Source: an uncultured bacterium (lineage in GTDB: Bacteria > Bacillota > Desulfotomaculia > Desulfotomaculales > Desulfallaceae). Taken from it: a DNA stretch of 64,000 bases. Numbering within the stretch: position 1 is the first letter of the stretch; every line of letters begins with the position of its first letter. Below, in pieces: positions 1 through 64,000 of this stretch. The stretch is from positions 24,244 to 88,243 of the forward strand of contig CBETWA010000002.1 in assembly GCA_965539975.1 (NCBI GenBank), given 5' to 3'. Made by a program: the position numbers and the translations under genes. The notes under the pieces are model-generated. The model made no database searches, had not been told where the DNA came from, and saw only the letters and a program-made list of their open reading frames with translations.

Positions 1-245
1 CATGTCGAAGCCGGAAATTGATATGAGTTATGAATCCACAGGTAGTCCGGCTGAAAACCGTGGTCCCACTGGGCCGCACAGCGGGCTTCGTACACCACCA
101 GCAGATCCACCCCCCACCGTTTTGCCGCCGGAAAACAGTATTTTGCTGAAGTATTAAAGAATAGGCGGCGTGGCGAACACCGCAGGTGCCTTAAAGACCA
201 TCAAATCATTACCGCCTGGAAACCAAGCCGGGACAAAAAGATCTA

Positions 246-284
246 ATTTGTTTAGTTGTAATTAAACAAACTAAATAATATAAT
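246..284 (+). promoter_or_regulatory. Nested palindrome next to a TATAAT -10 box; probable operator/promoter of the downstream wHTH regulator
   Basis: The palindromes are TTTGTTTA-N8-TAAACAAA and TTTAGTT-N11-AACTAAA. TATAAT lies at about 279-284 and the SD AAGGAGG at 291-297. Confidence 0.35.
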
Positions 285-345
285 CATTCCAAGGAGGTGG
301 TCGGTCATAAACGAGGAGCAACTTCAATTCATAGAGGAACTGGGT

Positions 346-789
346 ATGTTAATGGAAAATGCCGGCGCCACCAAAACCCTGGGTCGTACATTCGGTTACC
401 TGCTGCTGGCCGGGCAACCCAAAACCATGGACGAGATAGCCGGGGACTTGATGTTTAGCAAGGCCACGGCCTCCCTCACCATTCGCCAGGGGCTGTTAAT
501 GCAAATATTTGAAAAAGTGAGCATTCCCGGCCAGCGCAAAGCCCGCTACCGAGCCAACATACAATCCTGGATTAAAGCCTCCATGAAAAAGGCATCCTCC
601 GTGCAGCTTTGGGAACGGGTAATCGACCGGGGGCTGGGCACCGTGCCGGTCCAAAACCGGGAAGCCAGGGAAAACTTGATCCTACTGAAAGACTATTTTA
701 GTTTCATCAACTGGTACTTGTCGGATATTACGGTTCAATACCAGCGCTGGACAAAGGGTGAGATAAACGCAAAATCGGGTAAACCTTGA
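346..789 (+). CDS. GbsR/MarR-type winged-helix transcriptional regulator; the true start may lie upstream (see finding)
   Basis: The ORF contains GRTFGYLLLAGQPKTMDEIAGDLMFSKATASLTIRQGL...GQRKARY, a typical GbsR-family wHTH pattern. It sits first in an operon-like array with the ABC exporter. Confidence 0.6.
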   Translation: MLMENAGATKTLGRTFGYLLLAGQPKTMDEIAGDLMFSKATASLTIRQGLLMQIFEKVSIPGQRKARYRANIQSWIKASMKKASSVQLWERVIDRGLGTVPVQNREARENLILLKDYFSFINWYLSDITVQYQRWTKGEINAKSGKP

Positions 790-802
790 AAGGCGTGCGG
801 AT

Positions 803-1513
803 ATGACCAACAGTACACTGATGCGCTTGGAGCGGGTTACCAAAACTTACCACATGGGTGAAGTGACGGTCAATGCCCTGGGTGAAACCACCCTGGACAT
901 CCACCGGGGTGAAATACTGGTTATCCTGGGACCCAGCGGGTCCGGGAAAAGCACCCTGCTCAATATCATGGGGGGTATAGACCTGCCCACCACTGGAGAG
1001 GTGTTTTTCGACGGGCAAAACCTGGCCCTGGGCGGAGATAAACAGTTAACCCGTTATCGAAGGAAAGAAGTTGGTTTTGTGTTCCAGTTTTATAACCTGA
1101 TTCCCGACCTGACGGCCAGGGAGAACGTGGAACTGGCTGCCGACCTGGTGGACGAACCGCTGGAAGTAACGGAAGTATTGAAGGACGTGGGCCTGGCCGA
1201 CAGGATGGACCACTTTCCCTCCCAAATGAGCGGCGGTGAACAGCAGCGGGTGTCCATCGCCCGGGCAGTGGTTAAAAACCCCCGCCTGCTGCTTTGTGAC
1301 GAGCCCACCGGCGCCCTGGATTACCAGACCGGGAAGCTGATCCTGGCCCTGCTGGTGAAAATCAACCGGGACCGGGGCAGCACCGTGGTCATCGTCACCC
1401 ACAACACCCCCATTGGAGATATGGCCCACCGGGTAATCCGCATGCGTGACGGTGTGATAGTGGAAATCAAGGAAAACCCCTCTCCCCTGCCGCCGGAAAG
1501 GATCGAGTGGTAA
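803..1513 (+). CDS. ABC transporter ATP-binding protein (MacB/LolD-type)
   Basis: Walker [10 protein letters not shown], signature [14 protein letters not shown] and Walker [13 protein letters not shown] are present. Confidence 0.9.
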
Positions 1514-3900
1514 TGGGAGCGCTGTATAAAAAACTATGGCGCACCATCGGCAAAACCAGGGGACAGTTTATAGCCGTAACCGCGGTGGTTACGGTGGGCG
1601 TTGCGGTATCCATAGGTATGGCCACCGCTTACTTTAACCTGAACCAATCAAAGGAACATTTTTACCGGGAACATAATTTTGCCGACTACTACTTCCACGT
1701 GGTCAAGGCCCCGCAACAAGTGGTCAAGCAGATTGAAAACCTGCCCGGGGTCACTGGAGTTACCGGGCGCATTCAAAAAGACGTGACCCTGGTCAATGAA
1801 TATAATAAACGGGCCACCGCCCGCCTGACGGGCTATTCCCTTCCCATGGAACGCGAAGTCAACAGCTTGCGGCTTCTCACCGGCCGGTGGTTCGAGTCCG
1901 GGACAGCGGCAACCCGGACCGGGGACATCGAGATCCTGGTTGATCCCCAGTATGCCGCCGCCAACGAACTGGACTTCAATGACACCGTAACCATCGTGGC
2001 CGAGGGCAAGACGGTACCCCTAACCATGGTGGGCACCGTCACCGGACCCGAGTTTGTCTACTTGATGAAAGACGCATCCACCTTGCTGCCCGACCCCAAA
2101 TCCTTTGGCATCATCGCCATGTCCCTGGAAAGGGCCCAGCAGCTATTGAACCTGCCGGGGCAGGTGAACCAGGTGCTGGTGACCCTGGCGCCCGGCGCCG
2201 ACGAGGAAAAGGTGGCAGCACAGGTAAAAAGCATCCTGGAGCCATACGGCAACCTGGCCTCCTACCCCCGCAAGCAGCAGCTCAGCAACGCCATGCTGGA
2301 GGGGGAACTGGAAGGCCTGAAAGCCGCTGCCCGCTTCATGCCCGCTATTTTCCTGGGCATCGCGGCCACCATCCAGTTCGTCATCCTGTCCCGCATGGTG
2401 CGCTCCCAGCGCCTGCAAATCGGGGTCATGAAAGCAATAGGGTACAACAGCCGGCAGGTAATACTGCACTACACCGGTTACTCAATACTGGTGGCCCTGT
2501 GCGGCTCACTGCTGGGCGCGCTGCTGGGCCTAGCCCTGGCCGGGGTGATGTCCCAGGCCTACGCCATGTATTTCAACCTGCCGGCCACCATCGGCGCCGT
2601 AAACACCCGGGCCATCCTGTATGGTTTCCTGCTCAGCCTGGGCGTGAGTACCCTGGCCGGCCTTACCGCCTGCCGTAGCGTCACCGCCATCAGCCCCGCC
2701 GAGGCCATGCGCCCCGAGCCGCCCAAGAGCGGCGGTAAAACCATGCTGGAAAACCTGTCCTGGCTGTGGCGCAGGCTGGATACCGCATGGAAGATGAGCA
2801 TCAGGTCTGCCTCCCGCAACCGAGGCCGTTTTGCCATCACCGTGGTGGGCGTTGTTTTCGCCGTGGGCATGCTGGTGGTGTCCCTGTTTACCATTGATGC
2901 CGTGGACTACATGATTGAATCGCACTTTTACCAGAACCAGCGTTATGATTACCTGGTCCGGTTCGCCGCGCCGGTAAAGGAAAGCGAAATACTGAACATA
3001 ACCCGCCTGGCGGGGGTGCAAAAATCCGAGCCCCTGTTGGAAATACCGGTCAAAATAAGATTTAACGGCCGCAGTGAAGAGGACGTTGTAACCGGTATGA
3101 GTCCCCAAACGTCCATGAAGAAGCTCTTCGACCACCGGCAGCAACCCGTCCGGGTGCCCGAAGAAGGCCTGCTCATCAGCCAGCGCACGGCGAACAAATT
3201 GGGAGCCGGTGTGGGCGACATGGTGGAAGTGGAAACCTTGCTGGGCATCGGCCCCGCCAGGCACGCCGTCGTCAAAATCGTGGGCATGAACACACAGCTG
3301 GTGGGGGGAGGTTCCTTTGTCTCCCTGGAGCAGGCCAACCGCATACTGCAGGAGAGGCAGCTGGCCTCGGGCGTGATGCTGAAAGTGGACCCGGCCTTTG
3401 CCGCCCAATTGGAAGAGAAGTTGGAGGATATGACCGGCGTGTCTTCCATTTCCAGCCGCCAGAAGGAACTGGACAATTTCAACCAGCACATGGGTGCCAT
3501 GCTCTACTCCATTTCCATCCTGGTCTTCTTTGCCCTGCTACTGGGCTTTGCCATCGTGTACAATTCCTCGGTAATCAGTTTTTCGGAACGGCAGCGGGAA
3601 CTGGCGACGCTACGGGTGCTGGGCTTTTCGGTACAGGAGGTCTCGGGCATTCTGCTTAAGGAAAACCTGCTGCAGTCACTGCTGGGGGTAATCCTGGGCC
3701 TGCCCTTTGGGTACTTGATGGCCAGGGGTTACATCAGCGCGGCAAGCACCGACCTTTTTACTATCCCGGTGATTATTTATCCAACCACTTACATATATGC
3801 CGCGCTGGGTGCTGTTCTATTCATCATGGTGGGCCACCTGCTGGCAGCCCGGAGCATCCGGCAGCTTGAGCTGGTTGAGGTACTGAAATATAAAGATTAG
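1513..3900 (+). CDS. FtsX-family ABC permease with two FtsX/MacB-like halves
   Basis: The ~795-aa protein has repeated TM bundles and large extracytoplasmic loops. Its ATG overlaps the ATPase stop (TAATG), indicating translational coupling. Confidence 0.85.
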   Translation: MGALYKKLWRTIGKTRGQFIAVTAVVTVGVAVSIGMATAYFNLNQSKEHFYREHNFADYYFHVVKAPQQVVKQIENLPGVTGVTGRIQKDVTLVNEYNKRATARLTGYSLPMEREVNSLRLLTGRWFESGTAATRTGDIEILVDPQYAAANELDFNDTVTIVAEGKTVPLTMVGTVTGPEFVYLMKDASTLLPDPKSFGIIAMSLERAQQLLNLPGQVNQVLVTLAPGADEEKVAAQVKSILEPYGNLASYPRKQQLSNAMLEGELEGLKAAARFMPAIFLGIAATIQFVILSRMVRSQRLQIGVMKAIGYNSRQVILHYTGYSILVALCGSLLGALLGLALAGVMSQAYAMYFNLPATIGAVNTRAILYGFLLSLGVSTLAGLTACRSVTAISPAEAMRPEPPKSGGKTMLENLSWLWRRLDTAWKMSIRSASRNRGRFAITVVGVVFAVGMLVVSLFTIDAVDYMIESHFYQNQRYDYLVRFAAPVKESEILNITRLAGVQKSEPLLEIPVKIRFNGRSEEDVVTGMSPQTSMKKLFDHRQQPVRVPEEGLLISQRTANKLGAGVGDMVEVETLLGIGPARHAVVKIVGMNTQLVGGGSFVSLEQANRILQERQLASGVMLKVDPAFAAQLEEKLEDMTGVSSISSRQKELDNFNQHMGAMLYSISILVFFALLLGFAIVYNSSVISFSERQRELATLRVLGFSVQEVSGILLKENLLQSLLGVILGLPFGYLMARGYISAASTDLFTIPVIIYPTTYIYAALGAVLFIMVGHLLAARSIRQLELVEVLKYKD

Positions 3901-3975
3901 CCAGGTAATAAAAAATGAACATAAAAGTTTTTGGCGAACGCATTTCCATATTTACTTAAAAAAAGGGGTTTTGAC

Positions 3976-5163
3976 ATGAAACCGGTTGCTAAGCAAAGTA
4001 AGAGGCTCTTGCTGCTAACGGGGGTCGTGTTACTACTAAGCGCGATCACCGCGGCCGCGGTTTTAACCGGCGGCACCGAGGTAGAGACCGTGACGGTCAA
4101 AACAGGTAACATTACCAGGGCTGTTGAGGACACCGGTTACGTCCAGCCCGCCACCAGTTACGACCTGCACGCCGCACAAAACGCCAGGGTGATCCGGGTA
4201 GCCGTGACCACGGGCCAGCAGGTTAAAGCGGGACAAACCCTGGTGGCGCTTGAAAACCTGGATTTGACCTTGCAAATAGAGGACACCCGCTCCCGGTTGT
4301 CGCAAATTGCGGCCTCCATCGAAGCCGGCCAGGCGGCGGTACAGCGCATGGAATTGGAATTGCAAAACGCCGCCGCCAACCTGGAGCGTATTCGCGCGCT
4401 GCATGAAGCTGGAGCCGTGCCCACGGTGGAATATGAAGCAGCGGCATTAAAAGTGGCCGGTCTGGAGCAAAGCCTGCAGGAACAAACCGCACTGCTGGAG
4501 AGCGCCCGGGCACAAGAGGCGGGTTTACACAAATCGCTGCAGAACCTGAACCGCAAGGAGCTACAGCTTACCCTGCAGAGCCCGGTGGATGGTATAGTAC
4601 TTAGCTTGCCGGCCAAGCAGGAACAGGTGGTGGCTCCAGGCACGTTGCTGGCCACCGTGGCGGTGCCCGGCAAGCTGGAAATCAAAGCCGATATACTGAG
4701 CGACGATCTGGGTGAAGTAGACCTGGGCCAGAGGGTGCGGATCACCGCCCCGGTCCTGGGCGGCAAAATACTGTACGGTGAAGTAAAGAAAATATATCCC
4801 CGGGCCGAGGAAAAACAATCCGCACTGGGAGTAATCCAGAGGCGTGTGCCGGTGATCATCTCTCTGGCGGAACCCGCCAACCTGAAGCCCGGTTACGAGG
4901 TAAGAGTGGCCATTGAAACGGCCACCGCCCGGGATGTGGTAATTGTCCCCCGGGAGTCCGTGCGCACCGTCAAGGACGGCGACAAAATGGTAATGGTGGT
5001 AAAAAACAACCGGGTTGAGCACAGGCCGGTGCAGACGGGTACCGGCGACAGGGAAAACATGGAGATAACAGAGGGGTTGAAGGCAGGTGAAATAATCATC
5101 CGCGACGGAAACCTTGACCTGAAGGAAAACGCCCGGGTAAAGATTTCAGGGACACCATACTAA
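3976..5163 (+). CDS. HlyD-family efflux adaptor (periplasmic/membrane-fusion protein)
   Basis: It has an N-terminal TM segment, a long coiled-coil (AASIEAGQAAVQRMELELQNAAANLERIRAL...) and beta-barrel motifs. I prefer the ATG at 3976, preceded by GGGG, over the track start at 3931. Confidence 0.8.
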   Translation: MKPVAKQSKRLLLLTGVVLLLSAITAAAVLTGGTEVETVTVKTGNITRAVEDTGYVQPATSYDLHAAQNARVIRVAVTTGQQVKAGQTLVALENLDLTLQIEDTRSRLSQIAASIEAGQAAVQRMELELQNAAANLERIRALHEAGAVPTVEYEAAALKVAGLEQSLQEQTALLESARAQEAGLHKSLQNLNRKELQLTLQSPVDGIVLSLPAKQEQVVAPGTLLATVAVPGKLEIKADILSDDLGEVDLGQRVRITAPVLGGKILYGEVKKIYPRAEEKQSALGVIQRRVPVIISLAEPANLKPGYEVRVAIETATARDVVIVPRESVRTVKDGDKMVMVVKNNRVEHRPVQTGTGDRENMEITEGLKAGEIIIRDGNLDLKENARVKISGTPY

Positions 5164-5244
5164 ATTACAGTGACATCTTACATAATTACCGGATGCTTCT
5201 ATCCCCCTTTTTTTTCGGCCCTTTGGGCCTGCGCTTTTGCGGTT

Positions 5245-5632
5245 TTATAGTTTTACCAACCCGGCCCGAACGGGATCGAGTTCCTCATATTTAACACAGG
5301 CAATAAGATACGCCTCGTCCACGGGATACGATATAAATCGATCCTGCCACAAATGCCCGCGCCAGGTTTCGCGCAGGCTAATCCGGCAGGTATAACGACG
5401 GTGTGCTTCCCCTATGGCACGCACCAGAGCATTTTCCGACGAAGGCACCGCTATAAAGTGCACATGGTTGGGCATGAAACAATAAGCCCATATATCCACT
5501 CCCCTGTGGGAGAACCATTTAGGCCATCAGGTCTTTGTATATTTCATAATCACGGTCATTAAAAATGTTTGAAATCGACGATACCCCCCCGTTGTATACC
5601 GTGATGGGGAACGCCGGAAACTACTACTCTCG
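5245..5632 (-). pseudogene. Decayed REP-associated tyrosine transposase (RAYT / IS200-IS605 Y1 TnpA-like)
   Basis: The 84-aa ORF has the YCFMPNHVHFI (HUH) motif and a C-terminal YI..NPVRAGLV. The upstream pieces VVVSGVPHHGIQRG and IFNDRDYEIYKDLMA are in other frames, separated by stops, so there are at least two frameshifts. Confidence 0.6.
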
Positions 5633-5701
5633 CTATCCTTGCCACACCCAAAGCTTAAGAGTAATCTGGTTATCAGTCAAATAATTTAGTAAGGTACCCT
5701 T

Positions 5702-7279
5702 TTAATTCTTGTTATAAGATGGGAAAATTACTGTAAAAATCGTTCCCTTCCCTAGCTGACTCGTGGCATTTATGTTACCGCCCTGTAACTGAACCAGCTT
5801 TTTCACAATTGCCAACCCCAGGCCGCTCCCTTTTTCCTGCAGGTAACCATCACGCTGGTTCCTCACCCGGTAAAACCTGTCCCAAATGTGCGGCAGGTCT
5901 TCGGGGGCTATACCAATACCATCATCCTCAATGCTCAGCACCACCTCACCCCGGCGGGCCTCCACCTCAACCCTGACGGTGCCGTTTTCGGTGGCCCGGA
6001 TAGCATTTTTAAGCAAATTCCTGATAATCTGTTCCATCCGGTCAACATCACCGAGCACCACCGCATTTTCCGTTTTCTTCTCGAACAGAATCGAGGTATT
6101 CTTACTGTTTGCCATTGCCTCCATAGATATAACCACTCCCTGGGCTAAGGGAACCAAGTCTACCGGCAGTTTTTCCACAGTGACATCGCCGCTTTCCAGG
6201 CGGCTTAGCGCAAACATGTCATCTACCAGCCTGGTAATATGAATCGTCTGGGTATAAATTGTATCCAGGTACCTCTTCAGCAAAGCTTCATCCTGAACCA
6301 TACCGTCGCGAATAGCCTCTACAAATCCCTGAACAGCAGTTAGAGGGGTACGTAACTCATGCGATATCTCCGCAAACAACCGGGCTTTTTCTTCTTCCAT
6401 CCTGCGGCTTTCGGCATGCATCTCCCGCAGTCTCACCGCCAAATGGCTGAGCTGGCCGGCAAGGGCTTTCATTTCCTCCGGAGGTCGTTCCCCAGCGCTT
6501 AAAACATAATTCCCCCGGTTAAACTCCGCCACAGCGTTAGCCAAACTGGAAATCGGCCTGGATATCGATTGGGCCAGATAGGCGGAAATAAACAAAAAAG
6601 CCACCAACATGGCCATGCCTCCGATAACCAGATACAAACGCTGTTTGTTTAAAGCATGGTTGAGATTAACCGGGTTCGTTTCCAACATAATGCCATTTTC
6701 GATGTCGTCCCTGTTATCGTTATTACCCATGGGGACAACAGCAACAAAAATAATCTGACCCGTTTCCCGATCAACCGCCCGGGCAATCTCGGTTTCACCC
6801 TTGTTGAGCAATTCGACGAATTTTGCATCCACCTGGTTACCGGGGACCACTTCCTGCTGCGCAGAAGTGTCAATAATATTTCCTTGCCTGTCAAAGACCG
6901 TAATCCTGGTATCGAAGGTGCTGGCCAAAAATTGTAACATTTCCTGCCTACTATTAGCCTTTTCACTTGCCTGCCCGGTAGATATTCCACCCAATGCCTG
7001 GTCACTTTGCTGGAGCAAGGCAAAGTTTACCCGCTTGGCCTTGCGCAACAGATCCTGCTGGACTTGGTCATAGACTATTTGTTGCACTACATAACCGGAA
7101 AACATCGTTAGGGCAATCAGACCGAAAATAAAGGTTGTCATATTGGTAAACAGTATCCTGGTGTAAATACTTTTGCTTATTTGTTCCCGCAGCAAGCGTT
7201 TGAGAGCAAGGAAGAGCCCGCTTGCGGCACGGATTACGAAGTAAAGGCTTTCTCTACCCTGTTGGAGATAAGAACTCAC
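5702..7279 (-). CDS. Sensor histidine kinase (TM-sensor-TM, HAMP, HisKA, HATPase_c)
   Basis: H-box EISHELRTPLT, N-box LLKNAIRAT and G-boxes DDGIGI / GSGLGLAIV are present. Confidence 0.85.
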   Translation of the reverse strand: MSSYLQQGRESLYFVIRAASGLFLALKRLLREQISKSIYTRILFTNMTTFIFGLIALTMFSGYVVQQIVYDQVQQDLLRKAKRVNFALLQQSDQALGGISTGQASEKANSRQEMLQFLASTFDTRITVFDRQGNIIDTSAQQEVVPGNQVDAKFVELLNKGETEIARAVDRETGQIIFVAVVPMGNNDNRDDIENGIMLETNPVNLNHALNKQRLYLVIGGMAMLVAFLFISAYLAQSISRPISSLANAVAEFNRGNYVLSAGERPPEEMKALAGQLSHLAVRLREMHAESRRMEEEKARLFAEISHELRTPLTAVQGFVEAIRDGMVQDEALLKRYLDTIYTQTIHITRLVDDMFALSRLESGDVTVEKLPVDLVPLAQGVVISMEAMANSKNTSILFEKKTENAVVLGDVDRMEQIIRNLLKNAIRATENGTVRVEVEARRGEVVLSIEDDGIGIAPEDLPHIWDRFYRVRNQRDGYLQEKGSGLGLAIVKKLVQLQGGNINATSQLGKGTIFTVIFPSYNKN

Positions 7280-7293
7280 AATGTGATCTCTCC

Positions 7294-7989
7294 CTACTTG
7301 ACAGGAGGTGTAAACTGGTATCCCACACCCCAGACAGTTGTCAGGTATTCATGGGGCAAGGATGCTAGCTTTGCCCTCAGCCTACGAATATGTACATCCA
7401 CCGTACGCTGGTCACCGAAGTAATCATGTTCCCAAACAGCCGTTAATAGTTCTTGCCTGGTGAAAACCCGCCGGGGATTCTGGGCCAGGTAATATAGTAA
7501 ATCGAATTCTCTGGGAGTAACTTCTGTTTTTTTACCGTCAACCAAAACACTCCTATTTTCGGCCCGGATTTCCAACCCCGGGTATTTTATTTTCCAGTTC
7601 GCCGGCGAGTTAATCGGTTGGGTACGACGCAATACAGCTTTGATTCTGGCAACCAGCTCCCTGGGGCTAAAAGGCTTGGCAACATAGTCATCAGCTCCCA
7701 TTTCCAATCCTAGAACACGGTCCGCTTCTTCCCCTTTGGCTGTAAGCATGATGATGGGAACCATGCGGATCTCCCTTAAATTGCGACATAGTGTAAGCCC
7801 ATCCTTACCCGGAAGCATGATATCCAGTATTACCACATCAGGATTCTCCCGGTGAAATGCGGGCAGTACCAGGTTACCGTCGTCTACCCCAATAATTTCA
7901 AAACCTTCCCTTTCACCGTACAACTTGATAAGTTCCAGTACGGTTTGGTCATCATCAACTACCAAAACCTTGCCCAAATACGGCATCAT
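7294..7989 (-). CDS. OmpR-family response regulator
   Basis: A receiver domain (VLVVDDD...DVVILDIMLPGKDG) is followed by a winged-helix output domain (LTPREFDLLYYLAQNP...VWGVGY). It lies directly upstream of the kinase on the same strand. Confidence 0.9.
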   Translation of the reverse strand: MMPYLGKVLVVDDDQTVLELIKLYGEREGFEIIGVDDGNLVLPAFHRENPDVVILDIMLPGKDGLTLCRNLREIRMVPIIMLTAKGEEADRVLGLEMGADDYVAKPFSPRELVARIKAVLRRTQPINSPANWKIKYPGLEIRAENRSVLVDGKKTEVTPREFDLLYYLAQNPRRVFTRQELLTAVWEHDYFGDQRTVDVHIRRLRAKLASLPHEYLTTVWGVGYQFTPPVK

Positions 7990-8622
7990 CTCCCCCCAGT
8001 TCCCCCCTCAGCGAAATTTGAAGCGATCAAGTTCACATTAATTCATCCGGCATCTTCTTGATTTCCTGTACCATATTCAAAATTTTACCGAGCCATAACC
8101 GGAGGTTTTGTATGATAAACAACAAACACCCGCTAGGAGCACGGGCATTTTGGGCAGTGCCGAAGCGTTAAGCAATCAATTAAGGAATTATATACATGAT
8201 ATCGCCCAGCAACTCAATTAAATATGAAAGGTTGTTTACCGCAACGATTATATCACACCAAACTAGCGGGGAGCAATAACTTTACTTTTTTGGTTTTACA
8301 TATTTCTACAACACATGATAGGAATCGTCCAATAGCATATTCATATCCCTTGGTATCTAACATTGTACTGGTAGCGTTAGAAACCGGTCTATAACAATTG
8401 TTCACAATTATGTAAAACATGTTCATCTCTTGGAAAAAGATGCTTCACATTCTTTCATTATAATTGTCCTGTAAAGGAGGTGTACTGGTTAAATATTCCT
8501 TTAATACAAAAGTGGACAAGCCTTTCTTTTAAATTTAACATTTGGCAAACTGCCCGAGAGGTAAGGGCGCAGAGATGGAGGTTTAATGTAATGGATCTCT
8601 ATTAAGAAAGGATAGGATAAAT

Positions 8623-9867
8623 GTGCGGTTTGCTATTGCGCTTATTATTTTTCTTTTCATCTTGGGTGTTTATGAACAGATAAACCATAATAAAAACTTA
8701 AACCGGATCAATATTAGGATCAATGTAAACGGCACCAGGGGCAAATCAACTGCTACAAGATTAATTACCGCTATTTTAAAGGAAGCAGGAGCTAAGGTTG
8801 TTGGAAAAACAACGGGAACCAGTGCGAGAATTATTTATTGGAACAAGGAAGAGGAAGAACCGATCAAACGAGGCCCCTTGGGTCCAAATATTATTGAACA
8901 GAAAGCGGTCGTTAAAAAAGCAGCCAAGCTTGGTGCAACTGCATTTGTAACGGAATGTATGGCCGTAAATCCCGATTACCAGATTATTTTTCAGGAAAAG
9001 CTTGTTAAAGCTAATATTGGCGTTATTGTTAATGTTCGTGAAGATCATATGGATGTGTGCGGCCCAACTTTGGATTTTATTGCAGAGTCCTTTACGGCAA
9101 CAATACCGAAAAACGGAACTCTTATTATTAATGATAGCGAATATAATGACTATTTTACTGAAGAAGCAAAGAAAAGAAACTGCCGGGTATTAATTGCAAA
9201 TGTGCATGAAATCCCGGATGGTTACCTGGAGAAATTTAAATATGTAATTTTTCCGGAAAATGTTGCCATTGCGTTGGCTGTTGCTAAAGCGCTGAACATT
9301 AACAAAGATACTGCGTTAAGGGGAATGCTAAAAGCCAATCCCGACCCGGGTGCTTTAATGATTTATACCCTGGACAAGAAAAGCCCTACATATTTTGTCA
9401 ATGGTTTTGCCGCCAATGATCCCAATTCCACACGAATGATTTGGGAGCATATAACAACTCTTGGTTACCCGACAAAAAACCCCATGGTAATTGTAAATTG
9501 CAGGCCTGATAGGGTTGACAGGACATTACAGTTAGCGGAAGAGGTCTTACCAAACATGGATATAGATATTCTTGTTGCAATGGGTCAGATAGTAAATCCA
9601 ATTACCGAAAGGGTAAATAGTAAAAAAATATCTCCTAGGAAATATGTAAATGCTGAAGGTTTGTCTCCCCATGAGGTTTATGAAACAATCAAGGATTTTC
9701 TTAAGAACAGAGTTACTTATGGGATTGGCAATATTCATGGCGGTGGCGAGGAATTAGTTGAATTGATAATTCACGACTTCCCCACTGAATTAAGAACCCG
9801 CTTCAACAAGGAAACAGGTCAGGTGCAACCAAGTACCAAAGGAAATTTAGCCATTAAAGGAGGGTAA
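8623..9867 (+). CDS. pgsB: Poly-gamma-glutamate synthase, amide-ligase subunit PgsB/CapB
   Basis: The protein is collinear with my recollection of B. subtilis PgsB: NVNGTRGKSTATRL, ECMAVNPDYQIIFQEKL, VNVREDHMDVCGPTLD, FVNGFAANDP, NCRPDRVDRT. Confidence 0.85.
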   Translation: MRFAIALIIFLFILGVYEQINHNKNLNRINIRINVNGTRGKSTATRLITAILKEAGAKVVGKTTGTSARIIYWNKEEEEPIKRGPLGPNIIEQKAVVKKAAKLGATAFVTECMAVNPDYQIIFQEKLVKANIGVIVNVREDHMDVCGPTLDFIAESFTATIPKNGTLIINDSEYNDYFTEEAKKRNCRVLIANVHEIPDGYLEKFKYVIFPENVAIALAVAKALNINKDTALRGMLKANPDPGALMIYTLDKKSPTYFVNGFAANDPNSTRMIWEHITTLGYPTKNPMVIVNCRPDRVDRTLQLAEEVLPNMDIDILVAMGQIVNPITERVNSKKISPRKYVNAEGLSPHEVYETIKDFLKNRVTYGIGNIHGGGEELVELIIHDFPTELRTRFNKETGQVQPSTKGNLAIKGG

Positions 9868-9871
9868 GCAG

Positions 9872-10324
9872 TTGCTTGTTACCACTGTTGCCACAGTCAT
9901 CATTTTGGGTGTTGTTTTGAGCTTGTTATTTACGGAAATTACCGGAATCTTGCCTGCCGGCCTGATCGTGCCAGGATATTTAGTTTTGCTTGTGGAAACG
10001 CCCCAGGCTATACTTTTAACATTTTTAATTGGTATCTTAACTTATTTTATAGTTGCTTTCGGAGTGAGCAAAATTACAATTCTATACGGCAAAAGAAAAT
10101 TCGTAGCAATGATAGCAGTTGCAGTAGTGTTGCAGCTTATTTTATATGCAACACTACCCTTAGATTATCATTATATCTCCGGATTGGCAGCAGTTGGTCT
10201 TATTGTGCCCGGATTATTAGCAAACACGATTCAGCGTCAAGGTATAGCAATAACGCTTTTAAGCACTGTATTGTTGTGTGCAATGACTTATGGCGGCACA
10301 TTACTGTTAAATATCAATATATGA
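9872..10324 (+). CDS. pgsC: Poly-gamma-glutamate synthase membrane subunit PgsC/CapC
   Basis: The 150-aa polytopic protein contains TGILPAGLIVPGYL...ILYGKRKF...GLIVPGLLANTIQRQG, matching PgsC. Confidence 0.8.
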   Translation: MLVTTVATVIILGVVLSLLFTEITGILPAGLIVPGYLVLLVETPQAILLTFLIGILTYFIVAFGVSKITILYGKRKFVAMIAVAVVLQLILYATLPLDYHYISGLAAVGLIVPGLLANTIQRQGIAITLLSTVLLCAMTYGGTLLLNINI

Positions 10325-10339
10325 GAAAGGAGGTGTAAA

Positions 10340-10564
10340 ATGAACATTTTACACGAACCGATAAATAACAAACAATACGTGAACACACCGGAAACTATCA
10401 GAGCAAAAAGTAAGCCTGAGGTTGTTACGGTTTTTAGTACACTAACATTTAAAGAAAAATGCCTGTATCTCGTTAAAATCAGCAAGAGAAATACCGTTAT
10501 TCATGCACTTTGGCTCATGGGATTAATTCTAATGATTATTACAGCGGATTATCTGTTACCATGA
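10340..10564 (+). CDS. Small hypothetical protein with one C-terminal TM helix (positional analogue of PgsE/CapE? not PgsA)
   Basis: AGGAGG precedes the ATG. The 74-aa product has the hydrophobic segment ALWLMGLILMIITADYLL. I recognise no homology. Confidence 0.3.
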   Translation: MNILHEPINNKQYVNTPETIRAKSKPEVVTVFSTLTFKEKCLYLVKISKRNTVIHALWLMGLILMIITADYLLP

Positions 10565-10660
10565 TTCTTTAAAAAAATGGGTAAAGGGGGTGGCTACCAT
10601 ATCTCATCTTCTAGCGGGTGAACTTTTACCATGTATATGCAAGAAAGGAGCGGGATAAGT

Positions 10661-11509
10661 ATGAAAAAACAATTTCTCAAAATTGCGGCTTTAGTTACGT
10701 TGTTAACATTTGGTATTGGTTTTAGCGCATATGCCTTCACATCAGGTTATAGTAGTTTTGCTGAACTAGCTGCAGCTGAAGATCCTTCAAACTATAACAT
10801 TAAAACCAATGTTGTCGGAAGCAATACAACAATTTTGGCTATACACGGAGGCGGTATTGAAAGGGGCACTTCAGAAGTAGTTGAGGCACTGGGCAGGACC
10901 GGTAAATATAACACTTATTTATTTGAAGGACTTAAAGCAACCGATAATGGGAGCCTATTTATAAAGGCTATTAATTTTGACGAACCAAAAGCCGTTAGCT
11001 TAGTTAATCAATCAGATTACACTGTTTCTGTTATCGGAGCCGCCGGCGACGACGAAGTTACTTATGTTGGCGGTCAGAATAAGTTACTGGCAGAATTGGT
11101 GAGGTTACACCTTACCACTGAGGGATATAATGTAAAAACTTTAAGTATTCCTGATCGCATTGCCGGGGTTATGGACAGCAATATAGTGAATAAGAATAAA
11201 TTGTTTAAAGGCAGTTATAAGCTCGGCGGCGTTCAGATCGCTATTTCCAAAGGGCTAAGGGATAAGCTCGTGGCTGAACCCGACACGTTAAATAATTATT
11301 CGGGCGCCATTGATCAAGCCCTTAGTCAAAGCTGGCCAACAATAGTTAAACTCATGAATAAGGTCAATGCTGATAAAGGTCAAGGGTTTTTAAATAGATT
11401 TAACCCTGACAAGCCCAACTTCGATAAGAAAATTAAAAAAGTATTAGAGAAAGGCGCCAATAACCCCGATCAATTAATTGATAATGTTAAAAAAGTAACG
11501 GAAGAGTAA
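10661..11509 (+). CDS. PghP-family (poly-gamma-glutamate hydrolase, DUF867/YjqB-like) secreted protein with a C-terminal extension
   Basis: A signal-like N-terminus starts at MKKQFLKIAALVTLL. Family motifs AIHGGGIERGTSE, YLFEGLK and FDEP are present. The ATG at 10661 with GGAG upstream is preferred. Confidence 0.7.
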   Translation: MKKQFLKIAALVTLLTFGIGFSAYAFTSGYSSFAELAAAEDPSNYNIKTNVVGSNTTILAIHGGGIERGTSEVVEALGRTGKYNTYLFEGLKATDNGSLFIKAINFDEPKAVSLVNQSDYTVSVIGAAGDDEVTYVGGQNKLLAELVRLHLTTEGYNVKTLSIPDRIAGVMDSNIVNKNKLFKGSYKLGGVQIAISKGLRDKLVAEPDTLNNYSGAIDQALSQSWPTIVKLMNKVNADKGQGFLNRFNPDKPNFDKKIKKVLEKGANNPDQLIDNVKKVTEE

Positions 11510-11530
11510 TCTGAAAAAATATTTAAAAAT

Positions 11531-11576
11531 AGGCGGGACAAGCTGACAAGATAGCTTGGCCCGCCTATATCTTTAT
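11531..11576 (+). terminator. Rho-independent terminator after the first PghP-like gene
   Basis: A 13/14-bp stem (AGGCGGGACAAGCT / AGCTTGGCCCGCCT) with an 8-nt loop is followed by a T-rich tail. Confidence 0.7.
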
Positions 11577-11580
11577 TAAG

Positions 11581-12699
11581 TTGTACAACTAAGCTTCTCT
11601 CCTGACACTTTTTGAACGCTTAGTTTCCATCTGTTCCATATACTGGTTGATGGTTTCGATAGGTCTTCTACCCATATTTCGATATCCGCGGTGGGGACGT
11701 TCATTATTATAGTGGTATAGCCATTGATCAAAGTCGTTTTGTAAGGATTCAACGCTCTCAAAGAGTTTTTCACGGAAAACAACCCTAAAAAACTCTTCCA
11801 GGGCTGTCTTATTGAAACGCTCAACGAAACCATTGGTTTGAGGTCTACCAACTCTGGTTCTGCGATGTTCAATGTCGTTTAAAGCCAGGTATATCTCGTA
11901 TGGATGTGCTTGTGTTCCACAGTATTCACGACCATTATCCGTAAGTACTACCGATACGGTAATACCCCTGTCTTCATAAAAGGGTAGAACATCATTGTGA
12001 AGAACCGCTACAGCGCACTCCGGCAATTTGCCTGTATGAAGGAATCCAAAAGCATAGCTGCCATAGGTATCAACCACGGCTTGCATGTATACTCTGCCTA
12101 CACCTTTTAAGCTACCTACGTAAAAGGTGTCCTGAGCCAGTAATTCACCAGGTCGGCTGCTTTCAATATGGCGTTCACGAAAGCAGGGATTTGCTTTTTC
12201 AATAAGTGCGATTTGCTCAGCTGTAAGTTCGATAGGCTCTTTGGCGGCTTTCTCTTCAAGTTTTAAGAGCCGTTCGTACTTTGTGCCCATGTTATTTTTA
12301 ATCAAGATATTCTGTATGGTCGGAGAACTAACGTTTATTCCCTGCAGCTTTAGCATATCGCTAAGCTTTACACAACCCCAACCAGGGTGCTGAAGGCTTA
12401 AGGACAGTATCTTTTCCACCACCTCGGGTGGTGTGGTCTGGGGATGGCTTTTGTGAATAGGCGGGAGATCTTTTAAACCTTCAAGCCCGTGAGTTTGAAA
12501 ACGACGCTTGTACTCGTAAAACTGTGTCCTTGTCATACCGCGTTGTTTACATGCCTGGGAGACATTTCCCAAGGCTTCAGCCAGTTGCAACACGCTTAAA
12601 CGTTGACGGGCGACTTTTTCGGATGGATCCACTTTATCAACTCCTCCCATAACGTAATTTTACCAGTTAATTTGTTACGGGAGAAGCTTAGTAGTACAA
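11581..12699 (-). mobile_element. IS481-family insertion sequence (complete)
   Basis: The 19-bp terminal inverted repeats are TTGTACAACTAAGCTTCTC (11581-11599) and GAGAAGCTTAGTAGTACAA (12681-12699), with one mismatch. They enclose a single DDE transposase ORF. A possible TAAG duplication flanks the element. Confidence 0.85.
11589..12650 (-). CDS. IS481-family DDE transposase (HTH plus rve integrase core)
   Basis: The N-terminal HTH is LSVLQLAEALGNVSQACKQRGMTRTQFYEYKRRF. The core contains DTFYVG...TDNGREY...RPQTNGFVERFN. Confidence 0.9.
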   Translation of the reverse strand: MGGVDKVDPSEKVARQRLSVLQLAEALGNVSQACKQRGMTRTQFYEYKRRFQTHGLEGLKDLPPIHKSHPQTTPPEVVEKILSLSLQHPGWGCVKLSDMLKLQGINVSSPTIQNILIKNNMGTKYERLLKLEEKAAKEPIELTAEQIALIEKANPCFRERHIESSRPGELLAQDTFYVGSLKGVGRVYMQAVVDTYGSYAFGFLHTGKLPECAVAVLHNDVLPFYEDRGITVSVVLTDNGREYCGTQAHPYEIYLALNDIEHRRTRVGRPQTNGFVERFNKTALEEFFRVVFREKLFESVESLQNDFDQWLYHYNNERPHRGYRNMGRRPIETINQYMEQMETKRSKSVRREA

Positions 12700-12705
12700 A
12701 TAAGT

Positions 12706-13452
12706 TTATTTATTGTTGACTGCTTCACTTATTGCGAGAACATAGCTATTCAAGGTATCTTTATTAGTTGACAAAAACTTTTTCCTTAAACCCTTCGATA
12801 TTTCTATCTGTACTCCTTGTCCGTCTATATTTTTATTCACTATGTTATCCGGCGACATGCCGTCCAGATTCTTCGGAGCATCTTTCACAGTAAAACCATA
12901 CTTCGTGAGAGATTCTTTTATTCTGTTTGCCAATTCAGTATCCCGTCCTCCGATATATGTGAATTCCTTTTCGCCGTCACACCCGTGGATTGATAATGTA
13001 ATTTTAGATTCGGAAACCATTTGCAGTGCAGCTGCTTCGGCAAATTTGTCTGAGGGGACATGTAATGAAAAATTATCTGTGCTTTTTAAGCCCTGAAATG
13101 AATAATAGTTGTAATTATTATGGGAAGCTAAGGCATAAGCTAATTCGGTAGTGCCTTTTTCAATTTTACCTCCATGAATAGCCACAACTGCAACATTAGA
13201 ATCGGTTACATTAGCTTCAATTTCATAATCAACATCCACACTCGTTTGAAAATCCAACAATCTTTTTAAATCATTAATTTCATTTTTTTGTGCTTTTATT
13301 TTTTCATTAGCGATATCCAATTGTTTTTCTAGTGCCTTATTCTTATCTTCCAATTTTGCACTTTCGTATTTTACATAACCTAAATAACCTAACAATAAAA
13401 AAAATAATAAAGTAAATACATTAATTAATGTAACTTGCCTTCTTATATTCAT
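12706..13452 (-). CDS. PghP-family poly-gamma-glutamate hydrolase-like protein, membrane-anchored with a coiled coil
   Basis: An N-terminal TM segment and coiled coil are followed by AIHGGKIEKGTTE, YSFQGLK, SIHGCDGE and GVQIEISKGLR. The predicted metal triad H..E...H is intact. Confidence 0.7.
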   Translation of the reverse strand: MNIRRQVTLINVFTLLFFLLLGYLGYVKYESAKLEDKNKALEKQLDIANEKIKAQKNEINDLKRLLDFQTSVDVDYEIEANVTDSNVAVVAIHGGKIEKGTTELAYALASHNNYNYYSFQGLKSTDNFSLHVPSDKFAEAAALQMVSESKITLSIHGCDGEKEFTYIGGRDTELANRIKESLTKYGFTVKDAPKNLDGMSPDNIVNKNIDGQGVQIEISKGLRKKFLSTNKDTLNSYVLAISEAVNNK

Positions 13453-13532
13453 TTCTTTCCTCCACTAACAAGTGCTTATTAAACTTAAGAAGCCCTCGCT
13501 TGAGGGCCTTTTTGGTCATTTAATCCAACTGC

Positions 13533-13765
13533 TCATTGAGCATATCGTCTTGCTCCAACATATAGTGGACTCCAATGACTATCTGAGATATTAAGGTCAC
13601 GAATTGCTACACCTTCGGACTCTGTTATAATGATAAACTGCTCACTCCCAATATACAATATCGGTAGTAGCACCTTGCTGAATCCCTCAAAGAATAAAAC
13701 ATCTCCAATATTTAAATCTTCCCTTTTATTTCTATTCCTAAAGCCCGTTGTTGAGATAAATATCT
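13533..13765 (-). pseudogene. C-terminal remnant of an NlpC/P60-type (PgdS-like?) peptidase domain
   Basis: My hand translation gives ...NIGDVLFFEGFSKVLLPILYIGSEQFIIITESEGVAIRDLNISDSHWSPLYVGARRYAQ*. There is no ATG, no catalytic Cys region, and an upstream in-frame stop. Confidence 0.35.
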
Positions 13766-13806
13766 TGGTGAATCAATATCTAAACCTGCTTTCGTAACGT
13801 ATTCAG

Positions 13807-14751
13807 TCAACAATTCAGCATGGTGTCCCCGAAATTTTTGGTAAACCGGCCCACAATCTCCTCGTCAGTGATGAAAGTGCGAAAGGCTTTGGAAACCAGG
13901 CTTTCCTTGCCGGGACGGTTCCAGGCCAGGTAAAGCTCGTAACTGAATTTCACCCCCGGGACGGTTATCTCTCCTAGGGCGTCCTTTTCCAACAGCTCCG
14001 CCACCGCCCAGCGGGAAACCACCCCGAAGCCCAGGCCCAGACGGACGGCGTTGATTACTGCCTGGGTACTGCCCATTTCTAACACCCCCGCAAACTGGTC
14101 CAGAGAAATATTGTGTTTGAATAGTTCACGCTCCAGGGCCTGCCTGCTGCCGGAACCCGCTTCCCGTACGATGATGGACTCATTGGTCAGAGCCGCCAGG
14201 GGAACCTCCTCCCCCTTCAGCGGGTACCAGGGAGGGGTGACCACCACCATTTGGTCGGTTATCCATGGCTCGCACTCCACTCCTTCGGCTTTAACGGGAT
14301 ACCCCGTAACTCCAATTTCGATTTCACGTTCTTTCAGCCAGTGAGCCACCTGTGCACTGCCACCCACCTGCAGGCTTACGGTAACCCCGGGGAATTGTTC
14401 CCGAAAACCGCCGATGGCCATGGGCAGCAGGCATTCCCCCGCCACCGGCACAGCACCCAGCGCCAGGTGCCCCGCCTTTACCTCCCGCAGGGCATCTATA
14501 CCAGCCTTGATCTTATTATACATTCTTACCATTTGCAGAGCGTTGGGGTATAGCAACCTGCCCGCCTCGGTAAGAACCACCTTTTTATCTGTGCGCTCGA
14601 ACAAAGTTATGTCCAGTTCCTCTTCCAGTGACTTAATTTGAAAGCTGATGGCAGGCTGGCTCATATCAAGCTGTGCCGCCGCGCGAGTGAAATTTTTCAG
14701 CTGGGCAACCAGTAGAAAGGCTTCAAGCTGTTTTATATTCAAAGTAATCAC
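13807..14751 (-). CDS. LysR-family transcriptional regulator
   Basis: The N-terminal HTH is LEAFLLVAQLKNFTRAAAQLDMSQPAISFQIKSLEEEL, followed by a LysR substrate-binding fold. Confidence 0.85.
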   Translation of the reverse strand: MITLNIKQLEAFLLVAQLKNFTRAAAQLDMSQPAISFQIKSLEEELDITLFERTDKKVVLTEAGRLLYPNALQMVRMYNKIKAGIDALREVKAGHLALGAVPVAGECLLPMAIGGFREQFPGVTVSLQVGGSAQVAHWLKEREIEIGVTGYPVKAEGVECEPWITDQMVVVTPPWYPLKGEEVPLAALTNESIIVREAGSGSRQALERELFKHNISLDQFAGVLEMGSTQAVINAVRLGLGFGVVSRWAVAELLEKDALGEITVPGVKFSYELYLAWNRPGKESLVSKAFRTFITDEEIVGRFTKNFGDTMLNC

Positions 14752-14928
14752 CGCTATCCGTATTGTTTATTTATTAATTATGCAAGTCTACAGTTATTCC
14801 TTTAGTTTTTTATTTACTGTAAGCTTAAAAATGAGCATTATTTTGTTTTTAACCCGCACAAGAAAAACCGGCGAAAAGGTTGGTCTGGCACAACCTCTTT
14901 CGCCGCCGAGAGGAGAAATACTTACTAT

Positions 14929-14947
14929 CCGCCGCCTTTGGCGGCGG
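14929..14947 (-). terminator. GC-rich hairpin terminator downstream of the hydrogenase operon
   Basis: The hairpin CCGCCGCC-TTTG-GCGGCGG lies about 40 nt past the stop of the NrfD-like gene. Confidence 0.55.
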
Positions 14948-14983
14948 AAGTCATGGGTAGTTTAATATGGGAATTGTTCCGTG

Positions 14984-16156
14984 TTATGCCGACTGCTTGA
15001 CGTACTCTCTCTCACTTGCCACCAGTACGTCTTCTTTCTTATGTCCATGCATGATGTTAAAGTTTTCCACAACAAACAGGTATACCAGAACCCCGATGCA
15101 CACAAGCCCGATGCTGATTCCCCATTCAACCAAGGACGGGAAATATGAACCGCCCATGGACCGGGACATGCCGGTGAATACGACGTTCATGCGGTTGAGC
15201 ACAACCCCGCCCACCACCAGCAAACTGAAGGCGGTAAGCCCGGTTTTGGTGGATAGAAGCCCCGGGATGAAACAAATTACCAGAGGAATGATAACGCCCA
15301 GCACCATTTCCAGCAGGAACATGTTTCCTTCCAGGTTGCCCTGGAATACCAACCCGGCAGCCCCGCGGTAAAACAGGTCCCCGATCTTGAGCCCGAGATA
15401 AACCAGCAACATATATCCCGAAATCTTAGCCATTTTCTGCAGGATATCGTATTCAGGCCTGTGACCATGCGCCCTGCTACCCAGCAACGATTCGAGGGTA
15501 ACCATGGCCGGACCCACAAAAAATGAAGACAGCAGGAAAAATAGTGGTAACAGCATGGACCACCACAACGGGTACAACTTGCCCACCTCAATCACGTAAA
15601 GGGAACCCAGGGAAGACTGGTGCAGCGTGGGAAGCACTATACCAATAATGAGCAGTATGGGCATAATTTTCTTGAAAAACCCGTGCCATTTCTTTTTCAC
15701 CTTTTCCGTAGCCACTTCGCCGAACTCCAGGAGCTGAACCATGGTGTAAAGTGAAACACACCAGAACACTTCGAACAAAACACTGTGGTAACCCCAGGAT
15801 ACAAACGGCCTCCAGAAATTGAACCAGCGGCCGATGTCCATAAACAGGCCGGCCATGACCAGTAAGTAACCGATTAGTGATGTAAGCATAGCGCTTCTGG
15901 CTATTGGCGAGAATTTCTTTATATGCAGCACGTGCACCAGAAGTGCCGTTCCATATCCCCCACCGGCCAGCGCAACACCGACAAGAACATCGAAGCCGAT
16001 CCACAAACCCCAGGGCCACTGGTCGTTAAGATTTGTCGCGCTGCCCAGGCCGAAAATCAACCTGTAAATCATGAGCATCACAGTCAACCCGGCCATGCCC
16101 ATTAGCGCCACCCTAAACGGGGTAATTTTGAAACTCCACCTATTTGTAGCAGACAT
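14984..16156 (-). CDS. NrfD/HybB/PsrC-family integral membrane (quinone-interacting) subunit
   Basis: It is polytopic with about 10 TM segments and begins FKITPFRVALM..WPWGLWIGFDVLVGVALAGGGY, typical of the NrfD family. The ATG at 16156 after GGGAGG is preferred. Confidence 0.75.
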   Translation of the reverse strand: MSATNRWSFKITPFRVALMGMAGLTVMLMIYRLIFGLGSATNLNDQWPWGLWIGFDVLVGVALAGGGYGTALLVHVLHIKKFSPIARSAMLTSLIGYLLVMAGLFMDIGRWFNFWRPFVSWGYHSVLFEVFWCVSLYTMVQLLEFGEVATEKVKKKWHGFFKKIMPILLIIGIVLPTLHQSSLGSLYVIEVGKLYPLWWSMLLPLFFLLSSFFVGPAMVTLESLLGSRAHGHRPEYDILQKMAKISGYMLLVYLGLKIGDLFYRGAAGLVFQGNLEGNMFLLEMVLGVIIPLVICFIPGLLSTKTGLTAFSLLVVGGVVLNRMNVVFTGMSRSMGGSYFPSLVEWGISIGLVCIGVLVYLFVVENFNIMHGHKKEDVLVASEREYVKQSA

Positions 16157-16252
16157 CAGACATTTACCTCCCAACATGATATAACCACCGGTTTTGTACC
16201 GGCCATATATTCAAAACAATTGCCCGGCGGCCAGTCATATGTTTAACCGCTG

Positions 16253-17065
16253 TTAATTTTTCTTCTTCTTGCCGCTTTTCTTTATCTTTTCTTCTTTCAG
16301 AATCTTTTCTTCCCGGGCTATTTCATTGCGCCGCCGGTTATAAACGTACAACCCCGTCAACAGGGCACCCCAGCCGAGTCCAACTGCCGGTGTCAATCTC
16401 AGAATGCTCTCACTGTAGTGAGGCAGCGGCGTGGTGGTGATGCCGGTGCGGAATCCAAGCTGTTCAAAAGGAACATCGGAAATATACATCCAGGTTGTCC
16501 CTCCGGCTTCCTTTTCGCCGTATATGTGTTTTATGTAGTTGCCGCTGCTTATTCTATTGCGTGCTTCTTTAAGCAGTTCTTCACGTTCACCAAATTCCAG
16601 CGCACCCGCCGGGCAAACTCCCATGCAGGCCGGCATGTCGCCGCTTTTAATACGATCCGGGCACATCTGACACTTGCGTACCCGTGGGAATGCTTTGTCC
16701 CACTCGTACTTGGGAATATTGAACGGGCAGGCCAGCATGCAGTAGCGGCATCCCACACAAAGATCCACGTTGTAAACAACCGGCCCTTCAGGTGTTTTTA
16801 CTATCGCCCTGGAAAAACAGGCCGAAGCGCAGGCCGGTTCGAGGCAATGCAAGCACTGGTTTTTCGCAAACCGCCAGGCGCGTTCTTTCTCATTGCCGGC
16901 TTCCACCAAACTTACAACCGTCCAGTTTTCGGACGCCAGCACGGCATCTTTACCGGTGGACGGCTGGTTCTTTTCGTGTTTCAGGCCGTTCCACATTTTA
17001 CAGGCCACCACGCAGCTGCCGCACCCCACGCACTTGGTTATATCGACAAGCACACCTTTTGCCAC
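16253..17065 (-). CDS. 4x[4Fe-4S] ferredoxin-type electron-transfer subunit (HybA/NrfC/DmsB-like) with a C-terminal TM anchor
   Basis: Four Cys clusters are present: CVGCGSCVVAC, CLHCLEPACASAC, CVGCRYCMLACP, CQMCPDR..CMGVCP. The C-terminal hydrophobic helix is LTPAVGLGWGALLTGLYVY. Confidence 0.85.
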   Translation of the reverse strand: MAKGVLVDITKCVGCGSCVVACKMWNGLKHEKNQPSTGKDAVLASENWTVVSLVEAGNEKERAWRFAKNQCLHCLEPACASACFSRAIVKTPEGPVVYNVDLCVGCRYCMLACPFNIPKYEWDKAFPRVRKCQMCPDRIKSGDMPACMGVCPAGALEFGEREELLKEARNRISSGNYIKHIYGEKEAGGTTWMYISDVPFEQLGFRTGITTTPLPHYSESILRLTPAVGLGWGALLTGLYVYNRRRNEIAREEKILKEEKIKKSGKKKKN

Positions 17066-17081
17066 CGCCGGTCACCTCCCA

Positions 17082-18704
17082 TCAAACCACCCGTTGCAGC
17101 TTTTCTTCAGCTGCCAGCGGCTTGTATTTTTTGCTGCGATCGACGTAGCTGGTATGCAACAGCTCTTCAGCCAGCTCGCTCATCGGGTGTTGCAGGAAAT
17201 TCTTGTACAGGGCCAGCACTTCCGCATTTTCATGGCTTTCTCGTAAAACCATTTTGGAATCTACCTTGTACAGACTGTCAATCCTCATTTTCCGCACCTC
17301 ATCACTGGGCGGTACCGAGGATCTGGGTTGGCCTCCGCCGCTTATACAACCACCCGGGCAGGACATGAACTCAACAAAATGCCATGGTGCCTTGCCGCTG
17401 CGCACTGTTTCCAATACCTGCCTGCCATTGCTCATTCCGTGACAAACGGCAACGCGAAGTGTTCCCACTCCGGGGATATCCACCGCCGCTTCCTTTACTC
17501 CTTCCAGGCCACGGACCGGTGTCAGTGACAAAAGACCGGCCGGAGGCTCTTTTTGAGTAATAAAATAATACGCCGTCCGCACCGCCGCTTCCATAACCCC
17601 ACCGGTGGCACCGAAGATGAGTGCGCCGCCGGTACTCATGCCTAGCAGGGGGTCGTAATTCTCCTCAGGAAGAGAAATCAAATCGATACCCTGTTTTTTT
17701 AACAGCCGGGCCAGTTCCCTGGTGGTAAGCACGGCATCCACGTCCCGCAATGACGGCTTGTTCCAGTAATGAGCGCTTCCGTTCATTTCCGGCCGCCCCG
17801 CTTCAAACTTCTTTGCGGTACAGGGCATGATGGATACTACAAAAATTTTTTCCGGGTCTATGCCTTTGACCTTGGCGTAATATGTTTTCACCAGCGCCCC
17901 CAGCATCTGCTGCGGAGACTTGCAGGTGGAAAGGTTGGGGAACAAATCGGGATAAAAATACTCGCAGAACTTGACCCAACCCGGGCTGCACGAAGTGAAC
18001 TGGGGTAGAGGCTTGTCGATGTCTCCCTTGATCCTCTTAATCAGTTCGGTGGCCTCTTCCATGATTGTCAGGTCGGCGGTGAAATTGGTGTCAAATACGG
18101 CGTCGAAACCCAGGCGCTTTAAGGCGGCAACCTGTTGCCCCATTACCCAGGTTCCCGGCGGCAGCCCGAACTCCTCGCCCAGGGATACCCTTGTGGCCGG
18201 AGCAGTCTGCACGACCACTATCTTGTTCGGGTCATGCAGGGCGTCTAAAACCACGCCGGTATCGTCCCTCTCGGTTATCGCCGCGGTGGGGCACCACAAA
18301 GCGCATTGCCCGCAATTGATGCATACGATTTCATCCATAAGGGGAAAACCATAATATCCATATACCGTTTGGGTGTTTTTGCACACTTCCAGGCACTGGC
18401 CGCAGAGCACGCACTTTTCATCATCCCTTACAATGGACGGGTTGTTATCGTCAATGGGTACCCTGCCGCGCACCTGGGCCGGCCAGGTTCCGGTTCCCTG
18501 GTACTGGTGGGGCAACCACCCCTCACCACCGGCGCTGCCGGTTACACCGGCCGCCCCGCACCCGGCCAGGCTGGCAGTAATGCCCACCAGCCCGAGGCCG
18601 CCCATCATCTTCATAAAGGCTCGCCTGGTTACTTTTTTTTCCAATATAAACTGGTCTTTTATATGGTCGTCATCATGTCCGCCACAATGCAAGCGGTCTG
18701 TCAT
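17082..18704 (-). CDS. hydA: Tat-exported (periplasm-facing) [FeFe]-hydrogenase catalytic subunit
   Basis: The twin-arginine signal is TRRAFMKMMGGLGLVGITASLAGCGA. There are two ferredoxin-like CxxCxxCxxxC motifs and H-cluster motifs FTSCSPGW, MPCTAKKFE and EFMSCPGGCISGGGQP. Confidence 0.9.
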   Translation of the reverse strand: MTDRLHCGGHDDDHIKDQFILEKKVTRRAFMKMMGGLGLVGITASLAGCGAAGVTGSAGGEGWLPHQYQGTGTWPAQVRGRVPIDDNNPSIVRDDEKCVLCGQCLEVCKNTQTVYGYYGFPLMDEIVCINCGQCALWCPTAAITERDDTGVVLDALHDPNKIVVVQTAPATRVSLGEEFGLPPGTWVMGQQVAALKRLGFDAVFDTNFTADLTIMEEATELIKRIKGDIDKPLPQFTSCSPGWVKFCEYFYPDLFPNLSTCKSPQQMLGALVKTYYAKVKGIDPEKIFVVSIMPCTAKKFEAGRPEMNGSAHYWNKPSLRDVDAVLTTRELARLLKKQGIDLISLPEENYDPLLGMSTGGALIFGATGGVMEAAVRTAYYFITQKEPPAGLLSLTPVRGLEGVKEAAVDIPGVGTLRVAVCHGMSNGRQVLETVRSGKAPWHFVEFMSCPGGCISGGGQPRSSVPPSDEVRKMRIDSLYKVDSKMVLRESHENAEVLALYKNFLQHPMSELAEELLHTSYVDRSKKYKPLAAEEKLQRVV

Positions 18705-18845
18705 ATCGGTTCCTCCTTAGCGCTTCCAACATACTCCACGCAACGGTTTAATAATAAAAACACAGCCTGGCTGAACAGCCGGTAAATCACCGGTCCAGCC
18801 CAAATGGTAAGCTAAATCATAAAATATTGCCGGTTGGTGTATTAA

Positions 18846-19628
18846 TTACCTTGATAGAACCCTGATACCCTTAAACCTTTGCACCATCCTCATAAAAGAA
18901 TCTTTTAAGGTTATACCGGCATTTTTACGGTAGCTGGCCCACTCCACCAGGCGTACTATCGTAGCGCTCACCTCGTATAAAAAATAAATGGGAGCGGCAA
19001 ACAAAAGCACGGTAAATATGTCCGGTGAGCTGACAAGCGCTGAAGCAATTACAACCGCGGCCACAATGGCTATCTTGCGTAATTTAACCATGGACCGGTA
19101 GGAAATCACGCCAAGCCTGGCCAGAAAGAAACTGGCCAGGGGCATTTCGAAAACAAGCCCGAAGGGCAACAGAAAATTAAGGGTAAAAGATACATACTTG
19201 CCAATGGTCAGCATAGGAATGAGTTGACTTCCTCCATGCTGTAGCAAAAAAGCCACGCAAAGCTTAAAAACCACCAGGAAGCCAAATGCCACGCCGCCTA
19301 TAAAAAGAACAAACGAGAACAGTACAAACAATGTAAAGTAAATTCTTTCTATTTGGCGTAGGGCAGGTATTATGAATCCCCAAAATTGCCACAGGGTGAC
19401 GGGCAACGAAACAAGAAAACCAAGGAAAAACGAGAGCTTGATTCTGGTCATTACCGCTTCTGTAACGCCGATGTATATCACATCGTGCCCCGCGCCGGTC
19501 ACCGGTTCCAAAAGCACCTTGAGCACCGGGTCGCTGAAAAACCAGCATACCAACGCCGCAACACAGGTGGAGGCAAAGGAAACGATTATGATGCGTCTCA
19601 ACTCTTCCAGGTGTTGTACAACAGTCAT
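18846..19628 (-). CDS. tatC: Twin-arginine translocase subunit TatC
   Basis: The six-TM protein starts with HLEELRRIIIVSF, typical of TatC. Confidence 0.9.
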   Translation of the reverse strand: MTVVQHLEELRRIIIVSFASTCVAALVCWFFSDPVLKVLLEPVTGAGHDVIYIGVTEAVMTRIKLSFFLGFLVSLPVTLWQFWGFIIPALRQIERIYFTLFVLFSFVLFIGGVAFGFLVVFKLCVAFLLQHGGSQLIPMLTIGKYVSFTLNFLLPFGLVFEMPLASFFLARLGVISYRSMVKLRKIAIVAAVVIASALVSSPDIFTVLLFAAPIYFLYEVSATIVRLVEWASYRKNAGITLKDSFMRMVQRFKGIRVLSR

Positions 19629-19680
19629 TTCCGTTTCATGAGCTATTTTTACCGCCCCCCTTAACCGCCAATTGATTTAA

Positions 19681-19926
19681 TTAATTGGTTAAACTGGTAT
19701 TCTTGGAAACAGAGGCGGCTGCAACACTGTCATCAGTACCTTTTTGGGCGGTACTGTTCCGGTCTGCCTTTTCATCGTCATCATTGCCGGAAAAGGCGCT
19801 TCTCATATCCCGCATGGTTTTACCCAGTGCTTTTCCCACTTCGGGCAGTTTACCAGGGCCAAATACAATAAGAACCACAACCAGGATGAGAAGCAGGTGC
19901 GAAGGTTGGAACAGGCCATTAAACAT
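19681..19926 (-). CDS. tatA: Twin-arginine translocase subunit TatA/E
   Basis: It has a single N-terminal TM plus amphipathic helix: LLLILVVVLIVFGPGKLPEVGKALGKTMRDMRSAF. Confidence 0.85.
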   Translation of the reverse strand: MFNGLFQPSHLLLILVVVLIVFGPGKLPEVGKALGKTMRDMRSAFSGNDDDEKADRNSTAQKGTDDSVAAASVSKNTSLTN

Positions 19927-20309
19927 CTTTTAACCCTCCCTTTTATTGTTTTTGTATTATGAAAAAAGATTTAATACCAAATTAATAAAAAAATTTAATT
20001 AATAACCATCCATAATAATAAGTGCTATTTATCATTATTGATTCAATTTTTTTATATATTAGCCATTATATACTCAAAAATCAATAACTAATTATGAAAA
20101 TTTTATTTTTTTCTGATTTTTAACTTAATTTTGAACTTGCCAGTGGTGTAAAGGAGGAATATAATAGCACAAAAAATACAAGCATAATCAAGCCTGACCG
20201 CGCCGTGTAACCCCCGGGCGGAAGGGCAGGTGTTTATTATTCATACCCTGAGGCAAACAGGCTCACGCGGGCTGCGGTCAAGGGGGCAAAAGTTGTGCTT
20301 GCCTTTTTG

Positions 20310-20351
20310 CGGCCTGTTTTACCGGTTCGAGGAAACAGGCCGCTTTTATAT
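20310..20351 (+). terminator. Intrinsic-terminator-like hairpin inside the 5' leader of the hydrogenase maturation operon (candidate attenuator)
   Basis: A 10-bp stem (CGGCCTGTTT / AAACAGGCCG) is followed by CTTTTATAT. It lies about 30 nt upstream of the first CDS. Upstream segments offer alternative pairings (TGACCGC with GCGGTCA; GCCTG with CAGGC). Confidence 0.4.
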
Positions 20352-20381
20352 GAATCGCCAATCACGAAAGGGGTAAGGCAG

Positions 20382-20633
20382 TTGAACACGGAAAGGCGCA
20401 TTGGGGTTATCGGCATCGTGGTTGAGGACCGGGAGCAGGCCCCGGTAATAAACAATATACTTAGCAAGTACGCTGAAGTAATTGTGGGACGAATGGGCAT
20501 TCCCTACCGGGAAAGGGGTCTGTTTGTGATTTCAATAATTGTAGACGGAAATACAGACGAAATCGGTGCATTGACCGGGAAACTCGGGCAGGTGGGTGGC
20601 GTGCGGGTAAAAAGCGCGCTGGTCACTCGCTGA
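20382..20633 (+). CDS. TM1266-family putative iron-only hydrogenase system regulator (small ACT-like protein)
   Basis: The sequence is RRIGVIGIVVEDREQAPVINNILSKYAEVIVGRMGIPYRERGLFVISIIVDGNTDEIGALTGKLGQV. It sits directly upstream of hydF-hydE-hydG. I prefer the TTG start after GGGGTAAGG over the track start at 20295. Confidence 0.65.
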   Translation: MNTERRIGVIGIVVEDREQAPVINNILSKYAEVIVGRMGIPYRERGLFVISIIVDGNTDEIGALTGKLGQVGGVRVKSALVTR

Positions 20634-20799
20634 GCCCGACCGGCAACCGGGCAGTACTTCAACTTAAGTTAAAGCGCAGGTCACACGCTGGTTTAATGTC
20701 TTTTCATGTTTTTTACCCGCCTCGCTTTTATAACACCACCAAGCCGGTTGAACTGGTAATAAGATTAACTTTCAACACCCGGCAATACTGTAAAAGGAG

Positions 20800-22101
20800 T
20801 TGAGTGATATGCAAGACACCCCCAGGGGCAGCAGGCTGCACATCGCACTATTCGGGCGGCGTAACGCAGGCAAGTCCAGCCTGATTAACGCCCTCACCAA
20901 TCAGGACCTGGCCATAGTCTCGCCAATTGCCGGAACCACAGCGGACCCGGTATACAAATCCATGGAAATACTCCCTTTAGGACCGGTGGTTCTAATTGAC
21001 ACCGCCGGACTGGACGATACCGGCGAACTGGGGCAAAAGCGGGTGGCCAAGAGCATGGCCGTACTGGACAAAACCGACCTGATACTGCTGGTGATCGACC
21101 CGCTGCGGGGATTCGGTGACGTTGAACAGCAAGTGGTGGACGCTGCCGCCAAAAAAAAGGTGCCGGTGCTGGGTGTTATCAATAAATCCGACCTGGTTTA
21201 CGAAACGGGTACCGCCCAGTCGAACGGGGAACAAAGAGGTGAAATCGTACCGGATACACGCGTAACCTCACTGGGCCCCGGGTTAACAAACATACCCGGT
21301 ATACCGGTGGTAAGGGTTAGCGCGGTAACCGGCATGGGAATCAGCGACCTGAAACAGGCCATGATCAAGCTGGCCCCGAAGGACTGGACAGCGCCCACCA
21401 TTGCCGGTGACCTGGTACCCCCGGGCGAGCTGGCACTGCTGGTGGTGCCTATAGACCGGGCTGCCCCAAAGGGGAGGTTGATCCTGCCCCAGGTTCAGAC
21501 CGTTCGCGACCTTCTGGACCATGACTGCCTGGTTATGGTGGTCAAAGAACGAGAGCTGAAAGCGGCATTCGATAAACTGTCAAGCCCCCCCGCCCTGGTG
21601 ATTACCGACTCGCAGGTATTTCCGCAAGTAGACACCGACACGCCGCCGGGGGTACCCCTGACATCGTTCTCCATTTTATTTGCCAGGTACAAGGGCGATC
21701 TGGCCACCCTGGTATCCGGCGCCCTGGCGGTTAAAAAACTCCGGCCGGGCGATAGGGTGCTGATCGCCGAAGCCTGCACCCACCACCGGGTGGAAGATGA
21801 TATAGGTACAGTGAAAATTCCCCGCTGGCTGCACCAGGCCATGGGCGGGGAGTTGAAATTCTCGTGGTCCAGCGGGCATACACTGCCACGCGATCTGGAC
21901 CGTTACAAGCTAATTATACACTGTGGCGGTTGTATGATTAACCGGCGTGAAATGCTGAGCCGTATCATGGCGGCCCGGGCAGCCGGCGTGCCCATTGTCA
22001 ATTACGGCGTTCTGATCGCTTACATGCACGGCATCCTGAGGCGGGCGTTGGAACCGTTCCCCGACGTGCTGGCACTGCTTGATGAAAGCGGGGTGCAATG
22101 A
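20800..22101 (+). CDS. hydF: [FeFe]-hydrogenase H-cluster maturation GTPase HydF
   Basis: The GTPase P-loop GRRNAGKSSLINAL, DTAG, NKSD and C-terminal cluster motifs EACTHH...HCGGC are present. The start may be the ATG at 20809. Confidence 0.9.
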   Translation: MSDMQDTPRGSRLHIALFGRRNAGKSSLINALTNQDLAIVSPIAGTTADPVYKSMEILPLGPVVLIDTAGLDDTGELGQKRVAKSMAVLDKTDLILLVIDPLRGFGDVEQQVVDAAAKKKVPVLGVINKSDLVYETGTAQSNGEQRGEIVPDTRVTSLGPGLTNIPGIPVVRVSAVTGMGISDLKQAMIKLAPKDWTAPTIAGDLVPPGELALLVVPIDRAAPKGRLILPQVQTVRDLLDHDCLVMVVKERELKAAFDKLSSPPALVITDSQVFPQVDTDTPPGVPLTSFSILFARYKGDLATLVSGALAVKKLRPGDRVLIAEACTHHRVEDDIGTVKIPRWLHQAMGGELKFSWSSGHTLPRDLDRYKLIIHCGGCMINRREMLSRIMAARAAGVPIVNYGVLIAYMHGILRRALEPFPDVLALLDESGVQ

Positions 22102-22102
22102 C

Positions 22103-23170
22103 ATGGGCGGTTTTACCGCCGCACTGGAAAAAGCACTGAAAGGAGAAAAGCTCGCACAGGAAGAATTGGAGTGCCTGCTTTCAGCCCGGGGGGAACAAGC
22201 AAGGGTTTTGTACGATGCGGCGGACCGGGTACGCAGGAAAAACGTGGGGGACGCCGTTCACCTGCGGGCTATAATTGAATTCTCCAACTACTGCCGTAAA
22301 AACTGCCTGTACTGCGGCCTGCGCCGGGATAACCGCGCCCTTCCCCGGTACCGGCTGTCACCGGAAGAAATATTGATTGCCGCAGGGCGGGCGGCGGCCC
22401 TTGGTTATCGCACAGTAGTTCTACAATCGGGTGAAGACCCGTACTTCACCGCCGCGGACGTGGCGCGCCTGGTGGAACGAATAAAAAAGCGGTATGACAT
22501 GGCGGTAACTCTTTCACTGGGCGAGCATTCAAGGAATGACTACAAGACCTGGCGCGAGGCGGGCGCCGACCGGTACCTGTTGAAACACGAAACTGCGGAA
22601 CCGGAAATTTTCCACCGTTTAAAACCGGACACCACCCTGATCAACCGGCTGCAATGCCTGTGCTGGTTAAAAGAACTGGGTTACCAAACCGGTGCCGGCA
22701 ACATGGTGGGATTACCGGGCCAGACCACTGCCACTTTAGCCCGGGACATCATGCTGATGCGCAATATGGAAGTGGAAATGGCGGGTGTCGGCCCCTTTAT
22801 TCCCCATCCCGGCACCCCACTGGGAAACGCCGCGCCCGGGAAGCTGGGGGCAACTTTGAACACGCTGGCTGTTACCCGCCTGTGCCTGCCGCTGGCCAAC
22901 CTGCCGGCCACCACCGCCCTGGGAACGCTGGACCCCAACGGATACAGGCTGGCCCTGTGCAGCGGTGCCAACGTAATAATGCCCAACCTGACCCCGCCGG
23001 AAGTCAAGAGCAAGTACCTGATTTACCCGCAAAAAGCCGGCATTAAGGATGACCCGGTACGCGCCAGAATGAACATTGAGGCCTTGCTGGCCAGCCTGGC
23101 CAGGCCCGTGGCTACTGGTTACGGGCACGCCATTGTCAGGAGTCAGAATTCAGGAGTCAGTAGCCAGTAG
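22103..23170 (+). CDS. hydE: [FeFe]-hydrogenase radical-SAM maturase HydE
   Basis: It has the radical-SAM motif CRKNCLYCGLRRDN and a biotin-synthase-like fold. The start is uncertain: candidates are 22079, 22082 and 22103. Confidence 0.9.
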   Translation: MGGFTAALEKALKGEKLAQEELECLLSARGEQARVLYDAADRVRRKNVGDAVHLRAIIEFSNYCRKNCLYCGLRRDNRALPRYRLSPEEILIAAGRAAALGYRTVVLQSGEDPYFTAADVARLVERIKKRYDMAVTLSLGEHSRNDYKTWREAGADRYLLKHETAEPEIFHRLKPDTTLINRLQCLCWLKELGYQTGAGNMVGLPGQTTATLARDIMLMRNMEVEMAGVGPFIPHPGTPLGNAAPGKLGATLNTLAVTRLCLPLANLPATTALGTLDPNGYRLALCSGANVIMPNLTPPEVKSKYLIYPQKAGIKDDPVRARMNIEALLASLARPVATGYGHAIVRSQNSGVSSQ

Positions 23171-23346
23171 TTTGTGGTTGTTATTGGTAGACTAACACAG
23201 GGGTAAAAATCACGGGCAGGGAGTAACTGATGCGGGGTCCGAATAAGGAAACCGGTGAATTACCGGGCTGGAAGTATATTCTTGTGCATTCTGAATTCCG
23301 ACTCCCGGCTCCTGATTACTTTAAAAAAAAATGGGAGGTTTAATAA

Positions 23347-24765
23347 ATGTTTTCCGTAAAAGCTGACTTCATTGACGAGCAGCAAATCCTTGGCTGGCTG
23401 GAGGAATCCCGCCAGGCAAGTCGCGACGAAGCGGCGGAAATAATAAGCCGTTCCCGGCAGGCCCGGGGGCTTTCGCCTTACGAGTGCGCCGTGCTACTAC
23501 ATATCGATGACGATGAACTGCTGGCCGAAATGTACAGCGCGGCCAGGCACATCAAAGAAAAGATTTACGGGCGGCGCCTGGTGCTATTCGCCCCGCTTTA
23601 CATAAGCAACCACTGTATAAACAACTGTGTTTACTGTGGTTACCGGCGCGACAACAACATACCCCGCAGGCGCCTGACCATGGATGAGCTGCGGGACGAA
23701 GTGGCCATCCTGGAATCCCTGGGACACAAAAGGCTGGCCCTTGAAGCCGGGGAAGATCCCGTCAACTGCCCCATGGATTACATACTGGAAGCCATAAGAA
23801 ACATTTACGAAGTCAAAGAAGCAAAGGGCGGCATCAGGCGCATCAACGTCAACATTGCAGCCACCATAGTGGATAATTACCGGTTGCTCAAGGAAGCCGG
23901 CATCGGCACATACATCCTGTTCCAGGAAACCTATCACCGCGAAACTTACGCCGCCATGCACCCCTCCGGCCCCAAACGGGACTACGATTACCATACCACC
24001 GCCATGGACAGGGCCATGGAAGGCGGCATTGACGACGTGGGTGTGGGTGTTTTGTTTGGCCTGTACGACTACAAGTTTGAAGTGCTGGCACTGTTGCAGC
24101 ACGCCCTACACCTGGAGAAAGCATTCGGTGTGGGACCGCACACCATTTCCGTCCCCCGCTTACGCCCCGCAACGGGGGTAAATTACGAGAGCTTCCCCTA
24201 CCTAGTGGACGACTCGGCCTTCAAAAAAATAATCGCCATCTTGCGCCTGGCCGTTCCTTATACGGGTATCATCCTGTCTACCCGGGAGCGCGCCGGGTTC
24301 AGGGACGAACTGCTGGCCGTTGGAGTTTCCCAAATAAGCGCCGGTTCGTGCACGGGCGTGGGCGGTTACAGGGAAGAACAGGAGAAAAAAAGCAGGGGCG
24401 AGGATTACTACAACGAAACCATGCAGTTCCAGGTGGAAGATCGCCGCAGCCCCGACGAGGTACTGCGCAGCGTGTGCCAGGCCGGCTATATTCCAAGTTT
24501 CTGCACCGCCTGTTACCGCAGCGGGCGAACCGGGGACCGGTTCATGGCCTTAGCCAAAAGCGGCCAGATTCAAAACGTCTGCCAGCCCAACGCCATCTTG
24601 ACATTCAAGGAATACCTGGTGGATTACGCATCCCCCGCCACAAGGGAGGCCGGCGAAAAAGTCATCTCGGAACACCTGCGGGAGATTGGCAACCCCAAAG
24701 TGCGCCGGTTGACCGAGGAACGGTTGAAGCTGATCGAGGAAGGACAGCGGGACTTTTATTTTTAA
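23347..24765 (+). CDS. hydG: [FeFe]-hydrogenase radical-SAM maturase HydG
   Basis: It has the radical-SAM motif CINNCVYCGYRRDN and the C-terminal auxiliary-cluster motif CTACYR...(22 aa)...C. Confidence 0.9.
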   Translation: MFSVKADFIDEQQILGWLEESRQASRDEAAEIISRSRQARGLSPYECAVLLHIDDDELLAEMYSAARHIKEKIYGRRLVLFAPLYISNHCINNCVYCGYRRDNNIPRRRLTMDELRDEVAILESLGHKRLALEAGEDPVNCPMDYILEAIRNIYEVKEAKGGIRRINVNIAATIVDNYRLLKEAGIGTYILFQETYHRETYAAMHPSGPKRDYDYHTTAMDRAMEGGIDDVGVGVLFGLYDYKFEVLALLQHALHLEKAFGVGPHTISVPRLRPATGVNYESFPYLVDDSAFKKIIAILRLAVPYTGIILSTRERAGFRDELLAVGVSQISAGSCTGVGGYREEQEKKSRGEDYYNETMQFQVEDRRSPDEVLRSVCQAGYIPSFCTACYRSGRTGDRFMALAKSGQIQNVCQPNAILTFKEYLVDYASPATREAGEKVISEHLREIGNPKVRRLTEERLKLIEEGQRDFYF

Positions 24766-24796
24766 ACCCAACACCTTATATCCATATTTTACCTGC

Positions 24797-24838
24797 AGAT
24801 CGCAACAAATTTCAAATTTCAACACCCGGCACCAAGGG
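24797..24838 (-). repeat. Short (~42 nt) intergenic repeat, copy 1 of 3 (inverted relative to the other two)
   Basis: Its reverse complement CCCTTGGTGCCGGGTGTTGAAATTTGAAATTTGTTGCGATCT matches 32590-32629 and 54306-54345. Confidence 0.55.
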
Positions 24839-25115
24839 ATCCTTTTAAGGCACAAACTTTTATATTGCGCCGGTAACGCTTGTTTTACTTTACATCACTT
24901 TACCATATTTAAGGCAGGAGTAAAGCATATTTAATCCAAACTATAGTTCAAAATTGTTTGGACAAATCCCAGATATTGCTTTAAGCTATAAATACGGAGG
25001 CTATTTCCGGAGTGGGGCAGGTCGGCCTGTTGCAATTGGGTTTCAAAAGCCCCCTTCTCCTCCCGGTGCTTTTACCGGGCACTGCCCCGAATTTTTAAAG
25101 AAGAGGAGATACATT

Positions 25116-25616
25116 ATGCCGGACATACTGTGTTTTACAAGAAACCGGTGCAACAGCGTGGAGCAGGTGGATGACCGGACCCTGCGGTCAACCTGCCGGA
25201 CCCAGGACAACCTCGTGGACGCCTGCGTTGAGATTTTGGTCAGGCTTCCCGACCTGGAAATCATCGAGGCGGAGTGCACAAGTACAAGACCACGCGAGGT
25301 AGATAACCTGGTTGCCCGGGATGATCTTCAGAAACTGGTGGGCTCCCGGGTGGGCCCGGGTATTAAAAAAATCATCTGGGGCGCCATCGGTCACTCCCCC
25401 TATGCCGAACAGGTGGCAGCCATGCTGGATGAATGCTGTAACGGGGTCATTCTTTCCTTTACCAAGGACGTGTTAAGCCAGGCGCCCAAGGACAAGCAGG
25501 GCGAAAAGGAATTTTTTGCCGCCATGGTCAGGTCAAATCCCCGCTTGTATAACAGCTGCGCCGCCCTGGCGCCGGACAGCCCCCTGATGGAGTTACTAGA
25601 ACAGGACAAGAGTTGA
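25116..25616 (+). CDS. DUF2889-like protein
   Basis: I prefer the ATG at 25116 after GAGGAG. The pattern FTRNR..V....D....ST.RTQD..VDA.VEI.V..PDLEI..A......RP is DUF2889-like, recalled from memory only. Confidence 0.45.
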   Translation: MPDILCFTRNRCNSVEQVDDRTLRSTCRTQDNLVDACVEILVRLPDLEIIEAECTSTRPREVDNLVARDDLQKLVGSRVGPGIKKIIWGAIGHSPYAEQVAAMLDECCNGVILSFTKDVLSQAPKDKQGEKEFFAAMVRSNPRLYNSCAALAPDSPLMELLEQDKS

Positions 25617-25631
25617 ATAATGGAGGTTACA

Positions 25632-26744
25632 ATGGTTAAATTTACCCGCAACAAACTGGCCAGTGTTTTCAGGAAAAACAAGCAAACTCTGTCGGTACAC
25701 GGTATTATGGAAGACGATATTTACGGCCTGGAAGTAGACCTGGACATTGATTTGTTTAACCTGGAGATTAGGTCCATCCGGGGAAAATGGAACCGGATGG
25801 AAAATTCCCATTGCCCCCGGGCCATACCTTTCTTGCAGGAGGCCGTGGGGTTCCGGTTGGATGAAGATTTTACCCGCAAGGTACAGAAGGTGCTGGGTCG
25901 CAAGGCCTGCCGGCATTTCGCCGACTTGATCCTGGAATGCTGCAGTGCCGCAAAGGATGCCGCCCGCATTATACAGGTAAATGAGCGGCAGCGGGAACAC
26001 TCCGGTATCGAGGTCGACAATCTTTTCGGCAAGTCACCCGGCGGTAAACCATCCAGTAACAAAATTACCGTGCCGGAAAACCGCCCTCAAGAAAATAAAG
26101 CAGGCCGTGAAACAATAATTGACATCCATGTCCACTCCCTTCCCGCTTCACCCTGTAGCACCATACCCGTTGACGAAATTATCAAAGAGGCCCGGGAAAT
26201 TGGCTTGGGCGGGATTTGCCTTACCGATCACAACCACCTGTGGGAACCCCGCAAGGTAGAAGAATTACGGCAAAAACACGGCTTCCTGGTCTTGAGGGGA
26301 AACGAAATTACCACCGAACAGGGTGACATACTGGTATTCGGCCTGGAGGAAGAAATTACAGGTGTAATCAAGCTGGAAGAACTCAGGCAAAAGGTTTTGC
26401 GCGCGGGAGGATTTATGATTGCGGCCCACCCTTTCAGAGGGTTTTTAACATTCGGCATGAACTACCTGGGCCTGACGAAAGAAAAGGCCATGGAAAGGCC
26501 GGTCTTTAAACTGGTGGACGCTGTGGAAGTTCTGAACAGCAAGGTTTCAGGCGAGGAGAACGGCTTTGCGGCACAGGTGGCGGGCGGCCTGGGCCTGCCG
26601 GTCACAGGCGGAAGCGACGCTCACGGTCCCGGAGAGGTAGGATTGTACGCCACCCGGTTCCCCTGCCGGATCGAAAACGAGCGTGATCTTATCGAAGCAT
26701 TTAGAAAAGGCGGCTTCTCACCCGTCATTTTCAGAAAAAATTGA
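25632..26744 (+). CDS. DUF2889-like N-domain fused to a PHP (polymerase/histidinol-phosphatase) metal-dependent phosphoesterase domain
   Basis: The N-terminus contains MENSHCPRAIPFLQEAVGF...KACRHFADLILECC. The C-terminus carries PHP motifs IDIHVHS, LTDHNH, GNEITT, AAHPFR, VEVLNS and GGSDAHG. Confidence 0.6.
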   Translation: MVKFTRNKLASVFRKNKQTLSVHGIMEDDIYGLEVDLDIDLFNLEIRSIRGKWNRMENSHCPRAIPFLQEAVGFRLDEDFTRKVQKVLGRKACRHFADLILECCSAAKDAARIIQVNERQREHSGIEVDNLFGKSPGGKPSSNKITVPENRPQENKAGRETIIDIHVHSLPASPCSTIPVDEIIKEAREIGLGGICLTDHNHLWEPRKVEELRQKHGFLVLRGNEITTEQGDILVFGLEEEITGVIKLEELRQKVLRAGGFMIAAHPFRGFLTFGMNYLGLTKEKAMERPVFKLVDAVEVLNSKVSGEENGFAAQVAGGLGLPVTGGSDAHGPGEVGLYATRFPCRIENERDLIEAFRKGGFSPVIFRKN

Positions 26745-26817
26745 TTATTTGCCCAAAAGGCGAATAAATAATTAGTTATAGCCGGCGCCTCCACGGCAAG
26801 ATGAAAGGAGAAAAATT

Positions 26818-28233
26818 ATGCAGGCCAAAAGAGACTGGGAAAAGATTATCAGGAGAATGGAGCAGTTGATGCGGCTCAAGTCTTTTCCGGTGGCTTTTAA
26901 AATGCTGGAAAACAAAAATGAACTGGAAAATATCCCCTTTATGCGCCGTATGAACAAGAAGGTCACCCTCTGCCAGCTAATCACCCTGGTCAGAAACTTT
27001 GACTGGACGGTGGGAGCCGAACTGTCCGACTTCCTTTCCCCGACCTGCGCTTCCATACTGGGCTTGGCGGATACCCCGGATTTTTACAAGGACGGCACCT
27101 TCCGCAGCATCGTCTGGGTTAAAAACCGGGAGGACGGCAAAAAGTACGAGGCCTCCATTCCCCGGCTGCCCCTGGGGAAATACCAGGCGGTGGCCATGGC
27201 CCCGCTGGTATACAACCCTTTTGAACCCGATATCGTGTTATTTTACGCCAACCCGGCCCAGATGATGCTCTTGATCAATTCCCTCCAGTTTGAAAATTAC
27301 GAGGTCATGCATTTCTACTGCGTGGGCGAGTCTTCCTGCTCCGACGCCATCGCCCGGTGTTACCTGACCGGTAAACCGTCCCTGACCATACCATGTTACG
27401 GTGAAAGGCGCTACGGGCACGCCCAGGACGATGAACTGGTGATGGCCGTGCCGGTGGACATGGTAGAGAAAGCATTGAAAGGCATGGAAGCCCTTTACCG
27501 CAGGGGAATCCGCTATCCCATCAGCTTTGCCGGTGCCGAGCAGGACTTGACAAGTGCCTTCCCCGGTTCTTACAGCAGCCTGGGACAGCTGGAACTCATC
27601 CGGGGTAGTGACAACCGCCTGTTGCTTGGAGTTACCGGGGGCATCGCCACCGGCAAGAGTACCGTGGTGGAAATGCTCCGGCAAAAGGGCGCTTACGTCA
27701 TCGATTTCGATTTGCTGGCCAGGAAAGTGGTAGAGCCCGGTAAGCCGGCCTGGAAGGATATTGTGGCTTATTTCGGGGAGCAAGTCCTGCGGGAAGACCG
27801 GGCACTGGACCGGAAGAAGCTGGCGGACCTGGTATTCAAGGATATGGAAAAGCGCAAGAAGCTGGAAAGTTTCACCCACCCCAGGATAAACGAGGAGTTC
27901 GTCAAGGAACTGGGCGATATTACATCCAGGGACCCGAACGCGATTATCATGGTTGACATACCACTGATGATCGAACTCAACCTGCAGTACATGTTCCATA
28001 AAACCCTGGTGGTCTACGTACCCCGGGAGATTCAGCTCGAACGGTTGATGAAACGCGACGGGATTAGCCGCGAGGAGGCGCTGAACAGGCTGGCGGCACA
28101 GCTGCCCATTGAAGAGAAGACAGGATACGCCGACTTTGTCATCAACAACGCGGGCCCGCTTGAAGATACACAAAAACAGGTGGATGAATTATGGGAGAAA
28201 CTGAAACAAATCCAGCGGGAAAAGATGGCATAA
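26818..28233 (+). CDS. coaE: Fusion protein: N-terminal DUF169 (COG2043) domain plus C-terminal dephospho-CoA kinase
   Basis: Residues ~1-255 are DUF169-like (FPVAFKML...CQL...PTCASILG...FYCVGESSCSD). From ~270 the protein reads LLLGVTGGIATGKSTVVEML...DFDLLAR...VDIPLMIE, which is typical CoaE. Confidence 0.7.
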   Translation: MQAKRDWEKIIRRMEQLMRLKSFPVAFKMLENKNELENIPFMRRMNKKVTLCQLITLVRNFDWTVGAELSDFLSPTCASILGLADTPDFYKDGTFRSIVWVKNREDGKKYEASIPRLPLGKYQAVAMAPLVYNPFEPDIVLFYANPAQMMLLINSLQFENYEVMHFYCVGESSCSDAIARCYLTGKPSLTIPCYGERRYGHAQDDELVMAVPVDMVEKALKGMEALYRRGIRYPISFAGAEQDLTSAFPGSYSSLGQLELIRGSDNRLLLGVTGGIATGKSTVVEMLRQKGAYVIDFDLLARKVVEPGKPAWKDIVAYFGEQVLREDRALDRKKLADLVFKDMEKRKKLESFTHPRINEEFVKELGDITSRDPNAIIMVDIPLMIELNLQYMFHKTLVVYVPREIQLERLMKRDGISREEALNRLAAQLPIEEKTGYADFVINNAGPLEDTQKQVDELWEKLKQIQREKMA

Positions 28234-28280
28234 TGCCGCAAGGCCAAAAAAACCGAGACTCCCATGCCGCTATCGCAACA

Positions 28281-28622
28281 CCAGCAGAAAGATAAACACA
28301 TATGGGTATACCTGTTCCGGTCGAGCGATTTGCGGGAGCGCCGGTAACGGCACCCAGCGTAGCGAGGTTACGAAACCGGACGAGCGAACAGGACGTTCGC
28401 GAAAGCCTTTCCCGAACCGCAGACGGTGAGTTTATGGCGGTCCGGTTTCGGAAAGCGGTCAGGGGACACACCTCCCCTTTGGGGTCAAATCTTTTGGGTC
28501 GGAGGTATGTCCCCAACGGATAAGCCGCTGGTGCTGTCGACGCGGAAGTCTAAAGCGCTGCGGGGACCACCAGCCCACAAGAGACAAAAAAGTATTTTCT
28601 GGGTAGTATTTTCCGGGTAGAT
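28281..28622 (+). repeat. Structured multicopy element, copy R1 (5' end and core intact; 3' module replaced)
   Basis: GGGTATACCTGTTCCGG starts at 28304 and is collinear with 40510 onwards up to about 28555. It then carries GCGGGGACCACCAGCCCAC and a tandem AGTATTTTCYGG outer motif. Confidence 0.8.
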
Positions 28623-28663
28623 ACATGTAAAATACCGGTAATAGCATGCGATCAAAATCAAAA

Positions 28664-28690
28664 CACGCCCCTTCCCGTGAAAGGGGCGTG
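28664..28690 (-). terminator. Rho-independent terminator of the LysM gene (potentially bidirectional)
   Basis: The 9-bp stem CACGCCCCT/AGGGGCGTG is followed on the minus strand by TTTTGATTTTG. Confidence 0.75.
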
Positions 28691-28697
28691 ATACCAG

Positions 28698-29237
28698 TTA
28701 TTCCGCCGGTTTTTTGGGAACTTTAAGCGTTTGATTCACCTGCAACACCGATTCCAGTGTCAATCCATTTAACTGGGCTATTTGAGACGCGTAGCTTTCC
28801 GTGCCGTACAGGGATAGGGATATGCCGTTCAAAGTATCCCCTGGTTTGACAACATAATTTGTGTAATCGCCTCGGGTTTCGGAGCCGCCTGCGCCGGTTC
28901 CTGTACTGCTTGCGCTTGTCCCGTCGCCATTTTCGTCATCGTCTTCCCGGGCTTGATTTTCCCCGCCGGTTTTTTGTACCCGGTTGTCATTTTGAGCAAT
29001 GCTGACCTGTAGAGCTTGAATTTCTTCATTAAGTTTTTCGATCTCCACTTTTAATTTTTTGTTCTCTATCGCCAGAAAAGCTCGCTCATTGTTGACATAC
29101 CACATACCGAACAATAAGACAATCACCAGTGCGGACGTGACGATGGACAACAGTTTCCACTTAAATCCCTTTTTGTTCCCGCTGGTTGTGTCTTCTGGTT
29201 CGTACGACATGTCTTCAAACTTGCTCATTTGTGACAC
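28698..29237 (-). CDS. LysM-domain membrane protein (N-terminal TM, coiled coil, C-terminal LysM)
   Basis: The C-terminus YVVKPGDTLNGISLSLYGTESYASQIAQLNGL...LQVNQTLKVP is a LysM motif. The TM segment is LLSIVTSALVIVLLFGMWYV. Confidence 0.75.
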   Translation of the reverse strand: MSQMSKFEDMSYEPEDTTSGNKKGFKWKLLSIVTSALVIVLLFGMWYVNNERAFLAIENKKLKVEIEKLNEEIQALQVSIAQNDNRVQKTGGENQAREDDDENGDGTSASSTGTGAGGSETRGDYTNYVVKPGDTLNGISLSLYGTESYASQIAQLNGLTLESVLQVNQTLKVPKKPAE

Positions 29238-29504
29238 CTTTCCACTAAAAATAAAATATTTTTACCGCACATTATTATACCATACAGCCGGGGGACGGGC
29301 TACTTTTTACTTTTCTCTACCTTTTGCAGCAATCCTTTCGTTCACGCGCACTTGACGATTCGCTGGCATCAATTTAAGTACCGCCGGGATGCCATTAAAA
29401 CCGTTTTTTTGACAATGCGCTATAATAAAAAGTCCCGGTCAAACCGTGTAGGTGCCGGGACTTTGTTATCACCTGTTATGTTGAACTATACTTTTACTGC
29501 TGTA

Positions 29505-29562
29505 CCGGAACAGGTATACCCATGCCCAAGAGTATTTTCTGGGCAGTATTTTCCGGATAGAC
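29505..29562 (+). repeat. Solo terminus of the multicopy element (TIR plus outer subterminal repeats only)
   Basis: CCGGAACAGGTATACCC is followed by ...AGTATTTTCTGGGCAGTATTTTCCGGATAGA. No element core is adjacent. Confidence 0.7.
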
Positions 29563-29570
29563 CTCCATGC

Positions 29571-29995
29571 CGCGCTGCGGCACCAGCAGTAAGATGAAAA
29601 TAGCACTGGGGTGGGCTGGTGGCTCCCCGCAAGTGATGTACTGGAGCGTCGGTAACGGCACCCGGCGCAGCGAGGCTACGAAACCGGACGAGCGAACAGG
29701 ACGTTCGCGAAAGCCTTTCCCGAACCGCAGACGGTGAGTTTATGGCGGTCCGGTTTCGGAAAGCAGTCAGGGGACACACCTCCCTTTTTGGGTCGAAACT
29801 TTTGGGTCGGAGGTATGTCCCCAACGTATAAGACGCTGGTGCCGCCGGCGCGGGAGTTTTTAAACTCAGTGACGGTCGCCGCCGCCCGTGATATGTTCTT
29901 ATCCTTCTAAATGGTGCCGTTTTGGTAATGCGTCACCTATTGGGAAAAAGCGAGACGGAACAGGTATACCTATACTAAGGAGCGTTTTCCGGGTG
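29571..29995 (+). repeat. Structured multicopy element, copy R2 (canonical 5' TIR replaced; core, 3' module and 3' TIR intact)
   Basis: The outer 5' flank GCGGCACCAGCAGTAAGATGAAAATAGCACT resembles the R5 and R1 flanks. GTGGGCTGGTGGCTCCCCGC then replaces the TIR. From 29643 the copy is collinear with R3 and ends CGGAACAGGTATACC at 29970. Confidence 0.8.
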
Positions 29996-30007
29996 GTTTA
30001 AACAAGT

Positions 30008-30685
30008 TTAATCCTTACCCTTTTCTTCCGCCCTTCTCAGCAGGCCGGGGTCGTCCTCCCGCGGAGAGTTCACCCGGGTGGAAACAGGGTAAACTTCCAT
30101 TCGCCCACGGTAAGGACGCATCAGGTAACCAAGCGCCTCTGTATCGCTTGGGGAAAGCCACAAGTCATATTCCCGTTCCCCGGTGAAGATAACGGGCATC
30201 CGGTGGTGAATACCCGCTAAACCCGGAGCGGCGGCAGTGGTAATTATGCAGCACGAATAAACCGTGCCGCCTTCCGGCGCGTCCCAGCGGTCCCAAATAC
30301 CCGCAAAGGCAAACAGCCTTTGCCCGGGCAGGGAAATCAACACAGGCTTTTTGATTTTGCCGTCTTTTTTCCACTCGTAAAACCCGCTGGCGGGGATAAG
30401 ACAACGCCGGCGCCTGAAGGCAGCGCGAAAAGCGGGTTTTTCAGCCACAGTTTCAGCCCGGGCATTGATCATTTTATAACCGGCTTTTTTATCCCTGGCC
30501 CAGTGAGGAATAAACCCCCAGCGCATGGGGGTTATTTCCCTGTTTTCAGCGGAGCCGGTTATCACCGGTATATTTTGACCCGGGGCGATGTTGTACCGGG
30601 GTTTCACGTCAAAGTGACCGGCACGCAACCTGAATACCGCTTTTAGCGTTTCAAAATCCACGGTCATAATAAAGCGCCCGCACAT
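30008..30685 (-). CDS. SOS-response-associated peptidase (SRAP / YedK / DUF159)
   Basis: It starts MCGRF (catalytic Cys2) and contains NIAPGQ, MRWGFIPHW, INARAETV and SGFYEW. The longer track ORF (to 30955) overlaps leuB and is rejected. Confidence 0.85.
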   Translation of the reverse strand: MCGRFIMTVDFETLKAVFRLRAGHFDVKPRYNIAPGQNIPVITGSAENREITPMRWGFIPHWARDKKAGYKMINARAETVAEKPAFRAAFRRRRCLIPASGFYEWKKDGKIKKPVLISLPGQRLFAFAGIWDRWDAPEGGTVYSCCIITTAAAPGLAGIHHRMPVIFTGEREYDLWLSPSDTEALGYLMRPYRGRMEVYPVSTRVNSPREDDPGLLRRAEEKGKD

Positions 30686-30713
30686 ACGAAGACACTTCCC
30701 GGCCGGCCTCAAA

Positions 30714-31796
30714 TTAAAGCGGCTGTACGCGTTCGGCAACCGCCGTACCCATTTCGGAGGTAGAAACCTGCTTGCACCCTTCCTGCATGATATCCCGGGT
30801 GCGCAAGCCGTCGGCCAGGGCGTCGCCGACCGCCCGTTCCACAGCGTCGGCTTCGGCCTCCAGCCCCAGCGAGTAGCGCAGCAACATTGCCGCGGTAAGT
30901 ATTGTGGCCAGCGGGTTGGCCACGCCCATTCCCGCGTACTTCGGTGCCGAGCCATGGCTGGGCTCGTAAAGGCCTGTTTTGCCGCCCAGGCTGGCCGAAG
31001 GGAGCATGCCCAGGGAACCGGTAAGCATGGATGCCTGGTCGCTCAGGATGTCCCCGAAGGTGTTTTCTGTTACCAGCACGTCGAACTGGCGCGGGTTTTT
31101 CACCAGCTGCATGGCGCAGTTGTCCACATACATGTGCTCCAGTTCTACTTCGGGATAGTCGGCGGCCACCCGGGTCACAACTTCCCGCCAGTGCCTGGAT
31201 GTTTCCAGCACGTTGGCCTTGTCCACCGACGTAAGCTTTTTACGCCTCTTCATGGCCATTTCAAAGGCCAGCCGGGTGATACGCTCTATTTCCGGGGTGG
31301 TGTATTCAAGGGTATCGTAGACCCGCTGCGCGCCACCCTCCATGGGAATTCTTTTCCTTTCGCCGAAATAAAGACCGCCGGTCAGCTCCCTTACCACCAG
31401 TAGGTCCAGCCCGTCCACCACTTCGGGCTTTAGGGTGGATGCGTCAACCAGGGCCGAAAAAACCTTGGCCGGCCTCAGGTTGGCGTACAGGCCCAGTTCC
31501 TTGCGCAGTGGTAATAAAGCCCCGATTTCCGGGCGCAGGTGTACGGGTAGGTCGTCCCACTTGGGACCGCCCACCGCGCCAAGCAATATGGCGTCGCTGG
31601 CATGACAGAGATCCATTGTTTCCCGGGGTAGCGGGTGCCCTGCAGCATCGTAAGCGGCACCGCCCACCAGTCCTTCCTCAAACACAAAGTCGTGGCCGAA
31701 CTTGCGACCTACTTCCTTCAAAACTTTGACCGCTTCACCGGTTATTTCCGGGCCGATTCCATCCCCGGCCAGTACCGCAATTTTGTAATTTCCCAT
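30714..31796 (-). CDS. leuB: 3-isopropylmalate dehydrogenase
   Basis: Motifs include [56 protein letters not shown] and GSAP. The ATG at 31796 is preferred. Confidence 0.85.
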
Positions 31797-31984
31797 TTTA
31801 TTCACCTTTCTTTTTTATAATTTGTACTTTAATAATTGCTTTATTTGTGGGTACATAAGCATAACCCGAAGGTCGAAAAACCCTTCCCGTTATTATACCA
31901 CCAACACCCGGCCAGTTCCTTTTTTATAATGTAAAATTAGCACTTTTCAGGTATAATAACATAACATCACTTTGCAAGGAGGTT

Positions 31985-32569
31985 GTGCCGGTGAAAACAC
32001 TAGTCATTTTCGCCCACCCCAACCCAAACAGTTTCAACGCTGCGATACTGGAGGTAGTAAAGGATGAACTAAACAAAAAGGGTGCGGAAGTAAAAGTAAA
32101 AGACCTGTACGCCATGAACTGGAACCCGGTATTAAGCGCCAGCGACTTCCAGCAGATGCTGGGCGGCAAAATGCCGGAGGACATCGCCCGGGAACAGGCT
32201 GATGTGGCCTGGGCGGACATGCTGGTGCTGGTTTGCCCCATTTGGTGGTACTCGATGCCGGCCATGTTAAAGGGGTATATAGACCGGGTTATGAGCCAGG
32301 GTTTCGCCTACCAGTACACGGAAACCGGCCCGGTGGGCTTGCTGGAAGGCAAGCGGGCGGCGGTGATAACTACTTCCGGCGCCGACGAAAACACCGCCCG
32401 TCAAACCGGTATGATGGAGTCAATCAATACCTCCATCGTAAATGGTATCTTCAGGTTCTGCGGGTTCCAGGACGCCAAGTACATGAACTGCTATGCCGTG
32501 CCCATGGTTTCGGACGAGGACCGCAGGCGCATGCTGGAGCAAGTCCGGGAATTTGTAAAAGGCCTTTAA
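31985..32569 (+). CDS. Flavodoxin-like-fold NAD(P)H dehydrogenase (quinone) family protein
   Basis: VKTLVIFAHPNPNSFNAA...DLYAMNWNPVL...ADMLVLVCPIWWYSMPAMLKGYIDRV is typical of the NQO1/KefF-like family. Confidence 0.75.
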   Translation: MPVKTLVIFAHPNPNSFNAAILEVVKDELNKKGAEVKVKDLYAMNWNPVLSASDFQQMLGGKMPEDIAREQADVAWADMLVLVCPIWWYSMPAMLKGYIDRVMSQGFAYQYTETGPVGLLEGKRAAVITTSGADENTARQTGMMESINTSIVNGIFRFCGFQDAKYMNCYAVPMVSDEDRRRMLEQVREFVKGL

Positions 32570-32589
32570 GTTCCATTTCAACTGGGGTT

Positions 32590-32629
32590 CCTGGTGCCGG
32601 GTGTTGCGATTTGGAGTTGTTGCGATTTT
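32590..32629 (+). repeat. Short intergenic repeat, copy 2 of 3
   Basis: The sequence is CCTGGTGCCGGGTGTTGCGATTTGGAGTTGTTGCGATTTT. It lies about 20 nt after the preceding stop codon. Confidence 0.55.
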
Positions 32630-32823
32630 AGCTTAGGTACCAGAGGTAGAAATATCATTTTTACCCACAGGCATAAGGGGCAGGCAATAACTGCCCCTTA
32701 TGCTTTTCTCTGTAGTCCCGGACAACACAAAAGAACAACCATGACGACCAGCCGGCACGGGAGAATGGATGAAAGTTTCCATTTATTCCTGCACTTTCAC
32801 ACTAACCGTCCCCCTGTGTTCCT

Positions 32824-33120
32824 TCAACTCTTCAAGCGAAACCGGCCGCAGCTTTGCCGTTCGGGGTCGCCCTTCTCCAGGCAGCGCTCCAGTCCTTCCA
32901 GGCCCACCCGCTTGATGATTTCCATTACCGGCACCACAGCCGGTATCCTTTTCTCCAGATTACCGTACGCCTTGACGCCCGCCACACAGCCGTAACGGGT
33001 TTCCCGGCGCCCGCGGATGGCCACAAAAAACCGGCATTGCCCGCAGCGATGAACGGCCTTTTCCCGCATCTCCGGCAGCATCATGCGGTGTTTTTCCCAT
33101 AGCACGTTTCCTTTATCCAC
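32824..33120 (-). CDS. YolD-like small protein (partner of Y-family polymerases)
   Basis: It has the W..H.MMLPE motif near the N-terminus. It overlaps the polymerase gene stop by 8 nt, so the two share an operon. Confidence 0.45.
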   Translation of the reverse strand: MDKGNVLWEKHRMMLPEMREKAVHRCGQCRFFVAIRGRRETRYGCVAGVKAYGNLEKRIPAVVPVMEIIKRVGLEGLERCLEKGDPERQSCGRFRLKS

Positions 33121-34300
33121 GGTTTATGCTCCCCTCCAACAGGGACACACCCCGCATTATGGCACGCTCCCCGAAGCGGTCCCTTATGGCGTCGCAGGCC
33201 CGGGCCAGGCTGGACAGGCGCACCCGTTCCCCGAAAATGTCGCACTGGAAGTGTTTTCGCTTTACCAGGTTACTCAATGTTACCCCCACCAGGCGGATTG
33301 CCCGGGTCTCGTTCCAGCACCGGTACATTATCTGGCAGGCAGCTTGGTAAATCTCGTCGGGCAGATCGGTGTAATCGGCCATACTGCGGGAACTGGAAAA
33401 AAACCGCAATTGGGTATCCCGCAAAGTCAGGCTGACGGTGCGTCCCACGTATCCTCCCCGGCGCGCCCGGCGTGCCACCATCTCACACAGTTCCAGGATT
33501 ACCACCTTGATTTTATCGAAGCCCCGAATGTCCCGGGGCAAAGTCCTCTGCTGGCCGATGCTCTTGGAAACGTCCAGGGTGGTGGGCACCACCGGGCTGT
33601 TGTCAATACCGTTGGCGCACAGCCATAACATTTCTCCGTTTTTGCCCCACCGCCTTTTTAACACGTCCCGGGGGAACATGGCCAGATCCCCGATGGTGCG
33701 CACGTTGTAATAGCGCAAGTGCTTTTCGTAACGGGGTCCAATGCCGAACAATTCCCGCACCGGGCGGGGCCAGAACACCCGTTTAAAATCATCAACTGTT
33801 TCCAGCACGGTAAGCCCGTCGGGTTTTTGCACCCCCGCCGCCATCTTGGCAACCAGCTTATTGGGCCCTATACCCACACTGCACGGCACCCCGGCCTCGG
33901 AGCGGATACGTGCTTTAAGCATCGCCGCAATATGTTCCGGCGGCCCCCAAAGATGAATCACGCCGGTGAGGTCAGCAAAAGCCTCGTCTATGGAAAAGGG
34001 TTCAACCAGGTCTGTAAAATCACGCATTATCTTGAGGATGCGGGTGGATATATCCACGTAAAGCCGGTAGTCCGGCCTGAGAAAATACCCTTGCGGGCAC
34101 AACGCCCTGGCTTCCCACAGCGCCATGCCGGTTTTGACACCCGCAGTTTTGGCCGGGTAAGAGGCCGCCAGTACTATACCCGTCCTCTTCCGGGGGTCTC
34201 CGGCCACGATCACCTGTTTACCCCGTAGCTCCGGCTGCACAGCCTGGTGACAGCTGGCAAAAAAACTGTTCATATCGGCAAGCAAAATAACCCTTTTCAT
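33113..34300 (-). CDS. Y-family (translesion) DNA polymerase, DinB/UmuC-type
   Basis: From the M at 34300 it reads MKRVILLADMNSFFASCHQ, followed by SIDEAFADLT and palm/little-finger regions. The 39-codon track extension upstream is rejected because GGTGGTGG precedes 34300. Confidence 0.9.
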   Translation of the reverse strand: MKRVILLADMNSFFASCHQAVQPELRGKQVIVAGDPRKRTGIVLAASYPAKTAGVKTGMALWEARALCPQGYFLRPDYRLYVDISTRILKIMRDFTDLVEPFSIDEAFADLTGVIHLWGPPEHIAAMLKARIRSEAGVPCSVGIGPNKLVAKMAAGVQKPDGLTVLETVDDFKRVFWPRPVRELFGIGPRYEKHLRYYNVRTIGDLAMFPRDVLKRRWGKNGEMLWLCANGIDNSPVVPTTLDVSKSIGQQRTLPRDIRGFDKIKVVILELCEMVARRARRGGYVGRTVSLTLRDTQLRFFSSSRSMADYTDLPDEIYQAACQIMYRCWNETRAIRLVGVTLSNLVKRKHFQCDIFGERVRLSSLARACDAIRDRFGERAIMRGVSLLEGSINRG

Positions 34301-34310
34301 AACCACCACC

Positions 34311-34359
34311 CGAACATGTGTTTGGTTTTTATTATAGGTTTTATTCCCCCGTCGATCAA
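34311..34359 (-). promoter_or_regulatory. SOS-type promoter: -35 TTGATC, 17-nt spacer, -10 TATAAT, followed by a Cheo/LexA box
   Basis: On the minus strand the sequence reads TTGATC(34359-34354)-N17-TATAAT(34336-34331)-N6-CAAACACATGTTCG(34324-34311). The box matches CGAACN4GTTCG with one mismatch and lies 10 nt upstream of the ATG. Confidence 0.6.
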
Positions 34360-34786
34360 CAGGGTACAAGCGGCAAAAACCCCCAAAAAATAAGTTCACT
34401 TTAAACAAGTACGTCAATTATTATCACTTTAGTTAGAAAAAGTTACCTGTTTTCAGCCAATAATCACCATGAAATTTATTTGTGAAATAATTTACAATAC
34501 CTATTGACATCTGGTTCAATAAAAAATATCCTTAATGTAAGGGAAACGGGTCCCTGGATTATTCAAATTTCCACGCTAATCAAGGGTAGCCCGTCATAAA
34601 TTGATTACCAAATTAAGGAGGTGAGTTTTATGAGGGGGTTTTTGTCATTACATTAGTGAAATCTTTCACTATCTCCGCGGGCTATATTATTACTTTCACT
34701 CCAAATAAGTACTAAATTATTTGTCACCTGGCGTGTTCTTACCAAAAGGAGTTATGTTAAGGGGAAGGGGAATGTAACAGTTTTAA

Positions 34787-34821
34787 CTCTTACCACAAAA
34801 AAACAAAAACATAACCGGCTG
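34787..34821 (+). repeat. 35-nt A-rich leader motif, copy 1 of 2
   Basis: CTCTTACCACAAAAAAACAAAAACATAACCGGCTG is 34/35 identical to 41842-41876. Confidence 0.6.
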
Positions 34822-34916
34822 TTTCTTAAAGATTTAAATGAAAAACTATAAATAAAGACAAGTCAATTAACCAGAGATGAAAATTTCAACAACCCGTTTA
34901 TAAGGGGGTTAAGCCA

Positions 34917-36209
34917 ATGAGAGCACTGTACGAAAGCCTGATGTACGCGGCCAGGGCTCACGCGCGGTGGGAAATCGCGACATCCCAGGTCATCATCAGG
35001 GATCGTAAAAAACTGCTGATACTGCTTATATTATTGTTACCGGTTTTGATCCCGGCAATCGCCCATGCCGGTTCAGCGCTACCCGGGTTTATTGGCGGCA
35101 AGTCTTCTTTTGGACCTTCGTTTTTCTCGCCCACTACCTTTTACGGTTCCATATTGATCGGGGTTTGTGCCGGTCTGATTACCGGGTGTATCGGCGCCGG
35201 CGGCGGCTTCATCATTACCCCGGCATTGATGAGCCTGGGTGTCAAAGGAATCATGGCCGTAGGAACCGACATGTTCCATATTTTTGCCAAGGCCATCATG
35301 GGTACCGCGGTACACAAAAAACTTGGCAACGTGCATGTGGGCCTGGCCATCGCTTTCCTGGCCGGCTCCTTCATAGGAGTTACCGGGGGCGGCGCGCTCA
35401 ACCGGGCCATATTCAACCATAACCCGGTGGTCAGCGATTTCGTAATCAGCATGCTTTACGTGTTCATGCTGGGATTCCTGGGCTTTTACGCCCTGGCCGA
35501 CTACTTCAAAAGCAAGAAAAAGTCCGGCATCGAGATAGGCGATGCTCACGGTGGTACCGGCGGGCTGACCGCTGTAGCCAAAAAAATGCAGTCGTACAAA
35601 ATTCCGCCCATGATAACCTTCGACCAGGACATCACCCCCGGCGGAAGGAAAATTTCGGGCGTATTCGTGGCTGTATGTGGCGGTATAGTGGGATTTGTGG
35701 CCTCCATCATGGGTGTGGGGGGCGGTTTCCTGACCTTTCCAATGTTTGTGTACGGTCTGGGTGTGTCTTCCTTTACCACCGTTGGTACCGATATACTGCA
35801 GATTATCTTTACCGCTGGCTATGGCTCAATAGTTCAGTATGCTATTTACGGGTACGTCTTCTACACCCTGGCCATGGGCATGCTGGTGGGGTCTCTGCTG
35901 GGCATTCAGATTGGCGCCATCACCACCAAGGTGGTACCCGGTATTCAAATCAGGGGCTTTTACGCTGTGGCCATACTGGCCGGCTTTGTAAACAGGTTGT
36001 TCGTGCTGCCTGACAAATTGCGCATCATGGGTTACGCAAACTTTAACCAGGCAACAACCAAGTTCCTTGAAACAACGGGAACAGTTATCTTTTTCGGCCT
36101 TGTCACCATATTTGCGCTGTGGATTATCACCACTTTTGTGCGCAACGTACCCAGCCTGAGGGCCGAAGCGGCGGCAGTTAGTTCCGCTGGAAAGGGAGTG
36201 GGTAATTAA
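34917..36209 (+). CDS. TauE/SafE-family (DUF81) anion permease, long two-repeat form
   Basis: The protein is polytopic. GCIGAGGGFIITPALMSLG appears in the first half and IMGVGGGFLTFPMFVYGLG in the second. Confidence 0.75.
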   Translation: MRALYESLMYAARAHARWEIATSQVIIRDRKKLLILLILLLPVLIPAIAHAGSALPGFIGGKSSFGPSFFSPTTFYGSILIGVCAGLITGCIGAGGGFIITPALMSLGVKGIMAVGTDMFHIFAKAIMGTAVHKKLGNVHVGLAIAFLAGSFIGVTGGGALNRAIFNHNPVVSDFVISMLYVFMLGFLGFYALADYFKSKKKSGIEIGDAHGGTGGLTAVAKKMQSYKIPPMITFDQDITPGGRKISGVFVAVCGGIVGFVASIMGVGGGFLTFPMFVYGLGVSSFTTVGTDILQIIFTAGYGSIVQYAIYGYVFYTLAMGMLVGSLLGIQIGAITTKVVPGIQIRGFYAVAILAGFVNRLFVLPDKLRIMGYANFNQATTKFLETTGTVIFFGLVTIFALWIITTFVRNVPSLRAEAAAVSSAGKGVGN

Positions 36210-36919
36210 TGATTACCAATAAAAAAACTTTCACCCTTGGCATGTTGTTGCTGGTTTCCTTTTGCCTGGTTTTTGTGGCCATAATGTCGCCAATCTTCAG
36301 CGAAGGTAGAAACGGCCTGCAATACGCGGACGATATGTTTAATTCCCTGTCCAAAGGTTCCGCTTACTTCATTGATGAAGAAATCGCTAAAGCCGAAGGC
36401 TTCGTAGGCACCGTTGTGGACGTCACCCTAATCGCCGCCGACGAAACCCAGGCCGGGTTCTGGACTACCTTGTACGCCACTGCCGGCGCGGAAGCCAGCG
36501 CCACCGGTACAGAGGTATCCATCAAAGGGGATCTGGGTACTATACTCAAAGCCATACTAGCCGATTGTAACGCCATGTATTACAACAACGGCGCCCAGCT
36601 TACCAGTAGATACGGCATTGAAGCCAAGGAAGCCACATATGCATGGTACAGCTCACTCCAGGCAATGGACGAGGTGCTTAAGAACCAGCAACTTTTTACG
36701 GAATCCGCAGCGGTGAACAGCGTCATGAAAAAAGCCATTGAACCGGCATATAACTACTATGGAATAGAAATCAAAAAAGTAGCCGACTATAAAGGGATAG
36801 TGTTCTTCCTGATGGCTTTCTACCTGATTTACACCATTTGGTACGGGTTTGCCATCTACTGGATTTGTGACGGGGTTGGTATTACCATGTCCAAAGCAGC
36901 CAAAAAAGTGGAGGCTTAA
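36209..36919 (+). CDS. Hypothetical bitopic membrane protein translationally coupled to the TauE-like permease
   Basis: A TAATG overlap links it to the upstream gene. It has an N-terminal TM, an extracytoplasmic domain of about 170 aa and a C-terminal hydrophobic hairpin. I recognise no family. Confidence 0.5.
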   Translation: MITNKKTFTLGMLLLVSFCLVFVAIMSPIFSEGRNGLQYADDMFNSLSKGSAYFIDEEIAKAEGFVGTVVDVTLIAADETQAGFWTTLYATAGAEASATGTEVSIKGDLGTILKAILADCNAMYYNNGAQLTSRYGIEAKEATYAWYSSLQAMDEVLKNQQLFTESAAVNSVMKKAIEPAYNYYGIEIKKVADYKGIVFFLMAFYLIYTIWYGFAIYWICDGVGITMSKAAKKVEA

Positions 36920-36952
36920 GTTTGAAGTTGAAATTAGAAAATCAAGCAATAT

Positions 36953-36990
36953 AAACGCCGCGGCCAATTACTCGCCGCGGCGTTTATGTG
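36953..36990 (+). terminator. Rho-independent terminator
   Basis: An 11-bp stem (AAACGCCGCGG / CCGCGGCGTTT) is followed by ATGTGTT. Confidence 0.75.
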
Positions 36991-36994
36991 TTAT

Positions 36995-38870
36995 AACACT
37001 ATTTTGTTATATAATTTGCTGGTCTTTAGACAGGCCAAGGGCTGTTAAAATTTCTTCTTGTACCGGCGACAAGCTGGTTACAGATTTAATTTCCCGGTCA
37101 TCCAGCTGGTTAACGGCTACTTTAACATCTTCAAGTAGGCTAATGGCTTGCCGGATATCCAGGTCAAGACCTGCTTGATCAATCATTCTCTCCATGATTT
37201 TTTCCAGCATGGCCCCCAAAACACATATAAACAAGTTGGCGGAAATCTTTAGCTCGGCGTAGAGAAGGTTTTGCCAGGGTTCAAAGTTTTTTATTTCCCT
37301 GAAAGAATCACTCAAAATTGCCAGGTTGGTGTAAGTTTTAACAATTTCGCCGGCACTGAGGGATTGGTTATTTGTTTCCAGCAGCAATGACCCGGCCAAT
37401 CCGCTTTCACGTTCTATCAGGTCTTCCCGCCGGCGGTAAGCCAGTTCCAGGGAGGATTCGTTGTAATGCCAGTCGAAATACTTGCGGAAATGATCGTCCT
37501 TAAACAGAGGTATGTTTCTTGTTTTGTTAAAAAGGTTGCCGGCTATATTCTTTTGAATTTCTTTTAACTCGTTTTCTATCACATCAAGGCGTTCCCTCAA
37601 CAACACGCGGGTTTGCTCGGCAACCCCGGGGCTATAACATAACAAATACCACCTGGCATCTCCGCTTTTTATTTCCTTGAACCACAAATCCTCTTCTACT
37701 TCCTGGAAACCTTTTGGATAAGCATTTAGTTCTACGGCAATCAAGTCTTTCTCCCATTCGGTCATGTCCTTTCGCCCTATGATATAATCGTACCCCTGGG
37801 CTACAAGAATTTCCAAACCGGGGTTATTAATCACACTGCGGTCACCCACGAAAATGCATTTGTCCGCGCCAAAAGAATTCTTAGCGTGGTCCAGGATGCT
37901 TTTATATTCCCAATCCTCGGCAATTTCCCGCAGCATATCATACCCCAGCGGCACACCGTCCCGGCTGACTAGCAAGCCGAAGTTAACCTGTTGCAGCTCC
38001 TTTGGTTCTCCAAGAACATACTTGCCGTAAGGAGTTAAATTGAACTCTTCGCGGGGAGCGGGTTCTATAGTCCCTGTTGCCAGCTTGCAAAAAACCAAAT
38101 CGGAGTCAACATGAATGATCTTGCGTAAATTCGTGTAAATATTCTTTTCCAGCTCTTCTTTAAATTCGGCAACAATATCCAGTGCGCGGTAAAAATGATG
38201 TGGTGACAACTCTTTTCCTTCCAGTTCCGGCAAGTAAAGACAGCGATACCAATCACTAATGGCTTGCTTGTGTTGAGGTTTTATTATTTGGTTGATGGCC
38301 ATGAGTTCTACCAATAGCGCGATGTTTATACCATCATCGCTGGACGAATCAACAACTTTGTTGATAATTTGTTCTGCACCTAGCAATTGCCAAGCTTTAT
38401 GTATTGCTAGAACTTCACCATAACGAAGTATTTTTTTGGTTTCCAATCTCTTGGTATAATCAGGCAACCCACAAATTCTGGACAAACCCTTAATTAAACC
38501 GTTTACTTTATCCGGTGTAAGCTTATCGAGACTTCCAAAATTGGCTATAACACGCTGCTTTACCTTTTTACCGTCTCTGTAATTTTCAATCAGTTTAAGG
38601 TAGGTATATTCCTTGCCGTTGCTTTTGCTGGTTACCTTTCGGAAGAACATAAATATCACCACCCCTGACAAAAGTTTTCCGCAGTCGGTTTGATTAAATT
38701 TTTCTCTCTACTCTTTTTCTCTCTCATCTTCTTTTTGTCAAACACTTTTTAAGTCTTTTATCTGTGCATGTACTATAATTCACTAACTGAATGACAAATT
38801 GGGTAGTTAGTTAAACTATATCATATATTGGCCGATTGTGCAATTTCCTCGGTGCCTTGTTACGTTTTTT
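36995..38870 (-). mobile_element. IS1634-family (IS4-like) insertion sequence; ends not resolved
   Basis: A single large transposase ORF lies in a lower-GC segment between a terminator and the DASS permease gene. I could not find convincing terminal inverted repeats by eye, so the boundaries are approximate. Confidence 0.55.
37007..38650 (-). CDS. IS1634-family DDE transposase
   Basis: The N-terminus FRKVTSKSNGKEYTYLKLIENYRDGKKVKQRVIANFGSL is characteristic. The ATG at 38650 after GGGGTGGTG is preferred. Confidence 0.85.
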   Translation of the reverse strand: MFFRKVTSKSNGKEYTYLKLIENYRDGKKVKQRVIANFGSLDKLTPDKVNGLIKGLSRICGLPDYTKRLETKKILRYGEVLAIHKAWQLLGAEQIINKVVDSSSDDGINIALLVELMAINQIIKPQHKQAISDWYRCLYLPELEGKELSPHHFYRALDIVAEFKEELEKNIYTNLRKIIHVDSDLVFCKLATGTIEPAPREEFNLTPYGKYVLGEPKELQQVNFGLLVSRDGVPLGYDMLREIAEDWEYKSILDHAKNSFGADKCIFVGDRSVINNPGLEILVAQGYDYIIGRKDMTEWEKDLIAVELNAYPKGFQEVEEDLWFKEIKSGDARWYLLCYSPGVAEQTRVLLRERLDVIENELKEIQKNIAGNLFNKTRNIPLFKDDHFRKYFDWHYNESSLELAYRRREDLIERESGLAGSLLLETNNQSLSAGEIVKTYTNLAILSDSFREIKNFEPWQNLLYAELKISANLFICVLGAMLEKIMERMIDQAGLDLDIRQAISLLEDVKVAVNQLDDREIKSVTSLSPVQEEILTALGLSKDQQII

Positions 38871-38886
38871 TACTTATGTAAAATAT

Positions 38887-40398
38887 TTACCAAACCCCCA
38901 CTGCAAACCACCAAAGCCCCGCAAGCCCCATTATTGAAAGAACCAGTGAGATTATGAAAAGAACACTACCGGCCTTTAAAAAGTCGGAAGCCTTTAAAAA
39001 ACCCGGCCCGTAAACGATGGCGTTGGCAGGAGTGGCAATGATCAGCATAAAGGAAAAAGCGGCACCAAGGGAAGTAGCCACTCCTATGGCCAGCGGCGAA
39101 GTGCCGGCCAGTTCCGCTACCTTGATAAAAACAGGCCCCAGCAAGGCAACGGCGGGACCATCGGCCATGGTATTGGTGACAAGGGCGGTAATAGTGGTGG
39201 TTACAGCTAACAAAGGCAGTCCTTTGGTTATACCGAAGGCCGTTGCGGCATACAAAAGTTTTTGCGCCAGCCACGCGGCAGCTCCGGTAGATACCAGCAT
39301 TTTTCCCATGGATACGGCGCCGGCGTAAAGGACTACAACACCCCACTGCGTCTTTTGCTGCAGGTAATTCCAGTCCACCAGCCGCAAAAGCGCCGCCAGT
39401 ATAATGCCAATCATGGCAATGTTCCCTACTCCAAGCTGCCGGCTGAATAATACCCATCCCAAAACCACACCTAAAAATATCGCCAGGGCCATTTTGCCCT
39501 GACGGGTCATCGGCCCATCGGCGTTTAGCTCCTGCTGGATTCTTTCCAGGACATCCTTCAAATCGTCAACCTCGGGTTTAAAAAGTCTCAATAACCAGTA
39601 CGTAACAATAGGTATCAAAACCAGAGTCAAAGGAAAGGCCATAATCGCCCACTGACCGTAACTAACGTGAATGCCTATACCACTTAAAAAACTCAGCATC
39701 AGCGCATTACGGGCACCGCCGGACGGGGTGGCAACACCGCCGATAATAACACCGTAAGCGATGGCCAGCATCATAAGTTTACCAAGCTTGGGCACCTTTT
39801 TTATCCCACCGCTCAGAGAAACAATACCCACTCCAATGGGAAACATGATTGTAACTGCGGCGTGTTCGGTGATAAAAGCCGCGCTAATGGCGCAAAAGGT
39901 CACTATTCCCAAAACAACCCTGTCAATCCGGGTTCCTGATATTTTAAGAATCTGAAGGGCGACTTTGTTGTGAATATTATATTTGACCAGCATTGCGCCA
40001 AGCATAAGCACTCCCATGATAAAAACAACGGCATCGTCCATAAAGGTGCGCGAAACTTCCTGAAAACTGCTTAAGCCTGCCACAACCTGGTATACGCCGA
40101 TAATCATGGCGGTAACCGGTAGCGGAACCGCTTCGGTTAAAAAGCATATCACTATGAATATCCAAAGACCAATGGCATACTTACCCTCATTGGATAACCC
40201 GTGCGGAGTCGGCATCAGCAATATGGCCAAAAATAAGACTATGCCAAGCAACAACCACTTTCTATCTTTTAAAAGACCGGCTAGTTTTCCACGAAACCCT
40301 CCACCTCCCGGTGGCTCGCCGGGCACCTGCATTTGAAATTCTTCATGTTTGGCCTTTTTTTTATAACTTCGTATATCAAAAACTTTATTCTTGCTCAC
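38887..40398 (-). CDS. DASS/SLC13-type (ArsB/NhaD superfamily) anion:cation symporter
   Basis: The ~500-aa polytopic protein has an internal repeat architecture. AIAYGVIIGGVATPSGGARN and SFMLIIATPANAIVYG are hairpin-like SNT/PAN motifs. Confidence 0.75.
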   Translation of the reverse strand: MSKNKVFDIRSYKKKAKHEEFQMQVPGEPPGGGGFRGKLAGLLKDRKWLLLGIVLFLAILLMPTPHGLSNEGKYAIGLWIFIVICFLTEAVPLPVTAMIIGVYQVVAGLSSFQEVSRTFMDDAVVFIMGVLMLGAMLVKYNIHNKVALQILKISGTRIDRVVLGIVTFCAISAAFITEHAAVTIMFPIGVGIVSLSGGIKKVPKLGKLMMLAIAYGVIIGGVATPSGGARNALMLSFLSGIGIHVSYGQWAIMAFPLTLVLIPIVTYWLLRLFKPEVDDLKDVLERIQQELNADGPMTRQGKMALAIFLGVVLGWVLFSRQLGVGNIAMIGIILAALLRLVDWNYLQQKTQWGVVVLYAGAVSMGKMLVSTGAAAWLAQKLLYAATAFGITKGLPLLAVTTTITALVTNTMADGPAVALLGPVFIKVAELAGTSPLAIGVATSLGAAFSFMLIIATPANAIVYGPGFLKASDFLKAGSVLFIISLVLSIMGLAGLWWFAVGVW

Positions 40399-40482
40399 GC
40401 GCTCACCCGCTTGGAAATATGTGAAATAATTGACTCACTTAATTGTTTTTATATTGTACCTTAATTCCTATTAAAAAAAAAT

Positions 40483-40885
40483 CTCTACCCACAAAATACT
40501 CTTGAGTGCGGGTATACCTGTTCCGGTGGAGCGACTTGCAGGAGCGCCGGTAACGGCACCCGGCGCAGCGAGGTTAAAAAACCGGACGAGCGAACGTGAT
40601 GTTCGCGAAAGCCTTCCCCGAACCGCAGATGGCGAGTTTATGGCGGTCCGGTTTCGGAAAGCGATCAGGGGACATACCTCCTCTTTAGGGTCTAATCTTT
40701 GGGGCCAAAGGTATGTCCCCAGCGTATAAGCCGCTGGTGCCGCCGGCGCAGGAGTTTTTAAAGGCAGTGGTGGTTTTTGCCCGTCAATATGTTCTTATCC
40801 TCACCAATGGTGCTGCTACTGTAGTGCGTAACCTGTTTAGAAAAAGCGAGACGGAACAGGTATACCCACGTGTACTTTTATCCTT
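40483..40885 (+). repeat. Structured multicopy element, copy R3 (full length; type copy)
   Basis: The core runs from 40510 GGGTATACCTGTTCCGG to CGGAACAGGTATACCC at 40867, with conserved outer flanks of about 20-30 nt. It is intergenic. Confidence 0.85.
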
Positions 40886-40995
40886 GTACCAACGCCCGGC
40901 ATCACTTGCGAGAATATAATTCCCTTTGTAACAATAAAAAAGAGACTGCAAATAGCAGCCCCTGCATGTTTAACAAATTATATTTTTATTTTGCT

Positions 40996-41442
40996 TCAGG
41001 AAACAAACCTGTAGCCCGCTGAAAAATGCATCATGTACATTGGGCCGTCCATTTCCCAATATCCCTGCGGCGGCGCGGATGTGCGGGTGACCGAATGCAC
41101 AGAAAACCTGCATCTACTTATCACCGCAGATGAGCAATTTTTCACCGGAATTTTCTCACCGGGCCTTATCATCAGGTAGTTACCCCGGTAACCGGTACGT
41201 TCAAATATGCAAACATAAAAATCACCAGCTTCTATAAAGGTAACCGGACTCATATTTTGAAAACTTCTGATGGCGGTATTTTGCACCAGTTTATATGAAA
41301 ATTCACCGTGCCATATACGGGCGTGATTTACAGTTCCCGGTGTTTTAAAAAAACTCTCAATTAATTTTGCAAGCCTGTTAATCCCCGGTACCGGCGCCCA
41401 GTATAACCCTTTTTCGCCTGTTTCAGAGATGGCGGACATCAT
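40996..41442 (-). CDS. Hypothetical protein (possible beta/gamma-crystallin-like Greek-key motif)
   Basis: I prefer the ATG at 41442, 5 nt after GGAGG. FERTGYRG fits the F/YxxxxYxG signature. I recognise no other homology. Confidence 0.45.
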   Translation of the reverse strand: MMSAISETGEKGLYWAPVPGINRLAKLIESFFKTPGTVNHARIWHGEFSYKLVQNTAIRSFQNMSPVTFIEAGDFYVCIFERTGYRGNYLMIRPGEKIPVKNCSSAVISRCRFSVHSVTRTSAPPQGYWEMDGPMYMMHFSAGYRFVS

Positions 41443-41841
41443 ACATACCTCCTCGGTTAAAATAATAACCTTCTTATGACAAATCGGCACGTGAAAAACG
41501 TTCAAAGGGCAAAAAATACACCTGAAATACCATAGTTTTTGGGGAGTTTTTCACAAAAAACAATCTGCACAAAAATTTTTTCAGCAGAGCATGTGAATTA
41601 TTGCACTATCCCCTAACATCAAGTATAATGAACATATAGATAGAAAGGCAGGCGCAAAAATTAGGCTAAAAGCAACTGTCAAATTATAAAAGAGGAGGTG
41701 AAACATGCAAGTATAACCAAACTGTCGTCACCACAAGGTTGTCACTACGAGGTTATAAGTTTCGAAACAATGCACAAATATTCAGAAAACAAAACAAGAG
41801 GGTACGCCCATAAGCTGGCCGCCACCAGTTTGGCACGCTCC

Positions 41842-41876
41842 CTCTTACCACAAAAAAACAAAAACATAACCGACTG
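41842..41876 (+). repeat. 35-nt A-rich leader motif, copy 2 of 2
   Basis: The sequence is CTCTTACCACAAAAAAACAAAAACATAACCGACTG. Confidence 0.6.
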
Positions 41877-42069
41877 CTCCCACTTGTCAGGGGAACAATT
41901 TAATTCAAATTAAACCACAACCTATAGTCGTGCCAAAGAACCTTTAGCATTGGGCACTACTTTACTTTAACTTATTCTATCATAAAACATACCCCCTGGC
42001 AACAAATAAATAAAAAATTGTCACCACTTAACTGTTAATGTGTGGTGACAAGAAGGGGGTTATCCCAAT

Positions 42070-42630
42070 ATGGAGAATTTCAAGGAAAAAAAAGTCGGAG
42101 ATATTATGATTCCGATATATGAATACCCGTTAATTTCTTCGGAGGCTACACTGAAAACTGTCCTGCGCATTATGAACGAATTATGGCAGGCAAAGACAAA
42201 CAAACCCAAAACCGGCCGTCGCCATGTTGTGGTTCTCGAAGATAATACACCTGTAGGCATTTTTGGCATCAACGAAATGCTTAAAGCCATTGAACCTCAA
42301 TTCATGGAGGTGACCTCCATGGGTATGCGATTTGCCGTATCATCGGTACCGGTTTTCTGGGACGGCCTTTTTACCGAACGTTGCAGAGAACTGGCAAATA
42401 TCAAGATTAAAGAATTTGCAACTCCGTTTGAACACCATGTAAACGCGAACGATTCCCTGCTCAGGGCTTCCTGTTATATGATCAGGTATAATGTAGACTC
42501 CCTGCCGGTTAAAAATAATGACCGGCTGGTGGGAATAGTGCTGAACGAGGATATTTTCAAGGAAATATCCAACCTGGTTGTAAGCATCGACTCCCATTCA
42601 GATGCCGGTGACCTTGCAAGGGCTAACTAA
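42070..42630 (+). CDS. CBS-domain pair protein
   Basis: There are two CBS-like modules: VGDIMIP...ATLKTVLRIM...VVVLEDNTPVGIFGINEMLKAI, and IKEFATP...LLRASCYMIRYNVDSLPVKNNDRLVGIV. Confidence 0.7.
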   Translation: MENFKEKKVGDIMIPIYEYPLISSEATLKTVLRIMNELWQAKTNKPKTGRRHVVVLEDNTPVGIFGINEMLKAIEPQFMEVTSMGMRFAVSSVPVFWDGLFTERCRELANIKIKEFATPFEHHVNANDSLLRASCYMIRYNVDSLPVKNNDRLVGIVLNEDIFKEISNLVVSIDSHSDAGDLARAN

Positions 42631-42743
42631 AATTAATATGTATTGAAGGACGATGAACCCGCCCCCGCTCCTTGAATTACCAGCCCGCCATTTTTACCGG
42701 TCGTTGTGCCGGAACAGGCGGGCTTTTTGACAGGCAGCGCGTT

Positions 42744-44450
42744 TTAGTAGCTGATAGCCGCCTCCAGCTTGCGGGCGATTTTTCCCAAGCCGGGGGCGGC
42801 ATTTAACAGCATCCGGGTGTACTCTTCCCGCGGGCGAGCGGTGATTTCCCCTGCCGGGCCTTCCTCCACCACCCGGCCGGCCAGCATCACGGCGATGCGG
42901 TCCGATACCTTGCGGGCCAGGGCTATATCATGGGTTATGAAAAGCATGGCCAGCCCCCGTTTTTCCTGCAAGTTGAGCAACAGCTTCAGCACCTTGGCTT
43001 GCACGCTGGGATCCAGCGCCGAAGTAGGCTCGTCCGCAATCAACACCGCGGGGTCCAGCGCCAGCGCCCGGGCAATGGTCACCCGCTGGATTTCACCGCC
43101 GCTCAGGTGGTGCGGGTAAGTGTTCAGGAATTCATCGCCCGAAGGTAGTTCCACCTCTTCCAGGCATTGTTTGACTTTTTCCAACCTCTCTTCCAAAGTT
43201 CCTATTCCCTGCACGTCCAGTGGCTCCCGTACCGCGTCCAGCACCGTGGCCCGGTGGTTTATGGCGTCTGCGGGGTTTTGAAAAACCATCTGCACCCGGC
43301 GGTAAAAATGTTTATCCCGCTTTTTCACCGGCACACCGTCCAGCTTTATCGTGCCCGCAGTGGGCAATTCCAGCCCCATGACGGACCGGGCCAGGGTGCT
43401 TTTGCCCGAACCGCTGGCGCCGACCAGGGCCACAGTTTCACCCTCGTACAGGGTTAAATCCACGCCGTCCACCGCCCGCACGGTGCCGAAGTATTTCTTC
43501 AATCCCTGCACCTCAAGCACCGGTACGATACCGCCCCGGTGACAGGCCAGCAGGCGGTCACGGCGTTTAACCAGCCCGGGTACCTCCGCTGAGCACAGGG
43601 GTAGGGCCTGGGTGCAACGGTTGTGGAAACGGCATCCCGGTATGCCCCTTATGGTTCGCCCCTTGATCCCCAGCAGGTCCTTGGTGGTGGTCATGTCGGG
43701 GTAGCAGCGCAGAAGGCCCCGGGTATACGGGTGCCGGGGAGCGCCCAGCACCGCCGGCGAAGGCCCCGCCTCCACCGCCACACCGTTATACAGCACCAGC
43801 ACGCTGTCCGCCAGTGCCGATGCGGAAGAAATGTCATGCGTCACCAGCAGCATCGCCCGGTCGCGGCCCACCCCGCGAAGCAGGTCCAGTACCTGAGCCC
43901 GGTTTATGGCATCCAGGGATGCCGTTGGCTCGTCCAGAACCAGCAGGTCCGGGTCATTTACCAGGGCCATGGCAATCATGACCCGCTGTTTTTCGCCGCC
44001 GCTGAGCTGGTGGGGATACAACCCGTACCTGGCTGGTTCCAGACCTGTCTTTTCCAGAAGCCTGGCGGCGTGCCGCCGCGCCTCCTGTATGTTCATACGC
44101 CCGTGTTCCACCGCGGGTTCGGCCACCTGGTCGATAACCGGCAAAACGGGGTTCAGTGCCCCGGAAACGTTTTGAAATACATAAGAAATCTTGTTCCAAC
44201 GGATGCTTTTCAGGTTTTTCTCATCAAGAGACAAAACATCCACGCCGTCCAGCATCACCCGCCCGTTAATTTTGCCCGGCACCAGCCGGGCCAGTGCCAG
44301 GGCCAGGGTGGTCTTGCCCGCCCCCGATTCACCCACCACGGCCAGCGTCTCGCCCCGGCGGATGTTCAGGTTCAACCCTTCCAGCACCGGTTCCCCGCCG
44401 TAGGATACGCTCAAATCCCGTACATCCAGCAATACTTGGCCGAAAGCCAT
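42744..44450 (-). CDS. Fused double ATPase of a peptide/nickel-type (DppD-DppF-like) ABC importer
   Basis: There are two full ABC cassettes (GESGAGKTT...LSGGEKQRVMIA and GASGSGKST...LSGGEIQRVTIA). The ATG at 44450 overlaps the permease stop. The track extension to 44858 is rejected. Confidence 0.9.
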   Translation of the reverse strand: MAFGQVLLDVRDLSVSYGGEPVLEGLNLNIRRGETLAVVGESGAGKTTLALALARLVPGKINGRVMLDGVDVLSLDEKNLKSIRWNKISYVFQNVSGALNPVLPVIDQVAEPAVEHGRMNIQEARRHAARLLEKTGLEPARYGLYPHQLSGGEKQRVMIAMALVNDPDLLVLDEPTASLDAINRAQVLDLLRGVGRDRAMLLVTHDISSASALADSVLVLYNGVAVEAGPSPAVLGAPRHPYTRGLLRCYPDMTTTKDLLGIKGRTIRGIPGCRFHNRCTQALPLCSAEVPGLVKRRDRLLACHRGGIVPVLEVQGLKKYFGTVRAVDGVDLTLYEGETVALVGASGSGKSTLARSVMGLELPTAGTIKLDGVPVKKRDKHFYRRVQMVFQNPADAINHRATVLDAVREPLDVQGIGTLEERLEKVKQCLEEVELPSGDEFLNTYPHHLSGGEIQRVTIARALALDPAVLIADEPTSALDPSVQAKVLKLLLNLQEKRGLAMLFITHDIALARKVSDRIAVMLAGRVVEEGPAGEITARPREEYTRMLLNAAPGLGKIARKLEAAISY

Positions 44451-45307
44451 CAAACCACCTCGTGTTCTTCCTCCCCCAGCCTGGGGTCGGCAACCTCTTC
44501 CACAGCAAAACCGATATAAGTAAAAGCCAGCACAGTCAACGAAAGGGCCGCACCGGCGGGCAGCAGCCACCACTTCCATACATCCAGGTAGCAAAACTCC
44601 ATGGCATGCCGGATCATCAAGCCCCAGCTTACGGTGCCCGGCGCAGCTATGCCCAGAAAGGCCAGCCCCGCTTCGGTGACTACCGCCCGCCGGGCACCCT
44701 GGATCAACCCTACCATAATCACCGGGGCCAGGTCGGGCAGGATGTGCTTGCACAACACCTGCAGCTTGCCCGCTCCAAATGTGCGGGCGGCCTGCACGTG
44801 GGTCCTTTGTTTCAATGACAGTACCTGCGCCCTGATGACCCGGGCGCCCACCGGCCACCCCGTCAGCGCCAGCACCAGTATCAACAGCGGTATGCCGGGA
44901 CGGAGATAAGCGGCCGCAAGTATAATCACCAGTACCGGCGGGATGGCCAGCAGAGCATCTGTGATGCGGGTGACAACAGCGTCCGCCCGCCCACCCGCCA
45001 GTGCCGCGAAAGAACCTACAAGAACGCTAATCAGAGAAGTCAACAGAGCCGCGCCGGTGGCCACAGCCAGTGATGTGCGGGCCCCGACCACCAGCCGGCT
45101 AAATATATCCTGCCCCACGTCGTTGGTGCCCAGCCAGTGCTGGCCCGACGGGGGCTGCAACACCGCCTTGGAATGCTCGCCGGGCGGGTAAGGTGCAAGC
45201 CACGGCCCCAGAATTGCCGCCAGGACAACTATCCCCAGTAATACGAATCCAATCCTGGCCATGTTATTCTTTTTGACCCGCGCGACATAATTAATGTGCA
45301 TGGACAA
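44450..45307 (-). CDS. ABC importer permease (DppC/NikC/OppC-like)
   Basis: It has six TM segments and an EAA-like loop (ARTFGAGKLQVLCKHILPDL). Confidence 0.85.
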   Translation of the reverse strand: MSMHINYVARVKKNNMARIGFVLLGIVVLAAILGPWLAPYPPGEHSKAVLQPPSGQHWLGTNDVGQDIFSRLVVGARTSLAVATGAALLTSLISVLVGSFAALAGGRADAVVTRITDALLAIPPVLVIILAAAYLRPGIPLLILVLALTGWPVGARVIRAQVLSLKQRTHVQAARTFGAGKLQVLCKHILPDLAPVIMVGLIQGARRAVVTEAGLAFLGIAAPGTVSWGLMIRHAMEFCYLDVWKWWLLPAGAALSLTVLAFTYIGFAVEEVADPRLGEEEHEVV

Positions 45308-46265
45308 CCCTCGGATCCAGCCTGGTATACAGCAAATCCATAACGAAACTGACCGCCAGCACCGATACCGTCACCACCAGGAATACACCCTGCAAAACCG
45401 GATAATCCCTGGTCATCAGGGCAGTATGTAGTAAATGGCCCAGCCCCGGGTAGGCGAACACCATCTCCACGAAAAGAACGCCGGTGGCCATCCGGCCCAC
45501 CCGCAACCCGGTACGCGTTACCACCGGCAGCAGGGCGTTGCGCCCTGCGTGCCTGTACCGGATCACTCCCGGAGAAAGTCCCTTGGCCCGGGCCGTTAGG
45601 ATAAAGGGAGCCTTTAAAACTGTCACCATGGTGTTCCGGGTCAGCAAATACGCGCCGGCCAGGCCCGACAGAGTAAGGGCCGCTAGGGGCAGTGCCAGGT
45701 GGTGCAAAACGTCCAACCACAGGGCCGGGCCGCTGAGCCCGGCATACTGGGTCATGGCCCCGGAAAGCGGGAATATTCCCAGTGTAACTCCAAAAAATAG
45801 CAGCAAAAGTATGCCCAGGAAAAAGTCAGGCAAGCCGTTAAGCAGCATTATCCCTGTCATAATCATCACGTCCGGGCGGCGGCCCCGGCGCCAGCCCGAT
45901 TCAATGCCCAGCAATACACCCAGTATGGTGGACAGCACAATAGCCGATCCCGCCAGCAACAGCGTCCAGGGCAGTGCCCCGGACACCACTTCCAGAACCG
46001 GGGCATTGAAATAATAGGAGTAACCCAGGTCCCCCCGGGCCAGCGCGCCCAGGTACACAGCAAACTGTTCCACCAGCGAGCGGTCCAGCCCGTATCGCTG
46101 TTCCAGCTCGGCGCGCAGCCCGGGAGTCATGTGAACCAGTGCCTCGTCCCCGTAAATTGCCATCATGGGGTCCCCGGGCAGCAGCCTGGGCAGCAAGAAG
46201 TTCAGTGAAAGGATGATCAACAGGGCTACCAGGTAATTAACCGGGACGCCCGTTTTAAAGCGCAT
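45291..46265 (-). CDS. ABC importer permease (DppB/NikB/OppB-like)
   Basis: It begins like typical family members (NYLVALLIILSLNFLLPRLLPGDP) and has the EAA loop TARAKGLSPGVIRYRHAGRNAL. Confidence 0.85.
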   Translation of the reverse strand: MRFKTGVPVNYLVALLIILSLNFLLPRLLPGDPMMAIYGDEALVHMTPGLRAELEQRYGLDRSLVEQFAVYLGALARGDLGYSYYFNAPVLEVVSGALPWTLLLAGSAIVLSTILGVLLGIESGWRRGRRPDVMIMTGIMLLNGLPDFFLGILLLLFFGVTLGIFPLSGAMTQYAGLSGPALWLDVLHHLALPLAALTLSGLAGAYLLTRNTMVTVLKAPFILTARAKGLSPGVIRYRHAGRNALLPVVTRTGLRVGRMATGVLFVEMVFAYPGLGHLLHTALMTRDYPVLQGVFLVVTVSVLAVSFVMDLLYTRLDPRVVHAH

Positions 46266-46269
46266 GGTT

Positions 46270-47856
46270 TCACCTCTCGGGGTTCACAAAAGCCATCTTG
46301 TTCAGCGGTAGCGGTACCCCGGTACCAATACCGCCCGCGGTATAATAAAGCTCCACGCCACCATCGTGGCAGAAATACCACCGGGGGTAATACAGGCTTA
46401 AAGCGGGCACTTCCGCCGCGTATACCTCCTGAAGCCGGTCAACCATTTTCTTCCTGGCTTCCAAGTCCATTTCCTGCACCTGCTCCTCCAGCAGCTTGTT
46501 CAATTCCTGGTTTGCATTGTAGCGCGCGCTGTTAAAGTTTTCTCCGGTTATCATCTGGTTCATAAACACCGGGTCGCCGCCAATGCCGCCGTGCCCGCTT
46601 AAAGCCAGTTCAAATTCCCAGTTCTGCACCCTGTTGTCCAGGGTTTTAGCCTCCAGGCTCCGCAGTTCAACTTTTATACCCGCCCCGGCCAGCTGGACGG
46701 CAATAAGCTCGCCGTCCCGGGCAAACCGCTCGGAAACCAGAAGCTCCACTTCCAAAGGCCGGCCTTCCCGGTAAAAAACGCCATCCCGCAGTTCATAACC
46801 CAGTTCTCCCAGCAGTTCCCTGGCTTTTTCCGGGTTGTACCGGTACTGCTCCACCTTTGGGTTATGCCAGTGGGTATCCGGAGGAATCATGCCCGGGCTG
46901 GCGGTTACGGCATGGCCCCTGGCCACCACGTCCACCAGTTCCCCGCGGTCAATGGCATAAGCCAGGGCACGGCGAAACTCGGGGCTACTAAAGGGTTCTT
47001 TTTTGTGGTTGATCATAAGCTTGGCGTTCCAGAAACTTGGGCCGCTGATAACGGTAAACCCCGCTTTCTCCATGCCTTCCACCGTTTCCGGCTTGATCTC
47101 GGCAGCGTTCACCCCGCCCTTTTGCAACTCGGACATGGCCATTTCTTCGCTCACCTTGACAAAACGAATCCGGTCCACCAGCGGCCTGCCGCCGTAGTAA
47201 TCGTCATACGCTTCATACAGGTAGGTGCCGTGCTCGCGGCTGTAATCAACCAGCTTGAAAGGGCCGGTGCCCACCAGCGCCCCGGCACCCGTGAAACTTT
47301 CCGGCTCCTGTACGTCCCGCCAGATATGCTCGGGCAGTACGGGCATGGTACCTGCCACGTTTTCCAAAAACGGCGCGTAGGGTTTATCCAGTTTAATCTT
47401 GACTGTGTAATCATCAACCTCCGCCGCGGATTCCACCGCTGTAAGGTCAATCATCGAGTAGGGGTGCTCTTTCATGTAATTCACCGTAAACACGACATCC
47501 CGGGCGGTGAATTTTTCCCCGTCATGCCAGGTGATATCCCGGCGCAGGTTAAATGTGTATGTATTGCTGGCTTCGTCATACCACCAGTTCTCGGCCAGGG
47601 CGGGCACAAAGCCACTGGCGTCTTTCCATACCAGGGTATCAAATATAAAGCTCATGCGAATGTAACCCGGCCCGCGGGAGTAGTGGCCGTAAGGGCTGGG
47701 AAAACCCCAGTCGCCGGTGGAATCGGCAATAGTATATACCCGCGGCGAGTCACCCGCGCCACCCGCGGTATCCCCGCCCCGTTCGCTGCAGCCGGCCAAC
47801 AGCACAAGTGGTATGGCAAGCATAAAAAGTACAGGCAAAACAAAGCGCTTAATCAC
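46270..47856 (-). CDS. Family-5 solute-binding lipoprotein (DppA/NikA/OppA-like)
   Basis: I prefer the GTG at 47856, 9 nt after AAAGGAG. The signal peptide has the lipobox LLAGC. The product is a ~500-aa SBP_bac_5-like body. Confidence 0.85.
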   Translation of the reverse strand: MIKRFVLPVLFMLAIPLVLLAGCSERGGDTAGGAGDSPRVYTIADSTGDWGFPSPYGHYSRGPGYIRMSFIFDTLVWKDASGFVPALAENWWYDEASNTYTFNLRRDITWHDGEKFTARDVVFTVNYMKEHPYSMIDLTAVESAAEVDDYTVKIKLDKPYAPFLENVAGTMPVLPEHIWRDVQEPESFTGAGALVGTGPFKLVDYSREHGTYLYEAYDDYYGGRPLVDRIRFVKVSEEMAMSELQKGGVNAAEIKPETVEGMEKAGFTVISGPSFWNAKLMINHKKEPFSSPEFRRALAYAIDRGELVDVVARGHAVTASPGMIPPDTHWHNPKVEQYRYNPEKARELLGELGYELRDGVFYREGRPLEVELLVSERFARDGELIAVQLAGAGIKVELRSLEAKTLDNRVQNWEFELALSGHGGIGGDPVFMNQMITGENFNSARYNANQELNKLLEEQVQEMDLEARKKMVDRLQEVYAAEVPALSLYYPRWYFCHDGGVELYYTAGGIGTGVPLPLNKMAFVNPER

Positions 47857-47908
47857 TATAACACGCTCCTTTCCAAGCAAGAGCGGGTTCTTGACCCCCG
47901 GGAACTCG

Positions 47909-47960
47909 AAAAAAACACGGAAGCAGCCGCACATCCTCTTTTTGCAGCATACCTCCGTGG
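47909..47960 (-). terminator. Hairpin plus T7 run between the TsaA-like gene and the ABC operon
   Basis: On the minus strand the sequence is CACGGAGG...(28-nt loop)...CTTCCGTG followed by TTTTTTT. Confidence 0.45.
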
Positions 47961-48003
47961 TTTTAATCCGTCTATATTTTTCTGAAGTTATTTTCGGGTT
48001 ATT

Positions 48004-48450
48004 TTAGCCCGGGTTGAACCTGGCTTCATAAACCGCATCTATTTCGGGAGAATACGGTTTTATGTCCAAAAGCGGGCTTCCGTCCAGGGCATCCAACCCC
48101 CGGACTTTCAGGAGGTTTCCATTCACCTCCACCAGCTCTGCCATGCATAACGCTATGGGATTGGGGCGGTTCGGCGACCGGGTGGCGAAAACCCCTCTTG
48201 CAATTTCACTGAAGGGTGTGGTGGTCTGCAACTTGTTCCTGTCCGCCTGGTTACACCAGTACAGCACAATTAAATGTGAAGCTTTTTCCACATACTCCAG
48301 CCCGGGCAAGTACTCATCATATAACTCCAGGATACAAATGTCGCTCGACAAGCGTCCCTGCCGGGGAGCGTCTTGCCTTTTCTTGTAAGGAGTGTGAATC
48401 ACGCCTATGGGGGTTAAAACAAGGTCATTCCCACCGGTGTGTTCGTTCAT
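48004..48450 (-). CDS. TsaA/TrmO-family (UPF0066/YaeB) SAM-dependent methyltransferase-like protein
   Basis: Family motifs include LTPIGVIHTPY..RQDAPRQG, FATRSPNRPNPI and GSPLLDIKPY. Confidence 0.75.
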   Translation of the reverse strand: MNEHTGGNDLVLTPIGVIHTPYKKRQDAPRQGRLSSDICILELYDEYLPGLEYVEKASHLIVLYWCNQADRNKLQTTTPFSEIARGVFATRSPNRPNPIALCMAELVEVNGNLLKVRGLDALDGSPLLDIKPYSPEIDAVYEARFNPG

Positions 48451-48487
48451 GTAATCGCCCCGTTATTATTATAACTTGCCAAGAAAT

Positions 48488-49105
48488 TTACCAGCCGCGG
48501 GTATAGTCCTCAAAGCAATCCAGGCACACCGGCTTGCCGTCTTTCAACCTGGCCCGGGGTTCCATTACGCGCTCCCCGCAACCCGAGCACACCACCGAAG
48601 GGAAAAGGCGGGCCTTAGAAGGAAACCGGAAATCAATTTCCCGGACTTCGCAAAACTTTTCTTCCGGCATGTGCAGTATTTCTTCAATCCGCCGGGTTTG
48701 GATTTCCTGGAACCTGGCCTTTTCTTCGTCAGTAGCCGTACCGCCGAAAACCTTCTGGCGTAATGCAGTCACGCCCGGATCGGCCTGGCTCATAACATCC
48801 CTTACCGATATGCGGAGCGCCCGGTTCCCGTTACGGCTACCGAAGGTATACACCTGTTTTCCGGTATCACGGTAAATCAGGTTGCCCTTGCCTAGGGTGC
48901 AGCCCGTCAGTAGCATGATGGCGTCTACCCCGCAAGCGTCGTTTTCAACCACCGCCACCAGTTCCTCGTCGGCGGAGCGCATTTCCCCCAAGCGCTTCAG
49001 GGCGATTTCCGCCACCCTGTAACCTACGGCGAGGCCGGGACAACTGTGCCCGTGAAACTCAATGGCCTTTTCCCAGGGTGATTTCTCCATGCACATTCTC
49101 ATCAC
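48488..49105 (-). CDS. FmdE-family protein with a C-terminal zinc ribbon
   Basis: It contains FHGHSCPGLAVGYRV and a C-terminal CSGCGE...CLDC. The start is uncertain because several ATGs fall within the first six codons. Confidence 0.75.
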   Translation of the reverse strand: MMRMCMEKSPWEKAIEFHGHSCPGLAVGYRVAEIALKRLGEMRSADEELVAVVENDACGVDAIMLLTGCTLGKGNLIYRDTGKQVYTFGSRNGNRALRISVRDVMSQADPGVTALRQKVFGGTATDEEKARFQEIQTRRIEEILHMPEEKFCEVREIDFRFPSKARLFPSVVCSGCGERVMEPRARLKDGKPVCLDCFEDYTRGW

Positions 49106-49414
49106 CTCGTTTCATGTTTCGTTAAAATACAAACTATTGACAACAAACAAGGCCACAAAGGGCCCCTCCCTGGAGCAGACCTTCATGGCCTGTGTTTTTC
49201 CTTTATTCGCGTTTACCAATAAAATGTGCATATTACACTTAACATTCCGCCGGCTTCCTGCCGGCCATTTCAATTTCCATGCTAACCGTTTTTTTATTTT
49301 CTGTCAATATGGTAACATAGGAAATAATCCTTCGCGTACTTAAAACGCTTCCGGCGATGTACTTCATGTTCATACCCGGGAGGCGCGAAAAACAATTGCA
49401 AAGGAGGTGTTATT

Positions 49415-49603
49415 ATGCCGGTAATCTACATCGACGGCCCAAAGTTGTCCAAAGAACAGAAAACCGAGCTGGTTAAAGGCTTCACCCGCGTTGCCAGCGA
49501 TGTTATTAAACTTCCGGAAAGTGCTTTTATCGTTTTAATCAATGAAAGGGACCGGGACAATGTGGGCGTGGGCGGCGAGCTTCTTTCCGACAAGAATGCC
49601 TGA
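49415..49603 (+). CDS. 4-oxalocrotonate tautomerase-family protein
   Basis: The 62-aa product starts MP(V) (Pro1 after Met removal). AGGAGG lies 8 nt upstream. Confidence 0.75.
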   Translation: MPVIYIDGPKLSKEQKTELVKGFTRVASDVIKLPESAFIVLINERDRDNVGVGGELLSDKNA

Positions 49604-49635
49604 GGGGCGGGCCGCCCCGCCCCCAGCGTTTTTTT
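49604..49635 (+). terminator. Strong rho-independent terminator
   Basis: An 8-bp all-GC stem (GGGGCGGG / CCCGCCCC) is followed by AGCGTTTTTTT. Confidence 0.85.
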
Positions 49636-49716
49636 AAATGCCGGTGAAGTACGAGTTTGTAACAGGCGTTTTTAACGACACCGGTAACCCCAAAAAACAG
49701 CTTAAACCTCCAAGGG

Positions 49717-50391
49717 TTAAAACCAGTAGTATGGGTACTTGCGGCGGCTTGACAGGTTGTTCACCAGCACTGCTATCAGCACCAGGCACAATGCTCCAAA
49801 ACCCACGGGCGAAAGAATAAACCCGAAACCCTGCTCATAGTACACAGCCATAAACGCGGTGGCTCCGCCGGGCGGGTGCAAAGTGTAAGTTACCATCATG
49901 ACCAGGATGGCCAGCGTTACGCCAAGGGTAATGGACCACCATTGATTGCCGAACAGTTGATAAACAGTCACTCCTACCAGCGCTGAAACCACATGCCCCC
50001 CGATAACGTTCCTGGGCTGGGCCATTGGTACATTGCACGCCGCGTACAGCAAAACAGCCGACGCTCCGAAAGACGGAAGTAACAGCGGCAGGTTGTAATA
50101 AATGGACAGGAGAACCACCAGTCCCACGCCGGCAAAGCTGCCGGTGGCGGTCAAAAGCAACTCTTGCAGCGATATGGCGGGCATGTCATGGCACCTGCCC
50201 GCTTTCATTTTACGCAGGTACGCCTTTAACGCAGTTTCCGCGGTACGGCGGGTTTCCTTCCTGGTACTGTCACAGGTTTCCCTGGTTGTTCCCACCCGGG
50301 CAACCGGAAACTTTCGTTTTATCTTTTCAACCTTTTTTCCATGGGCGGGGTGAGGCTCCTGCCTGGCATGTTGTTCAGCTGCTCCTTTCAA
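49717..50391 (-). CDS. HPP-family membrane protein (start uncertain)
   Basis: The C-terminal ~150 aa has four TM segments with SFGASAVLLYA...PRNVIGGHVVSALVG...TLHPPGGATA (HPP motif). The basic N-terminal extension may not be translated. Confidence 0.6.
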   Translation of the reverse strand: MKGAAEQHARQEPHPAHGKKVEKIKRKFPVARVGTTRETCDSTRKETRRTAETALKAYLRKMKAGRCHDMPAISLQELLLTATGSFAGVGLVVLLSIYYNLPLLLPSFGASAVLLYAACNVPMAQPRNVIGGHVVSALVGVTVYQLFGNQWWSITLGVTLAILVMMVTYTLHPPGGATAFMAVYYEQGFGFILSPVGFGALCLVLIAVLVNNLSSRRKYPYYWF

Positions 50392-50426
50392 AACAGCTCA
50401 CCCCCCTGAGTTAATTAACCAGCTAT

Positions 50427-50855
50427 TTACTTGACCAGCGTTACCGGATTTTTAGCATAGTGAAGCACCTGGTGGCTTACGCTGCCCATAACCAGCCCCT
50501 TTATATTACTCAGTCCCCTGGAACCCATGACAATCTGGTTAAAGCCGCCCTCTTCAGCGAACCAGGCAATTTCCTGGCCGGGGTCGCCCTCAAGAACAAC
50601 CTTGTTAACCTTTATGCCTTCATTTTCAAATATGGCCACCATGTCATCAACCACCTGCTTGCCCTGTTCCCTGACAATTTTCTCAATAGCGTCTATGTCC
50701 GCAAAAACGGAATAGTTGAATATTTCTTTTCTCACATTTATCACGTGCACCACAGTAACCTCGGCCTGCTTGTGTTCCCTGACCAGGTCCAACAAGAAAT
50801 AGGCCGCTCGCCGGGAGTTATCCGAGCCGTCCGCCGCCAGCAAGTATTTTCTCAT
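50427..50855 (-). CDS. Universal stress protein (UspA family)
   Basis: It contains KYLLAADGSDNSRRA...IVMGSRGLSNIKGLVMGSVSHQVLHYAKNPV. Confidence 0.85.
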   Translation of the reverse strand: MRKYLLAADGSDNSRRAAYFLLDLVREHKQAEVTVVHVINVRKEIFNYSVFADIDAIEKIVREQGKQVVDDMVAIFENEGIKVNKVVLEGDPGQEIAWFAEEGGFNQIVMGSRGLSNIKGLVMGSVSHQVLHYAKNPVTLVK

Positions 50856-50890
50856 ATTCCACGCCTCCTTGGACAGTTTTATGGTCTATC

Positions 50891-51069
50891 AAAAATGCTC
50901 TTGAGTTTAGGTATACCTGTTCCGTCTCGCTTTTTCTAAACAGGTGATGCACCACATAAAAAATACCACTGGTGAGGATAAGAACATATTTACTGGCAGC
51001 AACCACCACCGTGCTTAAAAACTCCCGCGCCGACGGTACCAACGGCTTATACGCTGGGAATATACCTCC
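50891..51069 (-). repeat. Structured multicopy element, copy R4 (3' half only, opposite orientation)
   Basis: The plus strand reads AAAATGCTCTTGAGTTTAGGTATACCTGTTCCGTCTCGCTTTTTC..., the reverse complement of the R3 3' module. Homology stops inside the 14-bp hairpin (GGAGGTATA at ~51069). Confidence 0.75.
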
Positions 51070-51437
51070 GTTTAATATTTTAACACTTTTTATGTAGGAA
51101 TTCATTTTTCATCAAGGCAAAATTCTTTCACCATCCCCCTCCGGCCCGGCAGCTCCCCGCCATACGCCGGGCGAACCCTGCTGCCGCCGCTGTTTGCAAA
51201 AGATTCACCCGCATATAATCCCTACAGCAGCACCTGGTGGAAAAGCAAATAAGGGAAGTCCTTGCAAAATGTCACTTCCCAAATAGCGTTGAAATCCCCA
51301 ATGGTCATGTTTCAATATATAATAACAGGTAAATTGTAACAACAGGTATTGGATCAAAATAAAAATCGCCTGAAAATATAACGCATTAGGAATATATTGC
51401 CAGACCCCATGCAGCATCGTTATTGAAGGAGGAAACA

Positions 51438-52535
51438 ATGGATAATAACCGGCTGTACGTTGTTTACGGCGACAACCCGCGGGAAATGTGCCGGCTACTT
51501 TTGCCGCAAACCGGTTTAGCCGAATCTATAGACCCTGGCAAGACTGTACTGATCAAGCCCAACCTGGTGGTGGCGAAACCATCTTCTTCGGGGGCCACTA
51601 CGGACCCGGAACTTGTCGGCGCCGTTATAGAATACCTGCAAGACAATGGCATAAAAAACATTACCATCGCTGAAAGCGCTTGGGTCGGTGAAAGCACGGC
51701 AAAAGCTTTCCGGGTTTGCGGTTACGAGGATATATCCCGCCGGTACGGCGTTTCGCTGGTTGACCTGAAAAAGGACCGCACGGTTACCCTGCGTTCAGGC
51801 CACTACGAAATCGCCGTGGCTGAAACAGTTCTCAACGCGGGATACCTGGTTAACATGCCCGTACTGAAAGCCCATTGCCAGACCAAGCTGACCTGTGCCC
51901 TGAAAAACCTGAAGGGCTGCATTCCCGATGGGGAAAAAAGGCGTTTTCACACACTGGGACTGCACGAACCCATCGCCCGCCTCAACATGCTGTTAAAAAC
52001 ACATTTCATAATTGTTGACGGGATCGCCGGCGATTTAACTTTTGAAGAAGGCGGTAACCCGGTGGAAATGAACAGGATCATAGCCGGGTACGACCCCGTG
52101 CTGGTGGACGCTTACACGGCCCGGTTAATCGGCTATGAGCCGGAGGAAATACCTTACATCGGGCTGGCGGAAAAATTCGGAGTAGGCTCGGTGGGTGCCG
52201 GTCGTGCCGCAATAACCGAATTGAACAAGGCTGAAAAAATTGCTGCAAAATTTACAGTTCCCCCCAAAATCAAGCATCTTGCCCGCCTGGTGGAGGAAAA
52301 AAACGCCTGCTCAGCCTGTTACGGCAGCCTTTTACACGCCCTGGCCAGGCTGGATGAAAAAGGCAAACTACGGGACGCGCACCGTAAAATCCTCATCGGC
52401 CAGGGATACAGGGGCATTTCCACCGGCGGGATTGGAGTGGGCACTTGTACCGCAAAATGCGGCTGTAGCTTGCCGGGCTGCCCGCCTTCCGCCCGGGAAA
52501 TGGTCAAGTTCCTGGAAAAACATTATTGCCGTTAA
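51438..52535 (+). CDS. DUF362-domain protein with a C-terminal Cys-rich region
   Basis: VLIKPNLVVAKP...TDPELVGAVIEYL...ITIAESAW is DUF362-like. The C-terminus carries CSACYG and CTAKCGCSLPGCP. I prefer the ATG at 51438, 7 nt after GGAGG. Confidence 0.65.
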   Translation: MDNNRLYVVYGDNPREMCRLLLPQTGLAESIDPGKTVLIKPNLVVAKPSSSGATTDPELVGAVIEYLQDNGIKNITIAESAWVGESTAKAFRVCGYEDISRRYGVSLVDLKKDRTVTLRSGHYEIAVAETVLNAGYLVNMPVLKAHCQTKLTCALKNLKGCIPDGEKRRFHTLGLHEPIARLNMLLKTHFIIVDGIAGDLTFEEGGNPVEMNRIIAGYDPVLVDAYTARLIGYEPEEIPYIGLAEKFGVGSVGAGRAAITELNKAEKIAAKFTVPPKIKHLARLVEEKNACSACYGSLLHALARLDEKGKLRDAHRKILIGQGYRGISTGGIGVGTCTAKCGCSLPGCPPSAREMVKFLEKHYCR

Positions 52536-52919
52536 CGCCTACCCCGCTTAGCGTTATACATAAAAGCAAGCAAAAAAAAACCCGTGTTCCGGGACAAGAT
52601 ATCAGATAAAACCTAAAACCCCGAAAATCACACCGGAAACGTTTAAATCGCTGCCAAAAAAAACAAAGTAGACAAATCTCACACAGCGACAAACAAGCCA
52701 GGTCACTGGCGGAAAAAGTTAGCAATACCGCGGCTCAAACACCCACCCCGGCCTTTCACGGAAACGGAGCCGTGCATGTATGAAAAATAAGTTAATATAC
52801 TGTGACAGGAGAGGACAATATTGCCCTCTCCGTTTATTGATGTTAAAAAACAACATTACCTCGTACTTTTTACCAAACCATTTGTCCTCGCTATTGCATG
52901 AAAAATTGAATTATAGAAA

Positions 52920-52948
52920 TTGACACTATTTCAAAATGGTTTTAAACT
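52920..52948 (+). promoter_or_regulatory. Sigma-A-type promoter upstream of the HdrD-like gene
   Basis: The -35 TTGACA, a 17-nt spacer and the -10 TAAACT are present. A partial palindrome TTGACACTATT...ACTATTGTCAA overlaps the promoter. Confidence 0.4.
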
Positions 52949-52988
52949 ATTGTCAATTAATTAATGCTTTTTTAAGGGGGATAAAGGA

Positions 52989-54224
52989 GTGGGTACTATT
53001 TATGCAGACAAGCTAGATACTAATTTTTTTAATGAAGTGGTATCTAAGGCGTGTACAAACAAAAACCGGGAAGATTTTTACAACTGCCTGGCGTGCGGTA
53101 TGTGCAGCGCGGGATGTCCTTACAACGACGTACACGATAATGCCGACCCGCGCAAATTTATTCGCATGATGGTGCTGGGCATGCGCGAAGAAGTACTTAA
53201 TTCGGACTTCATATGGGCCTGTACCCAGTGCGGCCGGTGCACTATGGAATGCCCCATGAATGTTGAGGTAATGACCCTGGTACGCACCGTCAGGGGCAAT
53301 TTCGGCCTGCGTGCGCCGGGATCTTTGCAGGACGTAGTTGACGCGCAAATTAAAACCGGCAACCAGATGGAAGTGACCACCGAAGATTACCTGGACACCC
53401 TGGAGTGGATGGAAGAAGAGCTACAGGAAGAAGTTGGGGATCCAAATGCTAAAATACCGGTGGACAAGGAGGGCGCGGAATTTCTTTTCCTGTGGGACCC
53501 CCGGGAGATAAAATATTACCCGCACGACGTTCTGAGTATCGCCAAAATCATGTGGTATGTGGGAGCGGACTGGACCTGTAGCAGCAAGTGGTGGGACGCC
53601 ACCCATTACGCCCTGTTTAACGGCAACGACGAGGAAGCGCGTATTCTTACCCAGCGTTACGCCGACGAAGTAAAACGATTGAAGGTAAAGGAACTGGTGC
53701 TGACGGAGTGCGGGCACGCCACCCACGCCAACAAGTGGGGTCCCAAAGTATGGCTGGAAAAAGACAACGACTACCCGGTCAAAAGTATAGTGGAAAAATA
53801 TGTTGAGTGGTTCGAGGAGGGCCGCTTAAAAGTCAACCCGGAAGTAAACTCCGAACCCATTACCCTGCACGACCCCTGCAACACGGTACGCAAGCAAGGA
53901 CTGGGGGATGCTTTGCGCTATGTGATGAAAAGAATAGTCACTGATTTCAGGGAGATGCATCCCAACGGGGTATTCAACTACTGCTGCGGTGGTGGCGGCG
54001 GGCTGCTGGCTATGGGCAAGGATATATACCCGTACCGCATGGCCAAAGGTAAACTGAAAGCCGAGCAGATAAAAGAAACGGGCTGCAAGCTTATCGCCTG
54101 TCCCTGCCACAACTGTTTCGACCAGTTGACGGACATAATCAAATACTACGAGCTGGATGGCTGCAAAGTGGTACATTTACACCACCTGATCAGTAATGCT
54201 CTTGTTATGGAGGAAAAACCATAA
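52989..54224 (+). CDS. HdrD/GlcF-like Fe-S oxidoreductase (two 4Fe-4S motifs plus two CCG domains)
   Basis: It contains CLACGMCSAGCP and CTQCGRCTMECP, then cysteine-rich CCG-type motifs (ECGH...HDPC and YCCGGGGG...CPCHNC). Confidence 0.75.
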   Translation: MGTIYADKLDTNFFNEVVSKACTNKNREDFYNCLACGMCSAGCPYNDVHDNADPRKFIRMMVLGMREEVLNSDFIWACTQCGRCTMECPMNVEVMTLVRTVRGNFGLRAPGSLQDVVDAQIKTGNQMEVTTEDYLDTLEWMEEELQEEVGDPNAKIPVDKEGAEFLFLWDPREIKYYPHDVLSIAKIMWYVGADWTCSSKWWDATHYALFNGNDEEARILTQRYADEVKRLKVKELVLTECGHATHANKWGPKVWLEKDNDYPVKSIVEKYVEWFEEGRLKVNPEVNSEPITLHDPCNTVRKQGLGDALRYVMKRIVTDFREMHPNGVFNYCCGGGGGLLAMGKDIYPYRMAKGKLKAEQIKETGCKLIACPCHNCFDQLTDIIKYYELDGCKVVHLHHLISNALVMEEKP

Positions 54225-54273
54225 ACCATTTTCCCCATGATTCAGGGTGCGGCGCTATTATCATACCCGAAAA

Positions 54274-54304
54274 AGGACTCTCTTCGCGAGGGTCCTCTTT
54301 TTTT
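54274..54304 (+). terminator. Rho-independent terminator after the HdrD-like gene
   Basis: The hairpin AGGACTCTCTTCGCGAGGGTCCT is followed by CTTTTTTT. Confidence 0.6.
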
Positions 54305-54305
54305 C

Positions 54306-54345
54306 CCTGGTGCCGGGTGTTGAAATTTGAGTTTGTTGCGATCTT
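54306..54345 (+). repeat. Short intergenic repeat, copy 3 of 3
   Basis: CCTGGTGCCGGGTGTTGAAATTTGAGTTTGTTGCGATCTT lies immediately after the terminator. Confidence 0.55.
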
Positions 54346-54576
54346 GTTACATATTATTCCAATTCATGCGCTTCCCTTTCAGGCAGCGCATTGGTAAGCA
54401 AAGTAATTTAGCAATTTTTCACCGGAATAATTACGTCTCTTTCAGCACTGAAACGGCCAGTAAAACTACAGGGATACCACAAGTGACAACAGACAGCAGC
54501 AACCCGCTTCTGTGTTTACCAGTTTACATGTCCGTGTTAAAATTTGTTGAAAAAGTAACCGGAGCGTGATTCTCAC

Positions 54577-55692
54577 TTGCTTAAAATACTGCATTTTGCG
54601 GATCTCCACCTGGGCGCAGCTTTCAGCCGGTTCGGGAGAAAAGGCGGCAAGCTGCGCGAGGGTTTGAAACACACGCTGGCAAATATCGTTAATACAGCGC
54701 GAAACGAAGGCGTTAACCTGGTAATAATAGCCGGCGACCTTACGGATTCCAACCTGGTGGCCCCGGCAACGGTTGATTTCATTACCAACCAGCTTAAAAA
54801 ACTGGATGTACCGGTTGTGGTACTGCCCGGGACGCACGACTGCCTGGATAAAAGTTCGGTTTACAACAGGCGGGAGTGGGATGGCCTGGGCAACCTGCAT
54901 ATCTTCAAGGAAGAGAGCGGGCAAACTTTTCACTTCCCCTCCCTGTCGCTGGCCGTGCACGGCAAGGCCAACAGATCCAACAAAAGCACCACCGGCCCGC
55001 TGGAGGGGCTGGCACCCGACCCCGGGTACCGGTGGAACATCGCCGTGGCCCACGGCTCACTCCAAATTGAAGGCAAATCGGCGGAGGACGATTTTCCCAT
55101 TACTTTTGACGAGCTGGCCAGTTGTGGCATGGATTACGTTGCACTGGGACACTGGCACGAGTATTTCGAGCACAGAACCGGCAACACAACAGCCTGCTAC
55201 CCCGGCTCGGCAGGCACGCTGAGCTTTACCCGCCCGGACAGCGGGACGGTCAACCTGGTTGAGCTTGCCGGTGGCGGGGTGAACATCAAAAGGCTCCCTG
55301 TTTCGTTCCACAGGTGGCTAAACATGGAGTGCACGCCGGACAAGCTTGAAGAAGTGCTGAATGAAAGCCAGGGACCTCAAATTCTTGCTAGTTTACGGGT
55401 GACAGGAAGCATTGATTATTTCAGGCCGGGTTTACTGGATGAGCTGTACAGCAGGTACAAAGACAACTACTTTTACCTGAACATTGTTCACGACCGGGCC
55501 GGCGCCGGCGGCGACTTCGATATAGACTATGCAGCATACCCGGAAAACACCTTTGCGGGGCAGTTTCTCATGCTGGCCAGGGCCAAAATAGACGCCGCCG
55601 CGAGCCCGGAAGAAAAAACCTTGCTGGAAAAGGCGCTGCAAGAAGGTTACAGGATATTGACCACGGGAGAGGTGAACCGGGTTGTTGATTAA
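54577..55692 (+). CDS. SbcD/Mre11-like metallophosphoesterase (YhaO-like)
   Basis: It has a TTG start. The calcineurin-like motifs are LHFADLHLG, IAGDLTD, LPGTHD and GHWH. Confidence 0.85.
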   Translation: MLKILHFADLHLGAAFSRFGRKGGKLREGLKHTLANIVNTARNEGVNLVIIAGDLTDSNLVAPATVDFITNQLKKLDVPVVVLPGTHDCLDKSSVYNRREWDGLGNLHIFKEESGQTFHFPSLSLAVHGKANRSNKSTTGPLEGLAPDPGYRWNIAVAHGSLQIEGKSAEDDFPITFDELASCGMDYVALGHWHEYFEHRTGNTTACYPGSAGTLSFTRPDSGTVNLVELAGGGVNIKRLPVSFHRWLNMECTPDKLEEVLNESQGPQILASLRVTGSIDYFRPGLLDELYSRYKDNYFYLNIVHDRAGAGGDFDIDYAAYPENTFAGQFLMLARAKIDAAASPEEKTLLEKALQEGYRILTTGEVNRVVD

Positions 55693-58141
55693 AAATATCC
55701 ACGTGAAAAACTTTCGCAACCTCGCCTCGCTAAACCTTGACCTGGGCCCGGGAATTACACTGATCAAGGCAAATAACGAGGGCGGCAAGTCATCCTTGCG
55801 CAAAGCCCTTGGTTACGCCTTTTACGTGGACCCCAAGAGCAGCAGCAGTGCCATTAAAAGCGAAGCCCGCTGGGGACAGGAAAACATGTACGAGATAGCC
55901 GCGGAATTCACCGCCGGGGACCAGGAATACAGGCTGGTAAAGGACTTTGAGACCAAAACTTCCGTGCTGGAAAACCTGTCCGCGGGTAAAAAATTAACCG
56001 GGAAAAAAGCCGTCACCGAAGCCATAACCGGCATTTTGGGCCTGCCCACACCCAACCTGTTGAAAAGTACCGTTTACTTTTCGGCCGAGGAACTGGGTAA
56101 CGTCAAAAATACGGCTGACCTGCGCCGGAGACTGGAAGAAAAGCTGACCGGCGTCGAAGGAGTCAGCGTTACCGACTTGGTTAACAAAATCGACAAATCC
56201 ATTAGTGACTTGCAAAAAGGTTTGTTCAGGCCGGCCAAGGACCCAGGCCCGGTAAAAATATACCAGGACAAACTGCTGGAACTAAAATCCAAGCTACAAG
56301 CCATAAAAGGAGAAGTGGAAAACACCGCTCAAAGCCAGGCAAGGCTTACCGACCTGAACATTGAAATAGAAAGCATCAAAAAATTGCTTGAACTGAAGCT
56401 CAGGGAGAACGAAAAATATGCCGGTTACAAAAAACTGAAGGAACAACTGGACGGGGCCCGAAAAGAACTGGAAAATTTCACGCGCCGTCTTGAGCTACAT
56501 GAAGAACTGACCGTAAAGAAGGAAGAATTATTGCAGGAAGCGCATTCCCTGCAGCGACAAATTGCAGATTACGAGCAAGCACTGGCGGCTGTCAACGAAT
56601 TAATGAGCGCGTTTACTGAAAACCACCGGGCGGACCGGCTGGCCCGGGAACTAAAGGCTAAAAAAACCAAAATTGACGAGGCCACAAAAACACTGGACGA
56701 TGCTGTTAAAGAGCGTGAGCAATGTGTAAATGTCGACCCCGCGGACCTGCAACAAAGCGAAAAACTGGCCACGCAAATCCAGGCCTTAAGCCTGGCCGGC
56801 CGGGAACAGGGATTTAAAATCGAGTTTAAGCCCCTGTCCGACATAGAGCCTGAAATACTGGTGGACGGCCAGACGCTCCGCTGGCAGCCGGGTGAGCCCA
56901 TCGAAGCCAGGGCCGGGGCGGTAATCACCATACCCGGGGTAGCACAGTTCACGGTCAGCAACAAAAATGACAGGGCTGCCGGAAACCTTGCGCGGGAGAG
57001 GGAACTGTCCCGCCAGCTGGCGGCGCTTCACGCCAAATACAACGTTGCCGGGCACGGCGAGCTAAAAGCGCTCCGGGACAAGTGGCTGGCGGCGGACCTT
57101 AAAGTCAGGAACGGCGAAAAAATACTGAGCGCCCTTCTGGAGGGTAAAACTATTCAACATTATAATAGCGAGCTGGACAGGGCGGAAAAACAAGCCGCCG
57201 AGGCCCGGGGAAAAATAGACGCGGCGGCGCCCCGGGCCCGCCAGTGGATTTTAAAACTCGAGCCGGAGCTTTCGTTACCCGCAGACCTGCAACCCATGCT
57301 GCCCGGCAAGCAAGCGGAATACGGGCACAAGCTTGGAGAGCTTAAAAACAAGCACCTGTCGATTAACAACCAGTACCAGCAAGCCATCGGCAAACTGGAA
57401 ACCCTCCCCTCGCGGAACGAGCTGGAAAAGGGCAAAAAAGACGCGGCACTCAAATTGTACGTTGCCGAAACGGCATTTGAAAAATTGAACCTGCCGGAAA
57501 TTTCGGCGGAGCAAATGGTGAGACTGGAAAATGAAATTGAAAACCTGAAAAAACAATTGGAAATAAAAATTAATGAAAAGGCGCGGCTGGAAGCTTCCAT
57601 CAGCGTGGCCAGGTACGGTATCGAGGACATCCTGGAATTGGAGGAATCCATCAGGCATTATGAAGATCTGCATAAAGAAGCCATTGAACGGGTGGAAGTG
57701 CTGAAAAAAGTACGCGACTTTTTTGAAGAGGCCCGGAAAAACACGCTGGCCAGGGTGGCCGGGTCCATTGGAAAACAGGCAGCGGAATATTTCAATGAAC
57801 TTACCGGCGGCCGCTACCCTAACATGGATATCAGCCCGGACGGGCTGGAAATTACAGTTTACTCCCGTGAAAAAGGAGAGCGCCTGGATATAGACAGTGA
57901 AATGTCCACGGGCACCAGGGACCAGCTTTATTTTTCCGTCAGGCTGGCGATGATCCCGGCCGTGGCAGCCGGCAGGAAACCGCCAATTATAATGGACGAC
58001 CCCCTGGTTTATTTCGACCCGGAAAGGAGAGAAAGGGCATTCAATATTCTGAAGAAGCTCGCCAGGGAACACCAGGTTATTATCTTTAGCTGTCACAATT
58101 ATTACGACACCCTGGCCGACAGGTGCCTGGCACTCCCTTAA
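55682..58141 (+). CDS. SbcC/Rad50-like SMC-type ATPase (YhaN-like)
   Basis: It has an N-terminal Walker A (NNEGGKSSL), about 550 aa of coiled coil, a C-terminal signature (MSTGTRDQLYFSVRLA) and Walker B (PIIMDDP). It overlaps the nuclease gene by 11 nt. Confidence 0.8.
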   Translation: MLIKNIHVKNFRNLASLNLDLGPGITLIKANNEGGKSSLRKALGYAFYVDPKSSSSAIKSEARWGQENMYEIAAEFTAGDQEYRLVKDFETKTSVLENLSAGKKLTGKKAVTEAITGILGLPTPNLLKSTVYFSAEELGNVKNTADLRRRLEEKLTGVEGVSVTDLVNKIDKSISDLQKGLFRPAKDPGPVKIYQDKLLELKSKLQAIKGEVENTAQSQARLTDLNIEIESIKKLLELKLRENEKYAGYKKLKEQLDGARKELENFTRRLELHEELTVKKEELLQEAHSLQRQIADYEQALAAVNELMSAFTENHRADRLARELKAKKTKIDEATKTLDDAVKEREQCVNVDPADLQQSEKLATQIQALSLAGREQGFKIEFKPLSDIEPEILVDGQTLRWQPGEPIEARAGAVITIPGVAQFTVSNKNDRAAGNLARERELSRQLAALHAKYNVAGHGELKALRDKWLAADLKVRNGEKILSALLEGKTIQHYNSELDRAEKQAAEARGKIDAAAPRARQWILKLEPELSLPADLQPMLPGKQAEYGHKLGELKNKHLSINNQYQQAIGKLETLPSRNELEKGKKDAALKLYVAETAFEKLNLPEISAEQMVRLENEIENLKKQLEIKINEKARLEASISVARYGIEDILELEESIRHYEDLHKEAIERVEVLKKVRDFFEEARKNTLARVAGSIGKQAAEYFNELTGGRYPNMDISPDGLEITVYSREKGERLDIDSEMSTGTRDQLYFSVRLAMIPAVAAGRKPPIIMDDPLVYFDPERRERAFNILKKLAREHQVIIFSCHNYYDTLADRCLALP

Positions 58142-58190
58142 TTCGACAAAAAACGCTAAAATTTAAAGGCTTCGTGCACTTATTTCTTAA

Positions 58191-58286
58191 TGGAGGGGAG
58201 AAGTCGGAATCGAACCGGACTCCCGCCTGGATCACAGGCAGGCCAACGGGTTTGCAGCCCGCGGGGGGACCATCCCCTTTCTCCCC
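58191..58286 (-). tRNA. tRNA-Sec-like tRNA with Cys anticodon GCA and U73 (8-bp acceptor, long variable arm, encoded CCA)
   Basis: My hand fold of GGGGAGAAAGGGGAUGGUCCCCCCGCGGGCUGCAAACCCGUUGGCCUGCCUGUGAUCCAGGCGGGAGUCCGGUUCGAUUCCGACUUCUCCCCUCCA is detailed in the finding. The T-loop is UUCGAUU. Its own promoter TTGGAA-N18-TAGAAT ends about 8 nt upstream. Confidence 0.8.
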
Positions 58287-58488
58287 ACACTATTCTAGCA
58301 AAACAAATTTTATTGTTCCAATAAAATTATTTTATATAACTCTACTTTCATAGAATAGTTTTTTATTGGTTTTCATAACACTGCGGAACACAAATAGCTA
58401 TTTTCGGGATAAGCGTACATGCCATGGCAAAACAACCTCGCCTACTGGGGGCCAAAATAAATAGCCCGCTCCTTGGCGGAAAAAACAG

Positions 58489-58522
58489 AGAGTTCCCTTG
58501 CCAACCAGGGAACTCTTTTTTT
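58489..58522. terminator. Orphan bidirectional terminator-like hairpin
   Basis: A 9-bp stem (AGAGTTCCC / GGGAACTCT) has T-runs on both strands. No annotated gene ends here. Confidence 0.45.
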
Positions 58523-58688
58523 GGGGTCAGTATGATAGGGCACAAACTTATCCAGCCACTTGCTGAAAGTATAAATAAACTTTTTCTTTAACCCGGTTTT
58601 GATAAAAATATTCTATTAGAATCATATAATGTATTTATTTTATAATTCTGTTGTACATTTAAACTTTAAGAGAGGGGCGATTTTTCAA

Positions 58689-59963
58689 ATGAGTGACTAC
58701 CAGGCAATGTGGCGAGAGCTGGGCTTGAACATGCAAGCCCACGACCAGCTGCTGCAGGCCCTTCCCCCCACTTACCATGATGTTTACCTGACCCAGCCCA
58801 ACAGGCCCCGGGGAATGGAGTATTTTGATTTTGTGGTGAATGAAATTCACGGCCTGAGAATTCAAGAGCTGCAGGAATATAAGAAATCAGGCGGTAAAGT
58901 TATAGGTGCCTTTTGCGTTTTCGTACCGGAAGAAATTGTGCGGGCCGCCGGGGGAATTTTCATCGGCCTGTGTTCCGGCATAGAAATAGGGTCCGCCGAG
59001 GCCGAAAAAGTATTGCCCCGCAACATTTGCCCGCTAATTAAATCATTCATGGGCTTCAAACTGGCCAAAGTATGCCCCTACTTCGAATCGTGCGATATGG
59101 TGGTGGGTGAAACAACCTGCGACGGCAAAAAGAAAGCATTCGAAATTTTAAACGACTACGTGCCGGTGCACGTTATGGAAACCCCGCAAATGAAAAAGGA
59201 GCGGGACCGCGCGCTGTGGCTGGAGGAAGTAAAAGACTTCGCCCGCATGGTGGAAGAATTAACCGGCCAAAACATCACGCCGGAAAACCTGGCCAAAGCC
59301 ATCAGCGAGGTCAACGGGAAGCGACGGGCCCTGCAGCGACTGTCCGAGCTGCGTAAAAACAACCCTGCCCCAATCAGCGGCAAAGACAGCTTGTTAATTG
59401 AACAAATTGCCATGTATGACAACGTACCCAGGTTTACCGCCAAGGTAAACGAGCTGTGTGACGAGCTTGAACAAAGGATTAATAACAACGCTGATTGCGC
59501 CTTTCCGCCCAATACCCCCAGGGTGATCGTGACGGGCACGCCCATGGCTATACCCAACTGGAAAGTACCTCATATTATTGAAACCAGCGGCGCCGTAATC
59601 GTGGCGGAAGAATTGTGCACGGGCCTGCGTTACTTTGAAAACGAAGTGACTGAAGGTGCCGGCGACATGGATACCATGATGAAAAACATAGCCGACAGGT
59701 ACCTGGGAATCAACTGCGCCGTGTTCACCCCCAACACCGGCCGCCTGGAAAAGCTGGTGCAACTGGTGAAGGACTACAAGGCGGACGGGGTAATCCACTG
59801 CACTTTATCCTTCTGCGACCCCTACGCGGTGGAAGCCAACAGGGTGGAGAAGGTGCTGAAAGAAGAAAACATCCCCCTGCTGAAACTGGAAACCGGCTAT
59901 GACCAGGAAGATACTGGACAATTGAAAACCAGGGTGGAAGCATTTATTGAAATGCTCCGCTAA
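58689..59963 (+). CDS. 2-hydroxyacyl-CoA dehydratase / benzoyl-CoA reductase BcrC-family protein, single-subunit type (double-cubane cluster protein-like)
   Basis: HgdB/BcrC-family pattern: GGKVIGAFCVFVPEEI, NICPLIKS, GETTCDGKKK, VTGTPM and HCTLSFCDPY. The start at 58689 is preferred. Confidence 0.8.
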   Translation: MSDYQAMWRELGLNMQAHDQLLQALPPTYHDVYLTQPNRPRGMEYFDFVVNEIHGLRIQELQEYKKSGGKVIGAFCVFVPEEIVRAAGGIFIGLCSGIEIGSAEAEKVLPRNICPLIKSFMGFKLAKVCPYFESCDMVVGETTCDGKKKAFEILNDYVPVHVMETPQMKKERDRALWLEEVKDFARMVEELTGQNITPENLAKAISEVNGKRRALQRLSELRKNNPAPISGKDSLLIEQIAMYDNVPRFTAKVNELCDELEQRINNNADCAFPPNTPRVIVTGTPMAIPNWKVPHIIETSGAVIVAEELCTGLRYFENEVTEGAGDMDTMMKNIADRYLGINCAVFTPNTGRLEKLVQLVKDYKADGVIHCTLSFCDPYAVEANRVEKVLKEENIPLLKLETGYDQEDTGQLKTRVEAFIEMLR

Positions 59964-59976
59964 GGAGTTCACCAAG

Positions 59977-60723
59977 ATGTATGCGGGAATAGACATAGGT
60001 TCCAGAACCATCGGCTTTGTGGGAATAACCGGTGGACAAGTGGAAATCACGGAGCTACTGGACACTGGGTTCGAACCTTTGAAAAAAGCCAAAAAACTGG
60101 TGAGTAACAAGTACAAACGCATAGTAGCCACCGGCTATGGGCGACACGCCGCCAAATCAGATTTCGCCCACGGCGTCATTACGGAGATCAAGGCCCACGC
60201 CCTGGGTGCGAAGCATCTTTTTCCCGAAGCGCGAACTGTACTAGATATCGGTGGCCAGGATACCAAAGTCATCCTGCTGGGAGAAAACGGTTCTGTGGTT
60301 GACTTTCAAATGAACGATCGCTGTTCCGCCGGCACCGGCAAATTTTTGGAGGTTATGGCCAGCGCCCTGGGTTTTGCCGGCGTTAGCGAATTCGGTGCAG
60401 CGGCGTTGCGGGGAAACCACGGTATTAAAATCAGCAACATGTGCACCGTTTTTGCCGAATCCGAAGCAGTATCGCTTATGCACAAAGGGGCCAGGCGGGA
60501 GGATATCGCCCTGGCGCTGCACATGTCGGTGGTGGAAAGGACCGCCGGTATGTTAAAGCGGGTCAATTTCGAGGCTCCCCTGGTGTTTACCGGCGGTGTG
60601 GCCAACAACCGGTGCATCGTAACCCTTCTGGCCGAAAAACTGGGAGTGGAGGTTCTTATACCACCAAACCCGCAACTTGTGGGTGCCCTTGGCGCAGCCC
60701 TTGCAGCATCAAATTCCAACTGA
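59977..60723 (+). CDS. BcrAD/BadFG-family ATPase (dehydratase activase / archerase)
   Basis: It contains MYAGIDIGSRT, GGQDTKVI, NDRCSAGTGKFLEVMA (bridging-cluster Cys) and FTGGVANN. I prefer the ATG at 59977 after AGGAG. Confidence 0.85.
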   Translation: MYAGIDIGSRTIGFVGITGGQVEITELLDTGFEPLKKAKKLVSNKYKRIVATGYGRHAAKSDFAHGVITEIKAHALGAKHLFPEARTVLDIGGQDTKVILLGENGSVVDFQMNDRCSAGTGKFLEVMASALGFAGVSEFGAAALRGNHGIKISNMCTVFAESEAVSLMHKGARREDIALALHMSVVERTAGMLKRVNFEAPLVFTGGVANNRCIVTLLAEKLGVEVLIPPNPQLVGALGAALAASNSN

Positions 60724-60882
60724 GTTAAGCCTAACAAAAAGGTCAACATGATGGATATTTACAAACATGCCCCCGGCAAGTTGAATTGCCGGGGGTTGTT
60801 TATTTTTTGCATGGTAACTGGCAACCTGAATCATATTAAAGATGTTAGCTCAAAACTATTCCCGCCATTTAGGAGGTCCGGC

Positions 60883-62502
60883 ATGACTACACAAGCAAAT
60901 GTCGCTTCAATCCTGCTGGAACAGCTTTCAGCCTGGGGAGTGAAAAACATATACGGCCATATAGGTGACGACGTGTTTTACCTTTTTGACGCCATCGCCC
61001 GGCAAAACAAGATCAATTTTTACCTGGTGCGACACGAGGAAACCGCCGCTTTCATGGCTTCGGCCCATGCCAAGCTTACCGGCGAACCCGGCGTTTGTAT
61101 TGCCGACGGTGGCCCGGGAACACTGCATTTGCTAAACGGGCTTGCGGACGCGTTTATGGACCGGGTTCCCGTTCTGGCCATTACCGGCCAGGTGGCGCGC
61201 AGGGACATAGGAACCGGCGAAAAACAATACTTGGACCAGCAATCACTTTTTCGGCCTATTGCTTCGTATACCACTTTGCTTTGCGACCCGGAGGCAACCA
61301 CCGATGTAATGGGTAAAGCTTTCCGCTGCGCCCTGTCTTCCCGGGGAGTTGCCCACGTAAGCATACCCATGGATGTATTTCCGTTGCCATGCCACGCAAA
61401 AATTAAACCATTCCCTCCATACCTTGAAACCTGCCCGGCATCACCGGCCGAAGTTATCGACAATGCCATAAGGATGATGGAAAAAGCCAACCGCCCGGTT
61501 ATACTGGTGGGCGAAGGAGGGCGCAAGGCGGGCGCAAAACTGGCACAGTTGTCCGCTGCCTGGGGAGCCGCCATTATAAACACCCTGCCGGGCGCAGGAG
61601 CAGTGGACAGTTCCGTACCCCTGTACGTGGGGGGCCTTGGGCACGCCGGAAGCCCTGCAGCCACCCGGGTCCTGGAACAGGCCGACCTGTGCCTGATCAT
61701 AGGAGCCAACTGGTGGCCGGCAAAGCACGTCCCCAGGGATATACCCATCATCCAGGTTTCCAAAAATCCCGCCGACATAGGCGCAACGACGCCGGTACCA
61801 TACGGCGTGGTGGGCGATACCGGGGCGGTAGTTGAATACATACTGGCCAACATGAGAACAAGCCCCAACCAGGAATGGGTTAAAAACGTAAGCCTGGCTA
61901 TCTCCCAGTGGATATCGCAGCTGGAAGCGGAGGCGGGTGTGCAAGGCACCCCGGTTCATCCCGCCGCGGTTATCCGGGCAATTCAACAGGTTATCCCTGA
62001 AGACGCTATAATATGCCTGGACACGGGGGACCACACCGTGTGGTTCGGGCGCCTTTTCCGCCCGGCCAGGCAGCGTGTACTGGTTTCCGGCAAGTGGCGA
62101 TCCATGGGATTCGGGCTCCCGGCCGCCCTGGCGTGTAAAATCGCCATGCCCGGGTCAAAGGTAATGGCGCTGGTGGGTGACGGCGGCCTGGCCATGAACA
62201 TGGCAGATTTTCTCACCGCCGTTAAATACAACATTGACATAACGGTGGTTGTGATGAATAATGGTAGCCTTTCCATGGAGAAGAACAAAATGCTGGCCGG
62301 GGGACTGGTACCCGAAGGAACTTCCCTGCATAACCCGGACTTCGCCGGGTTCGCCGAGTGTTGCGGTGGGCGCGGTTACCGGATACAGCAAACAGATGAA
62401 TTAAAAGATAAACTGCGGGAAGCCTTAAACAACGGGCTCCCTTCCATTGTTGATGTCATCGTATCGGATACCGCCGTGCCCGGCACCACCATGCCACAAT
62501 GA
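60883..62502 (+). CDS. Thiamine-diphosphate-dependent enzyme (pyruvate oxidase / acetolactate synthase family)
   Basis: The N-terminal Pyr domain is ILLEQLSAWGVKNIYGHIGD...HEETAAFMA. The C-terminal TPP motif is GDGGLAMNMADFLTAVKYNIDITVVVMNN. I prefer the ATG at 60883 after AGGAGG. Confidence 0.8.
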   Translation: MTTQANVASILLEQLSAWGVKNIYGHIGDDVFYLFDAIARQNKINFYLVRHEETAAFMASAHAKLTGEPGVCIADGGPGTLHLLNGLADAFMDRVPVLAITGQVARRDIGTGEKQYLDQQSLFRPIASYTTLLCDPEATTDVMGKAFRCALSSRGVAHVSIPMDVFPLPCHAKIKPFPPYLETCPASPAEVIDNAIRMMEKANRPVILVGEGGRKAGAKLAQLSAAWGAAIINTLPGAGAVDSSVPLYVGGLGHAGSPAATRVLEQADLCLIIGANWWPAKHVPRDIPIIQVSKNPADIGATTPVPYGVVGDTGAVVEYILANMRTSPNQEWVKNVSLAISQWISQLEAEAGVQGTPVHPAAVIRAIQQVIPEDAIICLDTGDHTVWFGRLFRPARQRVLVSGKWRSMGFGLPAALACKIAMPGSKVMALVGDGGLAMNMADFLTAVKYNIDITVVVMNNGSLSMEKNKMLAGGLVPEGTSLHNPDFAGFAECCGGRGYRIQQTDELKDKLREALNNGLPSIVDVIVSDTAVPGTTMPQ

Positions 62503-62512
62503 CAAAAATCAT

Positions 62513-63010
62513 TTACCCCTGGGGCTTCCGTATAACCCCGCAAGCCAGCCTTTTACCCGCGTCACCAGCCGGCTGGGTCCTGTAATCGTCGGGATTTTGA
62601 TGAATAATCACCGATTTGCCAATCACTTCGTGGGGCCTAAACCTGTTGGTAAAAAAACATATTTTAGCGTATCCCTGGTTGGAGAACAGTACCGGGAGAT
62701 CACCGGCATGATTGCCATGGGGTTGATTGTTCGGATTCCAGTGTTTGCCCGCAGCCTGAAACGGGTCCTGCGGATCTCCCACCAGGCAATTCCCAAATTC
62801 ATGGATGTGGAATCCGTGCGGTCCAATGGGATCCTCCCCGTTTCCGGCTGGCTGGTAAGGGGGAAGACCCTTCACCTCCGCGCAAACCCAGGTTCCGCCG
62901 GGGGCATTATAAAAGTTTACCACACCGTCAATTTGCGGGCGCAGGGGCCCCCCCTTTACATAAGCAACAGCTTGTGGTTTGCCTTTGATATTAAACCCGA
63001 TGGATTTCAA
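62513..63010 (-). CDS. sodC: Cu/Zn superoxide dismutase-family protein without an obvious signal peptide
   Basis: It contains GFHIHEFGNC, HWNPNNQPHGNHAGDLP, IIHQNPDD and RLACGVI. All Cu/Zn ligand positions I recall are present. Confidence 0.8.
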   Translation of the reverse strand: MKSIGFNIKGKPQAVAYVKGGPLRPQIDGVVNFYNAPGGTWVCAEVKGLPPYQPAGNGEDPIGPHGFHIHEFGNCLVGDPQDPFQAAGKHWNPNNQPHGNHAGDLPVLFSNQGYAKICFFTNRFRPHEVIGKSVIIHQNPDDYRTQPAGDAGKRLACGVIRKPQG

Positions 63011-63057
63011 AATTATTGCACCCCCTAGTCTTTTTGAATTGATACTTGTACTTTAAA

Positions 63058-63092
63058 AGACAACCCCCGGCTTTGGTCCGGGGGCGTTTTAT
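63058..63092. terminator. GC hairpin with T-rich flanks on both strands, between copy R5 and sodC
   Basis: The hairpin CCCCCGG-CTTTGGT-CCGGGGG is followed by CGTTTTAT on the plus strand and TTGTCTTTT on the minus strand. Confidence 0.5.
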
Positions 63093-63195
63093 CACTGCAA
63101 TGCCTATTTTTAGTTTTCCTCCTAGCCACTGGCGTCAAGCCGGGCTTCTCCGGCTTTTTCCTCCGGTGCTTTTTCTATAGACCCCCATACCGTGT

Positions 63196-63460
63196 AGCGG
63201 CACCAGCAAAGAATGAAAATACTAGTGGGTATACCTGTTCCGGTCGAGCGATTTGCGGGAGCGCCGGTAACGGCACCCGGCGCAGCGAGGTTACGAAACC
63301 GGACGAGCGGCCAGGACGGCCGCGAGAGCCATAATCCGAACCATGGATGGTGAGTTTATGGCGGTCCGGTTTCGTCCGAAGCAAGCCTTGGTGCCGTCGG
63401 CGCGGGAGTATATGAGCGAGACGGAACAGGTATACCCATAATAAAAAGCGTTTTCCTGGT
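63196..63460 (+). repeat. Structured multicopy element, copy R5 (short form lacking two internal modules)
   Basis: The core runs from 63227 GGGTATACCTGTTCCGG to CGGAACAGGTATACCC at 63437. It keeps the termini, the GUAA hairpin, the AAACCGGAC/GUCCGGUUU helix and the GGUGCCGUCGGCGC arm. It lacks the 14-bp hairpin module and the ~110-nt 3' module. Confidence 0.8.
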
Positions 63461-63701
63461 GACATCCCCGTCTTCACCATATCCCGGCATGTAACCTTTG
63501 CAGCCGGGCGCGTAACCTGTTCAATCATTCCCATGACTGCTCAGCGACATGTCGAAGTGGGCGCACCTTCGCCCCTGCACTGGTATTTACTAACATAGTA
63601 TTTTATTCCAATCCAATGGGTTACGAGGGAGCCATATTTATGTTGTTGTTTACTTCCTTGCAAGTACAACTTCTGCCGCTTAAGTACTTGTCTTTCCAGA
63701 T

Positions 63702-64000
63702 TCACATCCCGGCTTTGCCGTATGCCCGTTCCAACAAACCCGCCAGTTCATCTATCAACGGCATCCGCGGGTTGGTAGTAGTGGACTGGTCGGCAAAGGC
63801 TTTTTCGGCCATTTCGGGTATTTTTTTGCGGAACAGTTCCCCGTCCACCCCGCACTCAGCAAAAGTGGCGGGTATATTTAAACTGGCCCTCAGTTCTTCC
63901 ACCGCCCGGATCAGGCTGTTAACACCCTCTTCCACCGTGTTGGCCGGCAGCCCGAGAAAAGCCGCCAGCCGCCTGTATTTTTCCGGCGCGTGAAAATACT
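63702..64000 (-). CDS. Iron-containing alcohol dehydrogenase, C-terminal part (gene continues beyond the window end)
   Basis: The frame is open to position 64000. The sequence ...YFHAPEKYRRLAAFLGLPANTVEEGVNSLIRAVEELRASLNIPATFAECGVD...ADQSTTTNPR is a typical Fe-ADH C-terminus. Confidence 0.7.
   Translation of the reverse strand, partial: YFHAPEKYRRLAAFLGLPANTVEEGVNSLIRAVEELRASLNIPATFAECGVDGELFRKKIPEMAEKAFADQSTTTNPRMPLIDELAGLLERAYGKAGM

Follow-up and report, generated by a model that had tools for sequence, protein, structure and literature searches.

How might a locus that encodes the poly-gamma-glutamate (PGA) synthase subunits PgsB and PgsC, and no recognizable pgsA, make and export its polymer? 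The stretch of DNA analyzed here, 64 kb in full and hereafter called the window, holds such a locus. From its sequence we regard positions 5702-13806, with moderate confidence, as a horizontally acquired copy of a conserved PGA synthesis-and-trimming cassette of anaerobic spore-forming Firmicutes.

Synthase genes and the pgsA slot

The operon opens with pgsB (8623..9867, forward strand), which starts with GTG and encodes a 414-aa synthase ligase subunit with an N-terminal membrane helix and a Mur_ligase_M domain. It matches the equivalog model TIGR04012 over its full length (534 bits, cut-off 223; profile positions 5-380 of 380). The next gene, pgsC (9872..10324, forward strand), encodes a membrane subunit of 150 aa recognized by TIGR04011 (135 bits) and PF14102 (E 1.6e-33). 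PgsB is 72-91% identical among the cassette loci, 55.5% identical to Bacillales-type PgsB and 50.7% to Eubacterium-type PgsB; the cassette PgsB and PgsC are nearest to the Bacillales-type pair, whose PgsA bears the matching N-terminus described below. An earlier note on this DNA cited the view that PgsA is necessary for export and elongation, a view now outdated, given that a B. subtilis strain deleted for pgsBCA and supplied with pgsBC alone produced L-rich PGA at 26 g/L (PMC6029982). Because of their equivalog-level membership and this precedent for PgsBC-only synthesis and export, PgsB and PgsC would be expected to polymerize glutamate at the membrane.

Tblastn with genuine PgsA and GGT as queries gave no match in the 64-kb window, Pfam annotation of about 30 of its larger ORFs returned no PgsA/CapA, and an HMM of 120 PF09587 proteins matched none of its stop-to-stop segments of at least 60 aa. 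All three approaches (tblastn, precomputed Pfam annotations and the 120-sequence HMM) recovered positive controls, those of the HMM being in loci L015 and L016. PF09587 is likewise absent within ~10 kb in 21 of 21 related cassette loci; across the window and roughly 450 kb of cassette loci the searches returned neither PF09587 nor GGT, and the 64-kb window has no GGT/CapD gene. The HMM check proposed in the earlier note, run on the window and related loci, thus returned no PgsA/CapA, and the window does lack a PF09587 PgsA as claimed. The locus is probably not wholly PgsA-less, since its 74-aa ORF resembles the PgsA N-terminal anchor.

This small ORF (10340..10564, forward strand; GGAGG ribosome-binding site 7 nt upstream) encodes a tail-anchored membrane protein and fills the slot where pgsA begins in canonical operons. 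The core of the protein, L[ST]LKEK[CY]LY[LF][VI]K.SK[RK]NT, is followed by one transmembrane helix, and an ORF of 41-77 aa occupies the same position in all 21 related loci. Variation in the core amounts to 0.27 at codon position 3 versus 0.07 at position 2, and by this measure the ORF is under purifying selection. It has no Pfam or NCBIfam match. An HMM of the small-ORF family does match the N-terminus of a genuine PgsA, P0347 (E 1.4e-6, 27 bits), and positions 5-55 of the PF09587-protein HMM repeatedly align to small ORFs, every match being weak. The similarity spans a motif of ~35 residues, with P0347 as the one strong match: one further sequence reached 19 bits, profile-profile comparison gave a modest result (P 2e-4, probability 47%), and clostridial PgsA N-termini gave weak scores. 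The small ORF thus probably encodes, as a protein of its own, a homolog of the N-terminal anchor of PgsA, and we infer, with moderate support, that the 41-77 aa protein may be a PgsA remnant that kept the cytoplasmic helix and anchor and lost the PF09587 ectodomain.

The last gene of the operon encodes PghP1 (10661..11509, forward strand; PF05908, E 2e-45), whose ORF opens at 10631 and whose likely start at 10661 gives 282 aa; the N-terminus resembles a signal peptide, and the C-terminus is prolonged by ~80 aa of conserved, helical sequence. The best structural matches of its AlphaFold2 model (pLDDT 86) are PghL (5onj; TM 0.88, rmsd 1.7 A), 21dc and PghP (3a9l). All orthologs carry the substitutions H78F, T80K/R, S81A, H103I/V and E165A/S/G and retain H40, E45 and R171; a second clade has lost Glu45 as well. 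His103 and Glu165 are missing in 86 of the 86 closest homologs (at least 40% identity) and kept in 29 of 29 more distant ones. Activity depends on His103 and Glu165; in PghP, replacement of His78, Thr80, His103 or Glu165 by Ala, each singly, damages the enzyme, and Thr80-to-Ala nearly abolishes activity (PMC6506827). Since PghP1 has lost a zinc ligand and the catalytic base while keeping the fold and the substrate-anchoring Arg171, it would bind the polymer and not cut it, and is probably a non-catalytic polyglutamate-binding protein. Once exported, it may bind PGA and hold, guide or measure the nascent chain outside the membrane. The earlier suggestion that another island protein acts in place of PgsA has thereby gained concrete candidates.

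It is possible, though doubtful, that a minimal PgsBC core performs all synthesis and export and that the small ORF and PghP1 are no PgsA substitutes. PghP1 would then be a regulator or inhibitor of PghP2, the second PghP-type protein of the locus, or a chain-length ruler or a PGA sensor feeding the kinase, and the small ORF an unrelated membrane peptide. Pseudoenzymes commonly regulate active paralogs, a conserved sensor kinase accompanies the cassette, the similarity of the small ORF to PgsA is short, and the B. subtilis strain described above managed with pgsBC alone. However, in about 20 genera and in two deep clades the synthesis operon strictly keeps the small ORF and PghP1, always in that order and directly after pgsC; PghP2 forms a separate convergent transcription unit, and the match to the genuine PgsA N-terminus argues against an unrelated peptide.

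Extent, integrity and spread of the cassette

The earlier note placed an AT-rich island at 8060-13806, with GC of roughly one-third by eye. Computed GC is 0.386 there versus 0.520 across the remaining window (500-bp windows: 0.31-0.45 within, 0.47-0.64 beyond), so that a clear deviation and its edges are borne out and one-third proves somewhat low as a mean. Those limits do not delimit the unit: DNA homology with relatives spans 5702-13806, including the histidine kinase and response regulator genes, stopping on the left at 5702 and on the right at the LysR stop codon. The listed gene content was recovered (intact pgsB and pgsC, the 74-aa ORF, two PF05908 genes, an IS481 element and an NlpC/P60 remnant), and the gene identities (TIGR04012, TIGR04011, PF05908) support a PGA synthesis-plus-turnover module.

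Its reading as a horizontal module also gains support from a composition unlike that of the host, from mobile-element remains that flank and interrupt the unit, and from a genomic context that differs in every genome examined. Cassette GC is 0.34-0.39 in 12 of 12 loci measured, regardless of the GC of the flanks. An IS200-like Y1 transposase fragment (5245..5499, reverse strand; PF01797, E 2e-7, profile positions 42-117 of 121) lies just beyond the left end of the conserved block; together with the IS481 copy and the truncated gene it marks the borders, which we count toward horizontal acquisition. A search for a clean empty site of the cassette found none. Where a two-component pair is linked in Desulfotomaculia (the window, L002, L004, L005 and L018), GC is ~0.49 in the pair and ~0.37 in the pgs genes, so the unit is a compositional mosaic.

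The sensor histidine kinase (5702..7279, reverse strand; 525 aa, HisKA and HATPase_c), itself encoded at GC 0.49, has a weak Cache_WalK match in its extracytoplasmic part and is 50-84% identical to cassette-adjoining kinases of other genomes. The OmpR-type response regulator (7294..7989, reverse strand; 231 aa, Response_reg and Trans_reg_C), divergent from pgsB, is 73-91% identical to cassette-linked regulators in at least 16 related loci. Alignment of the regions upstream of pgsB in the window and 17 related loci showed that, within 420 bp, conservation in 80% or more of the sequences is confined to a block at 8393..8464 (forward strand) and the ribosome-binding site. The block comprises two palindromes, AACAATTGTT at 8393-8402 and AACATGTT at 8416-8423, at a spacing of 22 bp, and a TATAAT at 8459-8464 without a good -35 box, and is conserved wherever the two-component genes lie. 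It is a predicted operator site for the response regulator; kinase and regulator may thus switch on the conserved promoter, which would drive pgsB-pgsC-small ORF-pghP1.

Some parts of this copy have been damaged. A GC-rich hairpin between the convergent pghP genes (11529..11568; 16-nt arms, 94% complementary), conserved in L004 and L001, is a likely two-way terminator. Beyond it, in the spacer between the two genes, sits an IS481-family element of 1119 bp (11581..12699, reverse strand; NF033577, 247 bits, cut-off 224) with its transposase gene at 11589-12650 (reverse strand), 27-nt inverted repeats at 11581-11607 and 12673-12699, and flanks reading ttaag / IS / ataag. It is absent at this spot from all relatives compared, and in L004 the segments matching window positions 8601-11582 and 12701-13811 are contiguous. 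The insertion between the convergent genes would be harmless. At the right end lies a pseudogene (13533..13804, reverse strand), a frameshifted remnant whose two reading frames correspond to residues 589-676 of a PgdS-like NlpC/P60 protein that in L004 has 681 aa and five domains; the Cys-bearing fourth domain is gone.

That the island is a decaying, silent passenger, AT-rich foreign DNA out of use, is unlikely. It would fit the IS481 element, the truncated and frameshifted NlpC/P60 gene, the transposase fragment at the left border and a GC far under the host level; but each of the seven remaining genes is full length and has a start codon and a ribosome-binding site, the insertion lies in non-coding DNA, the promoter block is intact, and several relatives (L017, L021 and L022) also have no NlpC/P60 gene called within 10 kb. 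This genome retains an intact synthesis operon, an intact PghP2 gene and an intact two-component pair.

The 21 related loci examined belong to Desulfotomaculia, Clostridia and Dethiobacter, and all of them have two to four of the pgsB, pgsC, small-ORF, PghP-like and convergent PghP-like genes in common. The order pgsB-pgsC-small ORF-PghP1, with convergent PghP2 next, is common to them (L005 ends inside pghP1), and at least 16 of the 21 have the two-component pair beside the cassette, arranged in at least three ways. Carriers include Pelotomaculum, Desulfotruncus, Desulfocucumis, Desulfoscipio, Desulfitobacterium, Geosporobacter, Clostridium formicaceticum, Alkaliphilus, Sedimentibacter, Dethiobacter and Oxobacter. 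Given these loci and about 86 protein clusters of PghP1 (90% identity), the cassette is no peculiarity of this genome. Only 19 species outside the Bacillales had both pghP and pgsB in the count of Mamberti et al. (PMC4497714), whose section on the pgsB/pghP correlation describes no operon like this one. The cassette thus appears widespread in anaerobic Firmicutes and previously undescribed, and should make and trim PGA without a full PgsA.

A normal PgsBCA synthase with pgsA elsewhere in the genome, making the island PgsA-less in appearance only, is distinctly improbable. CapA-family (PF09587) proteins are very common (2488 matches from one query) and in related anaerobes can lie apart from pgsBC (PMC8982180), and the window is 64 kb of this genome; yet none of the 22 loci, the window included, has PF09587 nearby, canonical operons carry pgsA directly 3' of pgsC, a conserved alternative occupies that slot here, and a mobile cassette needing a host-encoded partner would be unlikely to spread over classes.

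Polymer cleavage and polymer type

The earlier note counted two PghP-family hydrolases, which holds for PghP2, with its catalytic residues kept, and fails for PghP1, a conserved pseudoenzyme. PghP2 (12706..13452, reverse strand) is a PghP-type zinc gamma-glutamyl hydrolase (PF05908, E 3e-56; PDB matches 21dc, 3a9l and 5onj) that retains H40, E45, H78, S81, H103, E165 and R171, and it is predicted to be membrane-anchored through an N-terminal helix and coiled-coil stalk. PghP2 may cut PGA for release, size control or re-use, and in other genomes the five-domain PgdS-like NlpC/P60 protein may also cut it. The product is probably L-rich, since PGA from PgsA-less B. subtilis is L-rich and PghP-type enzymes cut L-Glu stretches, PghL being specific for L-Glu (PMC6506827); a D-containing polymer would match the PgdS-like gene that is common among relatives, which weakens this inference.

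Position 80 of PghP2 is Pro, not Thr, at the site where Thr-to-Ala nearly abolished PghP activity, an observation that counts against our preferred explanation.

That PghP1 is an enzyme with altered chemistry (a CapD-like wall-attaching transpeptidase, or a metal-independent lyase or hydrolase) is very unlikely: it keeps His40, Glu45, Arg171 and the overall groove, and the cassette has no GGT/CapD for anchoring, but all orthologs carry non-functional side chains in place of the four residues whose single loss damages PghP, no nucleophile is gained at those positions, and Glu45 too is lost in the second clade.

Comparison with known systems

As in the Bacillus PgsBCA(E)/CapBCA(E) operons, equivalog-level PgsB and PgsC lead the cassette operon in the same order, and a gene for a polymer-cleaving enzyme lies next to the synthase genes, like pgdS or capD downstream of those operons; many cassette copies also carry a PgdS-like multi-NlpC/P60 protein. 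Unlike those operons, the cassette lacks the PF09587 PgsA ectodomain, PgsE/YwtC (PF26359) and GGT/CapD, its pgsA slot holds the anchor-like peptide of 41-77 aa and then the PghP-fold pseudoenzyme, it comes with a dedicated two-component system, and its hosts are strict anaerobes.

The small membrane subunit PgsE/CapE is also a single-helix peptide of a pgs operon. We rejected PgsE/YwtC as an identity for the 74-aa ORF, which has no PF26359 match and the reverse topology: the YwtC-like protein of L025 begins with its helix and ends in a charged tail, but in the island peptide a conserved, charged motif stands at the N-terminus and the helix at the C-terminus. What this peptide resembles is the PgsA N-terminus.

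Both island PghP proteins belong to the family of PghP and PghL (YndL), phage-derived zinc gamma-PGA hydrolases (MEROPS M86, PF05908). In PghP2 the zinc-binding residues His40, Glu45 and His103 are present, as is the catalytic Glu165, along with His78 and Arg171, and the PghP1 model superposes on PghL. Unlike the known enzymes, the island proteins are encoded on the chromosome, in operon linkage to a synthase, and bear export signals; their genes are not phage or prophage genes, and PghP1 lacks His78, Thr80, His103 and Glu165 and has its C-terminal extension.

The functional precedent for a natural PgsA-less arrangement is the engineered pgsBC strain of B. subtilis (Sawada et al. 2018, PMC6029982), in which PgsBC without PgsA make and export PGA with a D/L ratio of 5/95. 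That strain relies on artificial over-expression and includes neither a small anchor peptide nor a pseudoenzyme nor linked hydrolases, whereas the cassette is a natural, conserved and regulated arrangement.

Gene content, distribution and upstream region of the cassette

We class this feature as a regulated PgsBC system without a local PgsA ectodomain, whose place is taken by an anchor-like peptide and a probable PghP-fold pseudoenzyme. All the genes that an earlier note had named from the sequence alone were found. The product of pgsB (8623-9867) matches TIGR04012 at 534 bits against a cut-off of 223, over profile positions 5-380 of 380, and contains the Mur-ligase ATP-binding domain PF08245; that of pgsC (9872-10324) matches TIGR04011 (135 bits against a cut-off of 96) and PF14102 (116 bits), and both proteins are full-length equivalogs above the curated cut-offs. 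Downstream lie a 74-aa small ORF (10340-10564) matching no family, pghP1 (plus strand, from 10631 or 10661 to 11509), an IS481 transposase gene (11589-12650, minus strand; NF033577, 247 bits against a cut-off of 224), the convergent pghP2 (12706-13452, minus strand) and, between pghP2 and the LysR stop codon, the C-terminal remnant of an NlpC/P60 gene. PghP1 and PghP2 both score far above the gathering threshold of PF05908.

A PgsB scan taking one genome per species returned 13 loci, with PgsB 77-91% identical, in Desulfotruncus, Desulfocucumis, Pelotomaculum, Geosporobacter, Dethiobacter, Sedimentibacter, Alkaliphilus and other Bacillota. The order pgsB, pgsC, small-ORF homolog, PghP1 and opposite-strand PghP2 is common to 13 of 13, one of which (L005) ends inside PghP1; an NlpC/P60 gene is present in most, and kinase and regulator homologs adjoin most. 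Eight more loci carry the same set according to Pfam annotation, in Oxobacter pfennigii, Desulfoscipio gibsoniae, Clostridium formicaceticum, Desulfitobacterium hafniense and contigs from sequencing runs. The response regulator is 73-91% identical across cassette loci, a conservation equal to that of PgsB. Its gene lies upstream of the pgs genes, either divergent from them or in tandem, or else follows the NlpC/P60 gene. In D. gibsoniae (locus L018, CP003273, 4219-7565), three genes lie between the two-component pair and pgsB; their products are a protein with a Cu_amine_oxidN1 domain, a metallophosphoesterase (PF00149) and a protein with a DAC (diadenylate cyclase) domain.

When the 420 bp before pgsB were aligned for 18 sequences (the window and 17 related loci), only the ribosome-binding site and a block at 8393-8464 were conserved at a level of at least 80%. 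Two palindromes 22 bp apart, AACAATTGTT and AACATGTT, and a TATAAT element lie in the block, which has no recognisable -35 and looks like an activator-dependent promoter. The linked OmpR-type regulator may bind this block, and the two-component system would thereby control the pgs operon. Over 7900-13900, no riboswitch or other known RNA matched Rfam at E <= 1; promoter and terminator scans gave counts not above those of shuffled sequence and were therefore used only to note hairpins. The leader of ~150 nt from TATAAT to pgsB (8470-8622) is well kept in many relatives (AAAAGTGGACAAGC...TTGGCAAACTGCCCGA...TAATGTAATGGAT) and largely deleted in L018, in L004 (one of the window's nearest relatives) and in Sedimentibacter-type loci; it holds an open frame of ~40 codons that follows a GGAGG and whose GTG start is poorly spaced.

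Composition, borders and state of the copy in the window

The sharp fall in GC seen by eye in the earlier note is borne out: GC is 0.386 over 8060-13806 and 0.520 in the remainder of the window, and 500-bp windows drop from 0.47-0.49 to 0.35-0.40 near 8000 and return to 0.55-0.61 near 13800. The AT-rich block thus stands as first delimited, but the conserved unit is larger, at 5702-13806. Over that span the cassette DNA is 85-87% identical between the window and its nearest relatives (L004, L002 and L005), the match being broken only by 11583-12700 and, in the spacer before pgsB, by a brief run of divergence at ~8297-8390; the kinase and regulator therefore belong to the conserved block. On the left this block ends at the stop codon of the kinase gene, beside a fragment of an IS200-like transposase.

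The GC of the pgs and pgh genes is 0.33-0.39 in nearly every host, with flanks of either 0.32 or 0.48. The surroundings of the cassette are unrelated from genome to genome, the flanks differing in all genomes compared, and traces of mobility at or within it comprise a Y1 transposase fragment, the IS481 copy and a truncated border gene. Horizontal acquisition, as proposed earlier, is supported by host-unlike GC, by the mobility remains at the borders and by a context that varies among relatives. A LysR-based search yielded no clean empty site: in L024, whose source is closely related to the window's host, synteny is confined to the LysR and hydrogenase side, the other flank differs, and the cassette sits on another contig of that genome.

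The cassette is also a compositional mosaic, as a comparison of window positions 5702-7989 with 8623-13452, together with the loci L002, L004, L005, L018 and L021, makes clear. In the window, L002, L004, L005 and L018 the two-component genes have a host-like GC of ~0.49 and GC3 of 0.5-0.6; in the same Desulfotomaculia loci, with their linked two-component pair, the pgs and pgh genes have a GC of ~0.37 and a GC3 of ~0.3. Both halves of the cassette share 85-87% DNA identity among these Desulfotomaculia genomes, and in Desulfitobacterium hafniense the entire cassette is GC-rich (0.50-0.57). With such a mosaic, "recent arrival" is too simple a description.

Immediately to the right of the island (14984-24765), after the LysR gene, come genes for an [FeFe]-hydrogenase and its NrfD-like and 4Fe-4S partners, for TatC and for maturases of the HydF, HydE and HydG type; this region is syntenic with L024 and with the compared locus L023. 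Further along, a 554-aa ORF (37007-38671, minus strand) has no Pfam match at E <= 0.001.

All cassette genes except the NlpC/P60 gene are full length in the window. The IS481 element (11581-12699, 1119 bp), assigned to its family by a DDE transposase above the cut-off and by terminal inverted repeats of 27 nt that are 85% complementary, has the flanks ttaag and ataag, a possible target-site duplication that is exact over 4 bp and has one mismatch if counted as 5 bp; it sits in the spacer of the convergent pghP genes, past their shared hairpin, and breaks no reading frame. What the earlier note had called an NlpC/P60 remnant proved to be a frameshifted C-terminal stub, corresponding to residues 589-676 (the last 88 residues' worth) of the 681-aa protein of L004, with homology that stops exactly at the LysR stop codon; its match to PF00877 covers just the C-terminal portion of that profile and, at 22.4 bits, stays under the cut-off of 23. 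An intact NlpC/P60 domain with its catalytic Cys is not retained in the window and is found in L004, L018 and the related loci L001 and L020. PgdS-like proteins with five NlpC/P60 domains are encoded at L004 13777-15822, L001 14039-16150 and L020 11726-14080. In those of L004 and L001 the fourth domain alone has the Cys motif (GFDCS), the rest reading GFNSTG, GFDHSG or GFNTTN, and most PgdS-like domains therefore also look non-catalytic.

The small ORF, the two PghP homologs and the local absence of PgsA

The earlier observation that no PgsA/CapA-like ORF is present holds for the whole 64 kb. No PgsA was found there by tblastn with a genuine PgsA query, and no PF09587 by Pfam on the ~30 larger window ORFs or by a 120-protein HMM run over all stop-to-stop segments; tblastn with a GGT query likewise found no GGT. 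The HMM recovered the PgsA genes of the canonical controls L015 and L016, and the PgsA of a third control, L025, was recovered by the PgsA searches (tblastn, Pfam, HMM). Across 21 related cassette loci, tblastn, Pfam and the 120-sequence HMM detected no PF09587, and in the eight further Pfam-annotated loci neither PF09587 nor GGT occurs within 10 kb. CapD-like GGT (PF01019) is missing from the window and the cassette loci and present in L015, L016 and L025. A PgsA query of the protein database gave 2488 matches, from which the 120-protein PF09587 HMM was built, and no carrier species appears among the best 120 of them.

Two Metallophos proteins were considered as PgsA candidates and rejected. 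The 366-aa protein encoded upstream of pgsB in D. gibsoniae belongs to PF00149, not PF09587, and no such gene is called in the other Pfam-annotated cassette loci. For window ORF 54577-55692, its size and an 819-aa neighbour suggest, by eye, an SbcD-type nuclease beside an SbcC-type partner rather than PgsA. Among the controls, a stop or frameshift divides pgsA of the Eubacterium MAG L015 (11603-12895) into two ORFs, 167 and 241 aa long, whereas pgsA of L016 is intact.

The small ORF, with a GGAGG site 7 nt 5' of it, is present in 21 of 21 related loci at a length of 41-77 aa. An invariant-looking core, L[ST]LKEK[CY]LY[LF][VI]K.SK[RK]NT, precedes one hydrophobic helix, and codon differences within the core fall on position 3 at 0.27 against 0.07 on position 2. 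Only three matches exist in a set of 5.8 billion proteins, because annotators mostly leave it uncalled; tblastn finds it in every locus. In Alkaliphilus pronyensis (L013) two small ORFs stand in tandem (11811-12056 and 12217-12465), the first without a hydrophobic tail. The small ORF does not match PgsE/YwtC: at E <= 0.01 neither Pfam, PF26359 included, nor NCBIfam gives a match to the 74-aa ORF. PF26359 does detect the YwtC-like protein of L025, and the topology of the small ORF is opposite to that of this protein.

An unexpected resemblance to PgsA emerged instead. With the HMM of PF09587 proteins the small ORFs were matched repeatedly, if weakly, and always at HMM positions 5-55, the PgsA N-terminus. 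Conversely, and more clearly, an HMM of 18 small ORFs matched residues 9-42 (FTFQEKVLMFIKKTKPNTGKQALLL) of P0347, a genuine 414-aa PF09587 PgsA from a canonical pgsB-pgsC-pgsA-ggt-ywtC-ggt operon adjoining comK, with E 1.4e-6 in a set of ~2900 sequences. Other results support this more weakly. Clostridial PgsA proteins carry KLSLKQRMQILSRRDRMG and a helix in the same register, with a profile-profile (hhalign) P of 2e-4 at a probability of only 47%. The motif with a helix after it occurs in 23 of 92 full-length PgsA proteins, in 2 of 966 background ORFs and in none of 261 PghP-family proteins. The B. subtilis PgsA N-terminus scores 18.9 bits, a lead only. The cassette PgsB and PgsC are 55.5% and 51.5% identical to the L025 pair, against 50.7% and 34.7% for the Eubacterium-type pair, and the small ORF fills the gene slot directly after pgsC. 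Taken together, the N-terminal matches, the kinship to the L025 pair and this slot make descent from pgsA more likely than not, and we lean towards reading the small ORF as a remnant of that gene.

The catalytic positions of PghP1 and PghP2 were placed by alignment with PghP (3a9l), PghL/YndL (5onj) and 21dc. In PghP numbering the zinc ligands are His40, Glu45 and His103; Ala substitution at His40, Glu45, His78, His103 or Glu165 impairs activity, Thr80Ala nearly abolishes it, Glu165 is the counterpart of carboxypeptidase A Glu270, and PghL Arg171 anchors the substrate (PMC6506827). PghP2 and its orthologs retain all functional residues save position 80, which is Pro or Ser in some and Pro in the window. 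PghP1 and its orthologs, by contrast, read His40, Glu45, Phe78, Lys/Arg80, Ala81, Ile/Val103, Ala/Ser/Gly165 and Arg171, and the window protein, with F78, K80, I103 and A165, does not have the full M86 set of residues for zinc binding and activity. The description of both as PghP-family hydrolase homologs thus stands for family membership and for the catalytic residues of PghP2, but not for those of PghP1. Position 83, altered in PghP1 as well, was set aside as evidence for a pseudoenzyme, since it is variable across the whole family. PghP2 itself comes in two forms: in the window, L001-L004 and L008-L011 it combines a membrane helix with a ~45-residue coiled coil, and in L006, L007, L012 and L013 it has a plain signal peptide.

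Among 115 database homologs of PghP1, His103 and Glu165 are missing in all 86 with at least 40% identity, and all 29 that are more distant keep both. An exhaustive search of 1.84 billion cluster representatives gave 1436 relatives, and of the best 148 examined ~11, nearly all top-ranked, have neither residue. No exact match to the window protein is on record. Oxobacter and others form a deeper, second clade at 40-48% identity, which has the same cassette context and has lost Glu45, His103 and Glu165. PghP1 proteins are 62-86% identical to each other, which indicates strong constraint, and the PghP fold is retained: the AlphaFold2 model (pLDDT 86) matches 5onj, 21dc and 3a9l, fits PghL at a TM of 0.88 and an rmsd of 1.7 A, and has an extra, conserved helical extension at its C-terminus. 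By eye, the N-terminus resembles a Sec signal peptide (MKKQFLKIAALVTLLTFGIGFSAYA before F). On these residue losses PghP1 is probably a PghP-fold pseudoenzyme; the changes in its groove, with one acidic residue lost and one basic residue gained, would suit the binding of a polyanion, and its ligand may be PGA.

Relation to known polyglutamate systems

The outline of a PGA synthesis and turnover module, drawn in the earlier note, stands and is sharpened by the anchor-like peptide, the probable PghP-fold pseudoenzyme and the attached PghP hydrolase of active type. The view that PgsA is necessary, which that note cited, is out of date: PgsA has variously been claimed to be essential, stimulatory or dispensable, and pgsBC without pgsA gave 26 g/L PGA in B. 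subtilis, with a D/L ratio of 5/95 (Sawada et al., PMC6029982), so over-expression of a minimal BC core is already known to be productive. We infer that the cassette makes PGA and that its product would be L-rich. A previous survey counted only 19 non-Bacillales species in which pghP accompanies pgsB, and its section on the correlation of the two genes describes no operon (Mamberti et al., PMC4497714). In the literature covered by our search, neither the cassette nor a PghP-family pseudoenzyme nor the small ORF is described, and the copy of the PDB that was searched has no structure of PgsB or of a PgsBCA complex.

It is conceivable, if rather doubtful, that a PGA-hydrolase fold without its metal site serves as the outer subunit of the synthase in place of the PgsA ectodomain, the N-terminal anchor of PgsA persisting as a 40-residue peptide of its own that continues to dock to PgsBC. 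If so, the cassette would be a natural domain-swap experiment separating the two parts of PgsA, in which the anchor is what the synthase needs and the ectodomain a replaceable polymer-handling module whose loss shifts the product to L-PGA. No part of polyglutamate synthesis is less well understood than the role of PgsA, and a natural, widely conserved pairing of an anchor-like peptide with a probably dead hydrolase would offer a direct route to two questions: which portion of PgsA matters to the synthase, and what handles the polymer outside the cell. The cassette further suggests that PGA producers have gone unnoticed among syntrophic, sulfate-reducing and acetogenic anaerobes, it offers biotechnology a compact, probably L-PGA-specific gene set, and ~86 database clusters labelled "poly-gamma-glutamate hydrolase family protein" are probably no hydrolases.

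Canonical systems consist of pgsBCA(E) followed by pgdS or capD, and examples of such operons were recovered in L015, L016 and L025. The cassette differs from a Cap-type capsule locus, where a CapD-like GGT serves for anchoring, in having no such gene, and from canonical PgsBCA(E), where a PF09587 PgsA accompanies pgsBC, in carrying pgsBC locally without it.

Follow-up and report, generated by a model that had tools for sequence, protein, structure and literature searches.

A dispersed intergenic repeat of an uncultured Desulfallaceae bacterium, assigned to the TwoAYGGAY class, includes a long variant missed by the Rfam model

Introduction

What kind of element recurs between the genes of an uncultured Desulfallaceae bacterium as a non-coding, self-complementary segment of about 0.4 kb? 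The segment lies in a stretch of 64,000 nucleotides (contig CBETWA010000002.1 of assembly GCA_965539975.1; G+C content, 50.8%), which we call the window. A first, sequence-only reading weighed two possibilities, a non-autonomous mobile element akin to a MITE and a structured-RNA family, and could not place it in Rfam. Our analysis supports both halves of this proposal, which are not mutually exclusive, but the repeat can be placed, in family RF01731 (TwoAYGGAY).

The founding study, from 2010, presented TwoAYGGAY as an orphan motif that occurs in Clostridia, Gammaproteobacteria, and the human gut (Weinberg et al. 2010, PMC2864571), and the supplement of that study calls its closing stem, P1, "often very large" (PMC2864571). 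TwoAYGGAY has been catalogued as an orphan family since then and has been proposed to be a CsrA-binding RNA (PMC4333381) and a multivalent Csr/Rsm sponge (10.64898/2026.09.22.753630). The preprint that made the latter proposal in September 2026 was also the first to describe TwoAYGGAY, mainly in Pseudomonas, as mobile-like and variable in copy number. It reports a median of 11-23 and up to 202 copies per Pseudomonas genome, with flanking repeats, divergent doublets, and a "mobile-element-like" expansion, and notes an elongated basal stem in Bacillota (10.64898/2026.09.22.753630). That the class is multicopy and mobile-like is therefore already known. New here is a long variant that is missed by the Rfam model; the window offers a small worked example, not a new class.

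Results

A repeat finder, a five-way alignment, and low-stringency BLASTN detected five related non-coding copies and one solo end in the window. These are the same loci, in the same places, that the sequence-only reading had picked out, and a low-stringency BLASTN search of the window with four copies as queries returned no further ones. Four of the five copies have a long form: the type copy (40478-40885, plus strand), two other plus-strand copies at 28254-28622 and 29557-29997 (first located at 28281 and 29571), and the 3' half of a minus-strand copy whose 5' half is deleted (50892-51070). The fifth copy (63177-63465, plus strand) has a short form and is the best preserved of all, and the solo end (29499-29560, minus strand) is the left-type end of a truncated copy. 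Pairwise identity is 84-92% among the long copies, over 226-329 nt, and 85-86% between the short form and the long one, over 148-198 nt (type copy versus short copy, 86% over 148 nt), with BLASTN E-values for copy pairs of 1e-41 to 1e-100. Copies 28254 and 29557, which lie 1.3 kb apart, are mutual closest relatives (91.6% identity).

A 15-nt core, GGTATACCTGTTCCG, is found at eight ends with zero mismatches. The start and end quoted earlier for the type copy are correct. Inverted similarity past the ends, formerly put at 20-30 nt, is real but reaches about 30-45 nt beyond the 17-bp core, and the copies are longer than first listed; the short copy, for example, extends from about 63177 to 63465. 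The 3' boundary of the type copy is uncertain and possibly lies up to about 40 nt further out. Among the open reading frames that overlap the copies, none is conserved from copy to copy, and the type copy has no open reading frame of at least 80 amino acids; gene callers may place spurious open reading frames on the long form.

Does the repeat belong to a known family? The short copy matched RF01731 from 63253 to 63411 with 51.3 bits, whereas the curated gathering score is 43 bits. The E-value, taken over the entire window, is 1.8e-5, and the match covers model positions 1 to 168 of 168 on the plus strand only. Moreover, four Pelotomaculum thermopropionicum copies from the founding alignment of 2010 are close homologues of the short copy, with 79% mean column identity over 219 columns, and two of the four share its layout. 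The repeat does match an Rfam family, then, which the sequence-only reading had been unable to name. The long copies score lower: copies 28281 and 29571 reach 27.7 bits, over the two-hairpin core only and below the threshold, and the type copy gave no Rfam match even at an E-value of ≤1. The long copies are assigned to the family by nucleotide identity, which is 85-88% with the short copy or among themselves; the type copy, below the threshold and with no GGA loops, is assigned by its homology to the short copy. Judged by sequence, the window copies are dispersed members of the TwoAYGGAY class, of a Bacillota type with a very long basal stem. That the long form escapes the Rfam model is relevant for annotation.

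The TwoAYGGAY copies of P. thermopropionicum (NC_009454, 2855627-2855162 and 95911-96376) and those of the window agree in their entire architecture, outer stem and both terminal hairpins included. In both sets the basal stem is long and perfect, and each genome has several copies; the two sets have in common the sequence blocks GCGCCGGUAAC(A/G)GCAC, GAGGUU(A/G)CGAAA, GGUGAGUU, and CCGAAGCAAGC. However, the sequence of the outer stem is entirely different, and, unlike the Pelotomaculum copies, four of the five window copies belong to a long variant with an added hairpin, a 100-nt 3' segment, a degenerate second hairpin, and lost AYGGAY loops.

The unit folds into a near-palindromic rod that consists of the outer stem P0, a linker, P1 with a UAA bulge, P2, and two consecutive terminal hairpins, H1 and H2, which lie inside P2 and P1 and canonically carry AYGGAY loops. 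Compensatory changes occur in every helix. An alignment of the short copy with the four Pelotomaculum copies gives a consensus of about 70 pairs; in more than 30 of these, both bases differ between sequences with pairing kept, and few cells are unpaired. These cross-species changes back the structured-RNA half of the original proposal, inasmuch as they argue for a conserved structure.

P0 has a perfect core of 16-17 bp and an imperfect extension to about 45 bp; nine of its positions are compensated, the arms reading GGGUAUACCUGUUCCGG/CCGGAACAGGUAUACCC in the window versus GGGCGGUGCUUUGUCA/UGACAAAGCACCGCC in Pelotomaculum. In the type copy the arms are GGGTATACCTGTTCCGG (40510-40526), invariant at all ends, and CGGAACAGGTATACCC (40852-40867); in the short copy they lie at 63227-63243 and 63422-63437. 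The sequence-only reading had called the two arms of the type copy terminal inverted repeats. The inverted ends are indeed real, but they form the outermost helix, the long basal stem, of the conserved TwoAYGGAY fold, and this helix covaries with that of Pelotomaculum. The purine-rich linker between P0 and P1 has GAGCGA on both strands. The long-range helix P1, GCGCCGG(UAA)CGGCACC / GGUGCCGYCGGCGC, had been recognized earlier and is supported by covariation; in the type copy its 5' strand (40544-40560) pairs with GGTGCCGCCGGCGC at 40736-40749, and compensatory changes are seen in Pt1 to Pt4 of the Pelotomaculum alignment. By contrast, the GNRA hairpin GCCG-GUAA-CGGC proposed for the same segment does not hold up, as covariation assigns these bases to P1 and the local hairpin is impossible in Pt3 and Pt4.

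Further inside, P2 reads AAACCGGAC/GUCCGGUUU in the window versus AAAUUGGGG/CCCAAUUU in Pelotomaculum. In the type copy, the core at 40579-40654 comprises P2 (AAACCGGAC / GTCCGGTTT) around H1 (40590-40606, loop GUGAU) and H2 (40611-40644, loop CAGAUGG). H1 and H2 covary as well, and within the window H1 changes from GCGAAC/GUUCGC to GCGGCC/GGCCGC. The folding z-score was -6.5 for the plus strand of the copy at 63170-63500 and -3.6 for the type copy, and in all four copies compared the plus strand folds better than the minus strand, by 5-14 kcal/mol. The 15-nt core of P0 is invariant in 8 of 8 arms, versus 27% variable core columns among four copies; a crude estimate of the probability of such invariance by chance is 8e-5. 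Recent homogenization could explain it as an alternative to recognition by a protein. A 23-nt invariant run is also present in the interior.

The copies come in two forms. The short form, of about 290 nt, contains P0, the linker, P1, P2, and then H1 and H2. The long form has, in addition, a hairpin of 12-14 bp after P2 (module 1; 40668-40720 in the type copy), which is missing from the short form and the Pelotomaculum copies, and a stretch of about 100 nt that separates P1 from the right P0 arm (module 2; 40750-40851) and is missing from the short form. Module 1 had been described as a 14-bp hairpin; this is correct for copies 28281 and 29571, but the type copy has 12 pairs, with AAAGGUAUGUCCCC as the 3' strand. 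Directly after P1, only the long forms continue with GGAGTTTTTAA, a terminator-like U run. Their H2 has a disrupted lower stem and a loop without GGA. The short copy has two GGA-bearing loops, AUGGAU in H2 and CAGGAC, with one base missing, in H1; copies 28281 and 29571 have one (CAGGAC in H1; CAGACG in H2), and the type copy has none, as H1 has also lost its GGA. We regard the short copy at 63177-63465 as the canonical form and, from the sequence comparison, the 0.4-kb form as a derived subfamily whose long copies appear as partly degenerate variants of TwoAYGGAY. The features of the long form are common to all its copies and so predate the spread of this subfamily, and since the most numerous subfamily is the one without GGA loops, its spread does not depend on those loops.

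The distribution of loops bears on the possibility that the copies are chromosomal small-RNA genes that sequester CsrA via GGA loops and owe their number to duplication and recombination and not to transposition. The CAGGAC and AUGGAU loops of the short copy, the strand-biased fold, and the CsrA-binding (PMC4333381) and multivalent Csr/Rsm sponge (10.64898/2026.09.22.753630) functions proposed for TwoAYGGAY would all fit. We nevertheless consider this quite improbable, because the long form, with GGA in one loop or, in the type copy, in none, is the more numerous (4 of 5 copies), no promoter-like site common to the copies was found, their orientation to neighboring genes is inconsistent, and truncated copies and a solo end point to decay and not to maintained genes. 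In addition, no CsrA-like protein or open reading frame was found in the 64-kb window, a result that says nothing of the genome outside it. RNAs of the CsrB/RsmZ type resemble the short copy in having GGA in hairpin loops. However, such sponges have many GGA sites, their own regulated promoter and terminator, and usually a single gene, whereas the window repeat has at most two GGA sites, none in the type copy, lacks a common promoter, and is repeated and decaying.

The genes next to the copies are unrelated housekeeping genes, which encode a DUF169-CoaE fusion, a LysM protein, an SRAP peptidase, an isopropylmalate/isocitrate dehydrogenase, a DASS transporter, a CBS protein, HPP, DUF362, and a TPP enzyme. 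Copies are found on both strands, sense and antisense to their neighbors, and are spread over 35 kb. Copy 50892-51070, for example, is separated by about 25 nt from the downstream ribosome-binding site of a minus-strand gene; the product of this gene starts with MRKYLLAADGSDNS.

Several copies are decayed: two are truncated and two have exchanged ends. Copy 28254 has its left P0 arm (28304-28320) and lacks the right one, and 28559-28578 (TGCGGGGACCACCAGCCCAC) stands in place of the 3' extension and the right arm. Copy 29557 has its right P0 arm (29956-29970), but its left one has given way to 29611-29631 (GTGGGCTGGTGGCTCCCCGCA), which is reverse-complementary to 28559-28578. Hence, each of the two bears one arm of a different, 20-nt inverted repeat. 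The solo end, with its P0 arm at 29505-29521, stands head-to-head with copy 29557-29997. It is a left-type end and not a 3' end, as its interior bases, CCGGTACAGCAG, resemble the left-arm side (CCGGTCGAGCGA) and not the right-arm side (CCGTCTCGCT). A second candidate for a minus-strand end remnant, upstream of the short copy, was rejected as too weak, being a 16-nt match only that 2-3 of 500 shuffles reach.

One copy is absent from its orthologous site in relatives. In L106 (GCA_003512665.1) and L107, whose DASS transporter is 83-85% identical to that of the window, the sequence proximal to the promoter upstream of the transporter gene is conserved and the element is missing; the spacer measures 209 bp in L106 versus 597 bp in the window. 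This insertion polymorphism comes from one orthologous site, and no exact left boundary was found for its empty allele. No TwoAYGGAY match was present in 74 kb of sequence from relatives. For the other copies, relatives reached via the SRAP and TPP-enzyme genes yielded no empty sites, as they were not syntenic on the relevant side or their contigs were too short. An inverted 30-nt segment (CCCGGCAT...ATATAATT) in a comparison of the 3' flank of the type copy with the empty site of L106 was discarded, as 93 of 300 shuffles reached its score. In Logan assemblies of two samples, contigs break off within the right P0 arm of copy 29557, as is usual for assemblies at repeats. A degenerate arm pattern of 24 positions gave three chance hits in JGI metagenome contigs, and the subfamily is not in these contigs. 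A scan of a 596-Gb genome collection with the bare 15-nt arm GGTATACCTGTTCCG was set aside because the pattern is too short: the 105 loci returned were all single chance matches.

The mobile half of the original proposal is thus supported by copies that are dispersed and partly decayed and by at least one that is missing from the orthologous site in two relatives. Could the copies instead be local segmental duplications or a non-mobile cis-regulatory leader or terminator element? Copies 28254 and 29557, 1.3 kb apart and each other's closest relatives, might suggest the former, and the U run after P1 in the long forms might suggest the latter. Such a reading is contradicted by copies that are scattered across 35 kb between genes unrelated to one another, on either strand and in sense as well as antisense positions, by flanks in which nothing was co-duplicated, by homologues in another genus, and by the empty orthologous site. 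A confinement of the copies as segmental duplications, which had been raised as a possible objection, was therefore not what we found.

Is the repeat then an ordinary MITE, derived by deletion from a DDE-type insertion sequence, with 17-bp inverted repeats as transposase binding sites and an incidental internal fold? Its ends are perfect inverted repeats, invariant in sequence at eight arms, and it is small, non-coding, multicopy, and intergenic. The insertion polymorphism and the solo end also suit a MITE, and the outer arms differ in sequence by lineage, as co-evolving transposon ends would. Bacterial MITEs such as Correia, ERIC, and R0 and R2 of Pseudomonas fluorescens are likewise small non-coding intergenic elements with terminal inverted repeats (PMC2718517); like the window copies, they fold into long hairpins, and their occupancy varies between relatives. 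However, R0 and R2 have ends in common with an identified insertion sequence (PMC2718517), whereas no insertion sequence partner or target duplication was seen for the window repeat, the interior of which shows conservation, with compensatory changes, between genera and between phyla.

The search for such a partner in the window found no transposase with matching ends. The only transposase-encoding element there is IS481-like (11581-12699), and its 27-bp ends are unrelated to the repeat, in agreement with the sequence-only reading; within the window, the termini match no known insertion sequence. Neither plasmid records, searched by BLASTN with the type copy, nor phage records, searched with the short copy, contained a match. 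Flanking direct repeats did not exceed shuffled controls at any copy, a comparison in which duplications of 2-5 bp are not assessable because the exact element ends are undefined. An interior that is 79% identical between genera, with more than 20 compensatory pairs outside P0, is not expected of a MITE, and the same core fold occurs in Gammaproteobacteria. As, in addition, no transposase with matching ends was found in the window, no target duplication was detected, and plasmid and phage records gave no match, we consider an ordinary MITE unlikely.

The absence of detectable target duplications would also suit a REPIN-like element, that is, a long single-stranded DNA hairpin moved by a Y1 transposase (RAYT or IS200/IS605 type) that recognizes folded DNA. 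The whole unit is near-palindromic, structural compensation suits folded single-stranded DNA as well as RNA, and the window contains a head-to-head doublet. In Pseudomonas fluorescens SBW25, moreover, REP arrays stand at a fixed position beside TwoAYGGAY matches (10.64898/2026.09.22.753630). However, no RAYT or Y1 transposase was found among the window proteins scanned, a conserved target tetranucleotide was not seen at the left ends, and G-U pairs and the energy bias favor one strand, which fits RNA better. We regard movement of this kind as highly improbable.

Discussion

The repeat is probably a TwoAYGGAY-class element that spreads as a non-autonomous mobile unit. We hypothesize that a factor whose gene lies elsewhere in the genome copies the unit into new sites and that this factor would recognize the sequence of the outer stem, and possibly the folded single strand as well. 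Canonical copies, when transcribed by read-through, may bind CsrA through their GGA loops.

The extended TwoAYGGAY elements of Pseudomonas (10.64898/2026.09.22.753630) provide a close parallel. They and the window copies are multicopy and exclusively intergenic, vary in copy number between relatives, and form close pairs, including head-to-head ones, and a mobile-like spread has been suggested for the Pseudomonas elements. At least five TwoAYGGAY copies are present in Psychromonas ingrahamii. The Pseudomonas form differs by three additional hairpins, a 3' pseudoknot, arrays of 5-6-nt repeats on its upstream side, and REP arrays on its downstream side. No such features were seen in the window, and the extra modules of the window's long form are located at positions other than those of the extra hairpins in Pseudomonas.

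A more far-reaching idea is that TwoAYGGAY units form a distinct mobile class, in which a host- or element-encoded enzyme would act on the conserved fold of the transcript or of the single-stranded DNA, and this fold itself would be the substrate of, or would guide, insertion close to hairpins, intrinsic terminators for example. It is hinted at by the conservation of structure across phyla in a spreading element, by the spread of the long form after the loss of AYGGAY loops, and by two Pelotomaculum copies (loci 2842760-2842205 and 444730-444176), each with one terminator-like hairpin, apparently specific to the locus, repeated on either side, resembling a target duplication of about 23 bp. 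No such long duplications were found at the window copies. We consider this idea unlikely.

In summary, the window presents a compact case from a genome that protein matches assign to Desulfotomaculum-like Bacillota, in which what we take to be the canonical short form of TwoAYGGAY stands beside a derived long subfamily, together with truncated copies, exchanged ends, a head-to-head pair, and one orthologous empty site. The outer stem is invariant within the genome and entirely different in a related genus, which is how a lineage-specific recognition site would look. Spreading and the proposed binding of CsrA appear to be separable properties of the family, as the subfamily that has multiplied most is the one that lost its GGA loops.

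Discussion

Two neighboring long-form TwoAYGGAY copies, which start at 28254 and 29557, have reciprocal chimeric ends. A 20-nt inverted repeat, TGCGGGGACCACCAGCCCAC (28559-28578) and GTGGGCTGGTGGCTCCCCGCA (29611-29631), which matches at 20 of 21 positions, places one arm in each of them: in copy 28254 the first stands where the right outer arm (one strand of the outer stem) would be, and in copy 29557 the second stands where the left one would be. Each copy thus has one outer arm swapped for an arm of the 20-nt repeat, and the two exchanged ends bracket a LysM gene. One possibility is that the chimeric ends arose by recombination between two subfamilies.

The flanks of other members of the family have features of their own. 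Two copies of Pelotomaculum thermopropionicum (NC_009454, 2842760-2842205 and 444730-444176; sequences from the PMC2864571 supplement) each carry the same terminator-like hairpin on either side, in direct orientation, and this hairpin is not shared by the two loci: it reads GGCCGCCUUGAAACAGGCGGCC in one case and GAGGGCUUAAUAUAAGCCUUC in the other. Judged from these sequences, the paired hairpins resemble a ~23-bp target duplication, or else may reflect an association with REP-like hairpins. The flanks of the copies in the window contain no comparable pair of hairpins. Among the human gut sequences of the same supplement, three copies have the motif UAACUUUCUAUUUAC directly outside the element in common, and next to the copy at 1225-664 of contig BABG01005149, what reads as the C terminus of a tyrosine recombinase (...DIYLVADVLGHKDVNTTRKHYAAL...) lies on the opposite strand about 100 nt past the TwoAYGGAY 3′ end.

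How are the copies placed relative to genes? Copy 28254 starts 21 nt past the stop codon of an ORF in which DUF169 and dephospho-CoA kinase (CoaE) are fused (26818-28233, plus strand), and it lies ahead of the next terminator-like hairpin; in this position it would be co-transcribed with the DUF169-CoaE ORF as its 3′ UTR. The truncated copy at 50892-51070 (minus strand) stops about 25 nt upstream of a ribosome-binding site at ~50866, where an ATG on the same strand opens a gene reading downwards. Its product begins with MRKYLLAADGSDNSRRAA and presumably resembles a universal stress protein. A 159-aa ORF on the plus strand (50460-50939), without a Pfam match, is probably spurious.

The long and short forms differ directly after the 3′ strand of the inner stem P1. 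Long-form copies have GGAGUUUUUAA here (40750-40759 in the type copy, with copies 29557 and 50892 alike at the equivalent site), whereas the short form has GGAGUAUAUGA. Together with the P1 3′ strand, GGAGUUUUUAA would form an arrangement like that of an intrinsic terminator.

The window also contains an IS481-family element (11581-12699), whose minus-strand gene encodes a 353-aa transposase (rve_3, HTH_32). Its imperfect inverted ends of 27 bp, TTGTACAACTAAGCTTCTCTCCTGACA and TGTTACGGGAGAAGCTTAGTAGTACAA, show no relation to the TwoAYGGAY repeat. A 40-nt direct repeat, CCTGGTGCCGGGTGTTGCGATTTGGAGTTGTTGCGATTTT (32590-32629 and 54306-54345; 85% identity), is separate from the TwoAYGGAY copies and occupies two unrelated intergenic or gene-start sites. 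A selenocysteine tRNA lies at 58195-58286 on the minus strand (Rfam tRNA-Sec, 48.1 bits).

The family may have been described before under another name. The 2009 genome paper on Pseudomonas fluorescens SBW25 (PMC2718517) lists R200, a 320-bp intergenic repeat family with 47 copies, and a 2026 preprint (10.64898/2026.09.22.753630) gives 48 TwoAYGGAY matches in SBW25. R200 of SBW25 and TwoAYGGAY may be the same element.

Follow-up and report, generated by a model that had tools for sequence, protein, structure and literature searches.

The kind of element described here is already known: the selC*/tRNAReC class of tRNAs is rare, was published in 2017-2018 and has been partly characterised in the same bacterial group. 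The name tRNAReC was reportedly given to selC* tRNA-Cys by Vargas-Rodriguez et al. in 2018. In its original definition, selC* tRNA-Cys is a tRNA-Sec-like species with U at the discriminator position 73 and either GCA or UCA as anticodon; its variable arm is long, and its acceptor and anticodon stems are lengthened (PMC5389517). Its hosts are Clostridia, Bacilli, Thermodesulfobacteria, Thermodesulfovibrio and Deltaproteobacteria, anaerobes included, and in that survey it always occurred together with selA, selB, selC and selD (PMC5389517). The operational definition of tRNAReC given in 2026 comprises a length of at least 80 nt, a UCA or GCA anticodon and a discriminator U (PMC13582414).

The biochemistry of several members has been reported. 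The selC* tRNA of Desulfomonile tiedjei is cysteinylated in vitro by CysRS, and a UCA member from Desulfococcus biacutus inserts Cys at UGA (PMC5389517). The tRNAReC of Desulfotomaculum nigrificans is also cysteinylated by CysRS (PMC11415595); SelB takes the place of EF-Tu in its delivery, and a SECIS-marked UGA is read as Cys (PMC11415595, PMC13582414). UGA followed by a SECIS element is recoded by tRNAs of either anticodon, GCA or UCA (PMC13582414). The 8-bp acceptor stem acts as the discriminator between EF-Tu and SelB, and in tRNA-Sec it lowers the affinity for EF-Tu about 100-fold (PMC7609411).

Here we describe a tRNA gene in a 64,000-nt stretch of bacterial DNA, which is called the window throughout. 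The gene probably encodes a functional cysteine tRNA of non-canonical form that belongs to the published selC*/tRNAReC class, and the biochemistry reported for its homologues would be expected of it.

A tRNA-Sec-like gene carrying cysteine identity marks

The minus strand at positions 58191-58286 of the window reads GGGGAGAAAGGGGAUGGUCCCCCCGCGGGCUGCAAACCCGUUGGCCUGCCUGUGAUCCAGGCGGGAGUCCGGUUCGAUUCCGACUUCUCCCCUCCA (96 nt), and re-extraction gave the same letters as those transcribed in the initial annotation. ARAGORN predicts a single tRNA in the 64 kb, a tRNA-Cys with anticodon GCA at 58195-58286 (minus strand). The Rfam tRNA-Sec model RF01852 spans the same positions end to end with 48.1 bits (gathering score 47, E = 1.4e-6). 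ARAGORN and Sec models had been named in the initial annotation as checks of its reading of a Sec-shaped tRNA with Cys identity, and this gene is called by ARAGORN and by the Rfam Sec model. With a covariance model of the family (R1), the window yields one copy, at 108 bits; the window sequence is among the 23 sequences from which the model was built. The coordinates of the gene, its structural elements and its neighbours are collected in Table 1.

Table 1. Positions of the tRNA gene, its elements and neighbouring features in the window (nt, tRNA nucleotide number; A1, alignment of 23 sequences described below)
Feature	Position	Strand	Evidence or remark
SbcD-like partner	54577-55692		beside SbcC-like gene
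Rad50/SbcC-like ATPase gene	55682-58141		convergent, ends 50 nt from tRNA 3' end
tRNAReC/selC*-type tRNA-Cys(GCA) gene, 93 nt + encoded CCA	58191..58286	-	ARAGORN, Rfam tRNA-Sec, family model R1
Acceptor stem 5' strand GGGGAGAA, nt 1-8	58279..58286	-	pairs in 99.5% of cells
D arm, nt 10-22: 5-bp stem GGGGA/UCCCC, 3-nt loop UGG	58265..58277	-	A1 pairs 10:27 to 14:23
Anticodon arm, nt 23-44: 7-bp stem, U41 bulged, loop CUGCAAA	58243..58264	-	A1 pair counts
Anticodon GCA, nt 32-34	58253..58255	-	sequence, ARAGORN
Long variable arm, nt 45-65: 8-bp stem CCUGCCUG/CAGGCGGG, 5-nt loop UGAUC	58222..58242	-	A1
T arm, nt 67-84: 5-bp stem, bulged C69 (58218), loop UUCGAUU	58203..58220	-	A1
Acceptor stem 3' strand UUCUCCCC, nt 85-92	58195..58202	-	pair counts in A1
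Discriminator U73 (58194) + encoded CCA (58191-58193)	58191..58194	-	sequence
Putative sigma-70-type promoter: TTGGAA, 18-nt spacer, TG-extended TAGAAT	58292..58321	-	consensus matches
Double-cubane-cluster anaerobic reductase (DCCP, HGD-D family)	58689..59963	+	NF040772 501 bits (cut-off 350); Pfam HGD-D
DCCP activase (BcrAD/BadFG ATPase)	59947..60723	+	Pfam PF01869 161 bits

The RNA is structurally constrained and combines the body of a bacterial tRNA-Sec with U73 and GCA, the two principal marks of CysRS identity. Every sequence-level feature that defines selC* tRNA-Cys or tRNAReC is present. With 93 nt plus CCA and an 8-bp variable stem, the gene exceeds 80 nt and has the long variable arm; its anticodon is one of the two that occur in the class; and the discriminator is U. 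In the acceptor branch, 8 bp form the acceptor stem and the T stem has 5 bp and a bulge, in line with the tRNA-Sec score above threshold, and the anticodon stem is elongated to 7 bp with a 1-nt bulge, its three extra pairs covarying. These features support filing the gene as a member of the class. The initial annotation had mentioned such a class, after Mukai and co-workers (2017); PMC5389517 does define selC* tRNA-Cys, and the window gene fits it. The earlier reading as a Cys tRNA mimicking the Sec machinery is thus supported by all sequence-level features given by Mukai et al. (2017), but the novelty that it implied is not, since the class is in print and its biochemistry partly known.

Comparative evidence for the fold

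To assess the fold, we used an alignment (A1) of the window sequence and 22 distinct Bacillota-type relatives from genomes and metagenomes. Compared with an explicit structure, standard pairs make up 97.7% of 749 cells, and both sides change in 20 of the 33 pairs; the D and anticodon stems were refined on A1 before counting, so that these totals lean slightly toward the structure. None of 500 column shuffles reached any of five measures, and pairing fell to 44-62% when partners were slid by 1-3 columns. Folded by itself, the sequence does only slightly better than its shuffles (z = -2.24), and the fold therefore rests on the comparative evidence. Loss of the fold at orthologous loci, which the initial annotation had named as an argument against its reading, is not seen in A1.

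The acceptor stem has 8 pairs, as first proposed, and compensatory change occurs in 7 of them. The eighth pair is A-U in 19 sequences of A1 and G-C in 4 (n = 23). An alternative 7/6 fold, in which U85 would pair with A66 instead of A8, was rejected: A66 would oppose C in the G-C sequences. Between the acceptor and D stems lies a linker of one nucleotide, A9. The fifth, closing pair of the D stem covaries (C-G, G-C, A-U and U-G), and the D loop has 3 nt in the window and 4 nt in most relatives. For the anticodon stem, the 5 bp given in the initial annotation proved too short. Three more outer pairs (28:49, 29:48 and 30:47 of A1) covary (CG/UA; AU/GC/GU) and extend the stem to 7 bp, with one nucleotide, U41, bulged on the 3' strand. 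The anticodon lies within the loop first proposed for it, which is invariant in A1; GCA was required by both patterns used to collect sequences, and the invariance of the anticodon is thus partly by construction.

The 8-bp variable stem with its 5-nt loop is paired in 94.4% of cells and shows compensatory change in 3 pairs. In the T stem, 99.1% of cells are paired and A1 pairs 75:90 and 77:89 covary; the bulged C is missing in the Desulfitispora copy (L053) alone. U73 is found in 22 of 23 A1 sequences and CCA is encoded in 27 of 28 extracted copies. All 33 predicted pairs are intact in the window copy. Taken by parts, the tRNA-Sec shape with 8+5 pairs stands as initially described, the anticodon stem length does not, and the single-nucleotide linker A9 is added as a refinement.

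These data also bear on whether the gene might be a decaying duplicate of selC. Such a pseudogene could account for the departures from the tRNA-Sec consensus at the first anticodon base and at the discriminator, and the Desulforamulus aquiferis copy indeed has two stem mismatches and is missed by ARAGORN; however, the intact pairs of the window copy, the 20 pairs with compensatory substitutions across relatives, the encoded CCA and the promoter-like site have all been kept. Decay was an extremely improbable explanation, and it is excluded because the fold is conserved with abundant compensatory change in 23 sequences.

The promoter-like site is the private promoter TTGGAA-N18-TAGAAT of the initial annotation, found here together with a TG extension. 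It is a consensus match, and one such match in the 800-bp region is no more than in shuffled sequences (mean 1.8). Its -10 box stops 5 nt short of nucleotide 1 of the tRNA, and in roughly half of the relatives a -10-like box stops 5-7 nt short of +1.

Distribution of the class and the host group

Relatives were collected in two scans. The first used a degenerate pattern (CTGCAAANCC, a 20-40 nt gap, then GGTTCGAWTCC) on one genome per prokaryotic species and gave at least 120 loci. Among the matches listed, 67 of the 120 loci hold an ARAGORN tRNA-Cys(GCA) of at least 88 nt, and the taxa include Nitrospirota/Thermodesulfovibrionales, Syntrophobacteria, Desulfomonilaceae, Acidobacteriota, Cloacimonadota, Actinomycetota, Chloroflexota and Bacillota. 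By this pattern scan, the class occurs in at least seven phylum-level groups, and its restriction to a few anaerobes, as stated in the initial annotation, does not hold. The second scan, with a pattern tuned to the T arm of the window gene, gave 28 metagenome contigs. Close relatives were present on 22 of these, complete in 21 cases and truncated by the contig end in one. Among the matches listed, the closest relatives are 92-95% identical to the window gene (L143, L135, L121 and Desulforamulus aquiferis L097). The genome of the window itself is absent from the matches listed in both scans.

The double-cubane reductase encoded next to the tRNA is informative about the host. It is 100% identical to a protein database entry (P0001), and its next relatives are from Desulfoscipio geothermicus (84%), Desulfallas thermosapovorans (83%) and Pelotomaculum species (72-74%). 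These relatives point to a Desulfotomaculia-type Bacillota anaerobe as host. D. thermosapovorans also has a close homologue of the tRNA (108.4 bits with model R1). Desulfotomaculia-type Bacillota are also the source of the clostridial tRNAReC that has been characterised, and the taxonomy fits the class. The window further encodes an [FeFe] hydrogenase with the maturases HydE, HydF and HydG, TatC and an Opp-type transporter, and an anaerobic host fits this gene content.

Comparison with described tRNAs and amino acid identity

The tRNAReC of D. nigrificans and the window tRNA share GCA, U73, a tRNA-Sec-like body, an 8-bp acceptor stem and a long variable arm. Both hosts are Desulfotomaculia-type Bacillota, and neither gene has a dedicated selB* or cysS* beside it. 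This comparison uses the published description of the D. nigrificans tRNA. Deltaproteobacterial selC* tRNAs (D. tiedjei, D. biacutus) also combine U73 and GCA (or UCA) with 8 bp in the acceptor stem, a variable arm that is long and a T stem with one bulged nucleotide. However, theirs is a modified 8/4 branch with a bulged A51a, whereas the T stem of the window tRNA has 5 pairs and a bulged C. The deltaproteobacterial genes are followed by selB* and sometimes by cysS*, and the window has neither. UCA forms with A1:U72 need a special CysRS*, whereas the window tRNA has G1:C72.

Other tRNAs resemble the window RNA in part. Bacterial tRNA-Sec (RF01852) has the same 8+5 branch, long D stem with a tiny loop, elongated anticodon stem and long variable arm. 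Its identity is nevertheless different: tRNA-Sec carries UCA and G73 and is served by SerRS and then SelA, whereas the window tRNA, although it satisfies the tRNA-Sec covariance model, carries GCA and U and would be expected to be charged by CysRS. The shape of a canonical tRNA-Cys, with a 7/5 branch and a variable loop of 4-5 nt, differs from the 8-bp acceptor stem and 21-nt variable arm found here. Aeromonas salmonicida tRNA-Sec(GCA) (Mukai et al. 2016) likewise joins a tRNA-Sec body to a Cys anticodon, but it keeps Sec identity and places Sec at Cys codons (PMC11415595), and the reverse is expected of the window tRNA. Finally, the allo-tRNAs (Mukai et al. 2017) are found by tRNA-Sec-model searches, as the window class is, and share a long variable arm and an extended acceptor stem. 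They are defined by a 12-bp branch (8/4 or 9/3) and by Ser or Ala identity with diverse anticodons, in contrast to the 8+5 pairs, the Cys anticodon and the U73 of the window tRNA.

The body of tRNA-Sec could also serve another route, in which SerRS would charge the RNA via its long variable arm, SelA would convert Ser to Sec and SelB would insert Sec at UGC/UGU (or UGA), the route taken by the tRNA-Sec(GCA) of Aeromonas salmonicida. Mischarging with Ser is possible because the long variable arm is the main determinant for SerRS and U73 is taken as compatible with Ser identity in allo-tRNAs (PMC5389517). We consider the full Ser-to-Sec route improbable. The matched Rfam model, the tRNA-Sec-like D arm and the 8+5 branch agree with it, as does the existence of Sec tRNAs with a GCA anticodon, such as that of Aeromonas salmonicida (PMC11415595, PMC8124441), but position 73 is U rather than G in 22 of 23 sequences and the class is set apart from tRNA-Sec precisely by its Cys identity elements. 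The in vitro cysteinylation of the D. tiedjei member (PMC5389517) and the Cys insertion reported for that of D. nigrificans (PMC11415595) argue against the route as well. Charging with cysteine thus remains our preferred reading.

It seems very improbable that the RNA is an ordinary, EF-Tu-dependent tRNA-Cys isoacceptor of odd shape that reads UGU/UGC proteome-wide. EF-Tu contacts the T-stem region of tRNAs, and this stem is interrupted by the bulged C; moreover, the gene neighbourhoods described below are selenium-related and not translational. The ARAGORN type and the canonical CysRS determinants U73 and GCA (PMC5389517) would suit an ordinary isoacceptor, but an 8-bp acceptor stem costs tRNA-Sec about 100-fold in affinity for EF-Tu (PMC7609411), and EF-Tu reportedly does not bind the homologue from D. 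nigrificans (PMC11415595).

Genomic context of the window gene and of its relatives

Searches of the window with Pfam and NCBIfam models on 37 ORFs and with tblastn found no selA, selB, selD, cysS, yedE or yedF in the 64 kb. Representatives of SelB*, YedE, YedF, LysR, HdrA and FdhA were the tblastn queries; the SelB* representative gave no match in the window, and the gene does not belong to the selB*-operon subtype, in which a SelB paralogue lies directly downstream. A scan for in-frame TGA revealed no convincing selenoprotein gene in the window. Candidates such as an FmdE-like gene (48488-49105) and a pair at 24954-26744 were rejected as adjacent same-frame genes or non-coding upstream sequence.

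Eight reference proteins were mapped onto 91 loci carrying such a tRNA. In 25 of them a SelB paralogue, which is the selB* of Mukai, adjoins the tRNA; it lies on the same strand, downstream by about 30 nt (median). This arrangement also occurs in Nitrospirota, Cloacimonadales and one Coriobacteriia genome. The Bacillota-type loci among the 91 lack the dedicated SelB* of other phyla, a point against the preferred reading. Other genes linked to the tRNA encode YedF-like proteins (10 loci), seleno_YedE (9), LysR regulators (8), FdhA (5) and HdrA (5); the YedF-like genes and LysR regulators are found in Nitrospirota loci. Eight Bacillota-type loci carry a seleno_YedE gene (TIGR04112; 485 bits, cut-off 200) that starts 9-24 nt past the tRNA on the same strand, and only a Shine-Dalgarno sequence lies in the gap.

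The double-cubane reductase is found within 8 kb of the tRNA in 14 of the 91 loci (the window and 13 others), and its activase in 10 (the window and 9 others). This places the reductase beside 15% of the tRNA loci, far more than a naive expectation of about 1%, a rough estimate that ignores shared ancestry. The 13 other reductases are 51-79% identical to that of the window at the amino acid level. That the reductase itself might be a selenoprotein was considered and rejected: the coding sequences of the 13 tRNA-adjacent homologues contain no in-frame stop. The divergent layout of reductase and tRNA found in the window, with a gap of 173-512 nt, recurs in three phyla (L122, Bacillota-type; L008, L037 and L079, Nitrospirota; L111, Desulfomonile), often with yedE, yedF or selB* immediately downstream. 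D. thermosapovorans has the full module, with activase and reductase on one strand and the tRNA, yedE and a TusA-family gene on the other, and the window looks like this module minus the yedE/TusA side. Adjacency is not universal, since Desulfoscipio geothermicus, Pelotomaculum thermopropionicum, Sporotomaculum syntrophicum and Desulfocucumis palustris have the reductase with no such tRNA nearby. Possibly, the DCCP reductase is functionally linked to the tRNA.

The close spacing of tRNA and yedE might also suggest a mainly non-translational or regulatory RNA of a selenium module, acting as leader, processing signal or sensor for yedE/yedF or selB* transcripts, with the window copy as a remnant left after loss of the downstream genes. 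We regard this as quite improbable. In the 8 Bacillota-type loci and in D. thermosapovorans, where yedE begins about 10-25 nt beyond the CCA, no terminator was noticed in between, so that the tRNA would form the 5' end of the yedE mRNA, but co-transcripts of tRNA and mRNA are ordinary, as in the E. coli thrU-tufB operon. In the window, the DCCP/activase side is kept and a convergent SbcC-type gene occupies the place of yedE, as a remnant would have it; yet the copy retains its promoter-like site and intact fold without yedE. The anticodon loop, T loop, U73 and encoded CCA are under selection, which argues for aminoacylation and decoding, and relatives are reported to be active in translation (PMC5389517, PMC11415595).

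Discussion

From the published work on the D. nigrificans homologue, we would expect ordinary CysRS to charge the window tRNA with cysteine. EF-Tu would reject the charged tRNA owing to its 8-bp acceptor stem, and the bulged T stem may add to this exclusion. SelB would then bring the tRNA to ribosomes paused at a SECIS-marked UGA. UGC/UGU codons would presumably be served too, and Cys would be incorporated where Sec would normally go. Transcription would start at or very near the mature 5' end from the gene's own putative promoter, making it a stand-alone unit. The most likely physiological role, judged by the homologues, is that of a selenium-independent back-up, or of a tuning device, for selenoprotein synthesis. 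Use of selenocysteine by the host is assumed here, because the window contains neither Sec genes nor a convincing gene with in-frame UGA.

The neighbourhoods allow a broader proposal, which we put forward tentatively and consider unlikely: beyond a spare decoding tRNA, tRNAReC may be part of a conserved, horizontally mobile selenium-handling module. Such a module would consist of the activase, the double-cubane reductase and the divergent tRNA, with either yedE and yedF/TusA or selB* coming next. Within it, the reductase would act on a selenium compound; we know of no physiological substrate of this enzyme. The tRNA and the selenium importer would be co-transcribed from a promoter starting at the 5' end of the tRNA, and, if so, co-transcription would tie back-up decoding of Cys for Sec to the selenium-starvation response. 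An NF040772-type reductase is present in only 4.7% of genomes, and 955 of 970 high-scoring NF040772 proteins, which are without a known selenium link, lie in SelD-containing assemblies (Haft, bioRxiv 2022). The main text of Mukai 2017 mentions neither yedE nor the double-cubane reductase, and the main text of the 2020 review does not mention yedE; neither the neighbourhood of tRNA and reductase nor a joint transcription unit of tRNA and yedE is described in the main texts consulted.

With tRNAs of this class, a cell can translate selenocysteine codons as cysteine by way of the elongation factor for selenocysteine. tRNAReC is a natural instance of recoding that is both deliberate and site-specific, and genetic-code engineering can draw on it as a useful orthogonal scaffold. 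The window copy adds no new principle to this. It is one more intact clostridial member. What it contributes is comparative proof that the Bacillota subgroup has the 8+5 fold, together with the repeated pairing of the tRNA with the double-cubane reductase and selenium-transport genes. These recurrent neighbours could help to show the in vivo role of tRNAReC, and the same clue could help to show what selenium-linked double-cubane enzymes do.

Genes adjoining the tRNA in the window and its relatives

A double-cubane-cluster reductase (NF040772) and a BcrAD/BadFG activase adjoin the Sec-like tRNA-Cys in the window. The same neighbourhood was observed at other loci carrying such a tRNA (L008, L018, L037, L075, L079, L087, L091, L093, L111, L122 and L151), and the pairing spans Bacillota, Nitrospirota and Desulfobacterota. 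Among the matches listed, the reductase lies near the tRNA in 14 and the activase in 10 of the 91 loci onto which reference proteins were mapped. NF040772 enzymes are nearly confined to SelD-containing genomes, and no role for them in selenium metabolism is known (Haft 2022).

In three metagenome relatives (L132, L133 and L140), the tRNA directly adjoins an Opp-type ABC transporter and an FmdE-like gene with 64–74% DNA identity to the window, where the corresponding region lies 9–15 kb away from the tRNA. Comparison of these gene orders indicates that the genes in between (DUF362, an HdrD-like protein and SbcCD) were inserted or rearranged.

Elsewhere in the window, a TwoAYGGAY RNA (RF01731) was found between a TPP-enzyme gene and an ORF as a full-length Rfam match (51.3 bits; gathering score 43). 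An IS-type transposase with an rve integrase core is flanked by poly-gamma-glutamate hydrolase paralogues.

Coordinates of features in the window and at related loci
Feature	Locus	Positions	Strand
Region with transposase and hydrolase paralogues	window	10631-13452	
Poly-gamma-glutamate hydrolase paralogue	window	10631-11509	+
IS-type transposase	window	11589-12650	-
Poly-gamma-glutamate hydrolase paralogue	window	12706-13452	-
Opp-type transporter/FmdE-like region	window	42744-49105	
Part matching L132/L133/L140	window	42857-49099	
−10 box of the tRNA promoter with the 5 nt up to the tRNA	window	58287-58297	
Palindromic hairpin	window	58489-58516	both
Reductase and activase	window	58689-60723	+
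TPP-enzyme gene	window	60748-62502	
TwoAYGGAY RNA	window	63253-63411	+
ORF	window	63616-63993	
tRNA-yedE arrangement	L151 (Desulfallas thermosapovorans)	4301-5700	
tRNA copy	L097	5572-5668	
tRNA copy	L089	5676-5771	

Promoter and upstream spacer

In the window, 5 nt separate the end of the tRNA promoter's −10 box from mature nucleotide 1. In the 50 nt upstream of the relatives' tRNAs, this distance is 5–7 nt in about half of the cases. Such spacing predicts a primary transcript with a short 5′ leader or none, which is unusual among bacterial tRNAs. The 402-nt spacer between this promoter and the reductase start contains a G+C-rich palindromic hairpin of 10 bp followed by a T run, with a terminator-like score on each strand. 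On neither strand is there an upstream gene that the hairpin would obviously serve to terminate.

Deviant tRNA copies

The closest copy from a named isolate among the matches listed, in Desulforamulus aquiferis Bs105 (L097), is 92.5% identical. At pair 7 of its acceptor stem U faces U, and the anticodon loop is closed by an A-C mismatch that L124, L134 and L137 share. This copy was missed by ARAGORN and scores 97.5 bits with the family covariance model. The copy of a Bacillota MAG (L089) has discriminator A instead of U, lacks an encoded CCA and contains a T-stem C-A mismatch; this variant may have shifted in identity or be decaying.

Association with yedE and SelB paralogues

At L046, L122, L124/L134/L137, L128, L131/L146 and L151, a TIGR04112 seleno_YedE gene, encoding a putative selenium transporter, begins on the same strand 9–24 nt past the tRNA CCA. 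Because only a Shine-Dalgarno sequence separates the two, the yedE (+ TusA/yedF) transcript appears to begin with the tRNA. This yedE (+ TusA/yedF) part is missing from the window.

A SelB paralogue adjoins the tRNA in a Coriobacteriia MAG (L102; order selB-like, tRNA, yedE), in Cloacimonadales (L085) and in Nitrospirota (L008, L037 and L079). In 2017, selB* beside the tRNA was reported as limited to Syntrophobacterales and Desulfobacterales (Mukai et al. 2017, PMC5389517); the adjacency thus also occurs in several phyla beyond that range.

Follow-up and report, generated by a model that had tools for sequence, protein, structure and literature searches.

A probable canonical TwoAYGGAY RNA element carried on a multi-copy intergenic repeat of a Desulfallas-like Firmicute

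The TwoAYGGAY motif was described as an RNA with two AYGGAY terminal loops and an often very large P1 stem, occurring in Clostridia, gamma-proteobacteria and gut metagenomes (Weinberg 2010, PMC2864571 and supplement), with a P1 of about 24 bp in the original description (PMC2864571 supplement). It was rated a probable RNA, neither cis-regulatory nor a riboswitch, and was given no function (PMC2864571). [quoted passage not shown] TwoAYGGAY has remained an orphan since its description in 2010, and it is described as relatively unexplored in a 2025 preprint.

The 64-kb stretch of DNA analysed here (the window) contains five copies of a repeat, R1 to R5, and one lone terminus, amid unrelated housekeeping genes. 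We conclude, with a probability of roughly 85%, that R5 is a canonical member of TwoAYGGAY (RF01731) and that it sits on a multi-copy intergenic repeat of a Desulfallas-like Firmicute; the family has already been described, and R5 is an addition to it from a new lineage. In an Rfam scan of the whole window, R5 matched RF01731 at 63253-63411 on the + strand over model positions 1-168 (51.3 bits, E = 1.8e-5), above the curated gathering score of 43 bits, whereas R1, R2 and R3 stayed below it. When these three were searched alone, their best Rfam match was again TwoAYGGAY on the + strand (27.7, 27.7 and 20.0 bits), limited to the two-hairpin core at model positions 46-112. The fold of R5 has a z-score of -9.05 against shuffles; its reverse strand folds comparably (-9.17), as expected of a long imperfect palindrome. 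The parts of R5 are the following.

63177-63226, + strand: conserved 5' leader, with a hairpin ACCGU-GUA-GCGGC, then CACCAGCA, then GAAAAUACU (alignments of copies)
63227-63245, + strand: 5' arm of outer P1, GGGUAUACCUGUUCCGGUC, pairing with 63420-63437 in folds
63253-63411, + strand: full-length match to RF01731 TwoAYGGAY (covariance-model score)
63261-63277, + strand: 5' arm of inner P1, made of GCGCCG, a GUA bulge and ACGGCACC, pairing with 63390-63403
63296-63304, + strand: 5' strand of the P2 helix, AAACCGGAC, invariant in 14 of 14 copies, in the metagenome copies by construction because P2 was in the search pattern
63307-63323, + strand: hairpin 1, GCGGCC-AGGAC-GGCCGC, with GGA in the loop
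63328-63362, + strand: hairpin 2, with tandem G.A/A.G (63338-63339 with 63352-63353) and the loop AUGGAU at 63343-63348 (fold and Rfam alignment)
63364-63372, + strand: 3' strand of the P2 helix, GUCCGGUUU (folds and alignment)
63390-63403, + strand: 3' arm of inner P1, GGUGCCGUCGGCGC (folds and alignment)
63420-63437, + strand: 3' arm of outer P1, GACGGAACAGGUAUACCC (folds and alignment)
63438-63460, + strand: conserved 3' trailer, ending in AAAAGCGUUUUCCUGG

Transcribed from the + strand, R5 would fold into a rod built from leader/trailer pairing, outer and inner P1 and a short P2, and leading to a three-way junction. This junction would hold two hairpins, the first presenting AGGAC and the second, which carries the tandem G.A motif, presenting AUGGAU. 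The very large closing P1 typical of the family is found in the folds as two segments (63227-63245/63420-63437 and 63261-63277/63390-63403). The AYGGAY loops are likewise found: AUGGAU at 63343-63348 in full, and AGGAC at 63313-63317 one base short, keeping A..GGA.Y; the corresponding hairpin 1 loop of one relative, L070, is AUGGAC. The tandem GA of hairpin 2, another mark of TwoAYGGAY, is kept in all 14 aligned copies. The GAAAAUACU segment of the leader can pair with the trailer, and the minimum-energy fold includes this extended pairing. The same leader precedes R1, R2 and a marine-sediment copy (L073), the AUUUUC-N-GGG motif of the trailer is also found after R1, R2 and the lone terminus and after most copies from the metagenomes, and the 3' arm of outer P1 in R5 also terminates R2, R3, R4 and the lone terminus at 29499-29522.

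The original prediction had treated R5 as a short variant that defines a minimal core of the repeat, and every sequence detail that it gave for R5 was confirmed on reading the sequence. Of the two termini, GGGTATACCTGTTCCGGTC occupies 63227-63245 and GACGGAACAGGTATACCC occupies 63420-63437 (direct reading and five-copy alignment), CCGGTAACGG lies at 63264-63273 as proposed, the helix AAACCGGAC 63296-63304 / GTCCGGTTT 63364-63372 is in place, and the GGTGCCGTCGGCGC arm was located at 63390-63403. For the GUAA hairpin the sequence stands and the structure is ambiguous, since CCG-GUAA-CGG might just as well form a 3-nt (GUA) bulge within the long P1. Rfam and the minimum-energy fold both place the GUA of R5 as such a bulge; a local GCCG-GUAA-CGGC hairpin is equally possible, and the observed variants fit both. 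R5 does lack the hairpin module GGGGACACACCTCC...GGAGGTATGTCCCC, whose stem consists of 13 pairs and one mismatch, and it lacks the 3' module. The latter exists as described, except that its length is about 90 nt rather than about 110 nt (R3 40755-40844, against 6 nt in R5). R1 is also without the 3' module, so that the window has three architectures. The other copies in the window are listed here.

28250-28620, + strand: R1, with the hairpin module, no 3' module and a right arm of B type; 27.7 bits at 28378-28443
29557-29995, + strand: R2, with both the hairpin and the 3' module and a left arm of B type; 27.7 bits at 29686-29751
40480-40880, + strand: R3, with both modules and GGA in neither hairpin loop; 20.0 bits at 40584-40649
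50892-51068, - strand: R4, 5'-truncated, keeping the 3' half of the hairpin module, the 3' arm of inner P1, the 3' module and the right terminus

R1 to R3 are decorated and partly degenerate TwoAYGGAY relatives in which one or both GGA loops have been lost: R5 has two such loops, R1 and R2 have one each and R3 has none. R4 is without the two-hairpin core entirely. The outer arms of R1 and R2 (28305-28575 and 29609-29975) are swapped: the left arm of R1 is A-type and its right arm B-type (CTGCGGGGACCACCAGCCCAC); in R2 the left arm is the complementary B-type GTGGGCTGGTGGCTCCCCGCAAG and the right arm is A-type. The outer stem cannot be closed within either copy. A LysM gene (28698-29237, minus strand) lies between the B arms, which form inverted repeats around it. 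As an origin of the swapped arms, a single crossover was considered and rejected, as its geometry fails for both direct and inverted cores.

Relatives outside the window were collected by a metagenome scan anchored on the P2 helix and the junction only, with the hairpins left free. The scan gave 11 related loci (the L numbers used in this text) in two JGI metagenomes and in a marine-sediment assembly, all of them true relatives, 80-90% identical to R5 and with unrelated flanks. Three pass the RF01731 threshold (48.7, 46.6 and 43.8 bits). Most of them share the architecture of R5, so R5 represents the usual form rather than a reduced derivative. The 60-nt hairpin module was found in the 3' arm of four metagenome copies and in the 5' arm of one (L066), and the 90-nt 3' module was confined to the window copies R2 to R4. 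Both modules are optional additions, and P2 with the two hairpins (about 63296-63372) is the smallest shared core. The earlier view that the family is modular and that R5 shows its core is supported by these relatives, since most are R5-like and the modules are optional.

At the level of individual loci, the 60-nt module, GGGGACAYACCTC...GAGGTATGTCCCC, occupies 2370-2432 of L066 within the 5' arm, and lies in the 3' arm of L065, L067, L069, L071 and R1 to R4; about 150 kb of sequence contained no instance of it outside an element. Other searches added no members. The 18-mer TTTATGGCGGTCCGGTTT gave 13 single matches in the genome collection, about the number estimated from the collection size, and by nhmmer none of these was a family member. 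Viral contigs did not match the core pattern and matched a 15-mer of the terminus only by chance, and R5 had no blastn match in the plasmid and phage collections. Apart from paralogous ABC ATPases, no flanking genes were common to the window and the metagenome loci.

From two stems that differ between copies, the original prediction had proposed that base pairing is under selection and that a structural alignment of homologs would show this. We carried out this check on 14 copies (four from the window and ten from the metagenomes), using the structure of the R5 fold together with the module hairpin, and found covariation on the modelled strand, resting on a small number of independent events. 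In this alignment, 82.3% of stem cells pair, compared with 34-39% when partners are slid, and both sides have changed at 28 pairs, a number attained in 0 of 500 shuffles; these controls overstate the significance, because the copies are related and the structure comes from one of them. RNAalifold, run on five short copies with no structure supplied, returned the same architecture (70 pairs, of which 13 are compensated), and the pairing controls agree with the curated covariation of Rfam RF01731. Selection on base pairing is borne out by these results within the few independent events available, and the aligned sequences support pairing maintained by selection on the + strand.

The individual helices differ in how they have changed. 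The outer P1 arms (helices 8 and 9) vary in sequence among lineages, those of the window, those of the JGI organism and those of L073 being wholly different, yet remain complementary. Inner P1 (helices 11 and 12) is 97-98% paired, and its one-sided changes are all G.U or U.G. Hairpin 1 (helix 17) is 100% paired in the 14 copies, with both-side changes at two pairs. The change in this stem had been correctly reported: R1 and R2 have GCGAAC-AGGAC-GTTCGC and R3 has GCGAAC-GTGAT-GTTCGC, and on reading 63307-63323 R5 indeed has GCGGCC-AGGAC-GGCCGC, so that G:C and C:G stand where the others have two A:U pairs. The three versions of the stem are GCGAAC/GUUCGC, GCGGCC/GGCCGC and, in L073, GCGGAC/GUCCGC; the last looks intermediate, implying approximately two compensatory events. 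The second case, a small hairpin in which the third pair was proposed to run through G-C, G.U and A-U, fared less well. Its tips read as stated (CCG-CAGA-CGG in R1 and R2, CCG-CAGA-TGG in R3 and CCA-TGGA-TGG in R5), but the third pair holds for the window copies only; the loops of the metagenome relatives are AGGAC or AUGGAC, and the third-pair positions there are A.C or absent. These positions may be part of the conserved AYGGAY loop and not a selected pair.

The tolerance of G.U pairs had also been taken as a hint that the repeat functions as RNA in the orientation of R3 (+). This reading is supported by three lines of evidence. The core stems of the 14-copy alignment contain 67 G.U or U.G cells versus 21 A.C or C.A cells, the + strand fold is the more stable in 14 of 14 copies with a mean advantage of 9.5 kcal/mol, and all Rfam matches to TwoAYGGAY are on the + sense. 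Within the module hairpin, the distal part also has G.U pairs in most, if not all, of its seven carriers. Conservation extends to the internal loops GGGAG and GAGCGA, which have the same sequence on both arms and are therefore not complementary; conservation of this kind points to constraint on a single strand rather than on duplex DNA. We propose that the copies act at the RNA level on the + strand, in a predicted fold that would present two GGA loops on a long rod.

Consensus scans provided some candidate signals for transcription. No consensus promoter or terminator bracketing R5 on the + strand was seen in the scans; a TTGACT-16-TATTGT site was seen upstream of R3, and a terminator-like bidirectional hairpin lies between R5 and sodC. 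In the long variants (40737-40759 and 29839-29861), the 3' arm of inner P1 is followed by GGGAGUUUUU, which the scan flagged as terminator-like. If GGGAGUUUUU is used as a terminator, transcripts would stop before reaching either the 3' module or the outer arm of P1.

Both neighbours of R5, the Fe-ADH C-terminus and sodC, are on the minus strand, so that R5 is antisense to each; an exact look-up of the sodC product gave no record. Across 16 copies, the orientation relative to neighbouring genes is sense in 11 and antisense in five, and sense copies often start about 5-25 nt past the upstream stop codon (L065, L069, L070, L071, L074 and R1). In L064, a T-box leader (351-593, 111.8 bits) is directly followed by a sense element (611-879) and then by a 928-aa ORF that starts at 917; this places the element between leader and gene and so inside a regulated 5' UTR. 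A single 91-kb metagenome contig carries three copies, and a short-read contig of the organism from which the window comes ends inside R1. At least five TwoAYGGAY copies with repeated flanks are present in Psychromonas ingrahamii, making multi-copy spread a trait of the family.

The surroundings of the copies offered further observations. Tandem (CAGGAGT)n heptamer arrays were noted at L064 6146-6243, at L069 9414-9469 and in the flanks of the L065, L066, L069 and L071 copies; in the related metagenome organism such arrays flank most copies, sometimes inverted on the far side, and they are also found alone, with 14 and 8 units. Each unit contains CAGGA, a sequence that resembles the CsrB repeat CAGGAUG. 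Elsewhere in the window, a selenocysteine tRNA gene lies at 58195-58286 on the - strand (Rfam RF01852, 48.1 bits), and 8000-14000 has a low G+C content (0.38-0.40, compared with about 0.52 elsewhere) and may be acquired DNA. A DUF169-CoaE fusion protein is encoded at 26818-28233 on the + strand. A relative 87% identical to it is in Desulfallas sp. Bu1-1, the closest named relative of the organism, and relatives labelled Desulfobacteraceae or Deltaproteobacteria are 75-79% identical, which is unusually high across phyla. Neither Desulfallas sp. Bu1-1 nor a JGI relative has a copy of the repeat in the 35 kb around coaE, and downstream synteny is lost there.

Dispersed intergenic imperfect palindromes are familiar from the REP/BIME, ERIC, Correia, RUP and BOX elements, which are found in either orientation, include partial copies and are often co-transcribed. 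The repeat might have no RNA function and be a MITE-like non-autonomous DNA transposon whose termini are inverted repeats for a transposase encoded elsewhere and whose stems are a by-product of the palindrome. Much about it agrees with such a transposon: the copies are multiple, dispersed and intergenic, lie in both orientations relative to genes, include truncated copies and a lone terminus, end in 18-19 bp inverted repeats, fold well on both strands and are missing from the coaE locus in close relatives. However, no transposase was found nearby, and inspection by eye revealed no target-site duplication at the P1 boundaries of R3, R5, L064, L068, L070 and L073, where the true ends are uncertain because leader and trailer are conserved as well. 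The termini, though inverted, are not common to the copies in sequence, with A and B types in one genome and other arms in relatives; arms that differ and are nevertheless complementary would fit an RNA stem better than an end recognised by a protein. A transposon with no RNA function would also not account for the strand-specific G.U excess (67 to 21) and energy advantage of the + strand (14 of 14), the conserved hairpin loops and non-complementary internal loops, or the match to an RNA family with covariation support, and we consider it unlikely.

It is somewhat unlikely, in our view, that the copies serve mainly in the processing or stability of mRNA, where P1 of a co-transcribed element would be an RNase III site or a barrier to exonucleases, as in REP, ERIC and Correia, and the GGA loops would be incidental. 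The position of most copies between co-directional genes, often in sense soon after the upstream stop, the copy between a T-box leader and its gene, and the near-perfect duplex of 18-40 bp in P1 would all suit this role; five of the 16 copies are antisense to their neighbours, and the three-way junction, tandem GA and GGA loops, which are common to distant TwoAYGGAY members, are left unexplained by it. Both the transposon and the stability readings can coexist with an RNA-level role of the repeat. A coding function, by contrast, is extremely improbable. A small protein could be encoded on the + strand from an ATG in the leader, which R2 and L073 share and from which both are open through to the same TGA, or by a minus-strand ORF at 63175-63534; ORFs do cross the copies, and tblastn finds similarity between them. 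This protein-level similarity just mirrors DNA identity, the leader of R5 has ATA and TAG, and R1 is in another frame. Single-nucleotide indels separate GGTTACG from GG-AGCG and CC-AGGAC from CCAAGGAC and occur in the hairpin 2 loop, and we reject the coding reading on account of these frame-breaking indels and the non-conserved frames.

Returning to R5 as a TwoAYGGAY RNA, the published candidate for a binding partner is CsrA. The SELEX consensus for CsrA, RUACARGGAUGU, places GGA in a hairpin hexaloop (PMC7652899), and the selected ligands mostly had weak stems. Loop 2 of R5, CC-AUGGAU-GG, resembles the ARGGAU of this hexaloop. The GGA motifs of R5 are at 63314-63316 and 63345-63347, 31 nt apart, and R5 is the only copy in the window with two such loops. 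Spacings of 10-63 nt have been reported for GGA pairs bound by CsrA. The two loops could form a paired site for a dimeric RNA-binding protein, and, with CsrA as the partner, + sense copies would titrate it or recruit it to the transcript that hosts them. The mixed orientation relative to neighbouring genes, the antisense position of R5, the lack of a consensus promoter or terminator around it, the stable stem of hairpin 1 and the high copy number, which is unusual for a dedicated sponge RNA, count against such a role. Among the 14 copies, the hairpin 1 loop contains GGA in 13 and the hairpin 2 loop in 10, with CAGA in its place in R1 to R3. As R1 to R3 keep the stems and have lost GGA loops, these loops may not be the selected feature in those copies. 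A tblastn search with E. coli and B. subtilis CsrA found no csrA in the 64-kb window or the fetched loci, which are a small part of each genome. In bacteria that carry FliW, such as Firmicutes, no CsrA-binding sRNA is established, and a review states that it is unknown there whether sRNAs act on CsrA.

A broader proposal would make TwoAYGGAY elements mobile carriers of a two-site docking module for CsrA, or for another protein that binds GGA loops, such that sense landings put transcripts under its control and the copies collectively titrate it. We regard this as quite improbable at present. Should it be true, the elements would be an RNA arm of the Csr system for FliW-type Firmicutes. Spread through an RNA intermediate would fit 5'-truncated copies that keep the 3' end, together with the strand-specific structure. 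Remnants of this kind, retaining the 3' terminus and trailer, are found at 29480-29545, at 50892-51068 (-) and at 11790-11866 of L069, and no 3'-truncated counterparts were seen among the copies in the window and the metagenome loci.

The window adds to TwoAYGGAY a Desulfallas-like lineage in which the motif has been amplified and diversified within one genome, and shows it travelling as a dispersed repeat with optional modules. The current Rfam model misses the long variants R1 to R3, and the window should for this reason inform modelling of the family. The copies also form a natural series, from R5 with two GGA loops through R1 and R2 with one and R3 with none to R4 without the core, and could be ready-made controls for binding and expression work.

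Compared with the RNAs that sequester CsrA (CsrB, CsrC and RsmX/Y/Z), TwoAYGGAY similarly displays GGA motifs in hairpin loops. It differs in having two sites per element and not 5-22, in having no evident dedicated promoter or terminator, and in the many copies that are embedded between genes; the stable 6-bp G+C stem of hairpin 1 in R5 is also unlike the mostly weak-stemmed SELEX ligands. The repeat resembles REP/BIME, ERIC, Correia, RUP and BOX, as these are generally known, in dispersal, palindromy, orientation and partial copies, and is set apart from them by its branched core, specific loop motifs, strand-specific pairing and occurrence in distant phyla. Within TwoAYGGAY, the loop of hairpin 1 in R5 is one base short of the typical form (AGGAC), and R1 to R3 have GCAGAC or GCAGAU as the second loop and score below threshold. 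Unlike typical members, this lineage has a rod lengthened by a conserved leader and trailer, a 60-nt hairpin module that is optional and occurs at two different places, and a 90-nt 3' module. As in TwoAYGGAY (RF01731) generally, R5 has a very large P1, a three-way junction, two AYGGAY-type loops and a tandem GA stem, and it belongs to a Clostridia-type Firmicute host with several copies per genome.
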